Origin: Minisyncoccia bacterium
Lineage (GTDB): Bacteria > Patescibacteriota > Minisyncoccia > UBA6257 > 2-01-FULL-56-20
DNA: 64,000 nt
Reading direction: 5' to 3'
Assembly (NCBI GenBank): GCA_050015515.1
Contig: JBEKBG010000002.1
Coordinates: 18,777-82,776, forward strand
Shown: positions 1-64,000 of the stretch, in pieces
Layout: the number at the start of each line of letters is the position of its first letter
Position numbering within the stretch: the stretch's first letter is position 1
Program-made: the position numbers and the translations under genes
The notes under the pieces: model-generated
The model's database searches: none
What the model saw: only the letters and a program-made list of their open reading frames with translations
What the model was told of the DNA's origin: nothing

Positions 1-43
1 TGTGAGTTTTGCAGACCCTTTTTCCGGGTGCGTATGATATGAT

Positions 44-1054
44 ATGAGTATAGATATGGACAGCCATTTCACCTTTCATAATAATAGACGAGCGACTATC
101 ATCGCCATCGCGTTTTTTGTTGTTTTCTCCGTTATTCCGATCGGGCTGATAGGAGCCTACCGCTGGGTCTCCGATACCTTTACCAAGCAGGTCACCACCC
201 AGCAGCAGACCCTGTCCGATATCGCCGCCCTTGCGATCAATGTCAAACTCGACCGGCTGGTGAACATCGCGTCGTCCCTCGCGTCATCAAGCCAGCTTGA
301 GTCCGACGCCGCGAACGGACAATGGACGGCCGCTGCGGCCGTTGCGCGCGACGCCGAGAATAACGTCGCATTCTACGACCCCTTCATCGACCGCATTATC
401 GTCTATGACACGAACGGTGTTCAGCAGGCCGCTTATCCGGAACTTACCGGCGGACTCGGCACCCAGGCCTCGGTAAGCGGATGGTACGGGGCGTTATCCG
501 GAGGCACGCAGGCCTCCTACGTTTCGGGCGTCACAAAAAGGATCTCGTCGCCGCAGATACAGGTGGTGAACATCGCGGTTCCCATCATCGCGAACAAGCG
601 CGCGGTCGGTTTCCTTGTTCTCCAGATACCAACCGACAACTTCCTTGATTTCGGCGGGAACCTTTCCCTTGGAACGTACGGGTTCGCTTATATCGTGGAC
701 GCATCGGGCAACCTCGTGGCGAATCCCAAATATCTTTCGGACACCAACGGTGCCGTCGTTAATTATTCCTTTGTTCCTCAGGTCAAGAAAGTGCTTGCGG
801 GTGGGAACGGCACCGACATTGTGTTGGACCAGGGCAGCGGAGAGAAAAGCATTATCACCTATCAGCCCGTGCCGGGATACGGCTGGGGGGTGGTCGTGCA
901 GGAATTGTATTCAGAGGCGTTCTCCGGGGTATCGTCGGCCCTCGTCGACATCATGCTCCTGATCGTGCTTGCCTGGATGGCGGATGTCGTTCTTGCCTGC
1001 ATCCTGTATCAGTATATTGTCCTTCACCACCATAACCATGAACACACGCAATAA
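44..1054 (+). CDS. membrane protein with N-terminal TM, extracytoplasmic Cache-like domain, C-terminal TM and His-rich tail
   Basis: 336-aa ORF; hydrophobic segment IIAIAFFVVFSVIPIGLIGAY near N-term and LLIVLAWMADVVLACILY near C-term; the central region has Y/D/G spacing typical of Cache sensor folds; tail HHHNHEHTQ. Confidence 0.45.
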   Translation: MSIDMDSHFTFHNNRRATIIAIAFFVVFSVIPIGLIGAYRWVSDTFTKQVTTQQQTLSDIAALAINVKLDRLVNIASSLASSSQLESDAANGQWTAAAAVARDAENNVAFYDPFIDRIIVYDTNGVQQAAYPELTGGLGTQASVSGWYGALSGGTQASYVSGVTKRISSPQIQVVNIAVPIIANKRAVGFLVLQIPTDNFLDFGGNLSLGTYGFAYIVDASGNLVANPKYLSDTNGAVVNYSFVPQVKKVLAGGNGTDIVLDQGSGEKSIITYQPVPGYGWGVVVQELYSEAFSGVSSALVDIMLLIVLAWMADVVLACILYQYIVLHHHNHEHTQ

Positions 1055-1661
1055 AAAGAAAAAAGGTTTCACGCTGATAGAGCTTCTGGTCGTGATCGCG
1101 ATCGTCGCCATCTTGGCGGTGGTCGTCGTGCTGACACTGAATCCGTCGGAATTACTGAAGCAATCGCGCGATGCCCAGCGCGTATCGGATTTTGGCACGT
1201 TGAAGAGCGCGATAGGACTTTATCTTGTGGATGCTCCCAGTCCCAACCTCGCTTCCACAACGTCCGGCTATTCCGCCTGCTACCTGTCCACGATAACCGC
1301 AAAGGGAACGACCACGACAACTCCCGCTTGCGGAGTGTTCACAAAAACCTATTCCGCCGGTAATTCAAGCACTACGAGCGCGCTCTATCGGAACAATAAC
1401 AGTCAGGGATGGCTACCGGTCAATTTTTCCCAGATAACATACGGGTCGCCGCTGAGCGCGCTTCCTGTCGATCCCATCAATAATGCCAGCTATTACTATG
1501 CGTATGCAGCGACCTCCACCAGCGGATATTATTTCGAGCTCGATGCCTTTATGGAAAGCGTAAAATATTCAGCGGGCGGAACAAATAACGTGGTGACGAC
1601 GGACGGTGGCGATAACTCATCGGCCTATGAGACGGGGAACTTCCCCGGGCTGAACCTCTAG
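1038..1661 (+). CDS. type IV pilin-like protein (prepilin N-terminal cleavage/methylation motif)
   Basis: Internal ATG at 1038 gives MNTRNKKKKGFTLIELLVVIAIVAILAVVVVL, the class III signal KKGFTLIELLVV; the upstream part of the 969 ORF overlaps the previous gene. Confidence 0.75.
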   Translation: MNTRNKKKKGFTLIELLVVIAIVAILAVVVVLTLNPSELLKQSRDAQRVSDFGTLKSAIGLYLVDAPSPNLASTTSGYSACYLSTITAKGTTTTTPACGVFTKTYSAGNSSTTSALYRNNNSQGWLPVNFSQITYGSPLSALPVDPINNASYYYAYAATSTSGYYFELDAFMESVKYSAGGTNNVVTTDGGDNSSAYETGNFPGLNL

Positions 1662-1679
1662 CGCTTCTTGCGCCTGCGG

Positions 1680-1707
1680 CGGCACATCTTCTCGTGCCGG
1701 GTTTTTT
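1680..1707 (+). terminator. rho-independent terminator after pilin gene
   Basis: CGGCAC-loop-GTGCCG stem followed by TTTTTT (1702-1707). Confidence 0.6.
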
Positions 1708-1733
1708 GGGGTATAACTAGAAAGATAAATTTT

Positions 1734-1807
1734 GGGCCTTTAGCTTAGTGGTAGAGCAACCGGTTTGCATCCGGTAGATAGGGGTTCGATTCCCCTAAGG
1801 TCCACCA
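1734..1807 (+). tRNA. tRNA-Ala (anticodon TGC), CCA encoded
   Basis: Cloverleaf GGGCCTT-AGCTTAGTGGTAGAGC-ACCGG-TTTGCAT-CCGGT-AGATA-GGGGTTCGATTCCCCT-AAGGTCC-A-CCA; anticodon loop TT-TGC-AT; GGTTCGATTCC T-arm. Confidence 0.85.
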
Positions 1808-1809
1808 CC

Positions 1810-2400
1810 ATGGAAAAAAGAGTTTTTATCATTCACGGCTGGGACGGGTATCCCGAGGAAGGGATTTTCCCCCATCTCAAGAGCGAACTGCAAAAGCGGG
1901 GATTCGAGGTGTTTACTCCGCTCATGCCGGATCCGTTGCATCCACGGATCGACGAATGGGTATCATTTCTTAAACAACAAGTCGGCGTTCCTGACGCGAA
2001 TACGATTCTTTTAGGCCATTCCATCGGATCGCAGACGATATTAAGATATTTGGAAATGCTTGGTGAAGGCGAGCGTATCGCGGGCGCGGTGTTTCTGGCG
2101 GGATGGGTTCATCTTACCGATGAGGCGTATGAGACCGATGAAGATGCGACCATCGCGAAGCCTTGGCTTGAGACGACGCTGGACTGGCCTGCGATCAAAA
2201 CACATGCCGGAAAATCCATTGCGATATTTTCGGATGACGACCCGCTGGTTCCGATCTCGGATGCGGCGCTATTTGAAAAAAAGCTTGGCGCTGAAATTAT
2301 CATCGAGCATAGCAAAGGGCATTTCAGCGGAAGTAGCGGGATAACGGAACTGTCATCCGCACTCGAAGCGATTTTGGAAATAGCGAGGGAGGGGAGGTGA
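1810..2400 (+). CDS. alpha/beta-fold serine hydrolase (YdeN/RBBP9-like)
   Basis: Starts MEKRVFIIHGWDGYPEEG immediately after the tRNA; GHSIGS nucleophile-elbow motif; about 196 aa. Confidence 0.65.
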   Translation: MEKRVFIIHGWDGYPEEGIFPHLKSELQKRGFEVFTPLMPDPLHPRIDEWVSFLKQQVGVPDANTILLGHSIGSQTILRYLEMLGEGERIAGAVFLAGWVHLTDEAYETDEDATIAKPWLETTLDWPAIKTHAGKSIAIFSDDDPLVPISDAALFEKKLGAEIIIEHSKGHFSGSSGITELSSALEAILEIAREGR

Positions 2401-2441
2401 CTTTTGTATTTATAAAAGATTAAAAAATTATGAAAAACTTT

Positions 2442-2469
2442 TTGACATTACGCGCGTGAATAATACAAT
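2442..2469 (+). promoter_or_regulatory. sigma70-type promoter TTGACA-N16-TACAAT; -10 ends 7 nt before ATG (leaderless mRNA)
   Basis: TTGACA 2442-2447, TACAAT 2464-2469, ATG at 2476. Confidence 0.55.
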
Positions 2470-2475
2470 TATTGC

Positions 2476-2691
2476 ATGACCATAGATGATCTTGCCGTCG
2501 CCACCCAGCGGGAATTCCAAGAAGTCCGCGATGAGATGAGCGAATTTAAAAATGAAATCCTTCGCGCTATTGATCGCGTGGATACCCATCTGTCTGCGTT
2601 TGCGTCCCGAGCGAATGAGGATATTATAAATCTCCAAGAATCGGCGCAGGAACATGACGGGCGTCTTCGGGTATTGGAGAGGCGGGGATAA
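2476..2691 (+). CDS. small coiled-coil protein, hypothetical
   Basis: 71-aa ORF with heptad-like charged sequence; consensus promoter positioned for leaderless start. Confidence 0.35.
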
Positions 2692-2709
2692 CGGCGCACG
2701 CGCTTTTAT

Positions 2710-2738
2710 TTGACATAAACCCTCGCCTCGCTTACAAT
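2710..2738 (+). promoter_or_regulatory. promoter of rpsL-rpsG (TTGACA-N17-TACAAT)
   Basis: TTGACA 2710-2715, TACAAT 2733-2738; ATG at 2754 with no SD. Confidence 0.55.
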
Positions 2739-2753
2739 TCTCTGGTATTCGTT

Positions 2754-3170
2754 ATGCCTACCATCCGTCAACTCATCAAAAAGCCCCGAAAGCCGCTCGC
2801 GTCAAAGATAAAAGCGCCGGCGTTGTCGTACTATTTTAATTCCATCCATAACCGTCCGGTGGATTCCGCGTCGCCCTTCAAGCGGGGTGTGTGCGTGAAG
2901 GTTTTCACCCAGACGCCGAAGAAACCGAACTCCGCTATCCGCAAGGTGGCGCGCGTGCGATTGACGAACGGCATGGAAGTCACGGCGTACATTCCGGGCA
3001 TCGGCCACTCACTGCAGGAACACTCCATCGTCATGCTTCGCGGCGGCCGCGTAAAAGATCTTCCGGGCGTCCGCTATCACATCGTTCGTGGCGTGCTCGA
3101 TACGACCGGCGTTGAAAATCGCAAGCAACAGCGTTCAAAATATGGCGCCAAGCGCCCGAAGAAAAAATAA
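2754..3170 (+). CDS. rpsL: 30S ribosomal protein S12
   Basis: [13 protein letters not shown]...[37 protein letters not shown]...VRYHIVRG; about 15-aa insertion after KAPAL. Confidence 0.95.
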
Positions 3171-3194
3171 CGCGACATAGAATTTTTCAAACTC

Positions 3195-3662
3195 ATGCGC
3201 AAAAAGCGAATATATAAAAAGTTCCATCAGCCTGACGTCGTGTACGGCCGCGTTGAGCTTGGCCGCTTCATCAACTATGTGATGAAAGACGGAAAGAAAT
3301 CCACCGCCGAGAAGCTGGTCTATTCCGCATTCGATAAAATAAAGGAGGCGACGAAAGAGGAGCCGATGGTGGTCTTCGAACGCGCTCTCGAGAATACAAT
3401 GCCATTGCTGGAGGTCGCGTCCAAGCGCGTTGGCGGCGCGAACTATCAGGTGCCGCGCGAGGTTCGCCCCGAGCGCCGCTTCGTGCTCGCGCTTCGCTGG
3501 ATCATCGGCGCCGCCCGCGCCAAGAAGGGCAAAGGCATGGCCGACAAGTTGGCGGAAGAGATCATTGCCGCGTCCAAGAACGAAGGCAACGCGATCAAGA
3601 AGAAGCTCGACATGCACCGCATGGCGGAAGCCAACCGCGCGTTTGCGCACTTCGCGAGATAA
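3195..3662 (+). CDS. rpsG: 30S ribosomal protein S7
   Basis: 155-aa ORF with typical S7 sequence (…[15 protein letters not shown]…LALRWII…). Confidence 0.95.
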
Positions 3663-3748
3663 TCATTTGTAATCGCAAAAAGAGAAAAATGGCCCGGCGT
3701 CGGGCTGTTTTTTTAAGATAGTTTTAATCGGCATTTTGTTACGGTGGG

Positions 3749-4174
3749 TTGATGTATGATCCGGCGTTTCAATTTGAGCGTGAAAAAATAGAAAATGAAG
3801 CGCGAGAAACTTATAACAAAATCGGGCATGTTTGGTCGCCCGTATTGAATGGCCATATTTCATTTAAGAGTGCCGGTTTTCGCCATTTGATGTGGAAAGG
3901 AGGAAAACGTCGGCCGTATACACAGCAAATAAAACGACTCTCATTGATCGCATATGCAGCTAAAATAGTTTCCGATCCGAAAGCGCGGGTCATTGAGCGA
4001 GAAGAAATGCGTGATTCACTGATCAAGCGTGCCGGGGTGAAAATCATAATTAAGGCCCCGGTTCGTTTTTGGGCCTTTCATGCAAATATAGAAAGAAAAA
4101 ACATACGAGTAATTGTGAGGCAGGTCAGTAATGGGAGTAAGCACTTTTTCAGCATTTTTGAGGAAGAGAAATAA
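3749..4174 (+). CDS. hypothetical protein, paralog of 10553..10963 (conserved HLMxKxGKRR … FW … IVLRQ … KHFFSI)
   Basis: 141-aa basic protein; clear alignment to the ORF at 10553-10963; inserted between rpsG and fusA. Confidence 0.6.
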   Translation: MMYDPAFQFEREKIENEARETYNKIGHVWSPVLNGHISFKSAGFRHLMWKGGKRRPYTQQIKRLSLIAYAAKIVSDPKARVIEREEMRDSLIKRAGVKIIIKAPVRFWAFHANIERKNIRVIVRQVSNGSKHFFSIFEEEK

Positions 4175-4256
4175 AAAAGGACTCGATAGCGAGTTCTTCT
4201 TTATATGCCTGTGGCAACTATACCGCCTCGCCAAGGAGCTTCAGCTCCTGCAGGCA
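4173..4256 (-). ncRNA. candidate convergent small RNA abutting the 3' end of 3749..4174
   Basis: Minus-strand promoter (-35 TTGACT at 4291-4286, -10 GATAAT around 4266-4261), about 80-nt structured transcript, terminator hairpin ACTCG-CUAU-CGAGU plus U-run whose T-run overlaps the TAA of the plus gene. Confidence 0.35.
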
Positions 4257-4320
4257 CATCATTATCATACACTTAGACGATAATCAGTCAAATAACTTTT
4301 AATGATTTTTTAATGTTTTG

Positions 4321-4360
4321 AAAAAATAATAAAAATGCCGCCCGTGGTGCCGGGCGGCAT
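4321..4360 (-). terminator. rho-independent terminator of gene 4393..4707
   Basis: ATGCCGCCCG-TGGTG-CCGGGCGGCAT hairpin with A-run on plus strand (T-run on minus). Confidence 0.6.
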
Positions 4361-4392
4361 TGGGTGCTGTTGTAATGAAGCCGCGACGAATG

Positions 4393-4707
4393 CTAATTCG
4401 ACGCCGCTGCCACTATCTGGCGGACAAGTGAACCTTCGGCGCTCGTCAGTAGATGGACGAGCGGATTTTCGGGATCCTTGAGGTCGTTCTCTGTCCACTC
4501 GGTCGTGTCGACGACCACCTTCCGCATGGCGTCGTCCGCGAATTCCGGGTCGTCGAATATCGCCGGGGTCGAGATGAGGATCCTGTATCGACCGACTTCG
4601 CCGCGGGTAATGAATCCGCAATATTTGCCTGCGTTGTCGGGGCCCGCATGGGTCGCAATGATGTCATCGGGGTTTCCCGCTATCTCGTACGCTGTGAGTC
4701 TTGTCAT
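4393..4707 (-). CDS. hypothetical protein
   Basis: Start MTRLTAYEIAGNPDD with GGAGG 8 nt upstream (one of few SD-bearing genes); 104 aa. Confidence 0.5.
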   Translation of the reverse strand: MTRLTAYEIAGNPDDIIATHAGPDNAGKYCGFITRGEVGRYRILISTPAIFDDPEFADDAMRKVVVDTTEWTENDLKDPENPLVHLLTSAEGSLVRQIVAAASN

Positions 4708-4817
4708 GACATATTCCTCCCTGCTGCCCCCCACGATATCACATTTGCAGCCAATAAAAAACTGTGATAATCTAATCAACGTCGCCCAGGCGACTTTTAT
4801 ATTAATTTAATCTATCT

Positions 4818-6935
4818 ATGCCCCGACAATATTCCATCGAGAAGACCCGCAACATCGGCATCATCGCGCACATCGATGCGGGTAAGACGACCGTCAGTGA
4901 ACGCGTGCTTTTTTATACCGGCGTTTCGCACAAGATCGGCGAGGTGCACACGGGCGACACGGTGATGGATTGGATGGAGCAGGAACGCGAGCGCGGCATC
5001 ACGATCACGAGCGCCGCGACGACCGCGTTCTGGACGCCCACGTATCACGCCGCGGGTCCCGACCATAAAAACTTCGAGCACCGCATCAACCTGATCGACA
5101 CTCCGGGCCACATTGACTTTACCGTGGAGGTAAAGCGCTCGCTGCGCGTTTTGGACGGCGCGGTCGTCGTATTCGACGGCGTCGCCGGCGTGGAGCCGCA
5201 GTCGGAGACCAACTGGCGCTACGCGGACGATTACAAAGTGCCGCGCATCTGCTTTATCAACAAGCTCGACCGCGCCGGCGCGGACTTTGAAAAGAGCTTC
5301 AAGTCCATCCTTGACCGCCTCACCCAGAACGCGATCCCGATCCAGCTGCCGATCGGCACCGAGGCGAACTTTAGCGCGGTCGTGAACCTGCTCGAGAACA
5401 AGGCGTATACCTTCGAAGGGGAGCACGGCGAGAATATCGTAGAGATCCCGATCCCGGCAGATATGATGGAGACGGTGGCAAAGCATCGCCATGATCTCAT
5501 CGAAAAGATCGCGGAGAACGACGACATCGTGATGGCGAATTACTTGGACGGAAAAGAGATCTCACTCGAGGACCTTCGCAAGACGTTACGCAAAGGCGTC
5601 ATCGCAAACACGATCGTGCCGGTCATGTGTGGTTCGGCGCTCAAGAACAAAGGCGTGCAGTTTATGTTGGATGCCGTCATCGAATACCTGCCGTCGCCGG
5701 CGGACATGCCGCCGATCATGGCGCATGACGAAAAGACGGGCGAAATTGTGCCGGTCAAGCTTACCGACGAAGAGCACTTTGCGGGTTTGGCCTTCAAGAT
5801 CGCAACGGATCCGTTCGTAGGAAACCTGGCGTTCTTCCGCGTCTATGCCGGCGTCCTTAAGAAAGGCTCGTATGTGTATAACTCCACGAAGGGTCAGCAG
5901 GAGCGCGTCAGCCGTATCGTCCGCATGCACGCGAACGACCGCGAAGAAGTGGACGAGGTCTACTCCGGCGAGATCGCCGCAATCGTGGGCTTAAAGGGCA
6001 CCACCACCGGCGACACATTGTGCGATCCGGATCACGCCGTCATTTTGGAAAAGATCACGTTCCCGGAGCCGGTCATCGGGTTGCGCATCGAACCGAAGAC
6101 AAAAGCGGACCAGGAGAAGATGGGCATTGCATTGCATCGCTTGGCGGAAGAAGATCCGACGTTCCGTGTGGAAGGCGATAACGAGACGGGGGAGACGATC
6201 ATCTCCGGCATGGGCGAATTGCACTTGGACATCATCGTGGACCGCATGAAGCGCGAGTTCAACGTCGGCGCAAACGTGGGTCGGCCGCAGGTGGCATACC
6301 GCGAAACGATCACGGCGGAAGCCGAGGGCGAAGGCAAGTACATCAAGCAATCCGGTGGACGCGGTCAGTACGGTCACGTTAAGTTGCGCGTAAAGCCGGG
6401 AGAAAAAGGCTCGGGATTCGTGTTCGTTGACGCAATCAAAGGCGGTTCCATTCCGAAAGAATTCATCAACCCAACAGAGAAAGGCGTCAAAGAAGCGATC
6501 GATAAAGGTATTGTCGCCGGCTATCACATGGTAGACGTGGAGGTAGAGCTCTACGATGGTTCGTTCCACGAGGTGGACTCTTCCGAAGCGTCATTCAAGA
6601 TCGCGGGTTCCATGGCATTCCAGGACGCAGCCAAGAAAGCCAAGCCGGTCATTCTCGAACCGATCATGAAGATCCAGGTCATCGTGCCGGACAACTTCAT
6701 GGGCGAGGTCACGGGCAACGTCAGCGGCAAGCGCGGCGCCATCGAATCGATCGACGATCGTCCGGGTCAGCTCAAGGTGGTGAATGCCAAAGTGCCGTTG
6801 TCCGAATTGTTTGGTTACGCTACCGAGCTTCGCTCGATGTCACAGGGGCGTGGTTCATTTACGATGGAATTTGATCACTACGAGGCGGCACCGCGCAATG
6901 TGACGGAGCAGATTATTGAGGGGAAGAAGCGCTAA
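4818..6935 (+). CDS. fusA: elongation factor G
   Basis: [17 protein letters not shown], full EF-G domain order; 705 aa; about 12-aa insertion after switch region. Confidence 0.97.
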
Positions 6936-7059
6936 AACAATATAGGGCACATGCTTTTGAAAGGACGGCGTTCCAGCCTGCTGGCTGGCCGCCTTGGCTC
7001 TCGCCGCCTTCGCGGCTCCGAGACACCTTTCAAAAGCATGTGCCCTATGTTGTTTTAGC
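6931..7059. repeat. long palindromic element, family 1 (34-bp arms plus conserved about 60-nt core)
   Basis: Arms GCTAAAACAATATAGGGCACATGCTTTTGAAAGG / reverse complement (1 G-T mismatch); 5' arm contains the fusA stop codon; core ACGGCGTTCCAGCCTGCTGGCTGGCCGCCTTGGCTCTCGCCGCCTTCGCGGCTCCGAGAC. Confidence 0.8.
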
Positions 7060-7151
7060 GACCCGTTTCAGAGTGATCTGCGGCACGGTGTTCTTGGGCC
7101 GGAGATGAAGGTAGTCTAGCGAATTAATAAGTGCTAACATGTTAAATATAG

Positions 7152-7883
7152 ATGAAAAAAACACCCTCAAAAATCAAGGTTATTGATCTATTTTGTGGTA
7201 TAGGAGGCTGGATCGGGGGGACGCGACCGGACAACGCTCGCTTCGTTCCGCCACCGGTGGATGACATGAAGCGTTCTCTTTCGGATCTCGAGAGTTTTAT
7301 GTATGCGGAAGATGCGACGCTGACCGTCATTAAGGCGGGTCTTTTGCATGCGCAATTTGAGACCATCCATCCGTTCCTTGATGGTAATGGAAGAACGGGA
7401 CGGATGCTCATCACATTCTATTTGTGGAAAGAAGGGTTTTTGGAAAAGCCTGTTTTGTTTTTATCCTCATATTTTAAAGAACATCAAAAGGTCTATTACG
7501 AAAAGCTTTTGTGCTATCACGAGGGAAAGGTTTCTGAGTGGATTGAATTCTTTTTGGATGGGGTTATTGAGATCGCCAATGAAGCAATCGATATTGTTGG
7601 GAAAATAACGAAGCTTAGAGAAGGGGATACGGAAAAGGTTCAAGGCCTTGGCAAGCGCGCATCGGAAAGTGCAATGAAGGTATTGCCCAAGCTTTATGGC
7701 CAACCGATCGTCAACGTGAGTCTTGTTCAGCGGTGGACCGGTTTTACCCGTGCCGGAGCACAAACCGTCATTGATCGGTTTATCGAGCTTGGCATTCTCT
7801 CCAAGAAGGATAAGGACAAGAAATATGGGCAGTCTTATATTTATAAGAAATACGTGGGCTTATTTTCTGATAGCGCCGCGTAG
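7152..7883 (+). CDS. Fic/DOC family protein (HPFxDGNGR motif) with C-terminal wHTH-like region
   Basis: AQFETIHPFLDGNGRTGRMLITFYL matches the Fic active-site motif HxFx(D/E)GNGRxxR; short N-terminal region suggests possible 5' truncation. Confidence 0.65.
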   Translation: MKKTPSKIKVIDLFCGIGGWIGGTRPDNARFVPPPVDDMKRSLSDLESFMYAEDATLTVIKAGLLHAQFETIHPFLDGNGRTGRMLITFYLWKEGFLEKPVLFLSSYFKEHQKVYYEKLLCYHEGKVSEWIEFFLDGVIEIANEAIDIVGKITKLREGDTEKVQGLGKRASESAMKVLPKLYGQPIVNVSLVQRWTGFTRAGAQTVIDRFIELGILSKKDKDKKYGQSYIYKKYVGLFSDSAA

Positions 7884-7933
7884 TTTGCGTTGGAGCGCAG
7901 CGAGGACTCCTGTGCGGGCGAGGGCGCTTCGCG

Positions 7934-7998
7934 ACCGTGCCGAAATCCAACCCTTCACGGGGAAGATGCTTCTTTATCTCAACTGCCGCGATTGCGGC
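7934..7998 (+). promoter_or_regulatory. partial duplicate of SAM-I riboswitch 3' half plus terminator hairpin
   Basis: GACCGTGCCGAAATCCAACCCTTCACGGGGAAGATGCTTCTTTATCTCAACTGCCGCGATTGCGGCATTTTT is about 90 percent identical to 9318-9372 in the complete riboswitch. Confidence 0.45.
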
Positions 7999-8090
7999 AT
8001 TTTTAGTTCCTTTCTTTGGGGGTATCGTTGTCACTATCCCTGCGGCGATCGTGGGGATCATTTTAAGATTAAAACCTCATTAAAAGAGTT

Positions 8091-8119
8091 TTGACTTTGG
8101 TACTGGGTGGGCGGACAAT
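8091..8119 (+). promoter_or_regulatory. promoter TTGACT-N17-GACAAT, -10 ends 7 nt before ATG 8126 (leaderless)
   Basis: TTGACT 8091-8096; the same AAGTTTTGACTTTGG promoter module recurs at 10441 and 17742. Confidence 0.45.
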
Positions 8120-8125
8120 GATGAT

Positions 8126-8980
8126 ATGGAAAAGAAAAAAAGAGAACAGAATACTCATCCGACGATCTTTGAAGAGAAAGAGGTTCGAAGAACCTGGCAT
8201 GATGAAAAGTGGTATTTCGTTATAGCAGACGTGGTGCAGATTCTTACCGATTCGAAAGATGTTCAGGGGTATATTAAGGATATGAGACGGCGAGATCCGG
8301 AGCTATCCCAAGGGTGGGGGCAAATTGCCACCCCCCTTGGGATTGAGACCGCTGGAGGAAAGCAAAAAATGAATTGTGCTAACTTGGAAGGCATCTTTCG
8401 TATTATTCAATCCATTCCTTCCCCAAAGGCGGAGCCATTTAAGCGCTGGCTCGCCAAGGTCGGCAAGGAAAGGATCGAGGAAATCGCAGACCCCGAATTG
8501 GCGGTAACGCGGACTAAAGAGATTTACGACAAAAAAGGATATCCAAAAGATTGGGTTGATAAGCGCATGCGAGGCATTGCCGTCCGAAATACGCTTACCG
8601 ACGAGTGGAAATCGCGGGGAGCGTCGATGAGCTTTGAGTTTGCGATTTTAACCGACGAGATTTACAAGGCGGCATTTGATAAGACCGCGAAAGAATATAT
8701 GAAGCACAAAGGGTTGGATAAAAAAGCGGGTGATAATTTGCGCGACCATATGGGAGACATTGAATTGATTTTGACGATGCTTGGAGAAGCGACGACGACC
8801 AAGCTCAGCACGGAAAAAGATTCGCATGGATTGGAAGCGTTAAAGAATGATGCGCAAATTGGGGGAGGCGTCGCCGGCAGGACTCGAAAAGATATCGAAC
8901 GGCAAACGGGCAAAAAGGTAATTTCAAATGAGAATTTTAAAAGCCGGAAGCTTTTGAAAGGCAAGGAAATTCGCAAGTAA
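8126..8980 (+). CDS. Bro-N domain protein / phage antirepressor-like
   Basis: FEEKEVRRTWHDEKWYFVIADVVQILTDSKD fits the Bro-N (KilA-N-like) pattern F..E.R....DGE.WF.A.DV..LG; 284 aa. Confidence 0.55.
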   Translation: MEKKKREQNTHPTIFEEKEVRRTWHDEKWYFVIADVVQILTDSKDVQGYIKDMRRRDPELSQGWGQIATPLGIETAGGKQKMNCANLEGIFRIIQSIPSPKAEPFKRWLAKVGKERIEEIADPELAVTRTKEIYDKKGYPKDWVDKRMRGIAVRNTLTDEWKSRGASMSFEFAILTDEIYKAAFDKTAKEYMKHKGLDKKAGDNLRDHMGDIELILTMLGEATTTKLSTEKDSHGLEALKNDAQIGGGVAGRTRKDIERQTGKKVISNENFKSRKLLKGKEIRK

Positions 8981-8981
8981 T

Positions 8982-9251
8982 ATGTCCCAGAAAACCAGGA
9001 TCAAAAAGAATTTAGCGCTGTCGGCAGATTTCAACGCGTATATTTTGAGAAATCCGAAAGTGATGGATAAATTACCCAGGAAGGTCTGTATCGTTTTTGA
9101 AGACAAAAAGGACCAAATTTTTTCGCGGGCAAACTTGAACACGGCAAAAGATATTGCGAATAGCGAGAAATGTTTCGTTGCGAGTAAGTCTGGGTCTCGC
9201 TGGTCTTTGCGTCCGCTCGCCGTATGCTATAATCATCTTACAACCGAATAG
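8982..9251 (+). CDS. hypothetical small protein
   Basis: 89-aa ORF immediately after the Bro-N gene; no recognisable motif. Confidence 0.25.
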   Translation: MSQKTRIKKNLALSADFNAYILRNPKVMDKLPRKVCIVFEDKKDQIFSRANLNTAKDIANSEKCFVASKSGSRWSLRPLAVCYNHLTTE

Positions 9252-9397
9252 CCCATCAAGAGAGTGGAGATGCTAAGGGATCTGGCCCGATGCTCCGCCC
9301 GCAACCGATCGACGATTCGACACGGTGCGAAATCCAACCCTTCACGGGGAAGATGCTTCTTTTAGATCAACTGCCGTGTAGGCGGTTGTTTTTTTGC
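9252..9397 (+). promoter_or_regulatory. SAM-I (S-box) riboswitch with intrinsic terminator, upstream of metK
   Basis: CCATCAAGAGAGTGGAG..GGGATCTGGCCCGATG..CCGCCCGCAACC..GGTGCGAAATCC..GGGGAAGATGC matches S-box conserved blocks (ATCAAGAGAGG, GGGAYTGGCCCGATGA, GCAACC, GGTGC.AATTCC, GAAGATG); terminator CAACTGCC-GTGTA-GGCGGTTG plus T7. Confidence 0.8.
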
Positions 9398-9455
9398 TCT
9401 TTTACAACTTGGGTCGAAAAGCTGGGTTACCAATTAATTAATCAATCAAACTATT

Positions 9456-10409
9456 ATGATAAAAACTGCGGAGTTTGTTTCGCCTCGGCATCCGGATAAA
9501 TTGTGCGACCTCATTGCGGATTCACTGCTCGATGCGTATCTGGCGGGGGATCCAAAGAGCCGCGTGGCGGCGGAGGTGATGGGTGGCCATGGGCACGTCA
9601 CGATCTCGGGGGAAGTGACGAGCGCGGCGTCGGTGGATATTCCAATTGTCGTGCGTTCCGTGCTGGGCTATGATGCGGCGGTGCATGCGTATCTTGTGCG
9701 GCAGAGTCCGGAGATCGCGCAGGGCGTGGATACGGGCGGCGCGGGAGATCAGGGCATTATGATCGGCTATGCCACGCGGGAGACGCCGTCGTTCCTACCG
9801 TTGGAATATGTGTTGGCGCGGGAGCTGTGCCGGAAGTTGTATGCCGTGTATCCGTATGACGGGAAGACGCAGGTAACGGTGGATGGTGATCGCGTGACAT
9901 GCGTCGTCGCAAGCTTTCAGAACGCTCCATCTGCCGCGCTTGAGGCGCTTGTGCGCGCATCCATAGTGGCGGACGAGTATCTGGTGAATCCCGCGGGCGA
10001 ATGGTCGCTCGGCGGCTTCGATGCGGATTCGGGGATCTCCGGGCGCAAGATCGTGATCGATAATTACGGGCCGGAGATCGGCGTGGGCGGCGGATCGTTC
10101 TCGGGCAAGGATCTCACCAAAGTGGATCGGTCGGGCGCATACATCGCGCGGCGCATCGCGGTGGATTACCTGGCGCGATTTTCGTCCGCGCGGGCGGTGC
10201 GTGTAAAGCTCGCGTACGCCATTGGCAAGCCACAGCCCGTCATGGCCGTGGCGGAATTAAGCGAGGGTTCCGGCGGTGTTCGCGTTGTGCCCGTTTCTGA
10301 TTACGACCTTACTCCTTCCGGCATCGCCACGCTTTTGAAGTTCTCTTCCGTGCGCTGGGCCGACACCGCCGCGTGGGGACACTTTGGGAGGGAGTTCAGC
10401 TGGGGATAG
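9456..10409 (+). CDS. metK: S-adenosylmethionine synthetase (short form, 317 aa)
   Basis: HPDK near N-terminus, GAGDQG, GGGSFSGKD..KVDRSGAY, GHFGR motifs. Confidence 0.85.
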   Translation: MIKTAEFVSPRHPDKLCDLIADSLLDAYLAGDPKSRVAAEVMGGHGHVTISGEVTSAASVDIPIVVRSVLGYDAAVHAYLVRQSPEIAQGVDTGGAGDQGIMIGYATRETPSFLPLEYVLARELCRKLYAVYPYDGKTQVTVDGDRVTCVVASFQNAPSAALEALVRASIVADEYLVNPAGEWSLGGFDADSGISGRKIVIDNYGPEIGVGGGSFSGKDLTKVDRSGAYIARRIAVDYLARFSSARAVRVKLAYAIGKPQPVMAVAELSEGSGGVRVVPVSDYDLTPSGIATLLKFSSVRWADTAAWGHFGREFSWG

Positions 10410-10450
10410 TGCCAGCTACTGTCGGAGATTAAAAAAATATTAAAAAAGTT

Positions 10451-10479
10451 TTGACTTTGGCGTTGAATTGCTTAGAATA
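10451..10479 (+). promoter_or_regulatory. consensus promoter TTGACT-N17-TAGAAT for sRNA 10486..10570
   Basis: TTGACT 10451-10456, TAGAAT 10474-10479. Confidence 0.55.
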
Positions 10480-10485
10480 GAAACA

Positions 10486-10570
10486 TGCTCGTAGGGCGTC
10501 GGCAGCTCCTGCCCAATCGGCTCACGCTGGTAGCGAGCATATCAAATAACCGTCACATGGCGGTTTTTTG
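10486..10570 (+). ncRNA. candidate convergent small RNA overlapping the 3' end of 10553..10963
   Basis: About 85-nt transcript with nested stems (ATGCTCG…CGAGCAT), terminator hairpin AACCG-TCACATGG-CGGTT plus TTTTTT (10565-10570); overlaps the last 18 nt of the minus-strand gene. Confidence 0.35.
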
Positions 10571-10963
10571 ATTCTTTGGTTTTGTATCATAAATACTGAA
10601 GAAATGTTTTTCTTTGCCTTCGATTTGCCTTAAGACGATCGTGATCGTGGCATCGCCATATGTCTTGGTCAGTTTCCAGAAATCGGCGTGCGGTTTCTTT
10701 ATCACCGCCATGTCGTGCCGTTTTGAGAAATGGACAGTTTCTCCTTCCCCATGAGAAATTTTTACCTCTTGGCTTTCAATAATTTCTTTCGCATAAGGCA
10801 GGAGACGAAGCCTTCTCGCTTGCTCTCGCAGTGAACGCCGCTTCCCATTTTTCCGCATAAGATGTTGGATTCCGGCATTGGTAAAAGCAACATAGTCGTT
10901 CAGCGCCGAACACCAAACGCGGCCGACATTTTTATAAGAATCTCCTATGTTTTTATCCTCCAT
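10553..10963 (-). CDS. hypothetical protein, paralog of 3749..4174
   Basis: 136-aa basic protein sharing VW..LN..F..AG..HLM.K.GKRR…FW…IVLRQ…KHFFSI with the first copy. Confidence 0.6.
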   Translation of the reverse strand: MEDKNIGDSYKNVGRVWCSALNDYVAFTNAGIQHLMRKNGKRRSLREQARRLRLLPYAKEIIESQEVKISHGEGETVHFSKRHDMAVIKKPHADFWKLTKTYGDATITIVLRQIEGKEKHFFSIYDTKPKNQKTAM

Positions 10964-11028
10964 TCGGCCACGATAGCAGGAAGGGGATTAAGAGAATCTT
11001 AAAAGCGTTATAATAAATACACACATCC

Positions 11029-11496
11029 ATGCACCTCTCCTATATCCTTATCCCGCTTGTTACGATCCTCGTCGCTTTTGTCGGCGGCCGGCTGACGGTG
11101 GCGTCGGTCAAGACGTGGTACGTTGGGTTGCGCAAGCCGTCGTGGACGCCGCCGGGCGCCGTGATCGGTACGGTGTGGACGGTGCTTTATATCCTCGCCG
11201 CGCTATCGGCGCTTATCGTTTGGAATCTTCCTGATGGCGCTTCGGTGCCGGCGATGATTGCCGTGCTCTTTTATTTGAACGCGGCGGTGAATGTTTTCTG
11301 GAGCTATGTGTTCTTTTACCTCCACAAGATGGGGCCGGCGATTTGGGTGTGCCTGTTCCTGGATATCACGATCATCCTGTTGATTCAGTTCATCGCGCCG
11401 ATTTCGCCGCTCGCCGCATGGCTTTTGGTTCCGTACGCGGCCTGGGTGACCTTTGCCTCGTATCTTAACTATCGGGTGTGGGAGATGAATCGGTAG
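11029..11496 (+). CDS. tspO: TspO/MBR family tryptophan-rich sensory protein
   Basis: WYVGLRKPSWTPPGAVIGTVWTVLYIL…LVPYAAWVTFASYLN; five TM helices; 155 aa. Confidence 0.8.
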   Translation: MHLSYILIPLVTILVAFVGGRLTVASVKTWYVGLRKPSWTPPGAVIGTVWTVLYILAALSALIVWNLPDGASVPAMIAVLFYLNAAVNVFWSYVFFYLHKMGPAIWVCLFLDITIILLIQFIAPISPLAAWLLVPYAAWVTFASYLNYRVWEMNR

Positions 11497-11707
11497 GCAT
11501 TTGATGTATTAAAGAAAGAAAAGCGCCGCAATGTCCATTTTACTTATCGAATTGCGGGGCAAGGACGATCAGGGTCTTCAATGACAATGATTTTTATCCC
11601 CAGTTTTGGCCGCCTTTTCCACAGCTTATTCACTTTGTTGGGGTTTTAAGGCGTTTTTTAGCGCTTTTAGGGCTTGACGAGATTTTTACACGGCGTATAT
11701 TTGTAAA

Positions 11708-12329
11708 CAGTAGTTTGAAATTGTTGGATGCGACCAAGAGAAATTCCGAAAGGAATTGTCACGGTTAGGTTCTTACCAAAAGAACAAAACTGTGACCGGA
11801 TCGAAAACATGGAACATGCAAGCGTTCAACCGTCTGACGGATGGAACGTCGAAGTATGATTCAAAGGATCGATCGGGACCTATTGGTCGAACAAAAAACA
11901 GGAAAGCGTGTAGTTCGCTAAAAGCTTCGGCTTAAAGCTGACGAAACGCAAGGTAAGCGGACAGTTCGGGTAACCGGACGAGGAAAGTCGAGTTCTGCAG
12001 GTTAAACCCCTGAGGAACAACGAATCCGCGGAAGATCTTTCCGTTCATCGCGCTGCGGCCCATGGCCACGCGCATCGAGCGAAAAGGATCTTTCCTTTCC
12101 ACCCTTCTGCCTTTGGGGTAGCTGAGTAACCCAAAATTTGATGGCGTTTACGCCATCGGGTTCAGAACGAAAGTTCTGTGTGCGGGAGATTCCTGTTTTT
12201 CCAACTTAAACTCAGGAGTACTTTGAGTGGCAGAAGCTTTGCTTCTTTCGAGAAGCAGATGCTTCTCCACTCAACGTATGACACCCCGGCCGGAGAGCGC
12301 ATTCATGCTCTCCGGCCACTCCTTTTTTT
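11708..12329 (+). ncRNA. ORF-free structured transcript of unknown identity (promoter at 11671-11700, terminator at 12288-12329)
   Basis: Promoter TTGACG-N16-TATATT; about 620 nt with no ORF longer than 68 aa; multiple GNRA/UUCG-capped hairpins (AAATTCC-GAAA-GGAATT, AAGC-UUCG-GCUU); terminator GGCCGGAGAGC-GCATTCAT-GCTCTCCGGCC followed by T7. Confidence 0.3.
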
Positions 12330-12337
12330 ATGGGGAT

Positions 12338-12366
12338 TTGACACGGCCGCCGGTTTCCCATACAAT
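12338..12366 (+). promoter_or_regulatory. tuf promoter TTGACA-N17-TACAAT with about 130-nt leader
   Basis: TTGACA 12338-12343, TACAAT 12361-12366; leader contains hairpin ACAGCT-CTTGA-AGCTGT-TTTTC. Confidence 0.55.
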
Positions 12367-12505
12367 TGCTTGGTAAATCCCTGAAGGGAAAAAAGAAAGT
12401 CACTTAGGTCGATTGGCTATAGATTTTCACAGCTCTTGAAGCTGTTTTTCTTCGGAATAGGGACGCTCACGCAGTATAAAAAATAAACATTAATTTTTAA
12501 AAAAT

Positions 12506-13705
12506 ATGGCAGAAAAAGAAAAGTTCGATCGGTCCAAGCCGCACCTTAACGTAGGTACGATTGGTCACGTCGATCATGGCAAGACCACGTTGACCGCGGC
12601 CATCACTCACGTGTTGTTCATGAAGGGCTGGACAAAAAAAGAAGAGAACGTAAATCAGATCGACAACGCTCCAGAAGAGAAGGCGCGTGGTATCACTATC
12701 GCGTTGCATCACTCGGAATATAATTCGGAGAAGCGCCACTACGCGCACGTGGATGCTCCGGGACACGCAGACTATATTAAGAACATGATCACCGGTGCCG
12801 CCCAGATGGACGGCGCGGTGCTCGTCGTCGCCGCGACCGACGGCCCGATGCCGCAGACGCGCGAGCACATCTTGCTCGCTCACCAGGTCGGTGTGCCGAA
12901 CATCATCGTGTTCCTCAATAAAGTTGATATGGTGGATGATCCGGAATTGATCGATCTCGTGGAATCCGAAGTTCGTGAGCTTCTCACGAAAAATGGATTT
13001 GACGGCGAACATGCGCCGGTCATCCGCGGTTCCGCATTGAAGGCATTGAACGCAACCTCGGCCGATTCTCCGGATGCCAAGCCGATCCTCGATCTCGTGA
13101 AGGCGATGGATGATTACTTCCCAGATCCGGTTCGCGAACTCGACAAGCCGTTTCTTATGCCGATCGAAGACATATTCTCGATTGAAGGCCGTGGCACGGT
13201 CGTCACGGGACGCATTGAGCGCGGCAAGGTGAAGGTGAACGAGGAAGTTGAGGTCGTTGGCCTTAAGCCGACCCAGAAGACCGTCGTCACCGGAATCGAA
13301 ATGTTCAACAAGAGTTTGGACGAAGGCCAGGCAGGCGATAACGCCGGTTTGCTCCTCCGCGGCCTCAAGAAAGAGGACGTGGAGCGCGGACAGGTTTTGG
13401 CCAAGCCGGGCAGCGTGACCCCGCACGCGGAGTTCGAAGGCGAGATCTATGTGCTTTCGAAAGAAGAGGGCGGCCGCCACTCTCCGTTCTTTAAGGGCTA
13501 CAAGCCGCAGTTCTACATCCGCACGACCGACGTGACGGGCGAGGTTACCCTTCCGGAAGGAATGGAAATGGTCATGCCGGGTGATACCGTCAAGATTACC
13601 GTCAAGCTTATCACCCCGGTCGCTTTGGAAGACAAGATGCGTTTCGCCATCCGCGAGGGAGGCAAGACCGTTGGCGCCGGCGTCGTGACCAAAATAATTA
13701 AGTAA
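12506..13705 (+). CDS. tuf: elongation factor Tu
   Basis: [27 protein letters not shown]; 399 aa; AT-rich upstream with no SD. Confidence 0.97.
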
Positions 13706-13816
13706 GCAACATAAAACCGCCTTACGGGGACGGGTCGCGGCCTGCTAGCCGCGCCCTAACGCTCGGCACCTTCGTGCCTCCGCGATTCCCCTTAAAGGCG
13801 GTTTTATATTGCTTAC
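13702..13816. repeat. long palindromic element, family 1 (divergent member) after tuf
   Basis: Arms GTAAGCAACATAAAACCGCCTT / AAGGCGGTTTTATATTGCTTAC include the tuf TAA; core has CGCGGCCTGCTAGCCGCG and GGCACCTTCGTGCC hairpins homologous to the family-1 core with compensatory changes. Confidence 0.75.
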
Positions 13817-13911
13817 GTTTTTAAATTTTGTCACGACGCCGCGCGTCTCCGGTTCTCTTCGGGAGGTGTTTTTGTTCGAGTGTTGAGGAGATACTCGGGC
13901 CTGAGCGACAT

Positions 13912-14316
13912 ATGTGGTATTATAGATTCATGCAAATAATTGGAATTATTGCAGTCGTCCTTCTTGTTGGGATCTTCATTGTATTTATAAAGCAAAGTAC
14001 TAATAACTATTCCAAAATTTCTTTGGTTGGTGCCTTGATCGTATCTTTGGGGTTGATAGCTTCCGGATCTGGTGCATCAAACGTCATTCCGACAAGTTTG
14101 GCATTCGTATTTTTTGCGATCTTAATCATTTCCTTATTGGCTATGGTTATATTCGCCGTCGTGGGTGCAATAACGGATCCAAGAATTTCAAAGGAGGGGA
14201 CGTTGCCTATTATTTGGAATAAGATCATTCCCATAGGAATAGCAGCGGCCCTCTTACTTGTTATAGGACTCTTTCTTTATTTGATATTTATCGTTGGAAC
14301 GGCATTCAGGGGATAG
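13912..14316 (+). CDS. hypothetical multi-TM membrane protein
   Basis: MWYYRFMQIIGIIAVVLLVGIFIVFI… four hydrophobic segments; start chosen at internal ATG 13912. Confidence 0.4.
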   Translation: MWYYRFMQIIGIIAVVLLVGIFIVFIKQSTNNYSKISLVGALIVSLGLIASGSGASNVIPTSLAFVFFAILIISLLAMVIFAVVGAITDPRISKEGTLPIIWNKIIPIGIAAALLLVIGLFLYLIFIVGTAFRG

Positions 14317-14353
14317 CTTGAGTGATTTGAACTTGGTCCAATGCTCCGCATAA

Positions 14354-14379
14354 ACAAAAAACCCGTTGCCGGGTTTTTT
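14354..14379. terminator. bidirectional intrinsic terminator
   Basis: AAAAAAA-CCCG-TTGC-CGGG-TTTTTT. Confidence 0.6.
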
Positions 14380-14721
14380 GCGGATCCAAACATAATGCTG
14401 CGTGGTCCGAGGTGACACCATAACCATGATAACAATCCCAAAATATTCGTCAAAACATTTTTAATCTTTATTTAATGTTTTTATTACCGTTGCGCGGGGG
14501 TGCGAGGACTTGCGCCTCGTGGATCCATAGCGTCACCTCGGACCCAGCACTATGCCACCCCCGCTGCAGTCTATAAAATAGTGCATTAAAACTGTCTAAA
14601 GTCATCTGCGGCTTCACTTTTCGTCACGATGTCGTGTACCTCTATAGAATGCTTTTAAGGTTGATTTTAAAATGGGTTCAAGATAGCTTATAGGTAGTTC
14701 TACGAAACGAAAAGGAGTTAT

Positions 14722-15981
14722 ATGGGACAGAGACCCAGAAACGTTGCTTTGCTGGGATTTGGTACGGTGGGCTCCTGTGTGGCCCGCATTCTGATGGAGC
14801 GTTCGGATCTGTCGGAATATATCCGGTTGACGCATATCTTCAACCGGAAGGTTGAACGGAAACGCGTTGATTGGGCGTCGAAGTCCGTTATTTGGACGGA
14901 GGATATCGATGCGGTCTTCGCATCAAAGCCGGACGTCGTCATTGAACTTGTCGGTGACGTGAATTCCGCGGAAGCGTGGATCCGCAGGGCGTTGCTCCTG
15001 GGGATGGACGTGGTTACCGCCAATAAGGCGCTTCTCGCCACCAAGGCCCCGGAGCTTCTCCGTCTGGCGACCGAGCATCATGCGCGGCTTTCTTTTGAAG
15101 CAGCGGTAGGCGGCGGGATACCGATCATACGGGGTATCCATGAAGGATTGGCGGGGGATACGTTCACCGGCGTGGTCGGCATCCTTAATGGGACATGTAA
15201 TTATATTCTGAGCCGTATGGCCGCGACGGGCGAATCGATGGACCTCGTCCTCAACGAGGCCAAGAGTTTAGGGTTCGCCGAAGCCGATCCAACCGCCGAT
15301 GTGGATGGCCATGATGCCGCTGCGAAGCTCGTACTATTGGTCGGTGTCTCGTTCAAACGGCATCTGCCGCTGGCCCACGTCAATCCCCGGTCTATCAGGG
15401 GAGTGGCCGATGTGGATTTCAAATACGCCCGCGAACTTGGATATACCATCCGTCAGCTGTCGTGTGTACAAAAACAAGAAGATGGATTTTGTGCCTTCGT
15501 GGGTCCGGCATTGGTCTCGCTCGCTTCCGCTTTTGCGGGGAACGAGGGGGCCAATAATCTGGTCACGACGATGGGTGCGCACGGCGGTAGAAATAATTTC
15601 CAAGGTGCCGGCGCGGGAGGAGATCCGACCGCGGTAGCGGTCGTATCCGATCTGATCGCGTTATTGCGTAACGGCCAAAACGTTCCGGAAGAAGATCTCT
15701 GGAACCCGGGATGCATCATCGCTTCGCCGTCGCGGGAGTACTATCTCCGCTTTGTGGTAAAGGATCGGCCCGGTATCGTTGCGGCCATCACCTCTGCGCT
15801 TTCAACACAAAGCATCAACATCGGCGCAGTCGTCCAATTGCCGGGATATCCGAAAGACCATCTGTCGTTCGTCGTAACGGTCGAGGCATGCGAGGAGAAT
15901 ACACTCGAGAGAGCGCTGGAGGAAATCGGCACAATGGATTTCCACGCACAAACGCCACTCGTGCTTCCGATCTGGAATTGA
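14722..15981 (+). CDS. hom: homoserine dehydrogenase
   Basis: N-terminal NAD-binding LLGFGTVGS, central catalytic domain (VVTANKALLAT), C-terminal ACT domain; AAGGAG 6 nt upstream. Confidence 0.9.
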   Translation: MGQRPRNVALLGFGTVGSCVARILMERSDLSEYIRLTHIFNRKVERKRVDWASKSVIWTEDIDAVFASKPDVVIELVGDVNSAEAWIRRALLLGMDVVTANKALLATKAPELLRLATEHHARLSFEAAVGGGIPIIRGIHEGLAGDTFTGVVGILNGTCNYILSRMAATGESMDLVLNEAKSLGFAEADPTADVDGHDAAAKLVLLVGVSFKRHLPLAHVNPRSIRGVADVDFKYARELGYTIRQLSCVQKQEDGFCAFVGPALVSLASAFAGNEGANNLVTTMGAHGGRNNFQGAGAGGDPTAVAVVSDLIALLRNGQNVPEEDLWNPGCIIASPSREYYLRFVVKDRPGIVAAITSALSTQSINIGAVVQLPGYPKDHLSFVVTVEACEENTLERALEEIGTMDFHAQTPLVLPIWN

Positions 15982-16102
15982 TGATGAACACGGCCCCGCG
16001 CGGAGAACTAACATTCCGCGCGGGGTTTTTCTTTTATGGATATCCCAATAAACCACGGGTTTGACACTTTCATGAAGTTTGCTATACTTTCTTGGTACTC
16101 AA

Positions 16103-16426
16103 ATGGCCAAAACAGACGTTCCCCAAAAACTGCGCTTGCGCATAAAGTCCTACGATCACAAACTGATCGACAATTCGGCACGCCAGATCATCGAGGCCGC
16201 CGAGCGGAACGATGCGAAAGTGACGGGGCCGATCCCGCTTCCCACGGAAGTAAAGCATTACACCGTCAACCGTTCGACCTTTGTCCACAAGGACGCTCGC
16301 GAGCAGTTCGAGCTCCGCATTCATAAGCGCCTCGTCGAAATATTGAATCCCAACCAGAAAATCATCGAATCACTTTCGAACCTGAATCTTCCTGCGGGCG
16401 TGGATATAGAAATAAAGATGGTTTAA
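16103..16426 (+). CDS. rpsJ: 30S ribosomal protein S10
   Basis: [23 protein letters not shown]…VTGPIPLPT; separated from rplC by a 3.9-kb insertion. Confidence 0.9.
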
Positions 16427-16507
16427 AACAAAAGCCCCCTCCTTTGCAAACGGAAATGCCACGTAGGAACGTGACCGTTTGCAAAGGAGGGGGCTTTTGT
16501 TTTAAAC
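16421..16507. repeat. long palindromic element, family 2, overlapping rpsJ stop
   Basis: Arms GTTTAAAACAAAAGCCCCCTCCTTTGCAAACGG / reverse complement (33 bp, perfect); arm contains GTT-TAA of rpsJ; core AAATGCCACGTAGGAACGTGA. Confidence 0.8.
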
Positions 16508-16693
16508 CGTGGACACCATAAGAAGAAGATTCAGAGAGCTTTACTGTCCATAAATGTTCGATCCCCGCGTCTCTTATGAAACACGGGGATCAGGGGAAAA
16601 TCCCGAATTGTTCCTTAATTGTATCGCGCCACCAGGATAAATCAAAAAGTTTTTAATAATTTTTTAATCTTTGAAAATGGTATAGTGAAGAAA

Positions 16694-17698
16694 ATGAAAG
16701 GATATATTGAGCATCCGGGGAAGGCGGTGGAGACGGGCGGAAAGTTCGAACACGTGATGGCGATTACGCTTGACCCGCGTTCGGGATATAAAAATGGCGT
16801 TATCCGATGCATCACGAATCGCTCCGGCGACGTGGAGACTTCCGGCTATATTGATAGAAGCGTGTTGCACAAAGTGAACGGAGATTCTTTGGAACATTTT
16901 GTTATTGGAGAACAGTTGGAAATTCACAGACAGGAGGAGATTATAAAAAAACTTAGCGTGGCAGGCCTCGATCTTCTTGGCCTAGAGGATCCCGATATTT
17001 GGATCGATGAGAAGGCCGGGCTGACACATCTGTATTTTACGATGCCATTCCATGACAGTAAGCCAGAGGATAATGGCCGTGTGCATCTTGGCCACGCCGT
17101 CGGTAAGGATCTCGATTCTTTGGAGATGACCATGCCGGTCTTGATGGGCGAAGTTCATAAAGCAGCGAAAGAACTTTCCATCGCGCCGGTCAATAAGCAT
17201 GGATTCCGTTTTAATCTCGTGGAATCTTCGATCAAGGAAAATGACTTTACCTATTCAACGGTGCGCGTCGCCGTCGCGGAAGATATGGGGAAGCCGTGGA
17301 AGTTCGGTGAGGCGGTATTCCATCCGAAAGAACAGAGCATTCCGTGGATTGGCGGTCACGCTTCGCCGGGGCCGTTGCTGCCCAAAGATTTCATCGATGT
17401 CGGCGAGGGGAAATTGCTGGGCATTATGAACGGCCGTGAAGCGAACCAGCGGGTGGGCGACGAGATAAAATATGGCATGTTCTCGGTCGGATTGTTCATC
17501 TACGATTACGAGCATGGGAAGATCGATTGGGTTTCGCCCGAGCCGTTCATTCGGGACAGCGAGGCGCGGACGATCACATTTGCGAGCCAGTTTGTGGAGC
17601 AGGGAAAGGGGAGCGGCATTCTCTACGCGCACGTGGACGATTCGTTCGTGCGGGCGTATACGCTGAACGCGGAGAAAATAAGGGAGTTGCTGCCGTAG
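16694..17698 (+). CDS. hypothetical protein (possible beta-propeller glycosidase/phosphorylase-like fold)
   Basis: 334-aa ORF from internal ATG 16694 (MKGYIEHPGK…); no definitive motif. Confidence 0.45.
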   Translation: MKGYIEHPGKAVETGGKFEHVMAITLDPRSGYKNGVIRCITNRSGDVETSGYIDRSVLHKVNGDSLEHFVIGEQLEIHRQEEIIKKLSVAGLDLLGLEDPDIWIDEKAGLTHLYFTMPFHDSKPEDNGRVHLGHAVGKDLDSLEMTMPVLMGEVHKAAKELSIAPVNKHGFRFNLVESSIKENDFTYSTVRVAVAEDMGKPWKFGEAVFHPKEQSIPWIGGHASPGPLLPKDFIDVGEGKLLGIMNGREANQRVGDEIKYGMFSVGLFIYDYEHGKIDWVSPEPFIRDSEARTITFASQFVEQGKGSGILYAHVDDSFVRAYTLNAEKIRELLP

Positions 17699-17745
17699 CT
17701 GTGGCCATAGGCATAGCGAGTTATTAAAAGATCATTAAAAAGTTT

Positions 17746-17773
17746 TTGACTTTATTTTTCTAACTTCTAAAAT
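17746..17773 (+). promoter_or_regulatory. promoter TTGACT-N16-TAAAAT, leaderless start at 17780
   Basis: -10 ends 17773, ATG 17780. Confidence 0.5.
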
Positions 17774-17779
17774 TGGGGG

Positions 17780-18058
17780 ATGATCAAAAAAGAAAATAAT
17801 AAGGATTCATCGGAGAGCGTTCTTTGCGCGCTAGGAAATTTGGATAAAAAATTTGATAAAAGATTCGATGCGGTTGATAAGCGGCTCGACATTCTCGAAG
17901 TGAGGATGGAAAATTTGGAAAGGTCTCATCGTAATACGGGCGTCCAGCTTGATAAGCTAGAACATAAATTTGACCTTTGTATTGAGGGATTTGGTGGACT
18001 GAACGAGCGAACTTCCAGGATCGAAGGAAGAGTTAGTATTCTTGAAGGGCTCGCATAG
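17780..18058 (+). CDS. small coiled-coil protein, hypothetical
   Basis: 92 aa with heptad repeats; similar in style to 2476..2691. Confidence 0.4.
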   Translation: MIKKENNKDSSESVLCALGNLDKKFDKRFDAVDKRLDILEVRMENLERSHRNTGVQLDKLEHKFDLCIEGFGGLNERTSRIEGRVSILEGLA

Positions 18059-18088
18059 TGTGGCTTTGGGCTGTGATATAATAGTGCT

Positions 18089-18631
18089 ATGGATGAAGAG
18101 AATAAGTCGGAACCGCAGAATAGCAGTGAAGCGGAGCCGCACCGTTCGCATGTGCAGGTTTTTGGTATGGACGTGAACACATCGTCCGAATCCAAAGAGG
18201 ATTGGCGCGCGCGCAAGGACGAGTGGAAAAAACAGCATCACGAACAGCGGGATCAGCAGCGGGCAGAGCACCGCGAGCAACGGAAGGCGCAGCATGAGCA
18301 ATGGCGTCACGACCATCATCACGAAGGTGGTCTGTTCTTCGGGATGATCGTACTCTTTGTGGGAGTCGTGGCACTGCTCTACACGATGGGCCTCGTCTCG
18401 CACGCGTTCTGGTACGTGATCCTGCCGTTCTGGCCGATCCTGCTCATCCTGTGGGGCGCGAGCATCATCCTTGGCCGCCACTGGTTCGCGCGGTTCATTG
18501 TTTTTCTCCTCGCGCTCGCGTTTCTTATCGTCGTCATCTTTTATGGCCTCGTCAAAACCGATTCGCCGGTCGTGAGCTCGCTTTCGCCCACCGTCGTTTC
18601 GGCAATCCAAAATACCCACACGCAATACTAA
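18089..18631 (+). CDS. membrane protein with charged His-rich N-terminus and 4 TM segments
   Basis: N-terminus rich in H/Q/R/E (…HHEQRDQQRAEHREQRKAQHEQWRHDHHHEGG) followed by LFFGMIVLFVGVVALLY… TM helices. Confidence 0.45.
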   Translation: MDEENKSEPQNSSEAEPHRSHVQVFGMDVNTSSESKEDWRARKDEWKKQHHEQRDQQRAEHREQRKAQHEQWRHDHHHEGGLFFGMIVLFVGVVALLYTMGLVSHAFWYVILPFWPILLILWGASIILGRHWFARFIVFLLALAFLIVVIFYGLVKTDSPVVSSLSPTVVSAIQNTHTQY

Positions 18632-18643
18632 TAAGACACTCTT

Positions 18644-19186
18644 ATGGGAGGAATCATCGTCGGCATCATCTTGATACTTATCGGCATCAGTGCCCTCACC
18701 GGCATTCCGTTTTTTGGTTTCCTCTTCGCCATCGTTCTTATCGCAATCGGCGTCCGCATGATCGCGCGGCGTTCGGTGCATAGCGGATGGCGCTGGGACG
18801 ATTATGACCACGATCATGACCATAACCATACGCACAAAACCGCGTCGGGCGAACGGAGCATCGACGAGGTCGCCATCTTCAGCCCGCTCAACAAATCCTA
18901 CACCGCTGAGCATTTTAAAGGAGGGAAGATCGTCATGGTCTTCTCCGGCGGAGAAGTGAATCTTACCCAGATCAAAACCGACGAGACCGAGATTCACCTG
19001 GAAGTCTCATCCATCTTCAGCGGCATTGAGATCGTCGTCCCCAAGGATTGGAAAGTAAAATCCAGCGCCAACGTCTTCCTCGGTAACGTAGACACGAGCG
19101 CTGCCCAAGGCGGTGACGGCACCACAACGCTGATCATCCACGGCGAAGCCGTCTTCGGGGAGATTGAGGTGCGGAAACAGAAGTAA
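18644..19186 (+). CDS. LiaF-like (DUF2154-type) membrane protein
   Basis: Two N-terminal TM helices, DHDHDHNH linker, C-terminal beta-rich domain with GG/VFLGNVD patterns as in LiaF/YvqF C-terminal domains. Confidence 0.5.
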   Translation: MGGIIVGIILILIGISALTGIPFFGFLFAIVLIAIGVRMIARRSVHSGWRWDDYDHDHDHNHTHKTASGERSIDEVAIFSPLNKSYTAEHFKGGKIVMVFSGGEVNLTQIKTDETEIHLEVSSIFSGIEIVVPKDWKVKSSANVFLGNVDTSAAQGGDGTTTLIIHGEAVFGEIEVRKQK

Positions 19187-19202
19187 TTATAATATTGAAG
19201 TC

Positions 19203-19892
19203 ATGGACGATGTCGCGAAGCAGTATAACGGATTTTCCAAAACCTATAGCGACAATCTTCAGGTTCAAGATGAAGTTGGGAATAGGGTGTTCTACGATGT
19301 CCTATCATCGATTGATATAAAAGAGAAAAAACTTTTGGATATTGGCTGTGGGGATGGTTCCGATCTTGTTAACTTTGAGAAAATGGGAGCGGTTTCATTT
19401 GGCATCGAGCCATCCGAAGAATTTGTAAAAGCGGCAAAAGAAAAATCACCACAACTGAATATTATAGTCGGGGCAGGGGAGAGCCTTCCGTTTTCCGACA
19501 AGGAATTTGATGTCGTCGTATCAAAATATGCATTACAGACTTCACCGAATGTTCAAAAAATTTTGAGCGAGGCGGCAAGAGTTTTAAAATCCGGAGGTTA
19601 TTTTATTTTCCTTTCAAAGCATCCAGTCAGACAGTTTCTGGAAAAGATCGAAACTTACAAGAAGCCTCAAGATATTAATTATTTCAATCAGAAAATCATT
19701 GATTCATTTATTTATGAGAAAAAAATTCATCTGCGCGAACCATCTCATACCCTTTCGGAATACTTTTCCAAAGACGTCTTCAAAAATTTCGATCTGCTCG
19801 ATTTTATAGAAGGCAGTGATTTTCCAGCATCCGAACAGATAAATGGGTATACCTATCCGACATTTTTTGTAGCAAAGCTTCTCCGTCGTTAA
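19203..19892 (+). CDS. class I SAM-dependent methyltransferase
   Basis: LDIGCGDGSDLVNFEKMG (motif I), VVSKYALQ (motif II region). Confidence 0.75.
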   Translation: MDDVAKQYNGFSKTYSDNLQVQDEVGNRVFYDVLSSIDIKEKKLLDIGCGDGSDLVNFEKMGAVSFGIEPSEEFVKAAKEKSPQLNIIVGAGESLPFSDKEFDVVVSKYALQTSPNVQKILSEAARVLKSGGYFIFLSKHPVRQFLEKIETYKKPQDINYFNQKIIDSFIYEKKIHLREPSHTLSEYFSKDVFKNFDLLDFIEGSDFPASEQINGYTYPTFFVAKLLRR

Positions 19893-19930
19893 GCGGCTTC
19901 GTATGCCAAGTGGCGATGTGGCCCTGCCTC

Positions 19931-20053
19931 CTTTCTTATGCTTTTTGAGGGACTATCGGAGGCCGCGAAGGCGGCCGAGATGGAGCGCCCGCGCAGCAGC
20001 GCGGGACGCGTGCCCGAAAAAAGCATAAGAAAGGAGGAAGGGCCGGAGCCCAT
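19931..20053. repeat. long palindromic element, family 1 (inverted core orientation)
   Basis: Arms GCCCTGCCTCCTTTCTTATGCTTTTT / AAAAAAGCATAAGAAAGGAGGAAGGGC; core reverse complement contains GGCCGCCTTCGCGGCCTCCGA and CCCGCGCTGCTGCGCGGG hairpin. Confidence 0.75.
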
Positions 20054-20327
20054 TTGACATTACACCCCGCTTTGCTATAATCGTCATCAAGGTTTGCTCG
20101 GACAGTTTTTATGCAAATATTTACCTCTTTAGCCTCGGTCTACGAACGCGAAATGCATTCGCGATCAGGCGCAGAAAAACGGTCGCCGTTTTCTCTGAAT
20201 CCCGTATAAAAGCGGGGTAGGTAGGTTGGTTTTGTAAAAAACTCCGGTTCCAAGCCGGAGTTAATCAATTTTTACTGGATTCCGAGCGTGCTCATTCAAA
20301 GGAGTGCCCCTCCGGACGATCAAGAAA
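20054..20327 (+). promoter_or_regulatory. promoter TTGACA-N16-TATAAT plus about 240-nt leader with attenuator-like hairpin upstream of rplC
   Basis: TTGACA 20054-20059, TATAAT 20076-20081; leader hairpin AACTCCGG-TTCCAA-GCCGGAGTT followed by AATCAATTTTT, reminiscent of the L4-regulated S10 leader. Confidence 0.45.
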
Positions 20328-20891
20328 ATGTCATACATATTAGGTAAAAAAGTTAAAATGACGCAGATCTGGAAGGACGGCAAAGTCGTTCCGGTTACGG
20401 TCGTTCATGCGGAACCCAACAAGGTTTCCATTTTGCGTACCGCAGAGCGTGATGGTTACGAGGCCGTTCAGTTGACGTTGAGCAAGAAGAAGCGCGAGTT
20501 CAAGAACCGCCCAAACCAGAAGGTGGATGTTTCGGCATTAAAACTTGATGACGCGATCGGCGTCGATTCGTTCGCCGAAGGTGACAAGGTGCGCGTGAGC
20601 GGCATTACCAAGGGAAAAGGCTTTGCGGGCGTGGTCAAGCGTTATGATTTCCGCGGCGGCCCGAAGACCCACGGCCAGAAGAATCGCCATCGCCATCCTG
20701 GTTCCATCGGCTCCACTGCATTCCAGCGCGTCGTTCCGGGCCGCCGCATGGCCGGACACATGGGCGTGGAGCGCGTCACCATCAAGAACCTCGTCATCGC
20801 GGCTATCGATAAAGAGAACAATCTGCTTTTCTTGCGCGGCGCGGTGCCGGGCAATCGCGGCGGTCTCATCGAAATCTCAACCTCCAAATAA
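20328..20891 (+). CDS. rplC: 50S ribosomal protein L3
   Basis: MSYILGKKVKMTQIW… matches L3 N-terminus MIGLVGKKVGMTRIF. Confidence 0.92.
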   Translation: MSYILGKKVKMTQIWKDGKVVPVTVVHAEPNKVSILRTAERDGYEAVQLTLSKKKREFKNRPNQKVDVSALKLDDAIGVDSFAEGDKVRVSGITKGKGFAGVVKRYDFRGGPKTHGQKNRHRHPGSIGSTAFQRVVPGRRMAGHMGVERVTIKNLVIAAIDKENNLLFLRGAVPGNRGGLIEISTSK

Positions 20892-20910
20892 TAACTATCA
20901 TTTTCTTGGC

Positions 20911-21555
20911 ATGAAAGCCGACGTCTATAATTTAAAGAACGAAGTGGTGGGAACGGTTGAGTTGCCGTCGGCGGTTTTTGGCACCAAGTGGAATGCTGAG
21001 CTCGTGACTCAGGTTTTGGAAGCTCAGCTCGCGAACGCGCGCTCTCCGTGGGCGCACGTAAAGGATCGCAGCGAAGTGCGTGGCGGCGGCAAGAAGCCGT
21101 GGAGGCAAAAGGGAACCGGTCGCGCGCGGCACGGCTCCACTCGCTCTCCGATCTGGGTAGGCGGCGGAAAAGCGCATGGTCCCCGTAATGACAAAGATTA
21201 TTCGCAAAAGGTGAATAAAAAGATGAAGCGCGTCGCGCTCTTTTCCGTGCTTTCCAAAAAGGCAAAAGATGGCGAGGTCAAAATCTTTGATAGCCTGATG
21301 ATAGAGGCGCCGAAGACGAAGAATGTCGCAACGGCATTGAAGGCGGTGTTGTCGCCGAAGAAAGGAGATAAGCGCTTTGACGTTTTACTCGTCTCCGATA
21401 ATGCCAACAAGAATCTTTTCCGCGCAACGAGCAATCTTCAGAAGACGAAGACGATCGAGGCGGGTTCACTCAATGTGTACGATCTTATGAATCACAAGAA
21501 CCTCTTTATTGATAAGAGCGTCGTCGAGACGATCGAAAAGCACTATAAGATCTAA
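20911..21555 (+). CDS. rplD: 50S ribosomal protein L4
   Basis: Internal ATG 20911 gives MKADVYNLKNEVVGTVELP…RQKGTGRARHGS. Confidence 0.92.
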   Translation: MKADVYNLKNEVVGTVELPSAVFGTKWNAELVTQVLEAQLANARSPWAHVKDRSEVRGGGKKPWRQKGTGRARHGSTRSPIWVGGGKAHGPRNDKDYSQKVNKKMKRVALFSVLSKKAKDGEVKIFDSLMIEAPKTKNVATALKAVLSPKKGDKRFDVLLVSDNANKNLFRATSNLQKTKTIEAGSLNVYDLMNHKNLFIDKSVVETIEKHYKI

Positions 21556-21557
21556 AT

Positions 21558-21833
21558 ATGGACCATCTTCTCATCAAAAAACCTTGGATCACGGAAAAAG
21601 CGACGGCGCTCACCGCTTCCAATCAATACGTTTTTATGGTAAAATTCACGGCGACGAAGCCGGAGGTCAAGAAAGCGATCCATGCGCTCTATAAAGTAGA
21701 TGCACTGTCCGTGAATATTTTGAATCGCGCGGGCAAGGTAAAAAAGTCCGGCCGCGGCATCAAAGGCAAGACCGGTGGCTACCGCAAGGCGATCGTCACT
21801 ATTAAAGAGGGACAAAAAATAGATCTGAACTAA
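21558..21833 (+). CDS. rplW: 50S ribosomal protein L23
   Basis: ITEKATALT…KFTATKPEVKKAI. Confidence 0.9.
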   Translation: MDHLLIKKPWITEKATALTASNQYVFMVKFTATKPEVKKAIHALYKVDALSVNILNRAGKVKKSGRGIKGKTGGYRKAIVTIKEGQKIDLN

Positions 21834-21843
21834 TGCCAAAGGA

Positions 21844-22692
21844 ATGAAAAGTTACAAGCCTACAAGCGCTTCGCGGCGCCAAATGACATCTTCGGATTAC
21901 AGCACCCTTTCGAAAGGCGCGCGTCCTTATAAGCCGCTCGTAATTCGCTTGAAGTCCAATGCCGGCCGCAACTCGGCGGGCCGCATCACCGTGCGCCATC
22001 AGGGCGGTGGCAATAAGAAACTCTACCGCGTCATCGACTTCAAACAAAATCGCTTGAATTCCAAAGCGATCGTCGAGACGATCGAATACGATCCGTATCG
22101 CACGGCGTTCATCGCGCTCGTAAAATATGATGATGGCGCGCGTACCTATATTTTAGCTCCGGAAAAAATGAAGGTAGGGGATGAGATGGTGACGACGGAA
22201 GTGGCACCGATCAAGAGCGGCAATCGTATGCAGCTCAAAAATATTCCGGTGGGCCAGCAAGTTTATAATATTGAAATGGCGCCGGGACGTGGGGGGCAGC
22301 TCGCTCGCTCCGCCGGCGCATACGCCGAATTGCTCGCCAATGCCGATGGTTATACCGACCTCAAATTAAAGTCCGGCGAAGTGCGCCGCGTCCTCTGGAC
22401 ATGCCTCGCATCGCTCGGCCAGGTTTCGAACTCCGAATGGAGCTTGGTGAATTTTGGCAAAGCAGGCCGCTCGCGCTGGTTGGGCATCCGTCCGACGGTC
22501 CGTGGCAGTGCTATGAATCCGGTTGACCATCCGTACGGAGGCGGTGAAGGTGCACAGCCGCGCGGTACCCGGAAGCCGAAGACCATGTGGGGCAAGGTCA
22601 CCGGCGGTCACAAGACGCGCAATAAGAAAAAGCAGTCGAGCAAACTTATCGTCAAGCGTCGCGTTGGCATCCGTAATCGCAACAATAAATAG
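21844..22692 (+). CDS. rplB: 50S ribosomal protein L2
   Basis: KPTSASRR…GGG…HPYGGGEG. Confidence 0.95.
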   Translation: MKSYKPTSASRRQMTSSDYSTLSKGARPYKPLVIRLKSNAGRNSAGRITVRHQGGGNKKLYRVIDFKQNRLNSKAIVETIEYDPYRTAFIALVKYDDGARTYILAPEKMKVGDEMVTTEVAPIKSGNRMQLKNIPVGQQVYNIEMAPGRGGQLARSAGAYAELLANADGYTDLKLKSGEVRRVLWTCLASLGQVSNSEWSLVNFGKAGRSRWLGIRPTVRGSAMNPVDHPYGGGEGAQPRGTRKPKTMWGKVTGGHKTRNKKKQSSKLIVKRRVGIRNRNNK

Positions 22693-22708
22693 TTTTTAAA
22701 TCACCACC

Positions 22709-23047
22709 ATGTCACGCTCACTCAAAAAAGGCCCGTTCGTCGATCCGAAACTCATGAAGAAAGTTTTAAATACCAAATCCGGCAGTGGCACGGTCATCAA
22801 GACGTGGTCGCGCGCATCGGAGATCGCGCCGGAATTTGTTGGGCAGGTGTTCGGCGTGCACAACGGCCGCACGCACGTTGAAGTGCGCGTCACCGAGGAA
22901 ATGGTGGGACATCGCTTGGGCGAATTTTCGCCGACGCGCAAGTTCATCCGCCACGGCGGCAAGATGCAGAAAGAATTAGAGACCAAGGCTGCCGATACGG
23001 CGAAGACCCAAACCGCTGCGGCGAAATCGGCACCGGCTAAAAAATAA
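22709..23047 (+). CDS. rpsS: 30S ribosomal protein S19 (with Ala/Lys-rich C-terminal extension)
   Basis: [12 protein letters not shown]…[11 protein letters not shown]. Confidence 0.95.
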
Positions 23048-23052
23048 AAACC

Positions 23053-23565
23053 ATGCCCACGCAATACACCGCAAAACTTAGTTTCCTCCGACAGGCGCCC
23101 CGCAAAGTGCGCAGCGTTGGCGACCTTATCAAGGGCTTGTCGGTGAACGAAGCGGAGGCGCAATTGCTCGCGCAGACCCGCCGCCCTTCAAAGGCGCTCC
23201 TGAAACTCTTACGCTCGGCGGTGGCAAATGCTAAAAACAACAAGGTTCATGATGTCCAACACCTTTTTGTATCAAGCGTTCGCGTAGACGGCGGCCCGAT
23301 GTTGAAGCGCATGCTTCCGCGCGCGCGCGGCAGTGCGTCGCCGATCCAGAAAAAAATGAGCCATGTGACGCTCGTGCTCGGCGTCAACGAGAACTTGAAG
23401 TCGCGCTTTACGATCGTCCCGCCAAAGAAGACGAAGCTTCCGCCGGGACAAGATGTGCGTTCAAAGAACAAGAAACCGAAAACTCCGGAGAGGGCAGTGC
23501 CGCAATCCAAGCAGACCCCGGGATTCTGGAAACGCCAATTCGGCCGTAAGGTAGTAGCGGAATAA
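23053..23565 (+). CDS. rplV: 50S ribosomal protein L22 (with basic C-terminal extension)
   Basis: AKLSFLRQAPRKVR…LRSAVANA. Confidence 0.92.
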   Translation: MPTQYTAKLSFLRQAPRKVRSVGDLIKGLSVNEAEAQLLAQTRRPSKALLKLLRSAVANAKNNKVHDVQHLFVSSVRVDGGPMLKRMLPRARGSASPIQKKMSHVTLVLGVNENLKSRFTIVPPKKTKLPPGQDVRSKNKKPKTPERAVPQSKQTPGFWKRQFGRKVVAE

Positions 23566-23573
23566 AAAATACT

Positions 23574-24314
23574 ATGGGACAAAAGATCAATCCAAATTCA
23601 TATCGGTTGGGTATCTCGAAAGGCTGGCCAGTGCGCTGGTTCCTTAAAGGCGGCTATGCAAAATTCCTGGAAGAGGATGAAGCGATCCGTAACACAATCA
23701 ATAAGAAGATCGCGCTCGCCGGCGTCGCCGCGATCGAAATCGAGCGCACACAGGGAAATCTTCGCGTGTTCATTCGCGCCGCCCGCCCGGGGCTTATCAT
23801 TGGCCGCGGCGGCAAAGGTATGGAAGATCTCAACAAAGCGATCGTTGACGCGCTCATGAAAGTGCGTAAGACGCGCTCTAAAGTCGCGCTCAGCTTAAAT
23901 GTAGAGGAGTTGAAGCGCTCCGATGTTTCCGCCCGCTATCTTGCCCAGCAGATGGCGTGGGATCTCGAAAAGCGCATCCGCTTCCGTCGGACCATGAAGA
24001 AATATTTGGAGCAGGTCATGCAGAACCGCGGCGTCAAAGGTGCGAAGATCCTCATGAAGGGCCGCTTGGACGGAAATGAGATCGCGCGCAACGAACACCT
24101 TTCAAAGGGCTCACTTCCATTGCAGACGCTTCGCGCCGATATTGATTACGGTACCGCTACCGCGTTCACCACATATGGTACGATCGGCATTCGCGTGTGG
24201 ATATACAAAGGAGAGGTTTTTGCGAAAACCGCCAAACAAGAGGAGGAAGAATCCAATCGCGCACGGTCTTCGAGCCGCCGCGGCGAGCCGTCGCCTTTAC
24301 CTCCCAACTATTAA
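23574..24314 (+). CDS. rpsC: 30S ribosomal protein S3
   Basis: MGQKINPNSYRLGISKGW…KH and S3-C domains. Confidence 0.95.
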   Translation: MGQKINPNSYRLGISKGWPVRWFLKGGYAKFLEEDEAIRNTINKKIALAGVAAIEIERTQGNLRVFIRAARPGLIIGRGGKGMEDLNKAIVDALMKVRKTRSKVALSLNVEELKRSDVSARYLAQQMAWDLEKRIRFRRTMKKYLEQVMQNRGVKGAKILMKGRLDGNEIARNEHLSKGSLPLQTLRADIDYGTATAFTTYGTIGIRVWIYKGEVFAKTAKQEEEESNRARSSSRRGEPSPLPPNY

Positions 24315-24325
24315 TACCTTTTATC

Positions 24326-24736
24326 ATGCTTCTTCCTAAGAAAGTAAAACATCGCAAGTGGCAGAAAGGACGTTCCCGTAAGCGCTTGGTTGAAACGCGC
24401 GGGCTTACGTTGAGCTACGGTTCTTTCGGCCTCAAGTCCACGGAAGCGGCATGGGTGAATTCCCGCCAGATCGAAGCGGCGCGCAAAACGATCACAAACT
24501 ATCTCAAGCGCGATGGCCGCCTGTGGATCCGTATCTTCCCCGATAAGCCGATCACCCAGCAGGCTCCGGAGAAGACGCTCGGAGGCGGAAAAGGTTCGGT
24601 TGACCACTACGTATTTCCGGTAAAGCCGGGCCGCGTCCTTTTTGAGATCGATGGGGTGACCATGGTGCGCGCCAAAGAAGCATTACGCCTCGCGTCATTC
24701 AAACTTCCGGTAAAGACCCGTATCATGGTCAAATAA
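24326..24736 (+). CDS. rplP: 50S ribosomal protein L16
   Basis: MLLPKKVKHRKWQKGR… matches L16 N-terminus. Confidence 0.93.
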   Translation: MLLPKKVKHRKWQKGRSRKRLVETRGLTLSYGSFGLKSTEAAWVNSRQIEAARKTITNYLKRDGRLWIRIFPDKPITQQAPEKTLGGGKGSVDHYVFPVKPGRVLFEIDGVTMVRAKEALRLASFKLPVKTRIMVK

Positions 24737-24752
24737 TTTTCATTACAAAGAC

Positions 24753-24956
24753 ATGAAGAAAAAAGAAATTCAGGAATTGAAGAACAAGTCACTTGGCGAG
24801 CTCGAACGGATCGTGCTTGAGGGTGGCGAGAAGTTGCGTGCCCTGCGATTTGACCTTGCAGCCGGAAAAGTGAAGAATGTGAACGAGCTTCACCAGACGC
24901 GCAAGAAGATCGCGCGGGCAAAAACATTCATCAATCAACATGGAAACGAAAAATAA
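24753..24956 (+). CDS. rpmC: 50S ribosomal protein L29
   Basis: 67 aa, [29 protein letters not shown]. Confidence 0.88.
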
Positions 24957-25188
24957 GAAAATAAGGAAGATCATCGGTACCGTTGTGTCGGACAAGATGA
25001 TGAAGACCCGCGTGGTCGCGGTGGCAAGCTTGAAGAAGCATCCGAAGTACCTCAAGTTCTATAAGGTGACGACCAAGTTCAAAGCGCACGACGAGAACAA
25101 CGAGTACAAGACGGGGGATAAGGTGACCATCGAGGAATGCCGTCCGCTCTCGCGCGAAAAGCGCTGGAGGATCATAAATAAGATTTAG
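24940..25188 (+). CDS. rpsQ: 30S ribosomal protein S17
   Basis: [14 protein letters not shown]…[17 protein letters not shown]. Confidence 0.9.
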
Positions 25189-25189
25189 C

Positions 25190-25558
25190 ATGATACAAGA
25201 ACGATCGGTCATAAAAGTTGCGGATAACAGCGGCGCCAAGGTGGTGCGGTGTTTCCGCATCCTCGGCGGAACCCATCATCGCTACGCGGGCGTGGGCGAC
25301 GTCATCGTCGCTTCCGTGCAGAGCGCGGAGCCGCGCAAGGCGGTCAAAAAAAAGGATGTGGTGAAAGTGCTCGTGGTTCGTACCAAGAACGCTTTGCGCC
25401 GCAAGGATGGTTCCTACGTCCGCTTTGACGAGAATGCGGTCGTGCTCATCGACGCGAAGAAGGAACCGACGGCGACCCGCATCTTCGGTCCGCTTCCGCG
25501 CGAGCTCAAAGAAAAGGGCTTCGAAAAATTAATGACCATGGCCGAAGAAATCGTGTAA
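25190..25558 (+). CDS. rplN: 50S ribosomal protein L14
   Basis: MIQERSVIKVADNSGAK. Confidence 0.95.
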   Translation: MIQERSVIKVADNSGAKVVRCFRILGGTHHRYAGVGDVIVASVQSAEPRKAVKKKDVVKVLVVRTKNALRRKDGSYVRFDENAVVLIDAKKEPTATRIFGPLPRELKEKGFEKLMTMAEEIV

Positions 25559-25577
25559 CCTCAAAAAATATTGACCC

Positions 25578-25886
25578 ATGAAACTCAAGAAAGGAGACAA
25601 CGTAAAAGTGCTGGCAGGCAAGGATCGCGGGAAGACCGGGGTGGTGTTGAGGGCGTTCCCGGAAGATGATCGCATCATGATCGACGGATTGAACGTCTTT
25701 AAAAAACGTTCCAAACCGCGCAAGCAGGGAGAGAAGGGCCAGGTGGTCGCCGTCTCGCGCCCACTCGCCGCTTCCAAGGTGATGATCATTTGCCCGAACT
25801 GCAAGTCGCCGACCCGGATCGGCGGCCGCACAGAAGGAAGCCGCAAGGTTCGCTACTGCAAAAAATGCAAAGCAACACTCTCATAA
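25578..25886 (+). CDS. rplX: 50S ribosomal protein L24 with C-terminal C4 zinc-ribbon extension
   Basis: KLKKGDNVKVLAGKDRGKTG (KOW); C-terminus CPNCKSP…CKKCK. Confidence 0.9.
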   Translation: MKLKKGDNVKVLAGKDRGKTGVVLRAFPEDDRIMIDGLNVFKKRSKPRKQGEKGQVVAVSRPLAASKVMIICPNCKSPTRIGGRTEGSRKVRYCKKCKATLS

Positions 25887-25894
25887 CTACCGCC

Positions 25895-26443
25895 ATGGCT
25901 GAAACAAAAAAAACACATTCGGATAGAAAAGCGATGCGCGCCTTCATTGAGAAGGTCGTCATTGATGCGGGCGTTGGCCGCTTGAGCCAACAGCCGAGTT
26001 TTGAGGAAAAGATCCTGCCCCAGGTCTTGCGCGATATCGCCGCGGTTGCGGGTCAGACTCCGCAATTACGCAAGGCAAAGGAGTCTATCGCCGGATTCAA
26101 GTTACGCGAGGGAACTATCGTTGGCCTCCGGGTCACGCTTCGCCGCGAGAAAGCAGTTGATTTTTTTGAGCGTTTGATTACAATAGTGTTACCTCGCGTT
26201 CGAGATTTTGGTGGATTGGAACATTCCGCGATCGATCAGGGCGGCACCCTTAATGTGGGCGTCCGCGACCATTTGGTATTTCCGGAGATCGCGCCGGAGA
26301 AATCGCCGGTGTCGTTCTCGATCGGCGTCAGCGTGGTGCCGAAGGTGCGCAACCGCGTAAAGTCGGTGGAGAAGTTCGCCGCGTTCGGCGTGCCGATGAA
26401 GAAAGACGCGCCGGTAGGCAAAAAGCCTAAAAATAAGAAGTAA
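25895..26443 (+). CDS. rplE: 50S ribosomal protein L5
   Basis: Internal start MAETKKTH…; L5 signature …EKFAAFGVPM…. Confidence 0.9.
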   Translation: MAETKKTHSDRKAMRAFIEKVVIDAGVGRLSQQPSFEEKILPQVLRDIAAVAGQTPQLRKAKESIAGFKLREGTIVGLRVTLRREKAVDFFERLITIVLPRVRDFGGLEHSAIDQGGTLNVGVRDHLVFPEIAPEKSPVSFSIGVSVVPKVRNRVKSVEKFAAFGVPMKKDAPVGKKPKNKK

Positions 26444-26448
26444 GTAAT

Positions 26449-26634
26449 ATGGCAAAAGAATCCGTCATCGCGCGAAGCAAAAAGCGACCAAAATATTCAT
26501 CCCGCATCGTGCGGCGCTGTTTCCGCTGCGGCCGCAAGCGTGGGTTCATGCGCGATTTCGGGCTTTGCCGCATCTGCTTCCGCGAAATGGCGACCGCGAG
26601 CCAGATCCCGGGGATAAAAAAGGCCAGCTGGTAA
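26449..26634 (+). CDS. rpsN: 30S ribosomal protein S14 type Z (zinc-binding)
   Basis: 61 aa with CFRCGRK…CRIC. Confidence 0.92.
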   Translation: MAKESVIARSKKRPKYSSRIVRRCFRCGRKRGFMRDFGLCRICFREMATASQIPGIKKASW

Positions 26635-26638
26635 TCAT

Positions 26639-27019
26639 ATGCACTACAACATCCTTTCCGAACTTAAAAACGCCACGAGGGCAAAGAAGGACAAGATCGT
26701 CTTCCCGTTCACGAAGATGGATTTTGCGATCCTCACAAAACTCGCCGAGAACGATTACGTAAAGAGCGCGGAAAAGGAAGCGGCCGGCAAAAAAAATATC
26801 ATCACGGTGCGTCTCGCGTACAAGAACAAAGAGGCCGTAGTGAATGATTTTAAGATCATGAGCAAGCCGAGTCGCCACACCTATGCGGACTATCGTAGCC
26901 TTCCGACGGTCAAGCAGGGACACGGCCTTGCGATGCTTTCCACTTCAAAAGGGATCATGACCGGCCGCGAGGCGAAAAAACAGAAGGTCGGCGGGGAATA
27001 TCTTTTTGAAATCTGGTAA
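26639..27019 (+). CDS. rpsH: 30S ribosomal protein S8
   Basis: Typical S8 length and C-terminal GGEYLFEIW. Confidence 0.9.
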   Translation: MHYNILSELKNATRAKKDKIVFPFTKMDFAILTKLAENDYVKSAEKEAAGKKNIITVRLAYKNKEAVVNDFKIMSKPSRHTYADYRSLPTVKQGHGLAMLSTSKGIMTGREAKKQKVGGEYLFEIW

Positions 27020-27031
27020 ATATTTAATCTT

Positions 27032-27574
27032 ATGAGCCGACTTATTAAAAAACCTATTGCGATCGTGGGCGGCGCGACCCTCGTACAAAACGGCGACGTT
27101 TTGACGATCAAGGGCCCGAAGGGAGAACTGACGATCGCTCTTCCAGCCGGAGTGGAAGTAAAGACCGAGGGCACGAACTTTTGGGTCAGCACGACTCCGG
27201 AGGTAAAGACAACGGCGTTGCAAGGTACCGTCTGGGCGCTTGCCAAGAACGCGGTTGAAGGCGTGACGATCGGGTTTACTAAAGCATTGGAGGTCGAGGG
27301 TGTCGGCTATCGCGCGGTACTTGAAGGAAAGGAATTGGTACTATTCCTCGGTTATGCGTTGCCGGTGCGTGTGCCCGTGCCGGAACATATTGCCATCGCC
27401 GTTGATAAGAATACTATTACGGTGACGGGAATTGATAAGGATGCTGTCGGGCAGGCTGCCGCGGAAATTCGCGCGCTCAAAAAGCCGGAGCCGTACAAAG
27501 GCAAGGGCATCCACTATCAAGGCGAGGTGATCCGCAGAAAGGTTGGCAAGAAAGCGGGAACAACCGTTGCGTAA
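27032..27574 (+). CDS. rplF: 50S ribosomal protein L6
   Basis: MSRLIKKPIAIV…IKGPKGEL. Confidence 0.93.
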   Translation: MSRLIKKPIAIVGGATLVQNGDVLTIKGPKGELTIALPAGVEVKTEGTNFWVSTTPEVKTTALQGTVWALAKNAVEGVTIGFTKALEVEGVGYRAVLEGKELVLFLGYALPVRVPVPEHIAIAVDKNTITVTGIDKDAVGQAAAEIRALKKPEPYKGKGIHYQGEVIRRKVGKKAGTTVA

Positions 27575-27585
27575 TATATATTCCC

Positions 27586-27954
27586 ATGAAAGCTATAAAG
27601 AAACTTAATCAAAAAAGGATCCGTCGTGTCGCGCGTACCCGCGCGGCGATTTCCGGCACCGCCGTGCGCCCGCGCCTGACCGTGCGACGCACCAATCGCT
27701 ACTTCTACGCCCAGCTCGTTGACGACGTAAAAGGAAATACGATCCTTTCCGCATCAAGCTTTACCATTGCGAAGGCGGCGAAGGCTGCAAAAGAGAACAA
27801 GACGGCGAACGCGTTTTCTGTCGGCGAACTCATCGGAAAGCAGGCGAGCGAAAAGGGGATCAAATCCGCAGTATTCGATCGCCGTTCATACAAGTTCCAC
27901 GGCCGGGTAAAGAGCTTCGTCGATGGAGCAAAAAAAGGCGGACTCACTATATAA
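27586..27954 (+). CDS. rplR: 50S ribosomal protein L18
   Basis: RPRLTVRRTNRYFYAQLVDD. Confidence 0.92.
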   Translation: MKAIKKLNQKRIRRVARTRAAISGTAVRPRLTVRRTNRYFYAQLVDDVKGNTILSASSFTIAKAAKAAKENKTANAFSVGELIGKQASEKGIKSAVFDRRSYKFHGRVKSFVDGAKKGGLTI

Positions 27955-27958
27955 CACC

Positions 27959-28459
27959 ATGGCAGAACAAACATCATCCCCAAGGACATTCAACCGTCGG
28001 CCGGACCGCGTGCGCCCCGTGGTGCACGAGGAGTTCAAAGAGCGCGTGCTCGACAATCGCCGCGTGACCCGCGTCGTTGCCGGAGGCAAGCGCTTCCGTT
28101 TCCGCGTCACGATCGTGATCGGCGACGAGCGTGGCCGTGTCGGCATTGGCGTGGCGAAGGGTCTCGACGTCCAGCAGGCGGTCGCAAAGGCGAAGACCGA
28201 CGCAAAGAAGCACCTACTCGTGGTCAGCCTCAAGGACGGTCGCACGATCGCGCACGAGGTGATCGCAAAGTACAGCGCCGCCAAGGTGATGATCAAACCG
28301 GCCAGCAAGGGGCATGGTCTCCGCGCGGGGGGTTCGGTGCGGTTCGTGCTTGCGTTCGCGGGCATCAAGGACGCCACCGCAAAGGTGCTCGGCCGTACGC
28401 CGAACAAACTGACGAACGCAATGGCCACCATCGAAGCCCTAAAAAAATTGAAAGCATGA
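27959..28459 (+). CDS. rpsE: 30S ribosomal protein S5
   Basis: Start MAEQTSS… at 27959; RVTRVVAGGKRFRFRVTIVIGD; followed directly by L15 (no L30 gene). Confidence 0.92.
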   Translation: MAEQTSSPRTFNRRPDRVRPVVHEEFKERVLDNRRVTRVVAGGKRFRFRVTIVIGDERGRVGIGVAKGLDVQQAVAKAKTDAKKHLLVVSLKDGRTIAHEVIAKYSAAKVMIKPASKGHGLRAGGSVRFVLAFAGIKDATAKVLGRTPNKLTNAMATIEALKKLKA

Positions 28460-28496
28460 AATTAAAGGCATAAGCTGAGCGAATATTATTACTACC

Positions 28497-28937
28497 ATGA
28501 AACTTCATTCACGAACTTCTCTCCGCCCTAAGCGTCTTCAGCGCATCGGCCGTAGCGGCAAGCGCGGCAGTTATTCCGGCCGTGGTGTCAAAGGACAGCG
28601 CTCCCGCTCGGGACACCGCATCCGTCCGGCGGAACGCGATATCATTCTGAAGATCCCGAAGATGCGCGGATTCCGGAATAAGGAAAAGGCTGATGCGCCC
28701 GTCGTGTTCAATCTCGGTACGCTTTCCGGCAAGCTGAAGATACACGTGAGGGTTGGCGCCCCGCTTGAGGTCAGCTATGCACTTTTAAAGACCGTAAAGT
28801 TGTTAAAGAAAGATTATAAAGGCGTCGTAAAGATCCTTGGAACGGGGGATATCGCGTTCCCGATCGCTATCAGTGGCTTTGAAGTGTCAGCCAGCGCGAA
28901 AGCAAAAATCGAGAAAGCCGGTGGTAGTGTAAAATAA
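28497..28937 (+). CDS. rplO: 50S ribosomal protein L15
   Basis: Basic Gly-rich N-terminus RPKRLQRIGRSGKRG…; 146 aa. Confidence 0.92.
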   Translation: MKLHSRTSLRPKRLQRIGRSGKRGSYSGRGVKGQRSRSGHRIRPAERDIILKIPKMRGFRNKEKADAPVVFNLGTLSGKLKIHVRVGAPLEVSYALLKTVKLLKKDYKGVVKILGTGDIAFPIAISGFEVSASAKAKIEKAGGSVK

Positions 28938-29004
28938 AACAAATATGAACAGCCCTTTGCCTCCCCAAGATGGACCGTTCGGCAAAGGGCTGTTCATATT
29001 TGTT
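28938..29004. repeat. perfect 24-bp-arm palindrome between rplO and secY
   Basis: AACAAATATGAACAGCCCTTTGCC-(19 nt TCCCCAAGATGGACCGTTC)-GGCAAAGGGCTGTTCATATTTGTT; begins right after the rplO TAA. Confidence 0.8.
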
Positions 29005-29033
29005 TCCTTGTTTGTTTAATATAAGATAAAGAC

Positions 29034-30305
29034 ATGGAAAGATTTCTACAGATATTCAAAGTAAAGGAGCTCCGCAACAAGATCCTCATCGTGTTGGGGC
29101 TTTTGGTTGCCTATCGTGTGCTTGCCGCGATTCCGATCCCAGGGGTGAATGCGCAGGCGCTCCAGAATTATTTCAATTCCAACCAGCTGCTCGGGTTCCT
29201 CAACTTCTTCTCCGGTGGCGGACTCGCGAACCTTTCGGTCGTGATGCTTGGCGTCGGCCCGTACATCACTTCCACCATCGTCATGCAGCTCATGACCATC
29301 ATCTTCCCGAAGATGAAGGAGATGTATTACGAGGAGGGCGCCCGCGGCCAGGCGAAGTTCAACCAATACTCGCGTTTGCTCACCGTGCCGTTCGCGTTCG
29401 TGCAGTCCTACGGATTCCTGAGTCTGCTCATGTCGCAGGGCGTGATCCCGCATCCGGACGCGTTTGACCTGATCCGTAACGTGATTGTGATCACGTGCGG
29501 CTCGATGCTCGCGCTCTGGCTCGGCGAACTCATCACCGAAGAGAAGGTGGGCAACGGCATCTCACTCATCATCTTGGCTGGTATCCTGGCGCGCATCCCG
29601 CAGAGCGTCGGAACCGCGTTCGCGTCCTACACCGCCCAGCTTTTGACCTCGTATGTTGGGTTCCTCGTCGTGGGACTATTGCTCATCGCTGGCGTTGTAT
29701 ATCTGAACGAAGGCGAACGGAAAATACCTGTTGCGTACGCAAGGCGTGTTCGCGGCACCAAAATGTACGGTGGCGCACAAAGCTATCTGCCTCTCAAGGT
29801 GAATCAGGCGGGCATGATTCCGCTTATCTTTGCGATCTCCGTCCTGCTCTTCCCGCAATTCCTGGCAACGATCATCGCGCTCTTTTCGGCATCGTGGGGG
29901 CTAAAGGTAAGTGCCTTTGCGCAGGCCTTTGTGGCAAACCAGTTGTGGTACGGCATATTCTATTTCCTACTGGTATTTATCTTTACGTATTTCTATACCG
30001 CGATCACGTTCAATCCGGAAGAGGTTGCCAAAAATCTCCAGCAGAGCGGGGGATTTGTGCCGGGCATCCGGCCGGGCGAGAACACGGAGAAGTTCTTCCA
30101 TGGCGTGGTAAACCGCATCACGTTCTTCGGCGCGGCGTTCCTTGGTCTTATCGCGATCCTGCCGATCATCGTGCAATCGATCACGGGGGTCTCGGTTCTT
30201 ACGATCAGTGGCACCGCGTTATTGATCGTCGTTGCGGTTGCGCTCGAGACCATGCGCATGGTGGATTCGCAGTTGACGGTGAGGGAATATGAGGGCATAG
30301 AATAA
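29034..30305 (+). CDS. secY: preprotein translocase subunit SecY
   Basis: 423 aa, 10 TM, characteristic LGVGPYITSTIVMQL… GG…. Confidence 0.95.
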   Translation: MERFLQIFKVKELRNKILIVLGLLVAYRVLAAIPIPGVNAQALQNYFNSNQLLGFLNFFSGGGLANLSVVMLGVGPYITSTIVMQLMTIIFPKMKEMYYEEGARGQAKFNQYSRLLTVPFAFVQSYGFLSLLMSQGVIPHPDAFDLIRNVIVITCGSMLALWLGELITEEKVGNGISLIILAGILARIPQSVGTAFASYTAQLLTSYVGFLVVGLLLIAGVVYLNEGERKIPVAYARRVRGTKMYGGAQSYLPLKVNQAGMIPLIFAISVLLFPQFLATIIALFSASWGLKVSAFAQAFVANQLWYGIFYFLLVFIFTYFYTAITFNPEEVAKNLQQSGGFVPGIRPGENTEKFFHGVVNRITFFGAAFLGLIAILPIIVQSITGVSVLTISGTALLIVVAVALETMRMVDSQLTVREYEGIE

Positions 30306-30412
30306 AACACCCCTCCTTTGAAAGGACGGCGTTCCGGTCTGCTGACCGGCCGCCTTGGCTCTCGCCGCCTTCGCGGCTCCGAGACACCTTTCGAAGGAAG
30401 GGTGTGTTATTC
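30300..30412. repeat. long palindromic element, family 1 (near-identical core to 6931-7059)
   Basis: Arms GAATAAAACACCCCTCCTTTGAAAGG / CCTTTCGAAGGAAGGGTGTGTTATTC (3 mismatches); arm includes the secY TAA; core differs from the fusA copy only by compensatory CCAGCC…GGCTGG to CCGGTC…GACCGG. Confidence 0.8.
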
Positions 30413-30516
30413 TATGCCTGGTGACTAGAGAAAGAAGTATTGATAAACGATTGACGGATTTTCTAATGAAAGATATAATACCGCCAGGCTTCAAATAGGT
30501 TCTAGGAGGAAAGATC

Positions 30517-31005
30517 ATGGGTAGTGCGACGTGTGATGCGGGTAAGATAGCCACATTGGTTGGAGCATGTCAGGTCATGCTAGCAACGGTCCTGAGGGAG
30601 TTTGCCACTTTCAAAGAGTGGGAAGGTAAAAAGGGAGGTTATTTCTGCGTGGCAGACGGCCTTTCCGGAACTCCTCTACTGGTTGCGCTTGTCGGCGAAG
30701 TTCCGCTCGAGAAAGTGGAAAAGTATCTGGAATTCAGCCAGGAAAAGTCTCGGCGCCTCGCGTTTCAGATAGGGCACTTGAGCAGTTGGGAAAGTCGAGA
30801 CCCCAGTCACAACCAGTGGGGCGGCGCCATCCGCATCGAGGATATGATTTTTTCATTCTCGGGTTTGCCTGAGCTGGGAGACGAGGTTTTAATGTTGCTT
30901 GTCGGGCAAATGTATGGTCGAAGGGATAATATCTTGTTGGACGACCATCTTTGGGAAATCGTGAAACGCAGCAACAATCCCTACTGGGATGAGCGATTGG
31001 TCTAA
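30517..31005 (+). CDS. hypothetical protein inserted between secY and adk
   Basis: 162-aa ORF with good coding signal, no recognised motif. Confidence 0.4.
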   Translation: MGSATCDAGKIATLVGACQVMLATVLREFATFKEWEGKKGGYFCVADGLSGTPLLVALVGEVPLEKVEKYLEFSQEKSRRLAFQIGHLSSWESRDPSHNQWGGAIRIEDMIFSFSGLPELGDEVLMLLVGQMYGRRDNILLDDHLWEIVKRSNNPYWDERLV

Positions 31006-31026
31006 AAACTCTTTTTTCTTTGTGCA

Positions 31027-31060
31027 TGGCTATGGCTTCGGTCATAGCCATTTTTTTGCG
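31027..31060 (+). terminator. intrinsic terminator
   Basis: ATGGCTATG-GCTTCGGT-CATAGCCAT followed by TTTTTTT. Confidence 0.55.
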
Positions 31061-31094
31061 AAATTTAAATTTACTTGTTATCATATAGGTACCA

Positions 31095-31667
31095 ATGAAC
31101 TACAACATAATTTTTGTTGCCGGACCGCAGGGATCGGGCAAGGGGACGCAGGGGAAAAAACTGGCGGAAAAGCTGGGTTTTTTGTTTTGGGAGATGGGCG
31201 GGACGTTGCGTGCGATCCTCGCGAAGGGTGGGCCGCTGGCGGAGAAGATCAAGGCGATCGACCACGGGACCTTGCTTTCCGATGAGCTTATCATAGAGGT
31301 ATTAAGGGACCAGCTGCCGTTGATTCCACACGAACAGGGGATAATCTTCGACGGCGTGCCGCGCCGTTTGGGGCAGGGACAGTTTTTGGTGGAATATTTA
31401 AAGGAGCGCGGGATGGACAAAATGGCGACGATTTTCATCGACGTGCCGCGCGATGAATGCATCAAACGATTGTTGTTACGCGCCCGGCATGAGTCGCGGG
31501 TGGATGACACGCCGGATGCGATCGCGCACCGCTTCCGCGATTACGACGATGCGATAAAACCCGCGATGGATTATCTCAAAGAACATACGACCTTCATCAC
31601 GATCGACGGCACTCCGGCGCCGGATGTGATCGCGGAGAGCATCATGATGGCGCTTACTATGGCATAA
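31095..31667 (+). CDS. adk: adenylate kinase (short form, no zinc lid)
   Basis: P-loop GPQGSGKGTQ; LID/NMP regions present; 190 aa. Confidence 0.9.
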   Translation: MNYNIIFVAGPQGSGKGTQGKKLAEKLGFLFWEMGGTLRAILAKGGPLAEKIKAIDHGTLLSDELIIEVLRDQLPLIPHEQGIIFDGVPRRLGQGQFLVEYLKERGMDKMATIFIDVPRDECIKRLLLRARHESRVDDTPDAIAHRFRDYDDAIKPAMDYLKEHTTFITIDGTPAPDVIAESIMMALTMA

Positions 31668-31676
31668 ATAAAGACG

Positions 31677-32282
31677 ATGAATCCTGCGCCGAAGAATAAA
31701 AAGCCGTTCAATCTGATCCTCCTTGGCGATCCTGCGTCCGGGAAAGGAACTCAGGCGGTGCGCCTCGTCAAAAAATATCACTTTTATAATCTTGACATGG
31801 GGCGCGAGGTACGGAAGCCTGCCGCGCTCGCGCAGTATGATTATGCAAAAACGACGGGGATCGGGCATCTGACGCCCACCGCGGTCGTGCGAAATATCTT
31901 CAAGCGGGTGATCGCAGCGACACCCACAAGAAAGGGGATTCTTTTTAATGGCACTCCAAAGATGATCAACGAGGCGAAGCTCGTTGTGCGGGAGCTTGTG
32001 CGCGCGAAGCGCAGCGATCCGCTCGTTATTTATTTGAACATTCCGCAACGCGAGATGTTCAAACGCGCGGAACTCCGTAACCGTGATGACGACACCGCGC
32101 GTGCGTTGCGCAACCGCCAGAAATATTACAAAGCGCAGATCGCACTGGTGGTTGCATTTTTTGGCGAGCGGTATACCGTTAAGAAGATTTCCGGGATGGG
32201 AACCGAGGCCGCAGTGGAAAAAAAGATCAAAGCGGCCATCCGGAAGTATCACTATGGAACTACGAACTCCGCAAGAGATTGA
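31677..32282 (+). CDS. adenylate/nucleoside-monophosphate kinase family paralog
   Basis: P-loop GDPASGKGTQA; 201 aa; tandem to adk. Confidence 0.7.
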   Translation: MNPAPKNKKPFNLILLGDPASGKGTQAVRLVKKYHFYNLDMGREVRKPAALAQYDYAKTTGIGHLTPTAVVRNIFKRVIAATPTRKGILFNGTPKMINEAKLVVRELVRAKRSDPLVIYLNIPQREMFKRAELRNRDDDTARALRNRQKYYKAQIALVVAFFGERYTVKKISGMGTEAAVEKKIKAAIRKYHYGTTNSARD

Positions 32283-33015
32283 TATCATGGCGGAAGGCGG
32301 CCGTCGCCTTGGCGCTGTGCTGCAGAAACTGAGGGCGATGGTGGGGTCCGGCGTGACCACGCTCGCGTTGGATCACGCGGCGCGCGCGCTGATAGAGGCC
32401 GGCGGCGATGTGCCGGCATTTTTGAACTATCGCCCTGCGGGCGCGCGCCGCGCGTATCCCTACACGCTCTGCGCCTCAGTGAACAATGTTGTGGTGCATG
32501 GCCAACCGTCGGCGATGTGCGTTTTAAAAGAGGGCGATATCATTAAGCTCGACCTCGGGCTGGTCCATAAAAAATTCTATCTCGATGCCGCAATCACCGT
32601 CGGTGTCGGGCGTATAAGCGCCGAGGCGAAGAAACTTATGGCCGTCACGGAAGAGTCGCTTTACGCGGGAATAAAAGAAGCAAAGCCAGGCCGTACGCTC
32701 GGCGATATTGGCTACGCCATCGAGCGCGTGGTGCGCAAAAATAAATTTTCCGTCGCCGAGGGGTTGACCGGACACGGCATCGGTCGCGCACTTCACGAGG
32801 ATCCGACCGTGTTCAATTTTGGCGATCGTGGAACCGGTATAAAGCTCGTTCCGGGTATGGTGATCGCGATCGAGCCGATGGTCGCCGCCCACGGTGGCGA
32901 GATCGTCCAGCTGCGCGATGAAGGCTACGGCACCGCTGACCACTCCCTCGCAGCGCACTTTGAGCACACGGTGGCGATCACGGAAAAAGGGCCGAGAATA
33001 TTGACGAAAGTGTAG
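32254..33015 (+). CDS. map: methionine aminopeptidase type I
   Basis: Internal start MELRTPQEIDIM…; metal ligands in …DIIKLDLG… / …HGIGR… / …EPM… context. Confidence 0.88.
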   Translation: MELRTPQEIDIMAEGGRRLGAVLQKLRAMVGSGVTTLALDHAARALIEAGGDVPAFLNYRPAGARRAYPYTLCASVNNVVVHGQPSAMCVLKEGDIIKLDLGLVHKKFYLDAAITVGVGRISAEAKKLMAVTEESLYAGIKEAKPGRTLGDIGYAIERVVRKNKFSVAEGLTGHGIGRALHEDPTVFNFGDRGTGIKLVPGMVIAIEPMVAAHGGEIVQLRDEGYGTADHSLAAHFEHTVAITEKGPRILTKV

Positions 33016-33055
33016 TGCCTGCCGTACCCGTGTGGCGCGTGATATAATTATTCCA

Positions 33056-33790
33056 ATGGCTCAGCCTTATCTCTCCATCATCATCCCCGCGTACAACGAG
33101 GCCGAGCGTATTCCGCAGACGCTCGTTGATATGGACAAGCGCTTGAGTGGTGTCGACTACTCGTACGAAATTCTAGTGGTGAATGACGGCTCGAAAGACA
33201 ATACCGCGGCGGTGGTAAAGAACATGGCGAAGATGGTGAAGAATCTCAAGCTGGTCGACCTCAAGGAAAACGTCGGCAAGGGCGGTGCGGTCAAGCAGGG
33301 GATGTTGCTCGCCGCCGGGAAAGTGCGGCTCTTTACCGATGCGGACAATTCCACATCCATCGACCAGTTCGAGAAAATGATCCCGCTCTTTAAGGATGGT
33401 TATGGGGTGGTCATCGGCTCGCGCGCGCTCAAGAGCGCGCAGCTCGATCCGCCGGAACCGTTCTATCGGCAGGTCATCGGAAAGACGCTCAACTTTCTCG
33501 TTCAGCTGTTTTTGCTGCCCGGCATCTGGGATACGCAGTGCGGTTTTAAGGCATATACCGACGAGGCGGCGGAAAAGATATTCACCATTTCAAAGACCGT
33601 TGGTTGGGGATTCGACGTAGAAACGCTGGCGCTCGCCAAGCGATTGGGCTTCCGGATCAAGGAAATACCAGTGCATTGGGTCAATGACACCCGGTCACGC
33701 GTCAAGTTCTCCGGGGGGTTGCAATTTTTGGCGGAAACGTGTACAATTCGCTGGAGGTTGTGGAGGGATGGATACCATCTCAAGCGGTAA
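33056..33790 (+). CDS. family 2 glycosyltransferase (polyprenyl-phosphate sugar transferase-like)
   Basis: LSIIIPAYNEAERI, VVNDGSKDNT, DAD motif (…FTDADNS…). Confidence 0.8.
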   Translation: MAQPYLSIIIPAYNEAERIPQTLVDMDKRLSGVDYSYEILVVNDGSKDNTAAVVKNMAKMVKNLKLVDLKENVGKGGAVKQGMLLAAGKVRLFTDADNSTSIDQFEKMIPLFKDGYGVVIGSRALKSAQLDPPEPFYRQVIGKTLNFLVQLFLLPGIWDTQCGFKAYTDEAAEKIFTISKTVGWGFDVETLALAKRLGFRIKEIPVHWVNDTRSRVKFSGGLQFLAETCTIRWRLWRDGYHLKR

Positions 33791-33870
33791 ACCTTATAAT
33801 ATAACAAGCCAATTAACGTTATTCAGGCCGCTTTTACAGCGGTCATTATTAATCTATTATTCACTGATCA

Positions 33871-34329
33871 ATGAGCAAGCAGTACGTAACAAAAGATCGG
33901 TTGGAGGAGTTTAAAGCGGAGCTTGAGGATCTTAAGAACAAGCGCCGCAACGAGGTTGCCCAGCGTCTTCGGCAGGCAAAGGAGTATGGCGACCTTTCGG
34001 AAAATTCCGAGTATGCGGAAGCGCGCGAAGAACAGGCAAACGTCGAGACGCGCATTTTTGAGCTGGAAGATCTTTTAAAGGATGCAGTGGTGATCGAAAA
34101 GACGGAGGATAACGGCGTTATACAGATCGGGTCGGTGGTCACTATAAAGAAGGATGAAAAAACGTCGGCTTACACGATCGTCGGCAAACATGAGGCAAAG
34201 CCGGAGGAAGGCAAAATATCCGACGAATCGCCGCTCGGCAAGGCGTTTTTGAAGCATAAGGTGGGGGATAAGATCAACGTCACGACGCCGGCGGGGGTGA
34301 TGACGTATGAGATTTTGAAGATTCAATAG
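33871..34329 (+). CDS. greA: transcription elongation factor GreA
   Basis: N-terminal coiled coil with DLSENSEY acidic tip; C-terminal FKBP-like domain. Confidence 0.9.
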   Translation: MSKQYVTKDRLEEFKAELEDLKNKRRNEVAQRLRQAKEYGDLSENSEYAEAREEQANVETRIFELEDLLKDAVVIEKTEDNGVIQIGSVVTIKKDEKTSAYTIVGKHEAKPEEGKISDESPLGKAFLKHKVGDKINVTTPAGVMTYEILKIQ

Positions 34330-34348
34330 CTCGCGGTATCATTAAGGA

Positions 34349-35830
34349 ATGCTGGAAGATATCATTACGGAGCGGCGGAAGAAGCTGGATGCGATAAAAG
34401 CGGCCGGTATTGATCCGTATCCGGCGCGGGTAAAGCGCTCGTTCGCGATCGCGCACGCGCTTGCGGAGTTTGACGCGCTTGCGACGGCATCAGCGTCGTC
34501 CTCGGCATCGGGCGGTGAAAAGATCTCGCTTACGGGCCGCGTGCGGAGCTTACGCGACCAGGGCAAGATCATATTTGCGGACATCGAGGACGAATCGGGA
34601 ACGATCCAGGCGGTACTAAAAGAGGATGCGTTGAGCGAGCTCCCATTTTGGCGCTCGGTACTCGACATGGGTGATTTTATTTCCGTCACCGGGCTTTTAT
34701 TCACCACGAAGCGCGGTGAGAAAAGTATTGAGGCGCACGAGCTCCAACTTGCGTCGAAGAGCCTCTTACCAATGCCTGATAAATGGGAAGGTTTGCAGGA
34801 TGACGACATTCGGTTTCGCAAGCGCTACCTCGACCTCATCGCGGGAGAAAATCTCCGTGAACTGTTTCGCAAGAAGACCATTTTCTGGGAAACATTCCGC
34901 AACGCGCTCAAGCGCGAAGGATTTTTGGAAGTGGAAACGCCGGTACTCGAGAATCTTCCCGGTGGCGCGGAGGCGGCACCGTTCAAAACACATCACAACG
35001 CGCTCGACACGGAATTTTATCTGCGCATCTCTTTGGAATTGCCGCTCAAGCGTTTGCTTGTCGGTGGATACGACAAAGTATTCGAGATCGGGCGCATTTT
35101 CCGCAACGAGGGCATCGACCGCGAGCACTTGCAGGATTACACCCAGCTGGAATTTTATTGGGCGTACAGCGACTATCACGATGTGATGCGGCTGACGGAA
35201 AAAATATATAAAGAGGTGATTGAGAAAACCTGCGGTGGGCTCGTTACGGAATTTGCTGGCGGTGCAAAAAAAATAGACTGGTCAAAAAAGTGGCCGACGG
35301 TGGATTACGTGGAGGCATTTAAAAAAGCGAACGACGGTCTCGACCCGATCAGCGCCAGCCACGCGGAGCTGTTGGCAAAAGCAAAAGAGCTGAAGTTGGA
35401 AGCCGATAAGAGCGCAGGTAAGGGACGGCTCATTGATCTGATATTTAAGAAGACCGTGCGATCGACGCTCATTGAGCCGTGCTTCTTGATAAATCCGCCC
35501 GTGGAAATCGAGCCGCTCGCCAAGCGGCATCCGGAGAATCCGGCGGTCGTGGAGCGGTTCCAGATCGTCGCGTGCGGTACGGAGCTCGGCAAAGGATTTT
35601 CGGAGCTCAACGATCCGGATGACCAGCGTACGCGATTTGAGGAGCAGATGAAGCTTCGCGCGGCAGGGGACGCCGAAGCGCAATATCTCGACGAGGACTT
35701 TTTGGAGGCGTTGCAGTATGGCATGCCGCCGGCGGGCGGGTTCGGCGTGAGCGAGCGACTGTTCTCGATTTTGATGGATATGCCGGTGCGCGAGACGGTG
35801 TTTTTTCCATTGATGCGGGAGAAGAAATAA
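34349..35830 (+). CDS. lysS: lysyl-tRNA synthetase, class II
   Basis: N-terminal anticodon-binding OB fold; class II motifs FRNEG, …GGFGVSERL…. Confidence 0.92.
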   Translation: MLEDIITERRKKLDAIKAAGIDPYPARVKRSFAIAHALAEFDALATASASSSASGGEKISLTGRVRSLRDQGKIIFADIEDESGTIQAVLKEDALSELPFWRSVLDMGDFISVTGLLFTTKRGEKSIEAHELQLASKSLLPMPDKWEGLQDDDIRFRKRYLDLIAGENLRELFRKKTIFWETFRNALKREGFLEVETPVLENLPGGAEAAPFKTHHNALDTEFYLRISLELPLKRLLVGGYDKVFEIGRIFRNEGIDREHLQDYTQLEFYWAYSDYHDVMRLTEKIYKEVIEKTCGGLVTEFAGGAKKIDWSKKWPTVDYVEAFKKANDGLDPISASHAELLAKAKELKLEADKSAGKGRLIDLIFKKTVRSTLIEPCFLINPPVEIEPLAKRHPENPAVVERFQIVACGTELGKGFSELNDPDDQRTRFEEQMKLRAAGDAEAQYLDEDFLEALQYGMPPAGGFGVSERLFSILMDMPVRETVFFPLMREKK

Positions 35831-35846
35831 TTTTCATTATCAAAAT

Positions 35847-36743
35847 ATGGATAAAAAGAGTCCAGAGGCGATGAGCACGGACATGGAGGGCGGCGTCGAT
35901 ACGGCGGGCCAATCCGCAGAACAGCCGGAAGCGGGCTTGGAAGCCCAAAAGGAATCGATTGAAAATCCTTCGGAAAAATCTCCCGAAACAGAAATAAACG
36001 AGACTGTGGGCGAAATAGACCATGTTGATCAAGAAGTTTTTACTGCCCAAAAATCCATTGCTGATACAGAAGCGAAGTTAGCCGAATTGAGAGAGGGTAT
36101 GGGCATGCCGCCTAACGGCGAGAACTCTCCGGCTGCGGGATTTCAGAATGAGAAGATCAAGCAACTCGAAAAGCGTAAGGAAGAATTGGGTCAGCAAAAA
36201 GAAGATTGGATAAAACAGCATGGGCGCGAAAATCTCCCAGATGGCGTAGCGCTCGATGATGAGGAGGGCGGGCGAGAAGCGAAGGGCGGTTCTCTCGAAA
36301 AAGAGGAAGACCAGGAAAGGGATGACAAGGAGAAGAAAGAAGACCTCGAGCTTCGCAAGAAATGGATCAAGAAATGGGAAGAAGATTCAGTGAAGCATTT
36401 TGAGAACGCCATGCGGGAAGATTGGCGGACGAAGGACGCGATGAACCTTGACCTCACGATCCAACTGATGAAACTCCGCGTGCCGAAAGCAATGGATAAG
36501 AAAGCGGAAGAATTTCTTAATGGGACTGTTGATGAGCCGCCATTTTCCACTGTTTGGATGAGATGGCAGACCTCATCGCCGCTGGACAAAATCCTTAATA
36601 AGCCAAATTGGATCGGCAAGCTGGAGATCACCTTCGACGATGAAGTTCAGAAAATCGCCGAGGAGAGCGAGTTGAAGAAAGAAGAAAAAGAAGACGTAGA
36701 AAACAAGAAAACGGAACAGGATACTACGCAAGAGGTTCACTAA
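35847..36743 (+). CDS. acidic coiled-coil protein, hypothetical
   Basis: 298 aa, E/K/D-rich low-complexity protein. Confidence 0.4.
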   Translation: MDKKSPEAMSTDMEGGVDTAGQSAEQPEAGLEAQKESIENPSEKSPETEINETVGEIDHVDQEVFTAQKSIADTEAKLAELREGMGMPPNGENSPAAGFQNEKIKQLEKRKEELGQQKEDWIKQHGRENLPDGVALDDEEGGREAKGGSLEKEEDQERDDKEKKEDLELRKKWIKKWEEDSVKHFENAMREDWRTKDAMNLDLTIQLMKLRVPKAMDKKAEEFLNGTVDEPPFSTVWMRWQTSSPLDKILNKPNWIGKLEITFDDEVQKIAEESELKKEEKEDVENKKTEQDTTQEVH

Positions 36744-36758
36744 AAGAGCAATCGAATT

Positions 36759-39700
36759 CTATTCCAGCTTCTTCGCATTCTCACACAGCATCTTCGTCTC
36801 CCCGTCGCGGTGCGAGACGCGGCCGTCCACGATGACGCACGCGTTCTCCGTCCACGCGGCTGAGGTTTTTTCGAGCACGCTGTTGAACACCACGACTTCG
36901 ATGGATTGACCGCCGCTCCCATCCTCGATGGTGGCGAAGATCATCGGCTGGCCGCTTTTGGTGAATATTTTTTTTACTTTTGAGACGAGGCCGGCAGTGC
37001 GATATATTTTTTTCTCATCGGTGATCGTGAGGATCTCGTTGATCGGTTTGCACTTGAAATGTTCAAGCGTTGTTGCGTAGTTCGTCATCGGATGCGCGGA
37101 AATAAAGAAACCGATCAACTCTTTCTCCCAGATAAGTTTTTCGCCGCTCGTCGCGGGTGTGGCCGGCTTGAGTTTCAGCGTGATCGTCGGTGCGGTAGCG
37201 CCAAAGAGTGAGTTTGCCTGATCCATGCCGCCGCGTTTCAAGGCATTTACGAAGCGCAAGATTTCATCCATATTTTCCAGGATCTGTTTCCGTTCGACGC
37301 CGAGCGAATCGAACGCGCCGCTCTTTGCGAGCGATTCGATGGATTTCTTGTTGAGGTCCTTGTGCTGGATGCGGCTCAAAAAATTCTCAAAATTTTCATA
37401 CGGACCGCCGCGGGCGCGTTCCTCTATTATTGCCCGCGCGATCTCCGATCCCACATTCTTGATGGCGAGCAGGCCGAAACGGATCCTCGGACCTTCCGGC
37501 GTGAAGTTGATGAAGCTGCGGTTGACGTCCGGCGGCAAGATATCCACACCCGCGGTTTTTGCCTCCTGGATGAGAAAAGAAATCCGCTCGATGTCGTTCA
37601 TTTCCGAATTGAGCACTGCGGCGGTGAATTCTTCCGGGTAATTTGCTTTTAAATAAGCGGTGCGATATCCGATCATCGCATAACACGCCGAGTGCGCGCG
37701 ATTGAATCCGTATCGGGCGAACGGTTCGATGAGCTCCCACGCCTGGTCGGCAACCTTCTTGGGGATGTTGTTCTTTAAGCATCCGTTGATGAATTTTTCT
37801 TTCTGCTCGTCGAGCAACGATTTGATCTTCTTTCCCACGGCTTTGACGAGAAGGTATCCCTCGCCACGAGTGAGCCCGGCGAGCTTGGTGGCGAGGTCCA
37901 TCACTTGTTCCTGATAGACGATGACGCCATAGGTGCTCTTGAGAGTTTCTTCCATGAGGGGGTGGATATAGCGGATGGCTTCCTTGCCCTGCTTTCGGTT
38001 GATATACGTCGGGATAAGCTCCATTGGCCCGGGCCGGAAGAGCGCGACGAGCGCGATCAGGTCGTCGATCTGGGTCGGCTTGATGTCTTTCATATAGCGC
38101 CGCATGCCGCTCGATTCGAACTGAAAGATGGAGGTGGTATCGCCGCGCTGGAGCAGCTCGAACGTTTTTTTGTCGTCGAGTGGGATGTCGGAAATATTGA
38201 TCGTTATATCGTGGAGCTCTTTGATGAGATTGATGGTGCTTTCGATAATGGTCAGATTCTTCAGTCCGAGAAAATCGATCTTCAGCAGGCCGAGATCTTC
38301 CACGGCATGCATCTCAAATTGGGTAATGATGACATTCTCCTCGCCGGGCGCAAATTGGAGAGGCACTCGTTCCATGAGAGGATCTTTTGCAATCACGGTG
38401 GCGCATGCGTGCACCGATGCGTGCCGGGCGACGCCTTCCAGGTGCCGCGCGGTGTCGATCAATTTTTTCGCTTCCGGATTGGTATCGTAGATCGCTCTCA
38501 GCTCCTGCACTTTCTTAAGGCACTCGTCGAGCCATCCCTCTTTCATGCCTTGCGTGGGGTTGAAGGGGATCAGTTTGGCGATCTGGTCACAGAACGCGTA
38601 GGAATATCCCATCGCGCGGCCGGCATCCCGGATCGCGGCGCGGGCCGCCATCGTTCCGAAGGTGATGATGCGCGCCACGTGGTCCTCTCCATATTTTTCA
38701 CGCGCATACGCGAGCACTTCTTCGCGGCGGGTATCGGCGAAGTCAATATCGATGTCCGGCATCTGGATGCGTTCCGGGTTGAGAAATCGCTCAAAGAGCA
38801 GGCCGTATTTGAGCGGGTCGATATCGGTGATGTCGAGCGCGTAAGAAACGATGCTCCCCGCGGCGGAACCTCTGCCCGGTCCCACGGCGATGCCGTGCAT
38901 TTTCGCCCAACGGATAAGATCTTGCACGATCAAGAAATAATCGGCGAAGCCGGTTTTCTCGATCACGCCGATCTCATATTCCATCCGTTCACGCATCTCT
39001 TTCGTCTGTTTTTCCGGCGGATATTTTTTTTGGATGCGTTCTTCGATGAGCTCACGAAGATAGGTGTTCGCGGTCTTGCCGGCCGGCTTGGGAAAATCGG
39101 GGAGGAGGGTACGTCCGAGCTCAAGTTCCACGTTGCACCGCTCCGCGATCTCGTGCGTTCGTGCAATCGCTTCGAGTCCGCCCGGAATATTCGAGAATTT
39201 TCCCAACATTGCCTCCGGCGAGAGAATGGAAAAATCATCGGACTTCATACTCATCCGGTCATCATCGGTCAATTTGTTTCCCGTTTGCACGGCGAGCAAT
39301 ACATCGTGGTATTCCGCATCTTCGGAGCGCGTGTAGTGGCTGTCCTGCGTGGCAACGAGCGGGACGCCGGTTTCCTCCGAAAGTTTCACGAGCATCGGCT
39401 CGATCTTTTCCGATTCCGGGATGCCGGGATGTTTTTGAATTTCCAAAAAATAATTTCCCTTGCCGAAAATTTCCTGATATTCGAGCGCGATATGTTTTGC
39501 CTCCTCATAACGATCCGCGGCGAGCGCCCGCGCCACCTCGCCGCCAAGGCATGCGGAAAGCGCGATAAGCCCTTCGTGATATTCGCGCAGAAGATCCTTG
39601 TCCATGCGTGGTTTATAATAGAACCCCTCAAGATGGGCTTTTGAAACGAGCTTGATAAGATTTTTCCAGCCGACCTCGTTCTCGCAGAGCAATATCAAAT

Positions 39701-39962
39701 GGTTGTACCGTTCGCCGTTTTCTTTGGAGAACCGGTCGCGCGGCGCGATGTATGCTTCGACGCCAAGGATCGGCTTGATGCCGTGCTTCCGTGCAAGTTT
39801 ATAAAATTCTACGGCGCCATAGAGGACGCCGTGGTCGGTGAGTGCGATCGAGTCCATGCCGGTTTCCTTGGCGCGTGCCACCATTTCAGGCACCTTCGTG
39901 AGGCCGTCGAGCAGGGAATAGTGCGAATGCGTGTGTAAATGGGTAAATTTGATGGGTTCCAT
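36759..39962 (-). CDS. dnaE: DNA polymerase III alpha subunit
   Basis: N-terminal PHP domain HLHTHSHYSLLDG; polymerase core; 1067 aa. Confidence 0.95.
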   Translation of the reverse strand: MEPIKFTHLHTHSHYSLLDGLTKVPEMVARAKETGMDSIALTDHGVLYGAVEFYKLARKHGIKPILGVEAYIAPRDRFSKENGERYNHLILLCENEVGWKNLIKLVSKAHLEGFYYKPRMDKDLLREYHEGLIALSACLGGEVARALAADRYEEAKHIALEYQEIFGKGNYFLEIQKHPGIPESEKIEPMLVKLSEETGVPLVATQDSHYTRSEDAEYHDVLLAVQTGNKLTDDDRMSMKSDDFSILSPEAMLGKFSNIPGGLEAIARTHEIAERCNVELELGRTLLPDFPKPAGKTANTYLRELIEERIQKKYPPEKQTKEMRERMEYEIGVIEKTGFADYFLIVQDLIRWAKMHGIAVGPGRGSAAGSIVSYALDITDIDPLKYGLLFERFLNPERIQMPDIDIDFADTRREEVLAYAREKYGEDHVARIITFGTMAARAAIRDAGRAMGYSYAFCDQIAKLIPFNPTQGMKEGWLDECLKKVQELRAIYDTNPEAKKLIDTARHLEGVARHASVHACATVIAKDPLMERVPLQFAPGEENVIITQFEMHAVEDLGLLKIDFLGLKNLTIIESTINLIKELHDITINISDIPLDDKKTFELLQRGDTTSIFQFESSGMRRYMKDIKPTQIDDLIALVALFRPGPMELIPTYINRKQGKEAIRYIHPLMEETLKSTYGVIVYQEQVMDLATKLAGLTRGEGYLLVKAVGKKIKSLLDEQKEKFINGCLKNNIPKKVADQAWELIEPFARYGFNRAHSACYAMIGYRTAYLKANYPEEFTAAVLNSEMNDIERISFLIQEAKTAGVDILPPDVNRSFINFTPEGPRIRFGLLAIKNVGSEIARAIIEERARGGPYENFENFLSRIQHKDLNKKSIESLAKSGAFDSLGVERKQILENMDEILRFVNALKRGGMDQANSLFGATAPTITLKLKPATPATSGEKLIWEKELIGFFISAHPMTNYATTLEHFKCKPINEILTITDEKKIYRTAGLVSKVKKIFTKSGQPMIFATIEDGSGGQSIEVVVFNSVLEKTSAAWTENACVIVDGRVSHRDGETKMLCENAKKLE

Positions 39963-40084
39963 TGTTCTTGTGTTAGCCCCCGCAAGCGAGGATGCAGAAC
40001 ATTAAATTTCTATTACAGTTTACTACAAATTTGAGAGATAACAAGCTTGGTAAAATTTAATGATTTTTTAATGGTGAATATGGT

Positions 40085-40717
40085 ATGTATGGAGGTATGA
40101 ATACAATAGAGGAAAAGCTTATTATAAAAATGTATATTGAAGATAAATTTTCCGCTGTCCAAATCAGCGAATTTGTACATATCTCGGTTTCGAAAATTGT
40201 TCGCATTCTAGACGTCAATAACGTTCAGAAAAGAAATATAAGCGAAGCTATTACACAGCTTAATATAACGAAATTTCACAAAGTGCCATTTCAACTAAAA
40301 TCGAACCTTTCTCCGGTTGAAAACGATTTGAAATTAACCGGGATAATGTTATATTGGGGCGAGGGTGCAAAGACGGGGGGTGGAGTAAAATTTGCTAACA
40401 GTAATCCCGAGATGATCTGTGTTTTCCTCCGTTTTTTAAGGGAAATCTGTGGGGTTAATGAAAAAAGGATAAAAATGATGATCCATTTGTATCCCGACCA
40501 AAGTAGCGACCTATTGAAAAACTTTTGGTCCTCTACTACGGGAGTTGGGTTAGAAAATTTTTATAGACCCCATGCGCTTGTAGGCAAAAAAGGTACGTAC
40601 AAAAATAAATCCATTTATGGTACCGCAACGATCAACTACAGCGATAAAAAGTTATTGACACTAATATTAAAATGGATAGAGGATTATAAAAATAGTTTTT
40701 TTAAATTGCCGGAGTAG
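40085..40717 (+). CDS. hypothetical protein with N-terminal HTH (sigma-70 region-4-like)
   Basis: AT-rich ORF; IKMYIEDKFSAVQISEFVHISVSKIVRIL HTH-like; 3' end overlaps the tRNA by 10 nt. Confidence 0.4.
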   Translation: MYGGMNTIEEKLIIKMYIEDKFSAVQISEFVHISVSKIVRILDVNNVQKRNISEAITQLNITKFHKVPFQLKSNLSPVENDLKLTGIMLYWGEGAKTGGGVKFANSNPEMICVFLRFLREICGVNEKRIKMMIHLYPDQSSDLLKNFWSSTTGVGLENFYRPHALVGKKGTYKNKSIYGTATINYSDKKLLTLILKWIEDYKNSFFKLPE

Positions 40718-40779
40718 CTTAATGGTAAAGCAACGCTTTTGTAAAGCGAAGAGTGGGGGTTCGATTCCTCTCTCCGGCT
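40708..40779 (+). tRNA. tRNA-Thr (anticodon TGT), no encoded CCA
   Basis: GCCGGAG-TA-GCTT-AATGGTA-AAGC-A-ACGCT-TTTGTAA-AGCGA-AGAGT-GGGGG-TTCGATT-CCTCT-CTCCGGC-T; T-loop TTCGATT. Confidence 0.65.
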
Positions 40780-40780
40780 C

Positions 40781-41389
40781 ATGGATTTAAAATCAACATA
40801 CAATCGTATTGCGGAGGACTGGGATAACGATCATACCAATGATCAGTGGTGGAAAGAGGGATTGGAAAAATTTACTTCCTTGTTTAAGGCGGGAGCCAGT
40901 ATTCTTGATGTGGGTTGTGGAAGTGGGGTTAAAGCGGAAATTTTGGAAAAGAAGGGGCTGAAAGTAACCGGTATTGATTTTTCGGAAAAGATGTTAGAAA
41001 TCGCAAAGCGACGAGTGCCGAATGGAAATTTCCAGCTTGTTGATCTTTATAATCTTCCCAATTTCCACGAAAAATTCGGTGGCATATTTGCGCAGGCGGT
41101 ACTGTTGCATATCCCTAAAAAAGATATTGGGAAGATAGTCCGTTCTTTGAAAGAAAAACTTAATCCTGGCGGATATTTTTACGTGGCAGTCAAAGAGCGG
41201 AGGCTTGGCGAGAAAGAAGAAGAAATAGTGAAAGAAAACGACTATGGCTACGAGTATGAAAGATTTTTTAGCTACTTCACCACGGAAGAGGTAAAAAATA
41301 TTTTCATGAGCGAGGGATTGGATATTGTATATGAAAGCACTACCCATTCCGGCCGGCGGAATTGGATACAGGTCGTTGGAAAGGCCTAA
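40781..41389 (+). CDS. class I SAM-dependent methyltransferase
   Basis: ILDVGCGSGVKAEILEKKG motif I; ATG immediately after tRNA. Confidence 0.75.
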   Translation: MDLKSTYNRIAEDWDNDHTNDQWWKEGLEKFTSLFKAGASILDVGCGSGVKAEILEKKGLKVTGIDFSEKMLEIAKRRVPNGNFQLVDLYNLPNFHEKFGGIFAQAVLLHIPKKDIGKIVRSLKEKLNPGGYFYVAVKERRLGEKEEEIVKENDYGYEYERFFSYFTTEEVKNIFMSEGLDIVYESTTHSGRRNWIQVVGKA

Positions 41390-41439
41390 TAGGGTTATCG
41401 CGCATGGCGTAGTGTTTTCTTTTCTGATAAAATAAAGGA

Positions 41440-42570
41440 ATGATACGGTATCTTAGCAAAACGAGCCCGAAGGAGCTCGCGGGGGCGGCGTTATTGCGTT
41501 TGGACTTCAATACGGAAGACGACTGGCGGATGCGCGCGGTACTTCCGACCATTAAATTATTATTAAAAACCAGCGGGCGGATCGTGATCGTCAGCCATCG
41601 CGGGCGGCCGGTTTGGTTCGACAAAAATCTGAGCTTGCGCGGCGATGCGGTAAAACTTTCCAAACTGCTCGGCGGCAAAAAAGTGACGTTCATCAATCAC
41701 TTTCGCTTTGCGGAAATAAAAAAGCAGGTGGCCGCCGCGCCGCGCGGTTCTATCTTTCTCCTGGACAACTTGCGATTTTTGCCCGGCGAGGAAAGGAATG
41801 ACGTGAAATTGGCGAAGGCGCTCGCCTCGCTCGCGGATTTCTATGTGAACGATGCTTTTGCGGTCTCACATCGCGCAGACGCGTCGGTGGTCGCCATTAC
41901 GAAATTCTTGCCGAGCTATGCGGGTATTGAAATGGAAAACGAGATCAAGTCGCTCGGCAAAGCGATTGTAAAGCCGAAGCGCCCGGTGGGGCTCGTACTC
42001 GGTGGCGCGAAGGCGTCGGATAAGCTCGGGGTCATCGCGCATTTTAAAAATAAGGCGGACTGGTTCTTACTTGGCGGCGGATGCGCGAACACGATCCTTT
42101 GGCTGAAAGGAATGGATGTCAAGAATTCCATCAAAGATAGCGACCCGAAGGAGCTCGCGGCGCTCAAGAAAATCGCGGCATTTAAAAACGTGATCTTACC
42201 CACAGATTTTGTTTGGGGCAATGGCGATGGTGGTACAAAGAGCGCCATTTTCGACATCGGACCGAAGACCGTGAATGCCTTCGATAAAAAGATCGCGGCC
42301 GCGTGGACGATCATCTGGAGCGGCCCGCTTGGGCTCATCGAGAAAAAAAAGTATGCGAAGGGGAGTATCGCCATCGCACGCGCAATCGCTAATAATCGCA
42401 GAGCGTTCTCCGTGTCCGGCGGGGGAGAGACGGTAATGTTCCTCAAACAGTACAAGCTCGACAAAAAATTTAGCTTTATCTCGACCGGCGGCGGCGCTAT
42501 GGTAGATTTTCTTGCGGGAAAAAAGTTACCGGGCATCGAGGCGCTCAGGAGCACTCAGGTAAAATATTAA
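41440..42570 (+). CDS. pgk: phosphoglycerate kinase
   Basis: RLDFN… N-domain, hinge, C-domain GGGA…; 376 aa. Confidence 0.9.
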   Translation: MIRYLSKTSPKELAGAALLRLDFNTEDDWRMRAVLPTIKLLLKTSGRIVIVSHRGRPVWFDKNLSLRGDAVKLSKLLGGKKVTFINHFRFAEIKKQVAAAPRGSIFLLDNLRFLPGEERNDVKLAKALASLADFYVNDAFAVSHRADASVVAITKFLPSYAGIEMENEIKSLGKAIVKPKRPVGLVLGGAKASDKLGVIAHFKNKADWFLLGGGCANTILWLKGMDVKNSIKDSDPKELAALKKIAAFKNVILPTDFVWGNGDGGTKSAIFDIGPKTVNAFDKKIAAAWTIIWSGPLGLIEKKKYAKGSIAIARAIANNRRAFSVSGGGETVMFLKQYKLDKKFSFISTGGGAMVDFLAGKKLPGIEALRSTQVKY

Positions 42571-42576
42571 AACAAT

Positions 42577-43464
42577 ATGAAAAAATCCCCAATCAAAATT
42601 CCAAAACAAAAGATCGTAGTCATCTATCACGGTAATTGCCCCGACGGATTCGGCGGCGCGTGGGCAGCGTGGAAGAAGTTTGGCGCAAAGGCGGCGTATC
42701 TGCCCGCGCGCGACCGCAACACGCCGCCGGTGCCGCTCAAGAATAAGATCATCTATATCATTGATTACACGTACGACGCCCCGATCATTAAAAAATTGTT
42801 AAAAGACAATATTCGCGTGACAGCGATCGACCATCACGTGAGTCAGGCGGATGCCACGAGGCTCACCGAGAACTATGTATACGATGTGAAGCACTCCGGT
42901 GCCGTGCTCGCGTGGCAATACTTTCATCCCGGCAAAAAAATGCCGATGCTGTTGCGCTACGTGGAAGACCGCGATATTTGGAAGTGGACGGTGCCGCACG
43001 CGCGGGAGATGCTGATGCTCGTCGATCTCGCGCCGTTCGAGTTCAAGGCGTGGAGCCAGCTCGCAAAAGATATCGATGACCCGCGCATCCACGCGACGTA
43101 TATTAAAAAAGGAGCCCTGCTCGAGCTGCACTACCGTTCGCTTTACGAGAAACTTTTGCCGAGTGCGGAACTGGTGAGGTTTGCCGGGCATAAAGTATAC
43201 GCGCTCAACTGTCCGTATTATTTTGCGGATGATCTTGGCCATGTGCTGGCACTGAGAACAAAATCATTTTCGCTCTTGTGGAATGAATCCGGCGGTCGGA
43301 TCCGTTGCTCGCTTCGCTCGGCGGGGAAGATAGATGTGGCGAAGATAGCAAAGAAATACGGCGGTGGCGGGCACAAACAATCGGCGGGATTCTCGTTCCC
43401 GGTCGGCAAGAAGACGCCGTGGAAATTATTGCCGGAAGCGTTCAGTAAAGAGCGGCTCTCGTAA
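42577..43464 (+). CDS. DHH/DHHA1 phosphoesterase (NrnA-like oligoribonuclease/pAp phosphatase)
   Basis: HGNCPDGFG, IDHH, C-terminal GGGH (DHHA1). Confidence 0.8.
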   Translation: MKKSPIKIPKQKIVVIYHGNCPDGFGGAWAAWKKFGAKAAYLPARDRNTPPVPLKNKIIYIIDYTYDAPIIKKLLKDNIRVTAIDHHVSQADATRLTENYVYDVKHSGAVLAWQYFHPGKKMPMLLRYVEDRDIWKWTVPHAREMLMLVDLAPFEFKAWSQLAKDIDDPRIHATYIKKGALLELHYRSLYEKLLPSAELVRFAGHKVYALNCPYYFADDLGHVLALRTKSFSLLWNESGGRIRCSLRSAGKIDVAKIAKKYGGGGHKQSAGFSFPVGKKTPWKLLPEAFSKERLS

Positions 43465-43484
43465 CACCTGAAGAATATTTATTT

Positions 43485-44114
43485 ATGCCCGCAAAAAAGA
43501 AAAAATATTACGCGTACTTTGTGCCGGGTGGCGTGTCGAAACACGGCGTGACCGACAGCTGGACGGTATGTGAAAAATTCGTGTCGGGGAAGACCGGCGC
43601 GCGGTTCAGGGCGTTCGATAGCCGAAGTGATGCGGAAGCGTGGCTCAAGAATGGTGCGAGGTATGAGGCAAAGCGGGCGTTGCCGCGGCCGAAGCTCAAG
43701 CCCGGCATTTACTTTGACGCCGGCACCGGCCGCGGCGCAGGCGTGGAAGTGAGCGTCACCGACGAGCGCGGAAAAAATCTTCTCCATAAAACACTCGCAC
43801 CGTCAGCACTCAATAAGTTCGGCAAGTATCTGGTCGGCAATGCCGATGCCACCAATAATTACGGCGAACTGCTGGCGCTTCGTTACGCGATTGAGATCGC
43901 GCGCGCGACACGCGTGAAATATGTGTTCGGTGACAGCAAGCTTGCCATTGAGTTCTGGTCGCAGTGGCGGATAAAGCGAAAGGACCTGCCGGAAAAGACG
44001 GTCGCGCTCGCGGACGACGTGTCGCGCGCGCGCGAGGTATTTGAAAAAATGGGCGGCACGGTGGAGCGTATCTCCGGCGATTATAATCCCGCAGATTTGG
44101 GATTCCATAGATAA
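43485..44114 (+). CDS. rnhA: ribonuclease H with N-terminal hybrid-binding (caulimovirus viroplasmin-like) domain
   Basis: N-terminal YYAYFVPGGVSKHG…AEAWL HBD; RNase H core DAGTG…NNYGEL…GDSKL. Confidence 0.8.
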   Translation: MPAKKKKYYAYFVPGGVSKHGVTDSWTVCEKFVSGKTGARFRAFDSRSDAEAWLKNGARYEAKRALPRPKLKPGIYFDAGTGRGAGVEVSVTDERGKNLLHKTLAPSALNKFGKYLVGNADATNNYGELLALRYAIEIARATRVKYVFGDSKLAIEFWSQWRIKRKDLPEKTVALADDVSRAREVFEKMGGTVERISGDYNPADLGFHR

Positions 44115-44161
44115 AAAAGCGGCGCACATCACGAAGATGTGGCCGCCGTCACTGAGATTTT

Positions 44162-44410
44162 TTAAGCCTCGCAATTCAATTCCCTCGCGATGCGTTGCAG
44201 CATCTGAGGCGTAGGTTTCTCTGCGCCACCTTCGATCGCGGTATATTTGGAAAAACGGATTCCGACGATATCCGCAAAAACCATTTGATTGATGTCGCGG
44301 CCGACGCGCAATTTCCGAATCATCCTCCCGCGTTCTATCGGGTCGTCGGGAAGTTTTAAGCGTTTTGGTTCTTGCGCGGAACTTTTGGATGCGAGAGTGG
44401 CGTTTGCCAA
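44162..44410 (-). CDS. XRE-family HTH transcriptional regulator
   Basis: …IRKLRVGRDINQMVFADIVGIRFSKYTAIEGG… HTH_3; GAGGAGG 8 nt upstream. Confidence 0.6.
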   Translation of the reverse strand: MANATLASKSSAQEPKRLKLPDDPIERGRMIRKLRVGRDINQMVFADIVGIRFSKYTAIEGGAEKPTPQMLQRIARELNCEA

Positions 44411-44582
44411 TTCATTTGCCTCCTCGGCGTAAGATTGGAATGGTGAAGCTTGGACAAAAAGAAGAACTGATTTCTATCATACGGCATACGCGTGGTATGT
44501 CAATAAAAATGACAGAGATTCTGGAGAAATGTCCGTGCGGTATAGTTGCCCGCAACATTCATAACACCATATTCAAAGCTAT

Positions 44583-44610
44583 TGTCAACTTTCACGCTGC
44601 ATGCTACAAT
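44583..44610 (+). promoter_or_regulatory. promoter TTGTCA-N16-TACAAT for RNase P RNA
   Basis: TTGTCA 44583-44588, TACAAT 44605-44610. Confidence 0.5.
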
Positions 44611-44616
44611 CTCTTT

Positions 44617-45054
44617 GCTGGTCATCCAGACGGTCGCTGTGGCGGTGCGAGCCCTTTAAAAGGCGTCACCCGCGCAGAGGAAAATCCGGACACTCTCTTT
44701 CTGCTCCGCGCGCAAGCGTTGTGTGCGGGAAGATAAAAAGGTAGCGGCTAACGGCCGCCGTTCGTAAGAATAGAGGTGCGAGCAGTGACGTCCACGCCGG
44801 AAACGGCGTGGAGGACCCCATCCCGAGCTCGATGGTCCAATTCCGCCATAGGGACAACAAAGCGGAAGTGAAACGGCAAAATCCTTACCGAGTGCAAGGC
44901 CGTGCTCTGCGATCATTGCGCAAGCGATCGTCGCAGAGAGTGCCGCAACGAGCCCGCGAGCGATCAAGGGCCCAGATAAATGACCGTCCATCGGCACCGC
45001 GTTTGTAAAAGCGCGCACCGGTCGACAGAATCCGGTTTACGGGTTGCCAGCACC
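44617..45054 (+). ncRNA. rnpB: RNase P RNA (bacterial type)
   Basis: P4 strands GAGGAAAAUCCGGAC (around 44670) and ACAGAAUCCGGUUUAC (45026-45041) pair as AAA[U]CCGG/CCGGUUU with the conserved bulged U; P1 GCUGGU/GCCAGC closes the ends; own promoter and terminator. Confidence 0.7.
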
Positions 45055-45090
45055 AAATTCCCCAGAAATGGGGAATTTGTGTTTTTAGCT
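45055..45090 (+). terminator. intrinsic terminator after rnpB
   Basis: AAATTCCCCA-GAA-ATGGGGAATTT followed by GTGTTTTT. Confidence 0.6.
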
Positions 45091-45182
45091 GACAGAGCCC
45101 GGCTTATTAGTGTCCTGTGGTGGACGAGGTGCCAGAACCAAAATTATATAGCCTTTTCTGAGAAATGATGCGAAAATAAGTT

Positions 45183-45605
45183 ATGTTTACCGTAGAACGG
45201 GACGAGTTCGAAAAACTCATACAAGAGGGGATGTGCGCGATCCCGGAAAAGTTTCTGCGAAAACTGGACAACGTGTCGATCGTGATTGGTGACGAACCGA
45301 CGCCGGCCCAGAGGAAGAAATTGGACCTCCATCCGGAATTCACGCTTCTTGGCCTGTACGAAGGGGTGCCTCAGGTATCCCGAGGAGCGGGCTATTCAGC
45401 CGTGCCCCCCGATAAGATAACCATCTTTCAAAAGACCATTGAGGCCAGGGCCACCGATCGGGAAGGGGTGAAGAGGATCGTGCGGGAAGTGGTGTGGCAT
45501 GAGATCGCCCATCATTTCGGCATGGACGAATCCCGTGTGCGCCGGGCGGAGGTCAGGAGGAAGAAACTTCGCGGCGGCGCAACTTACCGAACTCCAGGCG
45601 CTTGA
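45183..45605 (+). CDS. zincin-like metallopeptidase (HExxH; DUF1025-like)
   Basis: WHEIAHHFG zinc-binding motif; 140 aa. Confidence 0.6.
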   Translation: MFTVERDEFEKLIQEGMCAIPEKFLRKLDNVSIVIGDEPTPAQRKKLDLHPEFTLLGLYEGVPQVSRGAGYSAVPPDKITIFQKTIEARATDREGVKRIVREVVWHEIAHHFGMDESRVRRAEVRRKKLRGGATYRTPGA

Positions 45606-45706
45606 AGCCGAATTGGCAAGCATTCAAAAACGGCTTCCTGCAGGAACGAGATGACTTTTGTTATACTTATAGAAAGGCCGAAAAAACATAATTTACCTTT
45701 ATCATT

Positions 45707-45850
45707 ATGTGGAAGCAATGGGTGAATCTCGTCCTTGGATTGCTGGTTGTGGTGCTCGCCTATTCGGGCGCCGGTACGGTGTGGTATGTTTTAGTGGGTA
45801 TCGTGATCGCGCTGCTCGCGCTGTGGGCGGTGTTGGAAAAGAAGGCATAA
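45707..45850 (+). CDS. small membrane protein (47 aa), hypothetical
   Basis: MWKQWVNLVLGLLVVVLAYSGAGTVWYVLVGIVIALLALWAVLEKKA; below the ORF-track cutoff; followed by hairpin ATAAAACGG…CCGTTTTAT. Confidence 0.3.
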   Translation: MWKQWVNLVLGLLVVVLAYSGAGTVWYVLVGIVIALLALWAVLEKKA

Positions 45851-45906
45851 AAAGTGCGGTTTCATAAAACGGACTCCGCATGGTCTGCGAAGCCCGTTTT
45901 ATGTTT

Positions 45907-47040
45907 TTATCGTGCCGAACGATATCCTCCCGGTACGCCGTTCTTTGAGAGCACGACCTGCCATAGTTCGACGTTGCGTGCACGGAAGGAGCCGGCGCAG
46001 GCGAGGAGATAATATTTCCACATGCGGTAGAATGTCTCACCATACGTGGCGGCGATCTCCGGCCAATGTGCGTCAAAATTTTTGAACCATCCCATGAGCG
46101 TCTTGTCGTAATCGGCGCCGAAGTTATGCCAATCTTCCATCACGAATAAGTTTTCTATCGCGCCGCCGATCTGCGCGACCGTGGGCACGGCGCCGTTCGG
46201 GAAGATGTATTTGTCTATCCACGCGTCGGGGGTGCCGTCATTGGCGTTCGCGCCGATCGTGTGCAATAAGAACAGGCCGCCATCTTTTAAGTGATCATGC
46301 GCGACCTCCATATACTCTTTATAGTGTTTTGTCCCGACGTGCTCGAACATGCCGAGCGAGATGATGTGGTCGAATGTGCCCTCGATGTCGCGATAATCTT
46401 GCAGGAGAAACTCCACCGGCAGGCCCTTACAAAGCTCGCGGCCGAGGGCTACCTGCTCTTTTGACACCGTGACGCCCGTTACTCGCGCGCCATATTTTTC
46501 CGCGGCAAACTTTGCAAAACTTCCCCAACCGCAGCCGATGTCGAGCACGTGCTGGCCGGCCTTGAGGCCGATCTTGCGGCAGACGAGATCGAGCTTTGCC
46601 TCCTGTGCTTCGTCGAGGGTGCGTGCGGTCACCCAATAGCCGCAGGTATAGGTGAGCCGCTTATCGAGCATCCGCTCAAAGAGATTGTTGCCGATGTCGT
46701 AGTGATGTTTACCAATATCGAACGCGCGCCGTTTTGCGCCGCGGCTTTTGAATGTGGAAAGATATGCCGCAACGTTTTTGAACGATACCCGCGCTCTGTC
46801 CACAACATGCGAACGGAAAAGGTGCGCAATCAGCTCGTCGACCTGGTCGCAGTCCCAATCTCCGGCCATGTACGCCTCGCCGAACGCCAGACTGCCGCCA
46901 CGCACAAATGCTTTATAGACATTCTCGTTGTGCACGCGGATATCCCACGGGCGTTCGCCGTTTATCTTTATATCCGCCTCTGCGAGCATTTTCTCGACTA
47001 CTGCCTTTGCCTGGTCCATATGTTTATTATATGCGAACAT
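45907..47040 (-). CDS. cfa: cyclopropane-fatty-acyl-phospholipid synthase family methyltransferase
   Basis: VLDIGCGWGSFAKFAAEKYGARVTGVTVS…; full CFA-synthase length 377 aa. Confidence 0.85.
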   Translation of the reverse strand: MFAYNKHMDQAKAVVEKMLAEADIKINGERPWDIRVHNENVYKAFVRGGSLAFGEAYMAGDWDCDQVDELIAHLFRSHVVDRARVSFKNVAAYLSTFKSRGAKRRAFDIGKHHYDIGNNLFERMLDKRLTYTCGYWVTARTLDEAQEAKLDLVCRKIGLKAGQHVLDIGCGWGSFAKFAAEKYGARVTGVTVSKEQVALGRELCKGLPVEFLLQDYRDIEGTFDHIISLGMFEHVGTKHYKEYMEVAHDHLKDGGLFLLHTIGANANDGTPDAWIDKYIFPNGAVPTVAQIGGAIENLFVMEDWHNFGADYDKTLMGWFKNFDAHWPEIAATYGETFYRMWKYYLLACAGSFRARNVELWQVVLSKNGVPGGYRSAR

Positions 47041-47074
47041 GCACGCATGTTGTCAATCTGGTAAACTTATAACA

Positions 47075-49648
47075 ATGGCAGACGAATTATCACTCGACGC
47101 GCTTGCGAAGAAAACGCCCGACGAGATCTTTGCGGCGCTCAAAACCTCCGCGCGTGGGCTTTCCGCGCAAGAGGCGGCCGCGCGGCTCACGACCTACGGC
47201 CCGAACGAGTTTGCGGGTCGGAAAAAACTCCAGCCACTTTTGATATTTCTTTCCAAATTTCGGAACCCGCTGCAGATCCTGTTGATCGTCGCGGCGATCA
47301 TCTCCGGCATTTTGGGATCACACATCGAGGCGATCATCATTTTAGTGATCGTGTTCGGCAGCGCGTTCATCGATTTCTTCAATACGTATAAATCCGCACA
47401 GGCGGCGGAGGCGCTGCAGGAAAAAGTGACGATCACCGCGGCGGTGATGCGCGGCGGTGAGTTGAAAGAGCGCTCGTTGCGCGAAGTGGTGCCGGGAGAT
47501 GTTTTTACGCTGGAAGCGGGGGATCTGGTCCCCGCCGACGCGATCGTCATTGAAGCGCATGATTTGTTTTTGAACGAAGGCGTGCTGACGGGGGAATCGT
47601 TGCCGGTGGAGAAAGAGGCGGGGGTCGCGACGGGCGCGTCGGCATCGACGGGGTTCGCCGCGCGGACCATCCTCCTCGGCACCAGCGTGGTTTCCGGCAA
47701 CGGCACGGCGGTGGCGGTGCTGACGGGCGCGCACACGAGCGTAGGCAATATCGCAGACAAGCTCAAGCGCCCGGACGCACCGACAGAGTTTGAAAAGAAC
47801 CTCAAAGATTTCAGTCTGTTCATTTTCCGCACTACGTTATTTCTGGTACTCGCCGTCATCTTGCTGAATATTTTTGTGATCCGACGCGATCCGTTGCAGA
47901 TTTTCATCTTTGCAGTCGCGATCGCGGTCGGCCTCACGCCGGAGCTGTTGCCGCTCATCGTCACGAGCAATCTCGCCAAGGGCGCCATCGAGATGTCCAA
48001 AAATGGCGTCATCGTCAAGAAGCTGGCGGCGATCCACAACTTTGGTAGCGTGGATGTGCTTTGCACGGACAAGACCGGTACGCTCACGGAAGATCGCATC
48101 ACTTTGATAAAATGTGTGGACGTCATGGGCGTAGAGAGCGATGAGACGAATCTGTGGGGTTATCTGAGCAGCAAGAACTTGACCGGTGTGCGTGGCGTAC
48201 TTGACGAAGCGATAGAGGAATTTAAAAAAATAGATATCGCCGGTTGGGAAAAGGTAGATGAGATCCCGTTCGATGCCGAGCGAAAGCTGGAATCGGTGAT
48301 CGTAAAAAAAGGGAAGGATACCGTGTTAATCGCAAAGGGTGCCCCAGAAGAGATTTTAAAGATAGCGGATCATTACGACGGACATCTCAGCGTGAGCGGT
48401 AAAGCGATCAAGCCGAAAAAACTCACGCCCGCGCTCCGCGCCAAGATCAATAAAGAGTACGAGGCGCTCTCCGCCGACGGCTTCCGCGTGCTCGCGCTCG
48501 GTATAAAAGAGGTCGCGCATAAGACGACGCCGTATAGCAAAAAAGACGAGAGCGATATTTCCTTCGTCGGTTTCCTCGCATTCCTCGATCCGCCGAAAAA
48601 GAGCGCCAAGGACACGCTTGCCAAGATGGCGGCGTATCACGTGGCGATCAAGATCATCACCGGTGACAACTTTTTGGTGACGAAAAAAATCGCGGACGAG
48701 ATCGGTCTGCCGATCATCGGTGCGCTCACGGGCGATGAGATGGCAAAGATGAACGAGCACGAACTTCACGCCAAGGTGGAGACGGCGAACATCTTTACGC
48801 GTGTCAACCCGGAGCAGAAGGAACACATTATTCGCATCTTGCGCGAGAACAAGCACGTCGTGGCGTATATGGGCGACGGCGTGAACGATGTCCTCTCTAT
48901 TAAGGAGGCGGACGTTGGCATCTCCGTCAATAACGCAGTGGATATTGCCAAGGAAACGGCAGACATCATTTTGCTGCGCAAAGGACTCGGCGAAATCATC
49001 GACGGCATCGTGGAGGGCCGCAAGACGTTCGCCAACACGTTCAAATATCTGATGATGGCGCTCTCGTCAAACTTCGGCAACATGTTCAGCATGCCGATCG
49101 CGTCCGTCTTCCTGCCGTTCCTGCCGATGACCGCGCCGCAGATCTTGCTCAACAACTTTCTCTACGATTCGTCACAGCTCTCAATCCCGTTCGACAAAGT
49201 GGACCAGGATTTCCTCGCACGGCCCAAAAAATTCAACATCGCGTACATGAAGAAGTTCATGTACATCTTCGGTCCGCTGTCGTCGCTCTTTGATTTTGCC
49301 ACGTTCGGCGTTCTACTCCTTGTGCTACATACGAATGGCATGGCGTTTCAGACCGGCTGGTTCCTAGAATCCATCGCCACGCAAACGCTTGTCGTGAACA
49401 TCATCCGGAGCAAGTTTAACTTCTGGCAGAACGGGGGACCGAGCAAAGCGCTCGTCCTCGCCACGTTCGGCGCCGTCGCCGTCGGCTGGGGGATCACGTA
49501 CTCGTTCCTCGGTCCCGCGTTCGGCTTCGCGAAGTTCGGGCTGTATCCGGTGTTGCTTATCTTGGTGATCGTTGCGGCATATCTGCTACTCGTGGAGTTC
49601 GTAAAAAAGTATTTCTTTAGGAAGTATGAATATTTGATAGAGAAATAA
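47075..49648 (+). CDS. P-type ATPase, MgtA-like (Mg2+ importing)
   Basis: DKTGTLT, TGES, MGDGVNDVLS motifs; N-terminus resembles MgtA (…LSAQEAAARLTTYGPNE…); adjacent mgtC-family gene. Confidence 0.8.
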   Translation: MADELSLDALAKKTPDEIFAALKTSARGLSAQEAAARLTTYGPNEFAGRKKLQPLLIFLSKFRNPLQILLIVAAIISGILGSHIEAIIILVIVFGSAFIDFFNTYKSAQAAEALQEKVTITAAVMRGGELKERSLREVVPGDVFTLEAGDLVPADAIVIEAHDLFLNEGVLTGESLPVEKEAGVATGASASTGFAARTILLGTSVVSGNGTAVAVLTGAHTSVGNIADKLKRPDAPTEFEKNLKDFSLFIFRTTLFLVLAVILLNIFVIRRDPLQIFIFAVAIAVGLTPELLPLIVTSNLAKGAIEMSKNGVIVKKLAAIHNFGSVDVLCTDKTGTLTEDRITLIKCVDVMGVESDETNLWGYLSSKNLTGVRGVLDEAIEEFKKIDIAGWEKVDEIPFDAERKLESVIVKKGKDTVLIAKGAPEEILKIADHYDGHLSVSGKAIKPKKLTPALRAKINKEYEALSADGFRVLALGIKEVAHKTTPYSKKDESDISFVGFLAFLDPPKKSAKDTLAKMAAYHVAIKIITGDNFLVTKKIADEIGLPIIGALTGDEMAKMNEHELHAKVETANIFTRVNPEQKEHIIRILRENKHVVAYMGDGVNDVLSIKEADVGISVNNAVDIAKETADIILLRKGLGEIIDGIVEGRKTFANTFKYLMMALSSNFGNMFSMPIASVFLPFLPMTAPQILLNNFLYDSSQLSIPFDKVDQDFLARPKKFNIAYMKKFMYIFGPLSSLFDFATFGVLLLVLHTNGMAFQTGWFLESIATQTLVVNIIRSKFNFWQNGGPSKALVLATFGAVAVGWGITYSFLGPAFGFAKFGLYPVLLILVIVAAYLLLVEFVKKYFFRKYEYLIEK

Positions 49649-49720
49649 AAATACCCTAGGCATCTCGCTCCGACGTAAGCACGTCCACTCGCTCAATGCC
49701 TAGGGTATTTTTATTTCTCT
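49639..49720. repeat. long palindromic element, family 3, overlapping ATPase stop
   Basis: 25-bp arms AGAGAAATAAAAATACCCTAGGCAT / reverse complement containing GAG-AAA-TAA; core CTCGCTCCGACGTAAGCACGTCCACTCGCTCA. Confidence 0.8.
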
Positions 49721-49732
49721 CGCGGAAGCGAA

Positions 49733-49760
49733 TTGACAAATAATATGGATATTCTATTAT
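49733..49760 (+). promoter_or_regulatory. promoter TTGACA-N16-TATTAT
   Basis: TTGACA 49733-49738, TATTAT 49755-49760. Confidence 0.5.
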
Positions 49761-49766
49761 CCTCCA

Positions 49767-49975
49767 TAGTAGCGGCACTCGCGCGGGCTCATCGGGATTT
49801 CGTTCCCGTGTCAGAGCATAACCCATGTCATGCCTTGGCTGTTCTCCATCCGCCATGTGCCACCGGGTTGCCTATCGCGCACCGACCGCGCTGAGGAAGG
49901 GTAGCGGATTACAGTTTATACCTTCAAACAGAACCACACGAGATGCACTTCCGCTTTGCATCTCGTTTTAATTTT
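49767..49975 (+). ncRNA. candidate about 210-nt small RNA between mgtA-like and mgtC genes
   Basis: Bounded by consensus promoter and terminator CGAGATGCA-CTTCCGCTT-TGCATCTCG-TTTT; no ORF; convergent with mgtC-family gene. Confidence 0.3.
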
Positions 49976-49989
49976 ATGCAGGTCGAGGA

Positions 49990-50469
49990 TTATTTTTCCG
50001 TGTTCACCCCCTTCTCTAATACTTCCGAAACATTCAATTTTCGCAACAAGTAGAGCAATATCGCGAGCAGTACCGCCGCCGCGAACGCGAACTGCGTGAG
50101 CCCGATGCCGACGAGCGCGCCCACGGCCGCCGCTGTCCAGATGAGCGCCGCGGTCGTCACGCCGTGCGGCTGGTCGTTCAATTTGATGATAAGTCCTGCG
50201 CCGAGGAATCCGATGCCCACAACGATGTTTGCGATGACGGCGAAGCCGCTATTGAGCGCCGTGGCGTCCGGCAACGCGCCCTGCGTCGCCGCGGTGATGT
50301 ACGGGAGCGTGAGCGCTATCATCGCAAAGATGGAAGCGCCGCTCGTAACGAGCATCGTCGTGCGGATCCCGGCAGATTCTTTACCCACCAGCTCCCGTTC
50401 CAAGCCGAGCAGCGCGCCGAGCACGAGCGCGATCGCGAACCGCAGAAACATTTGTTCAAACGTCAACAT
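49990..50469 (-). CDS. MgtC/SapB family membrane protein
   Basis: FAIALVLGALLGLERE signature, 4 to 5 TM; 159 aa. Confidence 0.8.
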   Translation of the reverse strand: MLTFEQMFLRFAIALVLGALLGLERELVGKESAGIRTTMLVTSGASIFAMIALTLPYITAATQGALPDATALNSGFAVIANIVVGIGFLGAGLIIKLNDQPHGVTTAALIWTAAAVGALVGIGLTQFAFAAAVLLAILLYLLRKLNVSEVLEKGVNTEK

Positions 50470-50492
50470 TGTATTAATATTAGCATAACGAT

Positions 50493-51905
50493 ATGAAAGA
50501 ACGAATATATATAGCGGATTTGGCGGGCCACGTCGGTGAGGAGGTCGTCATAAAGGGTTGGGTGGATGTCCGCCGTGATCAGGGCAAGCTCATTTTTTTT
50601 GATTTCCGCGATATGAGCGGTTATGTGCAGGGCGTCGTTTTGCCGAACGCCGTCACGGCGCACGAGGTCGGCGCGAAGCTTCGCCCGGAGTGGGTGGTGG
50701 AGGTGCACGGCAAAATCAACAAGCGTCCGGATAAAAATATCCAAACGGCAAAGCAGAATGGCGATATCGAGCTCGAGATTTTATCCATCACCGTTTTGAA
50801 CGAAGCGGAAACGCCGCCGTTCGACGTCACCGGCGACGGCCGCGACATCAGCGAGGACGTTCGCTTGAAATATCGCTATCTTGATCTGCGCCGCCCACGG
50901 TTGCAGCGCAACCTTGCGTTCCGCCACCGCATCATTACGTTTATCCGCCGCTACTTGGACGAGCGGGGATTTTTGGAGATCGAGACGCCGAACCTCACTC
51001 GTTCCACCCCCGAAGGCGCGCGTGATTATCTGGTGCCGTCACGAATCCAAAACGGGAACTTTTACGCGTTGCCGCAATCGCCTCAGCAGTATAAACAACT
51101 ATTGATGGTTGCCGGCGTGGAAAAATATTTCCAGATTGCGCGCTGTTTCCGCGATGAGGATACGCGTGGCGACCGTCAGCCGGAATTTACCCAGCTCGAT
51201 ATGGAAATGAGCTTCATTGAAGAAGAGGATGTACTGCGGCTCAATGAAGAACTTTTGATAAAGCTTGTGCAAATCCTCGCGCCGGAAAAGAAAATTCAGG
51301 AGGTCCCGTTCCCGCGCATCACATACCGAGAGGCGATGAAAAAATACGGTACCGATCGGCCAGATATGCGTACCGACAAAAACGACCCGAACCTGCTCGC
51401 ATTCTGTTGGGTGATCGATTTCCCATTTTTTGAAAAGACGGAAGAGGGTGGCTGGACGTTCACCCATAATCCGTTCTCCGCGCCGAAGTCGGAGTTCATG
51501 GATGATCTGCTCGCCAAACGGAATCTCGGCGACATCCTTACCACACAGTACGACGTTGCGATGAACGGATTGGAGATCGGGGGCGGCAGTATTCGCAATC
51601 ATCAGCCGAAGGCGCTTGAGGCGGTTTTTGAGATCATGGGATTCGAAACGGATCGCATCCACAAGAACTTTGGCCATATGATCGAAGCGCTTGGGTTTGG
51701 CGCGCCGCCGCATGGCGGCATCGCGTGGGGGCTGGACCGACTCATCTCGCTCCTTGCCGCAGAGCCGAACATCCGCGAGGTCATCCCGTTCCCGAAGACC
51801 GGCGAAGGGAAGGATCCAATGATGGGATCCCCCGCGCCGGTGGACAAGAAGCAGTTGGATGAACTAGGATTGGAAATCAAGAAATCGGAAAAGAAAAATA
51901 AATAA
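50493..51905 (+). CDS. aspS: aspartyl-tRNA synthetase (short, non-GAD form)
   Basis: N-terminal OB; class II motifs FRDEDTRGDRQPEFTQLDMEMSF, GGGSIR; 470 aa. Confidence 0.88.
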   Translation: MKERIYIADLAGHVGEEVVIKGWVDVRRDQGKLIFFDFRDMSGYVQGVVLPNAVTAHEVGAKLRPEWVVEVHGKINKRPDKNIQTAKQNGDIELEILSITVLNEAETPPFDVTGDGRDISEDVRLKYRYLDLRRPRLQRNLAFRHRIITFIRRYLDERGFLEIETPNLTRSTPEGARDYLVPSRIQNGNFYALPQSPQQYKQLLMVAGVEKYFQIARCFRDEDTRGDRQPEFTQLDMEMSFIEEEDVLRLNEELLIKLVQILAPEKKIQEVPFPRITYREAMKKYGTDRPDMRTDKNDPNLLAFCWVIDFPFFEKTEEGGWTFTHNPFSAPKSEFMDDLLAKRNLGDILTTQYDVAMNGLEIGGGSIRNHQPKALEAVFEIMGFETDRIHKNFGHMIEALGFGAPPHGGIAWGLDRLISLLAAEPNIREVIPFPKTGEGKDPMMGSPAPVDKKQLDELGLEIKKSEKKNK

Positions 51906-51920
51906 TTTATAAACCTAACA

Positions 51921-53003
51921 ATGAAAGATATAGATTTTCCTATTTACAAAACAAAGTGCGAAGGCATTGCGCAAGTATACAACCTTAACGATCCTGTTCA
52001 GCGCAAGACTTATTTTGAAGCAAAACTTGGCCCTCAGGTCGCCGCCATTAAGAAGTTTCTTGAGAAAAAAGCTTTTGTTGCATTTTTGATCGGGAAAAAA
52101 AATACGGGGAAAGGTACATACTCGAAGCTTTTTATGGAAATTGTCGGCAAGGAACATGTTGGGCATTTATCGGTCGGTGATCTCGTGCGTGACGTTCACG
52201 CAGCGATTGGCGACGAAAAGAATAGGGCCGCGCTCGCGGCATTTCTCAAGGAAAACTATCGTGGGTTTAATACGATAGAAGAGATCTTTGATCTCATAGA
52301 GGGACGGAGCCAGGAAAAGCTTATGTCTTCGGAGTTGATTCTTGCGCTTATCAAATATGAAATATCCAAACGTCCAAAGCAAGCGCTTTTTATAGACGGC
52401 TTTCCTCGCGCGCTTGGTCAGATCAATTATGCCCTATTCCTCAAAGAGATTCTTGGCTATCAGGAGCATCCTGATTTCTTGGTATTTATCGACGTTCCCG
52501 AAAGCGTGATTGACGAACGTATCAAGTATCGGGTCGTTTGCCCTATTTGCAAGACACCCCGCAATACGCGGCTTCTCGCCACCAAGGATGTCGGCTATGA
52601 CGAAAAAGAAGGCAAATTCTACCTGATGTGTGATAACCCAACCTGTAACAAGGCACGGATGCTTCCGAAAGAAGGAGACGAATTGGGCATCGGACCGATT
52701 CGTGCGCGTCTTGAGGCGGACGATCAGGTGTTTCGGCAGTTGCTTGGGTTGACCGGTATACCAAAGGCGTACCTGAGGAATTCTATCCCGGTTGCCAAGG
52801 CAAAAGAGTATGTTGATGATTATGAGATCACGCCGGGTTATGAGTACAAGAAAGACCCAACTACGGGCAAGATAACGACCATTGAAAAACCTTGGGTCAT
52901 CAATGATGACAACGGCGTACCCTCTTACAGCTTATTGCCGCCGGCGGTCGTCGCGGGATTGATTGATCAGGTCGCGAAAATTTTACAGGAAAATGGATCT
53001 TGA
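51921..53003 (+). CDS. adenylate kinase-family protein, long form with Cys4 zinc LID and N/C-terminal extensions
   Basis: P-loop GKKNTGKGTYS; LID CPICKTPR…CDNPTC; about 120-aa N-terminal and about 90-aa C-terminal extensions. Confidence 0.6.
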   Translation: MKDIDFPIYKTKCEGIAQVYNLNDPVQRKTYFEAKLGPQVAAIKKFLEKKAFVAFLIGKKNTGKGTYSKLFMEIVGKEHVGHLSVGDLVRDVHAAIGDEKNRAALAAFLKENYRGFNTIEEIFDLIEGRSQEKLMSSELILALIKYEISKRPKQALFIDGFPRALGQINYALFLKEILGYQEHPDFLVFIDVPESVIDERIKYRVVCPICKTPRNTRLLATKDVGYDEKEGKFYLMCDNPTCNKARMLPKEGDELGIGPIRARLEADDQVFRQLLGLTGIPKAYLRNSIPVAKAKEYVDDYEITPGYEYKKDPTTGKITTIEKPWVINDDNGVPSYSLLPPAVVAGLIDQVAKILQENGS

Positions 53004-53478
53004 TCCACGGCTCCATTTTGTCACCGCGACCGCTGTCGTTGCACGGAAAGATGCGGACGGTGCCCTACGGTTCCTAATTGCCAAACGCGCGCCGACGGAA
53101 AAGGCGTTTCCGAACAAATGGACGTTACCCGGCGGAAAGTTGGTGCGGAGCGAATACGAATCAATTCCCTACAGCACCGCGTTCCCGCAATGGCGTAACA
53201 TGATGGACTGGCTGGTGCGGAAAGAAACATTGGAGGAAGTGAATGTGGAGGTTGAAGATATAACATATCTCACCGATCTTGTGTTCGTGCGGCCTGACGG
53301 TTATCCAGTCGTCACATTCTCGTTCTGGTGTATGTACAAATCGGGCGATGCGAAACCCGGAAAGGACCTGACAGAGGTCGCCTGGATAACGGCGGAGGAG
53401 GCGGCGAAATATGACATGATTGACGGGATCCCAGAGGAGATAATGGCGACCGCGAAGATCATTGGGCTTTCTAAATAG
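52993..53478 (+). CDS. NUDIX hydrolase
   Basis: Nudix box GGKLVRSEYES…RETLEEVNVEV. Confidence 0.75.
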   Translation: MDLDPRLHFVTATAVVARKDADGALRFLIAKRAPTEKAFPNKWTLPGGKLVRSEYESIPYSTAFPQWRNMMDWLVRKETLEEVNVEVEDITYLTDLVFVRPDGYPVVTFSFWCMYKSGDAKPGKDLTEVAWITAEEAAKYDMIDGIPEEIMATAKIIGLSK

Positions 53479-53493
53479 CTTTCATAGTCTCTT

Positions 53494-53967
53494 ATGGAAC
53501 AAACCACCCTCTGCTTTTTATTGAACGATCGCGGGGAAGTGTTGCTTGCCATGAAGAAGCGTGGATTCGGCGTCGGAAAGTGGAACGGTATCGGGGGAAA
53601 GGTACGGGAAGGGGAGGACGTCGTTGCATCGGCGATGCGGGAAATAAAGGAAGAGATTGGTGTCATGGTTTCGCCAAGTGATCTCGAACCGGTAGGGATG
53701 CTGGAGTTTACATACAGCGATAGCCATGACTGGGATCAGGTGTGCAATTTGTTTATCGCGCGGCGATGGAAGGGTGATCCGTCGGAGTCCGAGAAGATGC
53801 GACCGCAATGGTATGCCCGCACGGCAGTGCCATTCGACGCGATGTGGATCGATGACCCGCATTGGCTTCCGCTCGTCCTTGCGGGGAAAAAGATCAAAGG
53901 AAAGTTCTTATTCGAAGACAAGGGCGGCTCGCTCATTAATTTCGCCGTTTCGGAAATTCATTCTTAA
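53494..53967 (+). CDS. NUDIX hydrolase (MutT-like)
   Basis: Nudix box GGKVREGEDVVASAMREIKEEIGV. Confidence 0.8.
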   Translation: MEQTTLCFLLNDRGEVLLAMKKRGFGVGKWNGIGGKVREGEDVVASAMREIKEEIGVMVSPSDLEPVGMLEFTYSDSHDWDQVCNLFIARRWKGDPSESEKMRPQWYARTAVPFDAMWIDDPHWLPLVLAGKKIKGKFLFEDKGGSLINFAVSEIHS

Positions 53968-53979
53968 TAATCAGCGCGA

Positions 53980-54066
53980 GCAGAAACAAAATAGCAATCC
54001 TGTTTTTGACGGTCATGTTCCGACGTGGCATTTCCGTCAAAAACAGGATTGCTATTTTGTTTCTGC
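53980..54066. repeat. long palindromic element, family 2; 3' arm encodes the C-terminus and stop of the convergent RF1-like gene
   Basis: 33-bp perfect arms GCAGAAACAAAATAGCAATCCTGTTTTTGACGG / reverse complement; core TCATGTTCCGACGTGGCATTT. Confidence 0.8.
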
Positions 54067-54777
54067 GAACGCCTTCACGATCGGATCAAACTCGCCTTCC
54101 ATGATCTTCTCGATGTTGTGCCACTTTTTGCCGAGGCGGTGGTCGGTGATGCGGTCGTCGGGGAAGTTATAGGTGCGGATCTTTTCCGAGCGGTCGGCGG
54201 AGCCGATCTGGTCACGGCGATCCTGGGCGATGTTGCCGGCGGCGCGGATCTGTTCTAATTCATAGAGCTTTGCGCGCAAGACGTCCATCGCTTTCTCGCG
54301 GTTCGCGTATTGCGAGCGCTCCTCGCGCGAGGCGACGACGATGCCGGTGGGCTTGTGCAAAATACGCACCGCAGTTTCCACTTTGTTGACGTTTTGTCCG
54401 CCCGGGCCGCCCGCGCGTGAGAACGTCACCTCGAGATCGTTCGGCGAGACGTTCACTTCGCGCGCTTCCACAATCGGCAAAATTGCCACGGAGGCGGTGG
54501 AGGTATGTACGCGCCCCGCCTTTTCCGTCTTCGGGATGCGCTGCACGCGATGCACGCCCGATTCGTGCTTCAAAGCTTCGTAGCAACCCTCTCCTCTTAC
54601 CTCGGCGGTCAGGCTTTTATATCCTTGCGAATTCTCGCTCGCGTCTAGAATGGAAAAACTCCAACCTCGCCGCGCGGCGTAGCGCTGATACATGCGCGCC
54701 AGATCGCCGGCAAAAATAGAAGCTTCGTCGCCGCCGGCGCCGGCCCGTATTTCCACAATGATCTTGTTGGTGGTCAT
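54052..54777 (-). CDS. peptide chain release factor 1-like protein lacking N-terminal domain 1
   Basis: GGQ motif (…[19 protein letters not shown]…), RF1-type codon-recognition tripeptide PKT; only 241 aa; no room upstream for a domain 1. Confidence 0.7.
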
Positions 54778-54821
54778 GGAAGAGGATTCGATTTTTCAGT
54801 CATTATGGTATCATATTATCA

Positions 54822-55211
54822 ATGGCAGAACAAAAACTTATCTTGATCGTCGATGATGAGCTGGCATTCCGGGAGATCTTTGGCGCCAAGTTCGCCGCCG
54901 ATGGATTCCGTATTGAGACCGCCGAGAACGGGCAGATCGGCATTGAAAAGGCAAAGGCGCTCAAGCCGGATCTGATCCTTATGGATGTGAATATGCCGGT
55001 AATGGACGGCCCTACCGCGGTGTTGAAACTCCGCGACGATCCGGAAACGAAGGGCCTGAAGGTGGTATTTCTTACCAACCTGGGCAATCCGCAGAAAGAA
55101 ATGCAAGAGTTGAACCATAAATTTTCACAGGATTTCGGTGCGCAAGGATATTTAAAAAAGACCGATGATCTTGACGCTTTGAACGAAAGAGTAAAAGCAT
55201 TTCTCGTATGA
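54822..55211 (+). CDS. single-domain response regulator receiver (CheY-like)
   Basis: LIVDDE…D(54)…K pattern; 129 aa. Confidence 0.85.
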   Translation: MAEQKLILIVDDELAFREIFGAKFAADGFRIETAENGQIGIEKAKALKPDLILMDVNMPVMDGPTAVLKLRDDPETKGLKVVFLTNLGNPQKEMQELNHKFSQDFGAQGYLKKTDDLDALNERVKAFLV

Positions 55212-55603
55212 GAGAGAAACCGTTGATCCTTGTGGTGGATGATGAGCAGGACCTTCGGGAGATCATGGTGTTAAAGTTGAGCGCGTCGGGGTTTGAGGCG
55301 ATCGTCGCTACCGATGCAAAAGAAGGGGTCGCCGCGGCAAAGCAATCGCATCCCGATCTCATATTGATGGACATCCATATGCCGGGCGAGTCGGGAACCG
55401 ACGCGGCGCTTGAGATCAAACAGAATCCGGAAACGAAAGACATCAAAATCGCATTTTTGAGCAACCTCAAAGACCCATGGCCACGAACCGCGCCCGCGCG
55501 CAACGATCTGGCGAAGTCGCTCGGCATGGAGGACTTTATCGATAAAACAGAAGACTTGGATATTACTGTTGCAAAAGTGCGAGAAATTTTAGCACGCGCA
55601 TAG
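55208..55603 (+). CDS. single-domain response regulator receiver (CheY-like)
   Basis: LVVDDEQDLREI…LILMDIHMPG…; 131 aa; overlaps previous gene by 4 nt. Confidence 0.85.
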   Translation: MREKPLILVVDDEQDLREIMVLKLSASGFEAIVATDAKEGVAAAKQSHPDLILMDIHMPGESGTDAALEIKQNPETKDIKIAFLSNLKDPWPRTAPARNDLAKSLGMEDFIDKTEDLDITVAKVREILARA

Positions 55604-55678
55604 CAAAAGACCCTTCTTCTTTTTGACGGTTACGTTCCTACGTGGCATTTCCGTCAAAAAGAAGAAGGGTCTTTTGCT
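55602..55678. repeat. long palindromic element, family 2 between receiver gene and rpmE
   Basis: 28-bp perfect arms AGCAAAAGACCCTTCTTCTTTTTGACGG / reverse complement; core TTACGTTCCTACGTGGCATTT. Confidence 0.8.
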
Positions 55679-55684
55679 ATGCGC

Positions 55685-55927
55685 TTATTGTTTCTTCGGG
55701 CGTATTTTCTTCGGCTTCGGTTCAACCTTGGCGGCGCGGCGTGACTTGAACTTCTCTACGCGTCCTGCGGTGTCGATCAACTTCTCTTCTCCGGTGTAGA
55801 ACGGATGGCATTGCGCGCAAATTTCAACGCGGATCTCTTCCTGGGTGGCGCCGGTCGTGAACGTGTTGCCGCAGGCGCAGATGACCGTCGCCTTCGGAAA
55901 ATACTTTGGATGGATTCCTGTTTTCAT
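55685..55927 (-). CDS. rpmE: 50S ribosomal protein L31
   Basis: [23 protein letters not shown]… C…C…C..C zinc motif. Confidence 0.88.
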
Positions 55928-56020
55928 GATGTTGTCTATTATAGGGGATAAAATTTGGTTCGTCAAATAACGATAAAAAGTAGATGAGCCTGTCGCAGAT
56001 TGCGACAGGCTCAGGCGGGG

Positions 56021-56266
56021 TCACTTGTACTTCTTGGCCAATTCCTTCAGGGATAAGTGAACGAGATAGCTAACGGCCACGAAAACAATGAGTGATAGCC
56101 AGATCGGCGAGTTGTCGTAACCGTGATCGAAGGCTGCAAAAAGTGCGCCGATAAATCCGCTCGCGATCCATTCTATGATCGCAATCGCCAGTTCTCGCGG
56201 ATTGGCGGCGGTTTTTTGGGGCTGCTCTTCTGGAGCAGGCCAACCCATTTTCTCAGGTTTATCCAT
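56021..56266 (-). CDS. small membrane protein, hypothetical
   Basis: 81 aa with two hydrophobic helices. Confidence 0.35.
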   Translation of the reverse strand: MDKPEKMGWPAPEEQPQKTAANPRELAIAIIEWIASGFIGALFAAFDHGYDNSPIWLSLIVFVAVSYLVHLSLKELAKKYK

Positions 56267-56321
56267 AAGACCCCCTCCTTTGGGAGTGCTGGTGATATAC
56301 TAACATATAATATCCGATATT

Positions 56322-56407
56322 GTCAATAGCAGGGATGCCCGGCCTTATATGCCTCTAGGCAGGTGACCGTTTGGTATACAGGCCGGGCATCCCTGCGCCC
56401 TATTGAC
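56322..56407. repeat. inverted repeat (15-bp core arms CAGGGATGCCCGGCC) whose outer arms carry opposed TTGACA/TGTCAA -35 boxes
   Basis: CAGGGATGCCCGGCC-36 nt-GGCCGGGCATCCCTG; outer GTCAATA…TATTGAC. Confidence 0.6.
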
Positions 56408-56430
56408 ACCCTGCCGCCATTTGCTACAAT
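56403..56430 (+). promoter_or_regulatory. 16S rRNA promoter TTGACA-N16-TACAAT
   Basis: TTGACA 56403-56408, TACAAT 56425-56430. Confidence 0.6.
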
Positions 56431-56587
56431 AGACCTCGTTGTATCGAGCTGACCTTTCACAATTAAATGGTAAGGAAAAAAGAGAGAGTTTTTTAGTTGT
56501 CCCAATTTATTCTTTTTGGCAACGTTAAGAAGTAATCAAATGTTGCAAAGCAAAAAACATAGGATCATCGTCTGAAGTTTTTGAGAC

Positions 56588-58140
<1,553 letters not shown>

Positions 58141-58271
58141 TAATCTATAAAATTCGTTTTTATAGAGTCGAACTTTCTTCTCTTTGGCCAGCGAATCGAT
58201 CGCAGGCGAAAGCGAGGGAGGTAATTGGGACAACTAAAAAGCTCTTTGTATAAATATGGTAGAATATATCT

Positions 58272-58649
58272 ATGCCTGTTAATGCCAAAAAGATCATGAT
58301 CATCGAGGACGACCGTTTTTTGTCGTCCTTAATGAAGGCGCGCCTTGAGAAGGAGGGTTTTGTGGTGACGCAGGCGTTTGACGGGGAGGAGGCGATGGAG
58401 ATGTTGAAGCAAGATATCCCGTCGCTCATCATCCTCGATCTCATCATGCCGAAGGTCACTGGATTCGAGGTGTTGCAGATGATCTCGATCACGCCGCAGC
58501 TTGAAAAGGTGCCGGTCGTCATCGTAAGCAACCTTGCCCAGGATTCTGATATTGAGAAAGCACAACAGCTTGGGGCAAAAGAATATTTCGTGAAGGTAAG
58601 AGTATCCATAGACGACCTTATTGAAAAAATAAAGACATTGGTGCTATAA
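58272..58649 (+). CDS. single-domain response regulator receiver
   Basis: IMIIEDDRFL…LIILDLIMP…; 125 aa. Confidence 0.85.
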   Translation: MPVNAKKIMIIEDDRFLSSLMKARLEKEGFVVTQAFDGEEAMEMLKQDIPSLIILDLIMPKVTGFEVLQMISITPQLEKVPVVIVSNLAQDSDIEKAQQLGAKEYFVKVRVSIDDLIEKIKTLVL

Positions 58650-58671
58650 TGACCGACATCCGCATAAAACA

Positions 58672-58974
58672 ATGATCAGCGAAGAAATCCTCAAAAAAAT
58701 AAAGCCGGGCGCGAAGGTCAAGGTGTACGAGGGCAAGACCCCGTTCGCCGGTTTAGTGATCGCACGCAAACACGGCTCCGAGCCGGGTGCGACGTTCACC
58801 GTCCGTACCACCCTTGCCGGCGTCGGCGTGGAGAAGGTGTTTCCGATCCACTCGCCATCCATCGTCAAGATCGATGTCGTTTCTTCGCCGAAGAAAGTGC
58901 ATCGTTCCAAGCTGTATTTCGTTCGGAATATCTCCGCGGCGAAGATCCGGCAGAAGTTAGACGTTTCGATGTAA
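58672..58974 (+). CDS. rplS: 50S ribosomal protein L19
   Basis: …KPGAKVKVYEG…FAGLVIARKHGSEPGATFTVR…VEKVFPIHSPSIVKIDV…. Confidence 0.85.
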   Translation: MISEEILKKIKPGAKVKVYEGKTPFAGLVIARKHGSEPGATFTVRTTLAGVGVEKVFPIHSPSIVKIDVVSSPKKVHRSKLYFVRNISAAKIRQKLDVSM

Positions 58975-58977
58975 AGC

Positions 58978-59051
58978 AAAAATAAAAAGTATAGCCCTCT
59001 CGCTCCAACGTAGGAACGTCCACTCGCTTGAGGGCTATACTTTTTATTTTT
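58978..59051. repeat. long palindromic element, family 3 after rplS
   Basis: 22-bp arms AAAAATAAAAAGTATAGCCCTC / reverse complement; core TCGCTCCAACGTAGGAACGTCCACTCGCTT. Confidence 0.8.
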
Positions 59052-59079
59052 TTCCTTTACAATAGGAGAAGAAAAGAAT

Positions 59080-59160
59080 GCGCGGGTGGCGAAATGGCAG
59101 ACGCACTACCTTGAGGTGGTAGCGCCGAAAGGCGTGGAGGTTCGACTCCTCTCCCGCGCA
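59080..59160 (+). tRNA. tRNA-Leu (anticodon GAG), type II with long variable arm, no encoded CCA
   Basis: GCGCGGG-TG-GCG-AAATGGCAGA-CGC-A-CTACC-TTGAGGT-GGTAG-CGCCGAAAGGCGT-GGAGG-TTCGACT-CCTCT-CCCGCGC-A. Confidence 0.85.
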
Positions 59161-59212
59161 CAAAAATAAAACAGGTCGGAATCATTGATCCCGACCCGGA
59201 GCCGTCATGCGG

Positions 59213-59443
59213 CTATTTGCCGTACTCTGAATTTTGCAGAGCCCTCAGATATCCCACCACCACGTTGCCATAGATGAATTTACCATCTTTCTCAACTAGC
59301 GGATGCGGAAGCCCAAGGTTGATCAGCTCAAGATCTTCATTCACGTGAGCATCCCTGAAACCTCTTTTTGCGAGCGCTTTCACGACAGGCATTATTTTCG
59401 CGGGAATCGCTTTGCGATTTTCCACGGGTTCAAAGAAGAGCAT
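59213..59443 (-). CDS. hypothetical small protein
   Basis: 76-aa ORF, no clear motif. Confidence 0.3.
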   Translation of the reverse strand: MLFFEPVENRKAIPAKIMPVVKALAKRGFRDAHVNEDLELINLGLPHPLVEKDGKFIYGNVVVGYLRALQNSEYGK

Positions 59444-59578
59444 GGGAAGCTCCTTTCGTCCTCATTTCATTAAAGCCCATTGTGCCGTAAATATCAATTC
59501 GTAATCGGCTAACATCGTATATCAATAAATGCGGTATACTATAAGAACAAAAAATATTCGTGATTATCTTGCATAACG

Positions 59579-60160
59579 ATGGAAACCGAGATCGAAGCAA
59601 AATTTTTGGACATCGATCCTATCGCAGTGCGCGCGAAGTTAAAAGCGCTTGGCGCGGCGCTCATCTATCCCGAAGTGTTGATGAAACGAAAAGTGTTCGA
59701 TCATCCGACGAACAAGCAAAGCGATTGGCTCCGAGTGCGCGATGAAGGGGATAAGATCACGATGAGCTATAAGAAGGTCATCGATCGGACGGTGCATGGC
59801 ACCAAAGAGATAACCATAAAAGTTTCCAATTTTGATGATGCGTGCGCGATCCTCTTGGCGGCACAGCTTCGGCAGGCGGCGTATCAAGAAACGCGTCGGG
59901 AAACATGGCGGTTGGATGAAACGGAGATCATGATAGACACGTGGCCGTGGATACCGACCTTTGTAGAGATCGAAGCGCCTTCCGAAGAAAAGTTAAAAGC
60001 TGCGGCAAGAAAATTGGGATTGCAATGGGGTGATGCGCTCTATGGCAGTGTGGAACCGGCATACCAAAAATATTACGACGTGACCGAAAAAGAAATCGAT
60101 AGCTGGCCGGAGATAGTTTTTGGCCCCGTTCCCGACTGGCTCCTCCGGCGGAAAAAATGA
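59579..60160 (+). CDS. CYTH-domain protein (triphosphate tunnel metalloenzyme / class IV adenylyl cyclase-like)
   Basis: N-terminal EIEAKF (ExExK) motif; 193 aa. Confidence 0.75.
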   Translation: METEIEAKFLDIDPIAVRAKLKALGAALIYPEVLMKRKVFDHPTNKQSDWLRVRDEGDKITMSYKKVIDRTVHGTKEITIKVSNFDDACAILLAAQLRQAAYQETRRETWRLDETEIMIDTWPWIPTFVEIEAPSEEKLKAAARKLGLQWGDALYGSVEPAYQKYYDVTEKEIDSWPEIVFGPVPDWLLRRKK

Positions 60161-60173
60161 TTTGATGCGATCT

Positions 60174-60302
60174 CCAGAAAAGGACAAGCCCAGTACATTC
60201 TTTTGAGGGTATGCCGGAGCCGCGAAGGCGGCGAGGCGTAGCGATTTTTCAGTAGAAAAATACGCGACCCTCAAAAGAATGTACTGGGCTTGTCCTTTTC
60301 TG
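60174..60302. repeat. long palindromic element, family 1 (inverted core orientation)
   Basis: 35-bp perfect arms CCAGAAAAGGACAAGCCCAGTACATTCTTTTGAGGG / reverse complement; core reverse complement contains CTCGCCGCCTTCGCGGCTCCGGC. Confidence 0.8.
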
Positions 60303-60325
60303 ATGGTCTGTTATAATCATTTCCA

Positions 60326-61609
60326 ATGAGGCGCCATCCAGGCCTATTTTTATCCTTTATCGTCATCCTCGCTATTATCGCGGGGGTTTTCGTGTATCCG
60401 AAAGGCGTGGGCGAAAAAGCGGAGCCGTGGAAGCTCGGGCTTGATCTTGTGGGCGGCAGCCATTTAGTCTATCAGATCGACCTTTCAAACGTCTCGTCGA
60501 CCGACCAGGCTTCGGTGGTTTCCGGTCTGCGTGACGTGATCGAGAAGCGCGTCAACCTGTTCGGCGTCAGCGAGCCGGATATTTATACCTCACAAAGCGG
60601 CAATCAAGCCCAGCTTTTTGTGGATCTCGCCGGCATCAGCAATGTGAGCGACGCGATCAATGAGATCGGGCAGACGCCGCTCTTGCAATTTGAAACGGTG
60701 GTCCAACCTATCGGATCGACCGGATCGAGCACGCTGTTGGATACGCAATCATCCAGCACGCAATATATTCCGACAAACCTGACCGGGCAGTATGTTACCG
60801 GCGCGCAGCTGACGTTTGATTCAACGACGAACGCGCCGCAGGTTTCGATCTCTTTCAATAGCCAGGGTGCTACGCTTTTCCAGCAGATCACGGCGGCGAA
60901 CGTCGGCAAGCCGCTGGCGATATTCCTTGATGGACAGCTTATTGAGGCGCCGACGGTGGAGCAGGCGATCTCCGGCGGACAAGCGGTCATCAGTGGGGGA
61001 TTCACGGTCGCGACCGCACAGCAACTGGTGGAACGGTTCAACGCCGGCGCGCTTCCTGCGCCGATCACGCTCGTCAGCCAGCAAACGATCAGCCCCACAC
61101 TCGGGAGCAATTCATTGAAGCAATTGATCATTGCCGGCATCATCGGCACCTTGCTTGTGATGCTCTTTATGATCTTCTATTACCGCCTGCTCGGTATCTT
61201 TGCCGCGCTTGCACTCATAATCTACATTGCGCTCACCCTCGGCGTCTTCAAGCTGATCTCTGTCACCCTGAGCCTCGCCGGCCTTGCGGGCTTCATTCTC
61301 ACCATTGGCATGGCGGTGGACGCGAACGTGCTTATTTTTGAACGCGTCAGAGAAGAGCTCAAACGGGGATTGCCAAAGTCTTCCGCCATCGAGGAAGGGT
61401 TCCGGCGTGCATGGCCTTCCATCCGCGACTCGAACAGCTCCACCATCATCACCGCGATCATCCTTTACTTCTTTACCTCCAGCTTTGTGCAGGGTTTCGC
61501 GCTCACGCTCGGCATTGGAACGATCGTCAGCCTCTTCAGCGCAATCACCACCACACGCCTCTTCCTGCGTTTCTTCTTGAAAGACGATAAAGTACCCGCC
61601 AAAGTATAA
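60326..61609 (+). CDS. secD: protein translocase subunit SecD
   Basis: N-terminal TM, periplasmic domain, C-terminal 5 to 6 TM bundle; 427 aa. Confidence 0.9.
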   Translation: MRRHPGLFLSFIVILAIIAGVFVYPKGVGEKAEPWKLGLDLVGGSHLVYQIDLSNVSSTDQASVVSGLRDVIEKRVNLFGVSEPDIYTSQSGNQAQLFVDLAGISNVSDAINEIGQTPLLQFETVVQPIGSTGSSTLLDTQSSSTQYIPTNLTGQYVTGAQLTFDSTTNAPQVSISFNSQGATLFQQITAANVGKPLAIFLDGQLIEAPTVEQAISGGQAVISGGFTVATAQQLVERFNAGALPAPITLVSQQTISPTLGSNSLKQLIIAGIIGTLLVMLFMIFYYRLLGIFAALALIIYIALTLGVFKLISVTLSLAGLAGFILTIGMAVDANVLIFERVREELKRGLPKSSAIEEGFRRAWPSIRDSNSSTIITAIILYFFTSSFVQGFALTLGIGTIVSLFSAITTTRLFLRFFLKDDKVPAKV

Positions 61610-61622
61610 ATCATTTACCACC

Positions 61623-62522
61623 ATGCTTAACATTGTAGGACACAAAAAAATCTGGTTCACGATATCCATCCTCCTGGTGGGCATTGCCGTCGTTGCCATT
61701 GCGGCGTTCGGTTTCCAGGAAAGCGCGGAGTTGAAAGGGGGAACGTTATGGGAGCTTAAGGTCCCCGGGCAAAACCTTTCCGCTGCCGCCGTGCAAACTT
61801 TTTTCCAGAATAGCCTCCACGTGCCCGATGCACAAGTGACGGTGGATAATGGCAACCAGTCGTTCTTGGTGGTCTTTGGATCGGTCAGCGAAACGGTCCA
61901 TCAGCAATATATAAGTGAGCTCACTGCCCAGTGGCCATCATTTCAAGAACTGAGCTTCCAATCCATCAGTTCTTCGGTGGGGGCGAATCTTCGCAATGCG
62001 TCCATCATCGGGATCCTTCTTGTGTTGATTGGCATCTCGCTCTATATCGCGTTCGCGTTCCGAAAAGCGTCGCGGCCGATCAGCTCGTGGAAGTACGGGT
62101 GGATCACGCTGATGACATTGTTCCACGACGTGGCCATCCCGGCCGGCATGCTTGCCATCCTTGGCCATTATATGAATGTGCAGCTCAATTCGGACATCAT
62201 CGTGGCCTTGCTCGTCGTCATGGGATTTTCCGTGCATGATACGATCGTGGTCTTTGATCGCATCCGCGAAAATCTTCTGAATCACCGCGGCAAGATGCCG
62301 TTCGCTACGATCGTAAACGACAGTGTAAACCAGACGCTTGCGCGTTCCATCAACACTTCGCTCACGCTCATTCTCGTGCTGCTTTCGCTCTATTTCGTCG
62401 GCCCGGCGGACCTTAAATATTTTGTGCTGACGCTGCTCGTGGGAGTGACGACGGGTATCTACTCGTCGATCTTCATCGCGAGCCCGGCGCTCGTGGCGAC
62501 GAGCAGAAATGAAAGCGTCTAG
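61623..62522 (+). CDS. secF: protein translocase subunit SecF
   Basis: 299 aa, typical SecF TM topology, adjacent to secD. Confidence 0.9.
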   Translation: MLNIVGHKKIWFTISILLVGIAVVAIAAFGFQESAELKGGTLWELKVPGQNLSAAAVQTFFQNSLHVPDAQVTVDNGNQSFLVVFGSVSETVHQQYISELTAQWPSFQELSFQSISSSVGANLRNASIIGILLVLIGISLYIAFAFRKASRPISSWKYGWITLMTLFHDVAIPAGMLAILGHYMNVQLNSDIIVALLVVMGFSVHDTIVVFDRIRENLLNHRGKMPFATIVNDSVNQTLARSINTSLTLILVLLSLYFVGPADLKYFVLTLLVGVTTGIYSSIFIASPALVATSRNESV

Positions 62523-62683
62523 TGGCGAGAGAGCAAAGTTATCCCCAGTTTCTTGACGGCGTTTGCAATTTAGTTTAGTATGAGTTACAATAGAACAGGA
62601 TAAATAAGGTGGGAAGTCCAGTGAGGGATTGAGCACTTGACATTTATCTTAATATAATATAAAATATCCTTGATGTAAAAAAT

Positions 62684-63715
62684 ATGGCATCTATCACTAA
62701 AATCATCACTAATTCGCTGAATGGCCTTAACCCCCGTCAAAAGGAGGTTATCACGGCTCGTTTTGGGTTGGACGGCAAGACGGACGGGGAGACGCTCGCC
62801 GCGATCGGCGACCGAATGGACGTCACCCGTGAGCGTGTTCGCCAGATCGAGAATGGCGCAATCACGCTCGTAAAGGCGAATATCGCAAAGAATCCGGAAG
62901 CCGGCGCAGCGTTGGAGAAGGTCAAGAAGTTCATTGCCGCGCGCGGTGGGGTATCGGGCAAGCCCGATGTCGTCCGGTATGCGGCGACGCTTGCAAGCGG
63001 CGTACAGGAGAACCACCTCGATTTTCTGGCGGAAGCCTCCGGCGTTTTTAATCTTCACCGCGAGGATGATGCGTTTGAGCCTTTTTATTATGTGACCGAC
63101 AAAGATCAGAGGACTGCAAGCGCGTTCGTGAATGGCTGGGTCGGGTTTTTGAAATCCCACAAGGAGAAGGTCTTTGCAGATTCATACCAGGTTCAACTCG
63201 CAAGCTTTTTGAAGACGAAGTCGGTCGCGCAGGAGATCGCCGAAAATTATTTGAGTATCGCGAAGCAAATCGATAAGAATCCGTATGGCGACATGGGTTT
63301 GAGCGAGTGGCCGGAGATCAACCCGGCGACGGTACGGGATAAGATCTATCTTGTGCTCAAAAAGAAAGCCGAGCCATTGCACTTTGAGGACATCGCTACG
63401 CATATCAACAAAGTTGGCTTTGACGATCAGAAGGCGCTTGCGCCCACTGTGCATAACGAGCTCATCAAAGACAGCCGTTTCGTACTCGTCGGCCGTGGCA
63501 TGTACGGTCTGAAAGAGCACGGCTATGAGCCGGGAACCGCGCGCGAGGTCATCGCCAAGGTCCTGAAGACCAAGGGTCCGCTCAAAGCGAATGACGTTGT
63601 GACGCACGTGAACCAGCAGCGTTTCTTCAAGCAGAATACCATCCTCATTAACCTCCAGAACCGGAACTTTTTTGAACGTATGAACGACGGTCGCTATCGC
63701 GTCCGGGAATCCTAG
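62684..63715 (+). CDS. sigma-70 region 4 HTH plus C-terminal HARE-HTH-like domain protein
   Basis: LNPRQKEVITARFGLDG…ETLAAIGDRMDVTRERVRQIENGAI (region 4); C-terminus HFEDIATHINKVGFDDQ… resembles RpoE/delta-type HARE-HTH. Confidence 0.55.
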   Translation: MASITKIITNSLNGLNPRQKEVITARFGLDGKTDGETLAAIGDRMDVTRERVRQIENGAITLVKANIAKNPEAGAALEKVKKFIAARGGVSGKPDVVRYAATLASGVQENHLDFLAEASGVFNLHREDDAFEPFYYVTDKDQRTASAFVNGWVGFLKSHKEKVFADSYQVQLASFLKTKSVAQEIAENYLSIAKQIDKNPYGDMGLSEWPEINPATVRDKIYLVLKKKAEPLHFEDIATHINKVGFDDQKALAPTVHNELIKDSRFVLVGRGMYGLKEHGYEPGTAREVIAKVLKTKGPLKANDVVTHVNQQRFFKQNTILINLQNRNFFERMNDGRYRVRES

Positions 63716-63774
63716 GCCGGTTTTTACGGCCAGCGTTTTGCACTTTGTCGTTTCACGGTTGATAATAAGCATAT

Positions 63775-64000
63775 ATGGCTCATATCGTATCAGGCATTTT
63801 GGGAAGCATCCTCGTGGTGTGGGGAGTGGTATGGTGGTTTGTTCTGCCCCTCATCGCTATCCTGATTTTTTGGGAAGTGTGGCGTTTTCGTTTGCATTAC
63901 CAGTTTATCACCGACATCAAATGGAAGCTGTTGGAGATCAAGGTGCCGAAGACCATCCTCAAAACACCGAAGGCGATGGAACAGATCTTTGCCGCCGCCC
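63775..64000 (+). CDS. partial hypothetical membrane protein (runs off window end)
   Basis: ATG 63775, open to 64000; MAHIVSGILGSILVVWGVVWWFVLPLIAILIFWEVW…. Confidence 0.4.
   Translation, partial: MAHIVSGILGSILVVWGVVWWFVLPLIAILIFWEVWRFRLHYQFITDIKWKLLEIKVPKTILKTPKAMEQIFAAA

Follow-up and report, generated by a model that had tools for sequence, protein, structure and literature searches.

The genes for a NUDIX protein and a release-factor-like protein converge on a perfect palindrome (53980–54066) made of two 33-bp arms and a 21-nt core. The arms, 53980–54012 and 54034–54066, are 33 nt long and 100% complementary, and they are still 95% complementary when widened to 38 nt. As RNA, the palindrome folds into a hairpin of −57.3 kcal/mol (z = −14.6), with equally good folds in 0 of 200 shuffled sequences. 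The release-factor ORF ends in GCA GAA ACA AAA TAG (54066–54052), wholly within the arm on its side, and the exact reverse complement of these last four codons and the TAG is found at 53980–53994. The window, by which we mean the whole 64-kb stretch of DNA that was analyzed, has at least 12 such hairpins, and at least eight of them begin at or contain a host stop codon. The hairpins sit in the compact genome of an uncultured member of the Patescibacteria (Paceibacterota), right at stop codons. For the three core motifs, the window contains 3, 4, and 2 copies, where chance predicts 0–0.08. See Table 1 for the coordinates of the hairpins and of the features at the release-factor locus.

Table 1. 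Hairpins of the 64-kb window and features of the release-factor locus
Feature	Position	Strand	Remarks
fusA type B hairpin	6930..7060	+	35-bp arms; 61-nt three-way-junction core
tuf hairpin, type B (tuf subtype)	13678..13841	+	Inner arms begin inside AAG TAA
rpsJ type A hairpin	16420..16508	+	34+34 bp, perfect; rpsJ 3' end; stop 16424-26
Type B hairpin	19920..20044	-	Antisense to flanking genes; directly upstream of rplC operon promoter
rplO-secY type D hairpin	28937..29005	+	25+25 bp, perfect; loop TCCCCAAGATGGACCGTTC; rplO stop 28935-37
secY type B hairpin	30294..30418	+	secY 3' end, stop 30303-05; arms contain GGC ATA GAA TAA
P-type ATPase type A' hairpin	49639..49720	+	25+25 bp; gene 3' end, stop 49646-48
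Convergent NUDIX gene	53494..53967	+	Stops 13 nt before the hairpin; untouched by it
Arm distal to release-factor gene	53980..54012		54003-54012 is inner stem TTTTTGACGG, typical of type A modules
Type A core	54013..54033	-	AAATGCCACGTCGGAACATGA on minus strand; mini-hairpin CACGU-NGGA-ACRUG
Arm proximal to release-factor gene	54034..54066		Codons A-E-T-K and stop in 54052-54066
Release-factor-like gene	54052..54777	-	241 aa; PCRF (partial) and RF-1 domains; lacks the N-terminal domain
rpmE/response-regulator type A hairpin	55596..55684	-	34+34 bp, perfect; between the two genes
D-like hairpin	56329..56396	+	17+17 bp; followed by promoter-like site 56403-56430 upstream of 16S rRNA gene
rplS type A' hairpin	58978..59051	+	22+22 bp; just after rplS
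CYTH-secD type B hairpin	60155..60322	-	Antisense to both genes; inner arms 36 bp, perfect

The original prediction held that the arms are built from the last codons and stop codons of the host genes fusA, tuf, rpsJ, rplO, secY, the ATPase gene, rplS, and the release-factor gene. This was borne out, with the qualification that the rplS arm starts at 58978, 3 nt past the stop at 58972–74. The same pattern extends beyond these eight to the response-regulator and CYTH genes. The fusA arm starts at 6930 and opens with CGC TAA, the stop lying at 6933–35. At tuf (stop 13703–05), an inner arm that starts at 13695/13702 is accompanied by an outer matched block (13678–13693 and 13826–13841); this block, CGGCGTCGTGAC..., consists of the tuf codons G-V-V-T, and their inverted copy lies at 13826–13841. 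In the ATPase hairpin, the outer 10 bp pair the conserved codons E-K-stop with a copy of them (AGAGAAATAA and TTATTTCTCT). In the hairpin shared by rpmE and the response-regulator gene, the arm starts at 55596 and contains the plus-strand response-regulator stop (55601–03), and the minus-strand rpmE stop is at 55685–87. The outer arm of the CYTH-secD hairpin starts at 60155, and its outer block, AAATGATT, holds the CYTH stop (60158–60).

All of the hairpins are built as an A-rich and a G+C-rich segment, a loop, and a G+C-rich and a T-rich segment. The order G+C-rich then T-rich is found on both strands of every hairpin (e.g., GGAGGGGGCTTTTGTTTT and GGGTATTTTTATTT), with the T-run paired to the upstream A-run. 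Stop codons lie between −12 and +12 nt from the arm start in most elements, and promoter-like sites closely follow hairpins at 49733, 56403, 60290, and ~20057; the 3' arm of the CYTH-secD hairpin overlaps the promoter-like site at 60290–60317. From this position and architecture, the hairpins most likely act as transcription stops. The palindromes would represent transcription-unit boundaries of the bidirectional intrinsic-terminator type, with a putative role in termination or insulation.

Like Rho-independent bidirectional terminators, including TerR of plasmid pLS20 (PMC10325885), the hairpins have a G+C-rich stem between an A-run and a T-run. They also occupy the same places, namely directly after a stop, in the gap between two convergent genes, or ahead of the following promoter. 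Long stems are known to terminate robustly, and the very long stem of TerR makes it a terminator resistant to antitermination (PMC10325885). However, the arms measured here are 17–36 bp (17–28 bp in the A' family) and the loops 19–71 nt, outside the size of an intrinsic terminator (loop of ~3–8 nt, stem of ~5–15 bp). The usual stem length is exceeded two- to fourfold, the pairing of A-run with T-run is perfect, and the loops have a conserved, structured content. The paired T-run and the loops, far above the canonical size, count against a plain terminator reading. A simple terminator scan, which accepts loops of ≤8 nt only, missed the hairpins because their loops exceed this limit.

We then compared the hairpins with those of related loci (labeled L with a number). 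An L4-based search of genome contigs returned only distant relatives (≤82% identity) and many unrelated phyla; closer relatives were reached via protein searches and contig look-ups. The related loci hold 74 distinct hairpins in 380 kb. Most of the loops carry a module of family A, A', B, D, E, or F, each module having a core and its own short T-run/A-run inner stem; conservation extends from each core to its inner stem (TTTTTGACGG, CTTTTGAAAGG, and others). Family A' has ~45 copies, and family B has 21 copies in 465 kb. The A' core is oriented sense to the sole gene ending at the site in 14 cases and antisense in 2. For 56 nt, the B core of the tuf subtype has the same sequence in species that share ~81% nucleotide identity. 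Both the arms and the B core show strong covariation, and the B helices are almost free of one-sided intermediates.

A search of the whole window against Rfam at gathering thresholds returned rRNA and tRNA only. At a permissive E-value, three hairpin regions matched only generic miRNA-precursor models, far below gathering scores. Hammerhead, twister, pistol, hatchet, and HDV-like ribozymes, which also had no Rfam matches, were rejected by eye, as were CRISPR or TIGR repeats and parS, because conserved nucleotides or spacing are missing. A role of the TTGAC-like inner stems as −35 promoter elements was likewise rejected by eye, as spacing and nucleotides do not fit.

Several hairpins have orthologs in the relatives. 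Those of the secY hairpin, in L144, L148, and L003, carry compensated changes. The rplS hairpin has orthologous counterparts in L092, L099, and L086. Of the type B hairpin at 19920–20044, L144 has a conserved copy and L147 a degenerate one. The site of the ATPase hairpin is empty in L086/L087. In L083, a D hairpin with unrelated arms (343–419) takes the place corresponding to 56329–56396, and different hairpin families were found at one and the same site in close relatives. The rplO-secY gap in relatives is only a 5–26 nt spacer, without the type D hairpin.

Stems and cores proved to be separable. The rpsJ gene of L144/L147 is followed by a plain terminator with the homologous stem CAAAAA[G/T]CCCCGC-GAAA-GCGGGGATTTTT; in the window, a type A module replaces the GAAA loop, flanked by AACAAAAGCCCCCTCC and GGAGGGGGCTTTTGTT. 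The homologous tuf stem, GTAAGCA..AAA..CCCCTC, bears core B in the window and in L144, core D in L147, and core E in L003. The release-factor hairpin of L136–138 has arms identical to those of 53980–54066, with the type A core (54013–54033) in reversed orientation; 18 of the 21 core positions match once reverse-complemented. The loop of L108 is similarly inverted relative to the orthologous sites in L101/L111/L116/L134. Plain perfect terminators of 17–20 bp occur in the same genomes, and loops of 2–8 nt are seen in the lineage. The GC-rich parts of the arms are locus specific within the window, and the A' arms follow a family consensus common to non-orthologous loci. The claim that each insertion consists of a core plus an inverted copy of 25–35 nt of upstream flank fails on these observations, since the same stems carry a GAAA loop, other cores, or flipped cores. 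Judging by the rpsJ, tuf, and L136–138 stems and by the inner stems that move with their cores, both arms pre-exist without the core over most of the stem. This was the outcome named in advance as contradicting the original prediction, and only the outermost, gene-derived part of the stem escapes it.

For that outermost part, the gene ends are informative. The C-termini of fusA (IIEGKKR), rpsJ (IEIKMV), secY (REYEGIE), the ATPase (EYLIEK), and the release factor (AETK), each followed by the stop, are kept in relatives without the matching hairpin, and the tuf C-terminus is conserved likewise. An apparent truncation of EF-Tu at residue 384 in relatives (tblastn) was an alignment artifact; the C-termini are conserved. 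Exact inverted copies of conserved coding ends lie across the hairpin at tuf, secY, the ATPase, the release factor, and the response regulator. The outward extension reaches ≤28 nt into the coding sequence of tuf, 15 nt into that of the release factor, 12 nt into secY, and 10 nt into the ATPase. Since these C-termini are conserved where the matching hairpin is missing, we infer from the sequences compared that the gene ends are ancestral and that the opposite arm holds a derived inverted copy of 6–28 nt. Comparing orthologous gene ends, a check suggested with the original prediction, therefore confirms inverted gene-end duplicates for the outermost arm segments and not for the rest of the stem. 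The release-factor codons at 54052–54066 do lie inside the arm, as had been stated, but the direction of copying from the other arm has to be reversed: the tail AETK is common to L083, L136, and L142, whose hairpins are other or flipped, so the codons are original and 53980–53994 is the derived copy.

Copying of this kind can also be traced in the relatives. The convergent response regulator of L093 ends in ...ARDSKQ instead of ...ARA, and this tail was changed because its last codons are an inverted copy of the rpmE codons KQ and stop. In L142, 13 nt of the regulator codons EILAR are copied behind the rpmE stop.

To follow changes within the arms, we aligned 10 orthologous hairpin pairs, of which 9 could be scored column by column. 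In these nine, 17 substitutions were compensated and indels were mirrored, whereas 12 changes affected one arm only. The rpmE/response-regulator hairpin is orthologous to L083:1049–1133 and differs from it by compensated substitutions and mirrored indels; three indels are each present in both arms. At tuf, a synonymous GGC/GGT difference between the sequences has its mirror image in the outer copy. Mismatches in the arms number 33 in 1,041 pairs, with 17 A·C against 8 G·U, i.e., without a G-U preference. Furthermore, 9–13 unmatched nt separate the outer matched block from the inner stem at tuf, 60155, and L142, which implies separate events. No strain-level empty site was found for any hairpin among the relatives compared, which are species at ~80% nucleotide identity.

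We consider it probable, though well short of certain, that the hairpins are bidirectional terminators with long stems, belonging to a Paceibacterota lineage and shaped by template switching, with loops that carry conserved modules. During replication, the nascent strand would fold back and copy itself. Changes, including indels, would be copied from arm to arm, keeping the arms perfect, and now and then a switch would invert the loop. The palindrome would grow outward as one flank is written as the reverse complement onto the other. Since the inner flank mostly consists of the 3' end of a selected gene, the gene end would serve as the donor, and the opposite arm would gain the last codons and stop in inverted form. 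Between convergent genes, the inverted copy could overwrite the C-terminal tail of the neighbor. Snap-back or template-switch copying, already put forward in the original prediction, fits the inverted copies of gene ends, and the footprints described above suggest template switching as the molecular mechanism. Loop inversions and arm conversion of this kind could also be products of arm recombination or of hairpin-directed repair.

Template switching makes and maintains perfect hairpins (Monttinen & Loytynoja 2022, PMC8794818), homogenizes inverted-repeat arms, and inverts spacers (Abraham & Hazkani-Covo 2021, PMC8604942), and it has been proposed for the upkeep of perfect bacterial inverted repeats (Lavi et al. 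2018, PMC5941160). Inverted-repeat expansion by template switching is described in an excerpt of PMC13100816. The hairpins share with repeats altered by quasipalindrome correction and other template-switch mutations the reverse-complement copies, multi-base compensated changes, arm homogenization, spacer inversion, and, if an arm reaches into a gene, amino-acid changes. They differ in being one functional class genome-wide, with perfect arms of 17–36 bp, an extension of ≤28 nt into genes, and conserved loop families, and in that the mechanism is deduced here.

Two features are not supplied by template switching of terminators. At rplO, the entire hairpin is newly inserted, its arms are unique, and no terminator existed there before; its origin is outside that reading. 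Additionally, the sense bias of A' and the strong conservation of the cores point to a strand-specific function. The modules can be exchanged between stems, and for the route of their movement we offer a tentative proposal, which we regard as possible yet doubtful. The modules may be a new kind of protein-independent mobile element, structured and housed in the apical loops of terminators, moved by inter-locus template switching or short-patch conversion and kept for an action at mRNA 3' ends. The type B three-way junction (61–71 nt), for instance, would then be a new functional RNA, and the strong folding of the modules would drive the fold-back synthesis through which palindromes extend into genes and alter C-termini.

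Other readings explain parts of the data. That of the original prediction, in which a mobile core integrates 3' of a gene and snap-back makes the whole 3' arm while the 5' arm is host sequence, accommodates the derived outer copies of conserved gene ends, the GC-rich arm parts unique to each locus in the window, and an rplO hairpin wholly new relative to four relatives. It is nonetheless quite unlikely. Inner stems conserved together with each core are for that reason not host flank, and the model has no place for homologous stems bearing a GAAA loop (rpsJ) or three core families (tuf), for identical arms around a flipped core in L136, for an A' arm consensus at non-orthologous loci, or for the unmatched nucleotides that split outer blocks from inner stems. 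Selection on its own is improbable as well. Point mutation with selection for pairing in functional RNA stems (3'-end protection or termination) would be in keeping with the persistence of hairpins at the same sites across species at ~80% nucleotide identity, the A' orientation bias, and the covariation in the arms and B core. However, it does not predict indels mirrored between arms, exact copies of 12–15 nt of constrained coding sequence, or loop inversion at orthologous sites; G-U mismatches are no commoner than A-C, B helices almost lack one-sided intermediates, and perfect pairing over 33–36 bp seems to exceed the needs of stability.

Multi-copy families at many unrelated loci in several species (A' and B above), different families at one site in close relatives, and the whole-hairpin insertion at rplO would also suit REP- or MITE-like non-autonomous elements mobilized by a transposase elsewhere (e.g., RAYT/IS200-type HUH), the overlap with gene ends reflecting a choice of A-rich stop-codon targets. 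This is unlikely, as conservation lies in the loop and inner stem rather than at the termini, direct target-site duplications were not observed, and copied coding ends, mirrored indels, and flips would be left unexplained. Pfam revealed no transposase, integrase, or reverse transcriptase in the 39 window ORFs scanned, and none among the Pfam-annotated genes of the relatives' loci; the sequence covered amounts to a small fraction of any genome. Inverted chimeras can arise from amplification with strand-displacing polymerases and from some assemblers, but an origin of the palindromes as assembly or amplification artifacts has a negligible chance of being correct: the same hairpins are present in independent ENA and JGI assemblies of one species (99.9% identical), in many further metagenomes, and with further assemblers, they are found at the orthologous sites and their arms co-vary, and they lie within contigs between intact genes.

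REP/BIME elements of Proteobacteria have a role in mRNA stabilization. Like them, the hairpins are multi-copy palindromes that lie at gene 3' ends or between convergent genes and would be part of the upstream gene's transcript. A REP is defined as a 14–40 nt extragenic palindrome with a consensus stem (PMC12306157), and gene conversion was proposed for REP evolution, going by the title of Higgins et al. 1988, a reference in the same paper. REPs have a conserved stem and seldom overlap coding sequence, whereas the hairpins have a conserved loop and inner stem and a locus-specific outer stem, measure 69–168 nt, and overlap stop codons; no RAYT gene was present among the window ORFs scanned. Some MITEs, such as Correia/CREE of Neisseria, ERIC, and RUP, act as terminators. 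These are also small, non-coding, dispersed intergenic inverted repeats with possible effects on transcription or mRNA stability, but their terminal inverted repeats are conserved and direct target-site duplications accompany them, and the hairpins have neither. No direct repeats flank the hairpins, the fresh rplO insertion included, and the outer ends differ between copies, in agreement with the earlier remark that the arms are unlike a direct target-site duplication. Integron attC sites are imperfect palindromes at gene 3' ends with a conserved structure and variable sequence, and they act as folded single strands. Their outer R and L boxes are conserved and their center is variable, the reverse of the arrangement in these hairpins, and they require an integrase and an attI site, neither of which was seen in the window.

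Literature searches on palindromic or hairpin repeats of Patescibacteria/CPR turned up no account of these elements within the library used. The earlier work that we read deals with template switching in proteobacterial inverted repeats, rRNA genes, and yeast, and not with one class of gene-end hairpins across a genome. If our reading is correct, the hairpins are a natural genome-wide case in which template switching shapes functional hairpins and pushes their stems into coding sequence, and they show a straightforward way in which convergent genes can have their C-terminal tails rewritten without selection. Several conserved structured motifs missing from Rfam would then lie at the 3' ends of highly expressed Patescibacteria genes. 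The gene expression signals of this group are almost unknown, and the motifs are open to testing as terminators, insulators, RNA-protein sites, or ribozymes.

Lastly, the release-factor ORF was considered as a prfB with programmed frameshift. This was ruled out, because the upstream translation contains no N-terminal part and no CTTTGA site; the ORF therefore encodes an N-terminally short, release-factor-like protein. Its C-terminal tail is hypervariable among relatives.

A hairpin at 53980–54066 marks the end of a release-factor-like gene, with 33-nt arms in perfect complement (53980–54012 / 54034–54066) around a 21-nt loop. Its RNA fold is predicted at −57.3 kcal/mol, with z = −14.6 against dinucleotide shuffles. 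The 3′ end of the gene, GCA GAA ACA AAA TAG, lies within the right arm, and 53980–53994 is the exact reverse complement of its last 15 nt. Eleven further hairpins of this style were found in the window, part of the genome of an uncultured member of the Patescibacteria (Paceibacterota). We compared hairpin arms with ORF ends and Pfam assignments to place the stop codons; those of the fusA, tuf, rpsJ, secY, P-type ATPase, release-factor-like, response regulator and CYTH genes lie inside an arm. The original prediction that palindrome arms contain or start at host stop codons is therefore correct, far beyond chance. Two separately produced assemblies of this species both contain the hairpins, and other species have orthologous copies, which excludes an assembly artefact.

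Gene-end hairpins and the release-factor-like ORF (positions within the window)
Feature	Position	Strand	Loop type or Pfam domains
Hairpin, fusA stop codon in arm	6930-7060		type B
Hairpin, tuf stop codon in arm	13678-13841		type B
Hairpin, rpsJ stop codon in arm	16420-16508		type A
Hairpin before rplC	19920-20044		type B
Hairpin, arm begins at last base of rplO stop	28937-29005		type D
Hairpin, secY stop codon in arm	30294-30418		type B
Hairpin, P-type ATPase stop codon in arm	49639-49720		type A'
Hairpin, release-factor-like stop codon in arm	53980-54066		type A
Release-factor-like ORF	54052-54777	minus	PCRF + RF-1
Hairpin, response regulator stop in arm; arm begins directly after rpmE stop	55596-55684		type A
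Hairpin upstream of 16S rRNA gene	56329-56396		loosely type D
Hairpin, arm begins 3 nt past rplS stop	58978-59051		type A'
Hairpin, CYTH stop codon in arm, between CYTH and secD	60155-60322		type B

The loops fall into recurrent core families. In type A, the core AAATGCCACGTAGGAACGTGA has 21 nt and the inner stem is TTTTTGACGG/CCGTCAAAAA; type A' reads TCGCTCC-RRCGTARGMACGYC-CACTCGCT; type B forms a three-way junction of 56–71 nt, in which two small hairpins have the loops YURCU and CUUC and the inner stem is CTTTTGAAAGG-like; type D contains ..GATGGACCGTTC; and families E and F occur in relatives only. A metagenome scan with the A' pattern returned 48 loci, with ~45 distinct A' hairpins, and a search of 465 kb of related sequence with a covariance model of B yielded 21 copies. 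The three-way junction of B is well supported by covariation, with 91.8% of cells paired and 92 both-side changes versus 29.6 in shuffles, a count reached in 0 of 500 shuffles. No loop family had an Rfam match. Conservation of the cores is strong; across species at ~81% identity, the tuf-subtype B core does not change over 56 nt while the arms differ. Where one gene alone ends, A' cores are oriented sense to the gene in 14 cases and antisense in 2 (from a few dozen elements), and B copies before rplC and between CYTH and secD are stably antisense. The cores may be RNA-protein sites, processing signals, selfish modules that dwell in loops, or something else. The unrelated families A, B, D and E share an inner-stem pattern, a T-run plus G..GG on the 5′ side and CC..C plus an A-run on the 3′ side (for example TTTTTGACGG, CTTTTGAAAGG, TTTTTCCGA and TTTTTGGACC; window 54003-54012 and 6954-6964, and 1032-1041 of the related metagenomic locus L091).

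We then compared the window with related metagenomic loci (L numbers) at ~76–82% nucleotide identity, that is, at species level or beyond, covering small parts of any one genome, with genes called by simple ORF heuristics. A search for same-genus or same-species relatives differing at the hairpins yielded only the near-identical contigs L001 and L002. The original prediction was a single step, in which each insertion brought a core together with an inverted copy of the upstream flank. This is contradicted by homologous stems with another core or none, by a flipped core and by the arms shared among A' hairpins. At rpsJ, the terminator of L144 and L147 is plain, CAAAAA[G/T]CCCCGC-GAAA-GCGGGGATTTTT, and the window has AACAAAAGCCCCCTCC-[ TTTGCAAACGG-core-CCGTTTGCAAA ]-GGAGGGGGCTTTTGTT, where the bracketed type A module occupies the position of the relatives' tetraloop. 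The homologous tuf stem (GTAAGCA..AAA..CCCCTC / GAGGGG..TTT..GCTTAC) carries core B in the window and L144, D in L147 and E in L003, each with its own inner stem. At 53980–54066, L136–L138 have arms identical to those of the window around an inverted type A core (18/21 identical after reverse-complementing). The A' arms at non-orthologous loci share the consensus AAAA(T/C)ACCCAYYGCTGTT, and an A-run plus (T/G)ACCC motif is found in plain terminators and in other families' arms as well. Plain perfect palindromic terminators (17–20 bp arms, 2–8 nt loops) are also frequent in these genomes. By contrast, the rplO–secY hairpin is a whole insertion, as four relatives have just a 5–26 nt spacer there. 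Arms that pre-exist as ordinary terminators thus account for the bulk of the stem, but not for its outermost, gene-derived segment.

It is in this outermost segment that the predicted inverted duplication of gene ends holds. The fusA C-terminus IIEGKKR* is conserved in L005, with no hairpin or a different one there; the last 10 residues of tuf are conserved in all relatives; and rpsJ IEIKMV* (L003, L144, L147), secY REYEGIE* (L004, L005, L147), P-type ATPase EYLIEK* (L083, L084) and the release-factor tail AETK* (L083, L136, L142) are likewise kept. Just 12 nt separate the ATPase and mgtC stops of L086/L087. Since C-termini are conserved where relatives have no hairpin or a different one, the coding arm is ancestral and its complement in the opposite arm a derived inverted copy. 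The copy spans 6 nt at fusA, 7 at rpsJ, 10 at the ATPase, 12 at secY, 15 at the release factor and up to 28 (imperfect) at tuf. Furthermore, the convergent response regulator of L093 ends in ...ILARDSKQ* in place of ...ILARA*, its final codons AAG CAA TAA being the mirror image of rpmE KQ*, and just behind the rpmE stop of L142 stands an inverted copy of 13 nt from the conserved E-I-L-A-R codons of the regulator. The release-factor-like protein itself has 241 aa, lacks the N-terminal domain and has no frameshifted part upstream; among 120 homologues, its tail past PIVKAF is hypervariable (AETK, AEQK, EQQPK, AGQEK, SESPKQQS and others).

How the stems change bears on their origin. Ten orthologous hairpin pairs were aligned, and the nine scorable by column showed 17 compensated substitutions versus 12 one-arm differences. 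Indels are mirrored between arms; in the rpmE hairpin, all three that separate the window from L083 occur in both. The outer copy also mirrors a synonymous GGC/GGT difference between the tuf genes of the window and L144. Among the few dozen A' elements, the arms have 33 mismatches in 1041 pairs, 17 of them A.C and 8 G.U on the core-sense strand, with no wobble preference, and one-sided intermediates are almost absent from B helices. Two orthologous sites independently show a flipped loop. Selection on RNA pairing alone, which compensated changes might otherwise suggest, is contradicted by the mirrored indels, the long exact copies of coding sequence, the lack of G-U intermediates and the flipped loops. 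In the literature, arm homogenisation, spacer inversion and arm expansion mark template switching by DNA polymerase at inverted repeats (PMC8604942; PMC13100816; PMC5941160), and template switching makes and maintains perfect hairpins in one step (PMC8794818). Because these signatures match the stem changes, we propose fold-back copying. The nascent strand would fold back at a strongly folding hairpin, copy a few to a few dozen nt of its own sequence and then return to the template. As selection on the gene holds the coding arm fixed, the gene end would be the donor and the opposite arm the recipient, and a poorly constrained C-terminal tail in that arm would be overwritten. At tuf, 60155 and L142, 9–13 unmatched nt set an outer perfect block off from the inner stem, which suggests separate extension events.

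The enzymology could also be recombination between arms or hairpin-directed repair, both possible. A REP- or MITE-like transposon mobilised in trans might account for the spread of the modules, although conserved termini, direct target duplications and an associated enzyme were not found, and the 39 window ORFs scanned against Pfam include no transposase, integrase or reverse transcriptase. The hairpins probably act like intrinsic terminators, they are REP-like in genomic habit, and their evolution resembles template-switch dynamics of inverted repeats in Proteobacteria and yeast and of rRNA hairpins. Four features in combination set them apart from all these: the stems are very long and perfect, the loops are conserved modules that bring their own inner stems, the outer stems are specific to each locus, and gene ends have repeatedly been copied into the opposite arm. 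No published description of such hairpins was found in the literature searched.

Symmetrically on either strand, the hairpins pass from an A-run through a G+C-rich stem to a T-run; their sites are stop codons, gaps between convergent genes or positions just upstream of the next promoter (promoter-like sites follow at 49733, 56403, 60290 and ~20057). This architecture and placement point to bidirectional terminators or insulators. In another system, a very long stem makes a terminator robust against antitermination (PMC10325885). At 6935-20300, the fusA-tuf-rpsJ-rplC cluster is broken up by unrelated genes (Fic, Bro-N, DUF5647, SAM synthetase, TspO, homoserine dehydrogenase, two LiaF-like proteins and a methyltransferase), with hairpins at the junctions. 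In L005 and L007 the four genes are close neighbours with nothing but short spacers between them, and L144 and L147 have other inserts. Hairpins at these junctions would fit an insulating role.

Several loci show decay or local change. The A' hairpin at L138:805-850 has lost most of its core through a deletion between CCCACT repeats and resembles a plain terminator. A PDDEXK_11-family gene (68 aa; L136:34-240, L138:877-1083), inserted between rpmE and the response regulator in one lineage, adjoins the decayed hairpin. At L142:5946-6040, a B core keeps the 5′ inner stem, lacks the 3′ arm and adjoins a deletion of the NUDIX genes. The secY-end B core at L148:14098-14213 has a ~26-nt extra hairpin, CTCT-CACGGGATTCCTA-AGAG, within its first hairpin, and a synonymous ATA to ATC change in L148 secY has no mirror in the opposite arm.

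Right behind the ATPase hairpin, a stretch absent in L086/L087 (49733-49985) has a promoter-like TTGACA-16-TATTAT and, past it, ~230 nt ending in a hairpin and T-run (ACGAGATGCA...TGCATCTCGTTTTAATTTT); it is a candidate small RNA gene with no Rfam match. At ~20050-20300, a strong promoter (TTGACA..TATAAT) and ~250-nt leader before rplC, nearly unchanged in L144 and L147, may be a ribosomal-protein leader, with no Rfam match at the gathering threshold. The 16S rRNA gene (56603-58141) stands alone, with no 23S gene after it; the D-like hairpin and then a promoter-like site (56403-56430) precede it, and a response regulator, rplS and tRNA-Leu follow. Finally, 40001-42000, with a GC of 0.42 versus ~0.52 elsewhere, holds tRNA-Thr, a Pfam-less ORF (40085-40717) and a methyltransferase, and may be foreign DNA.
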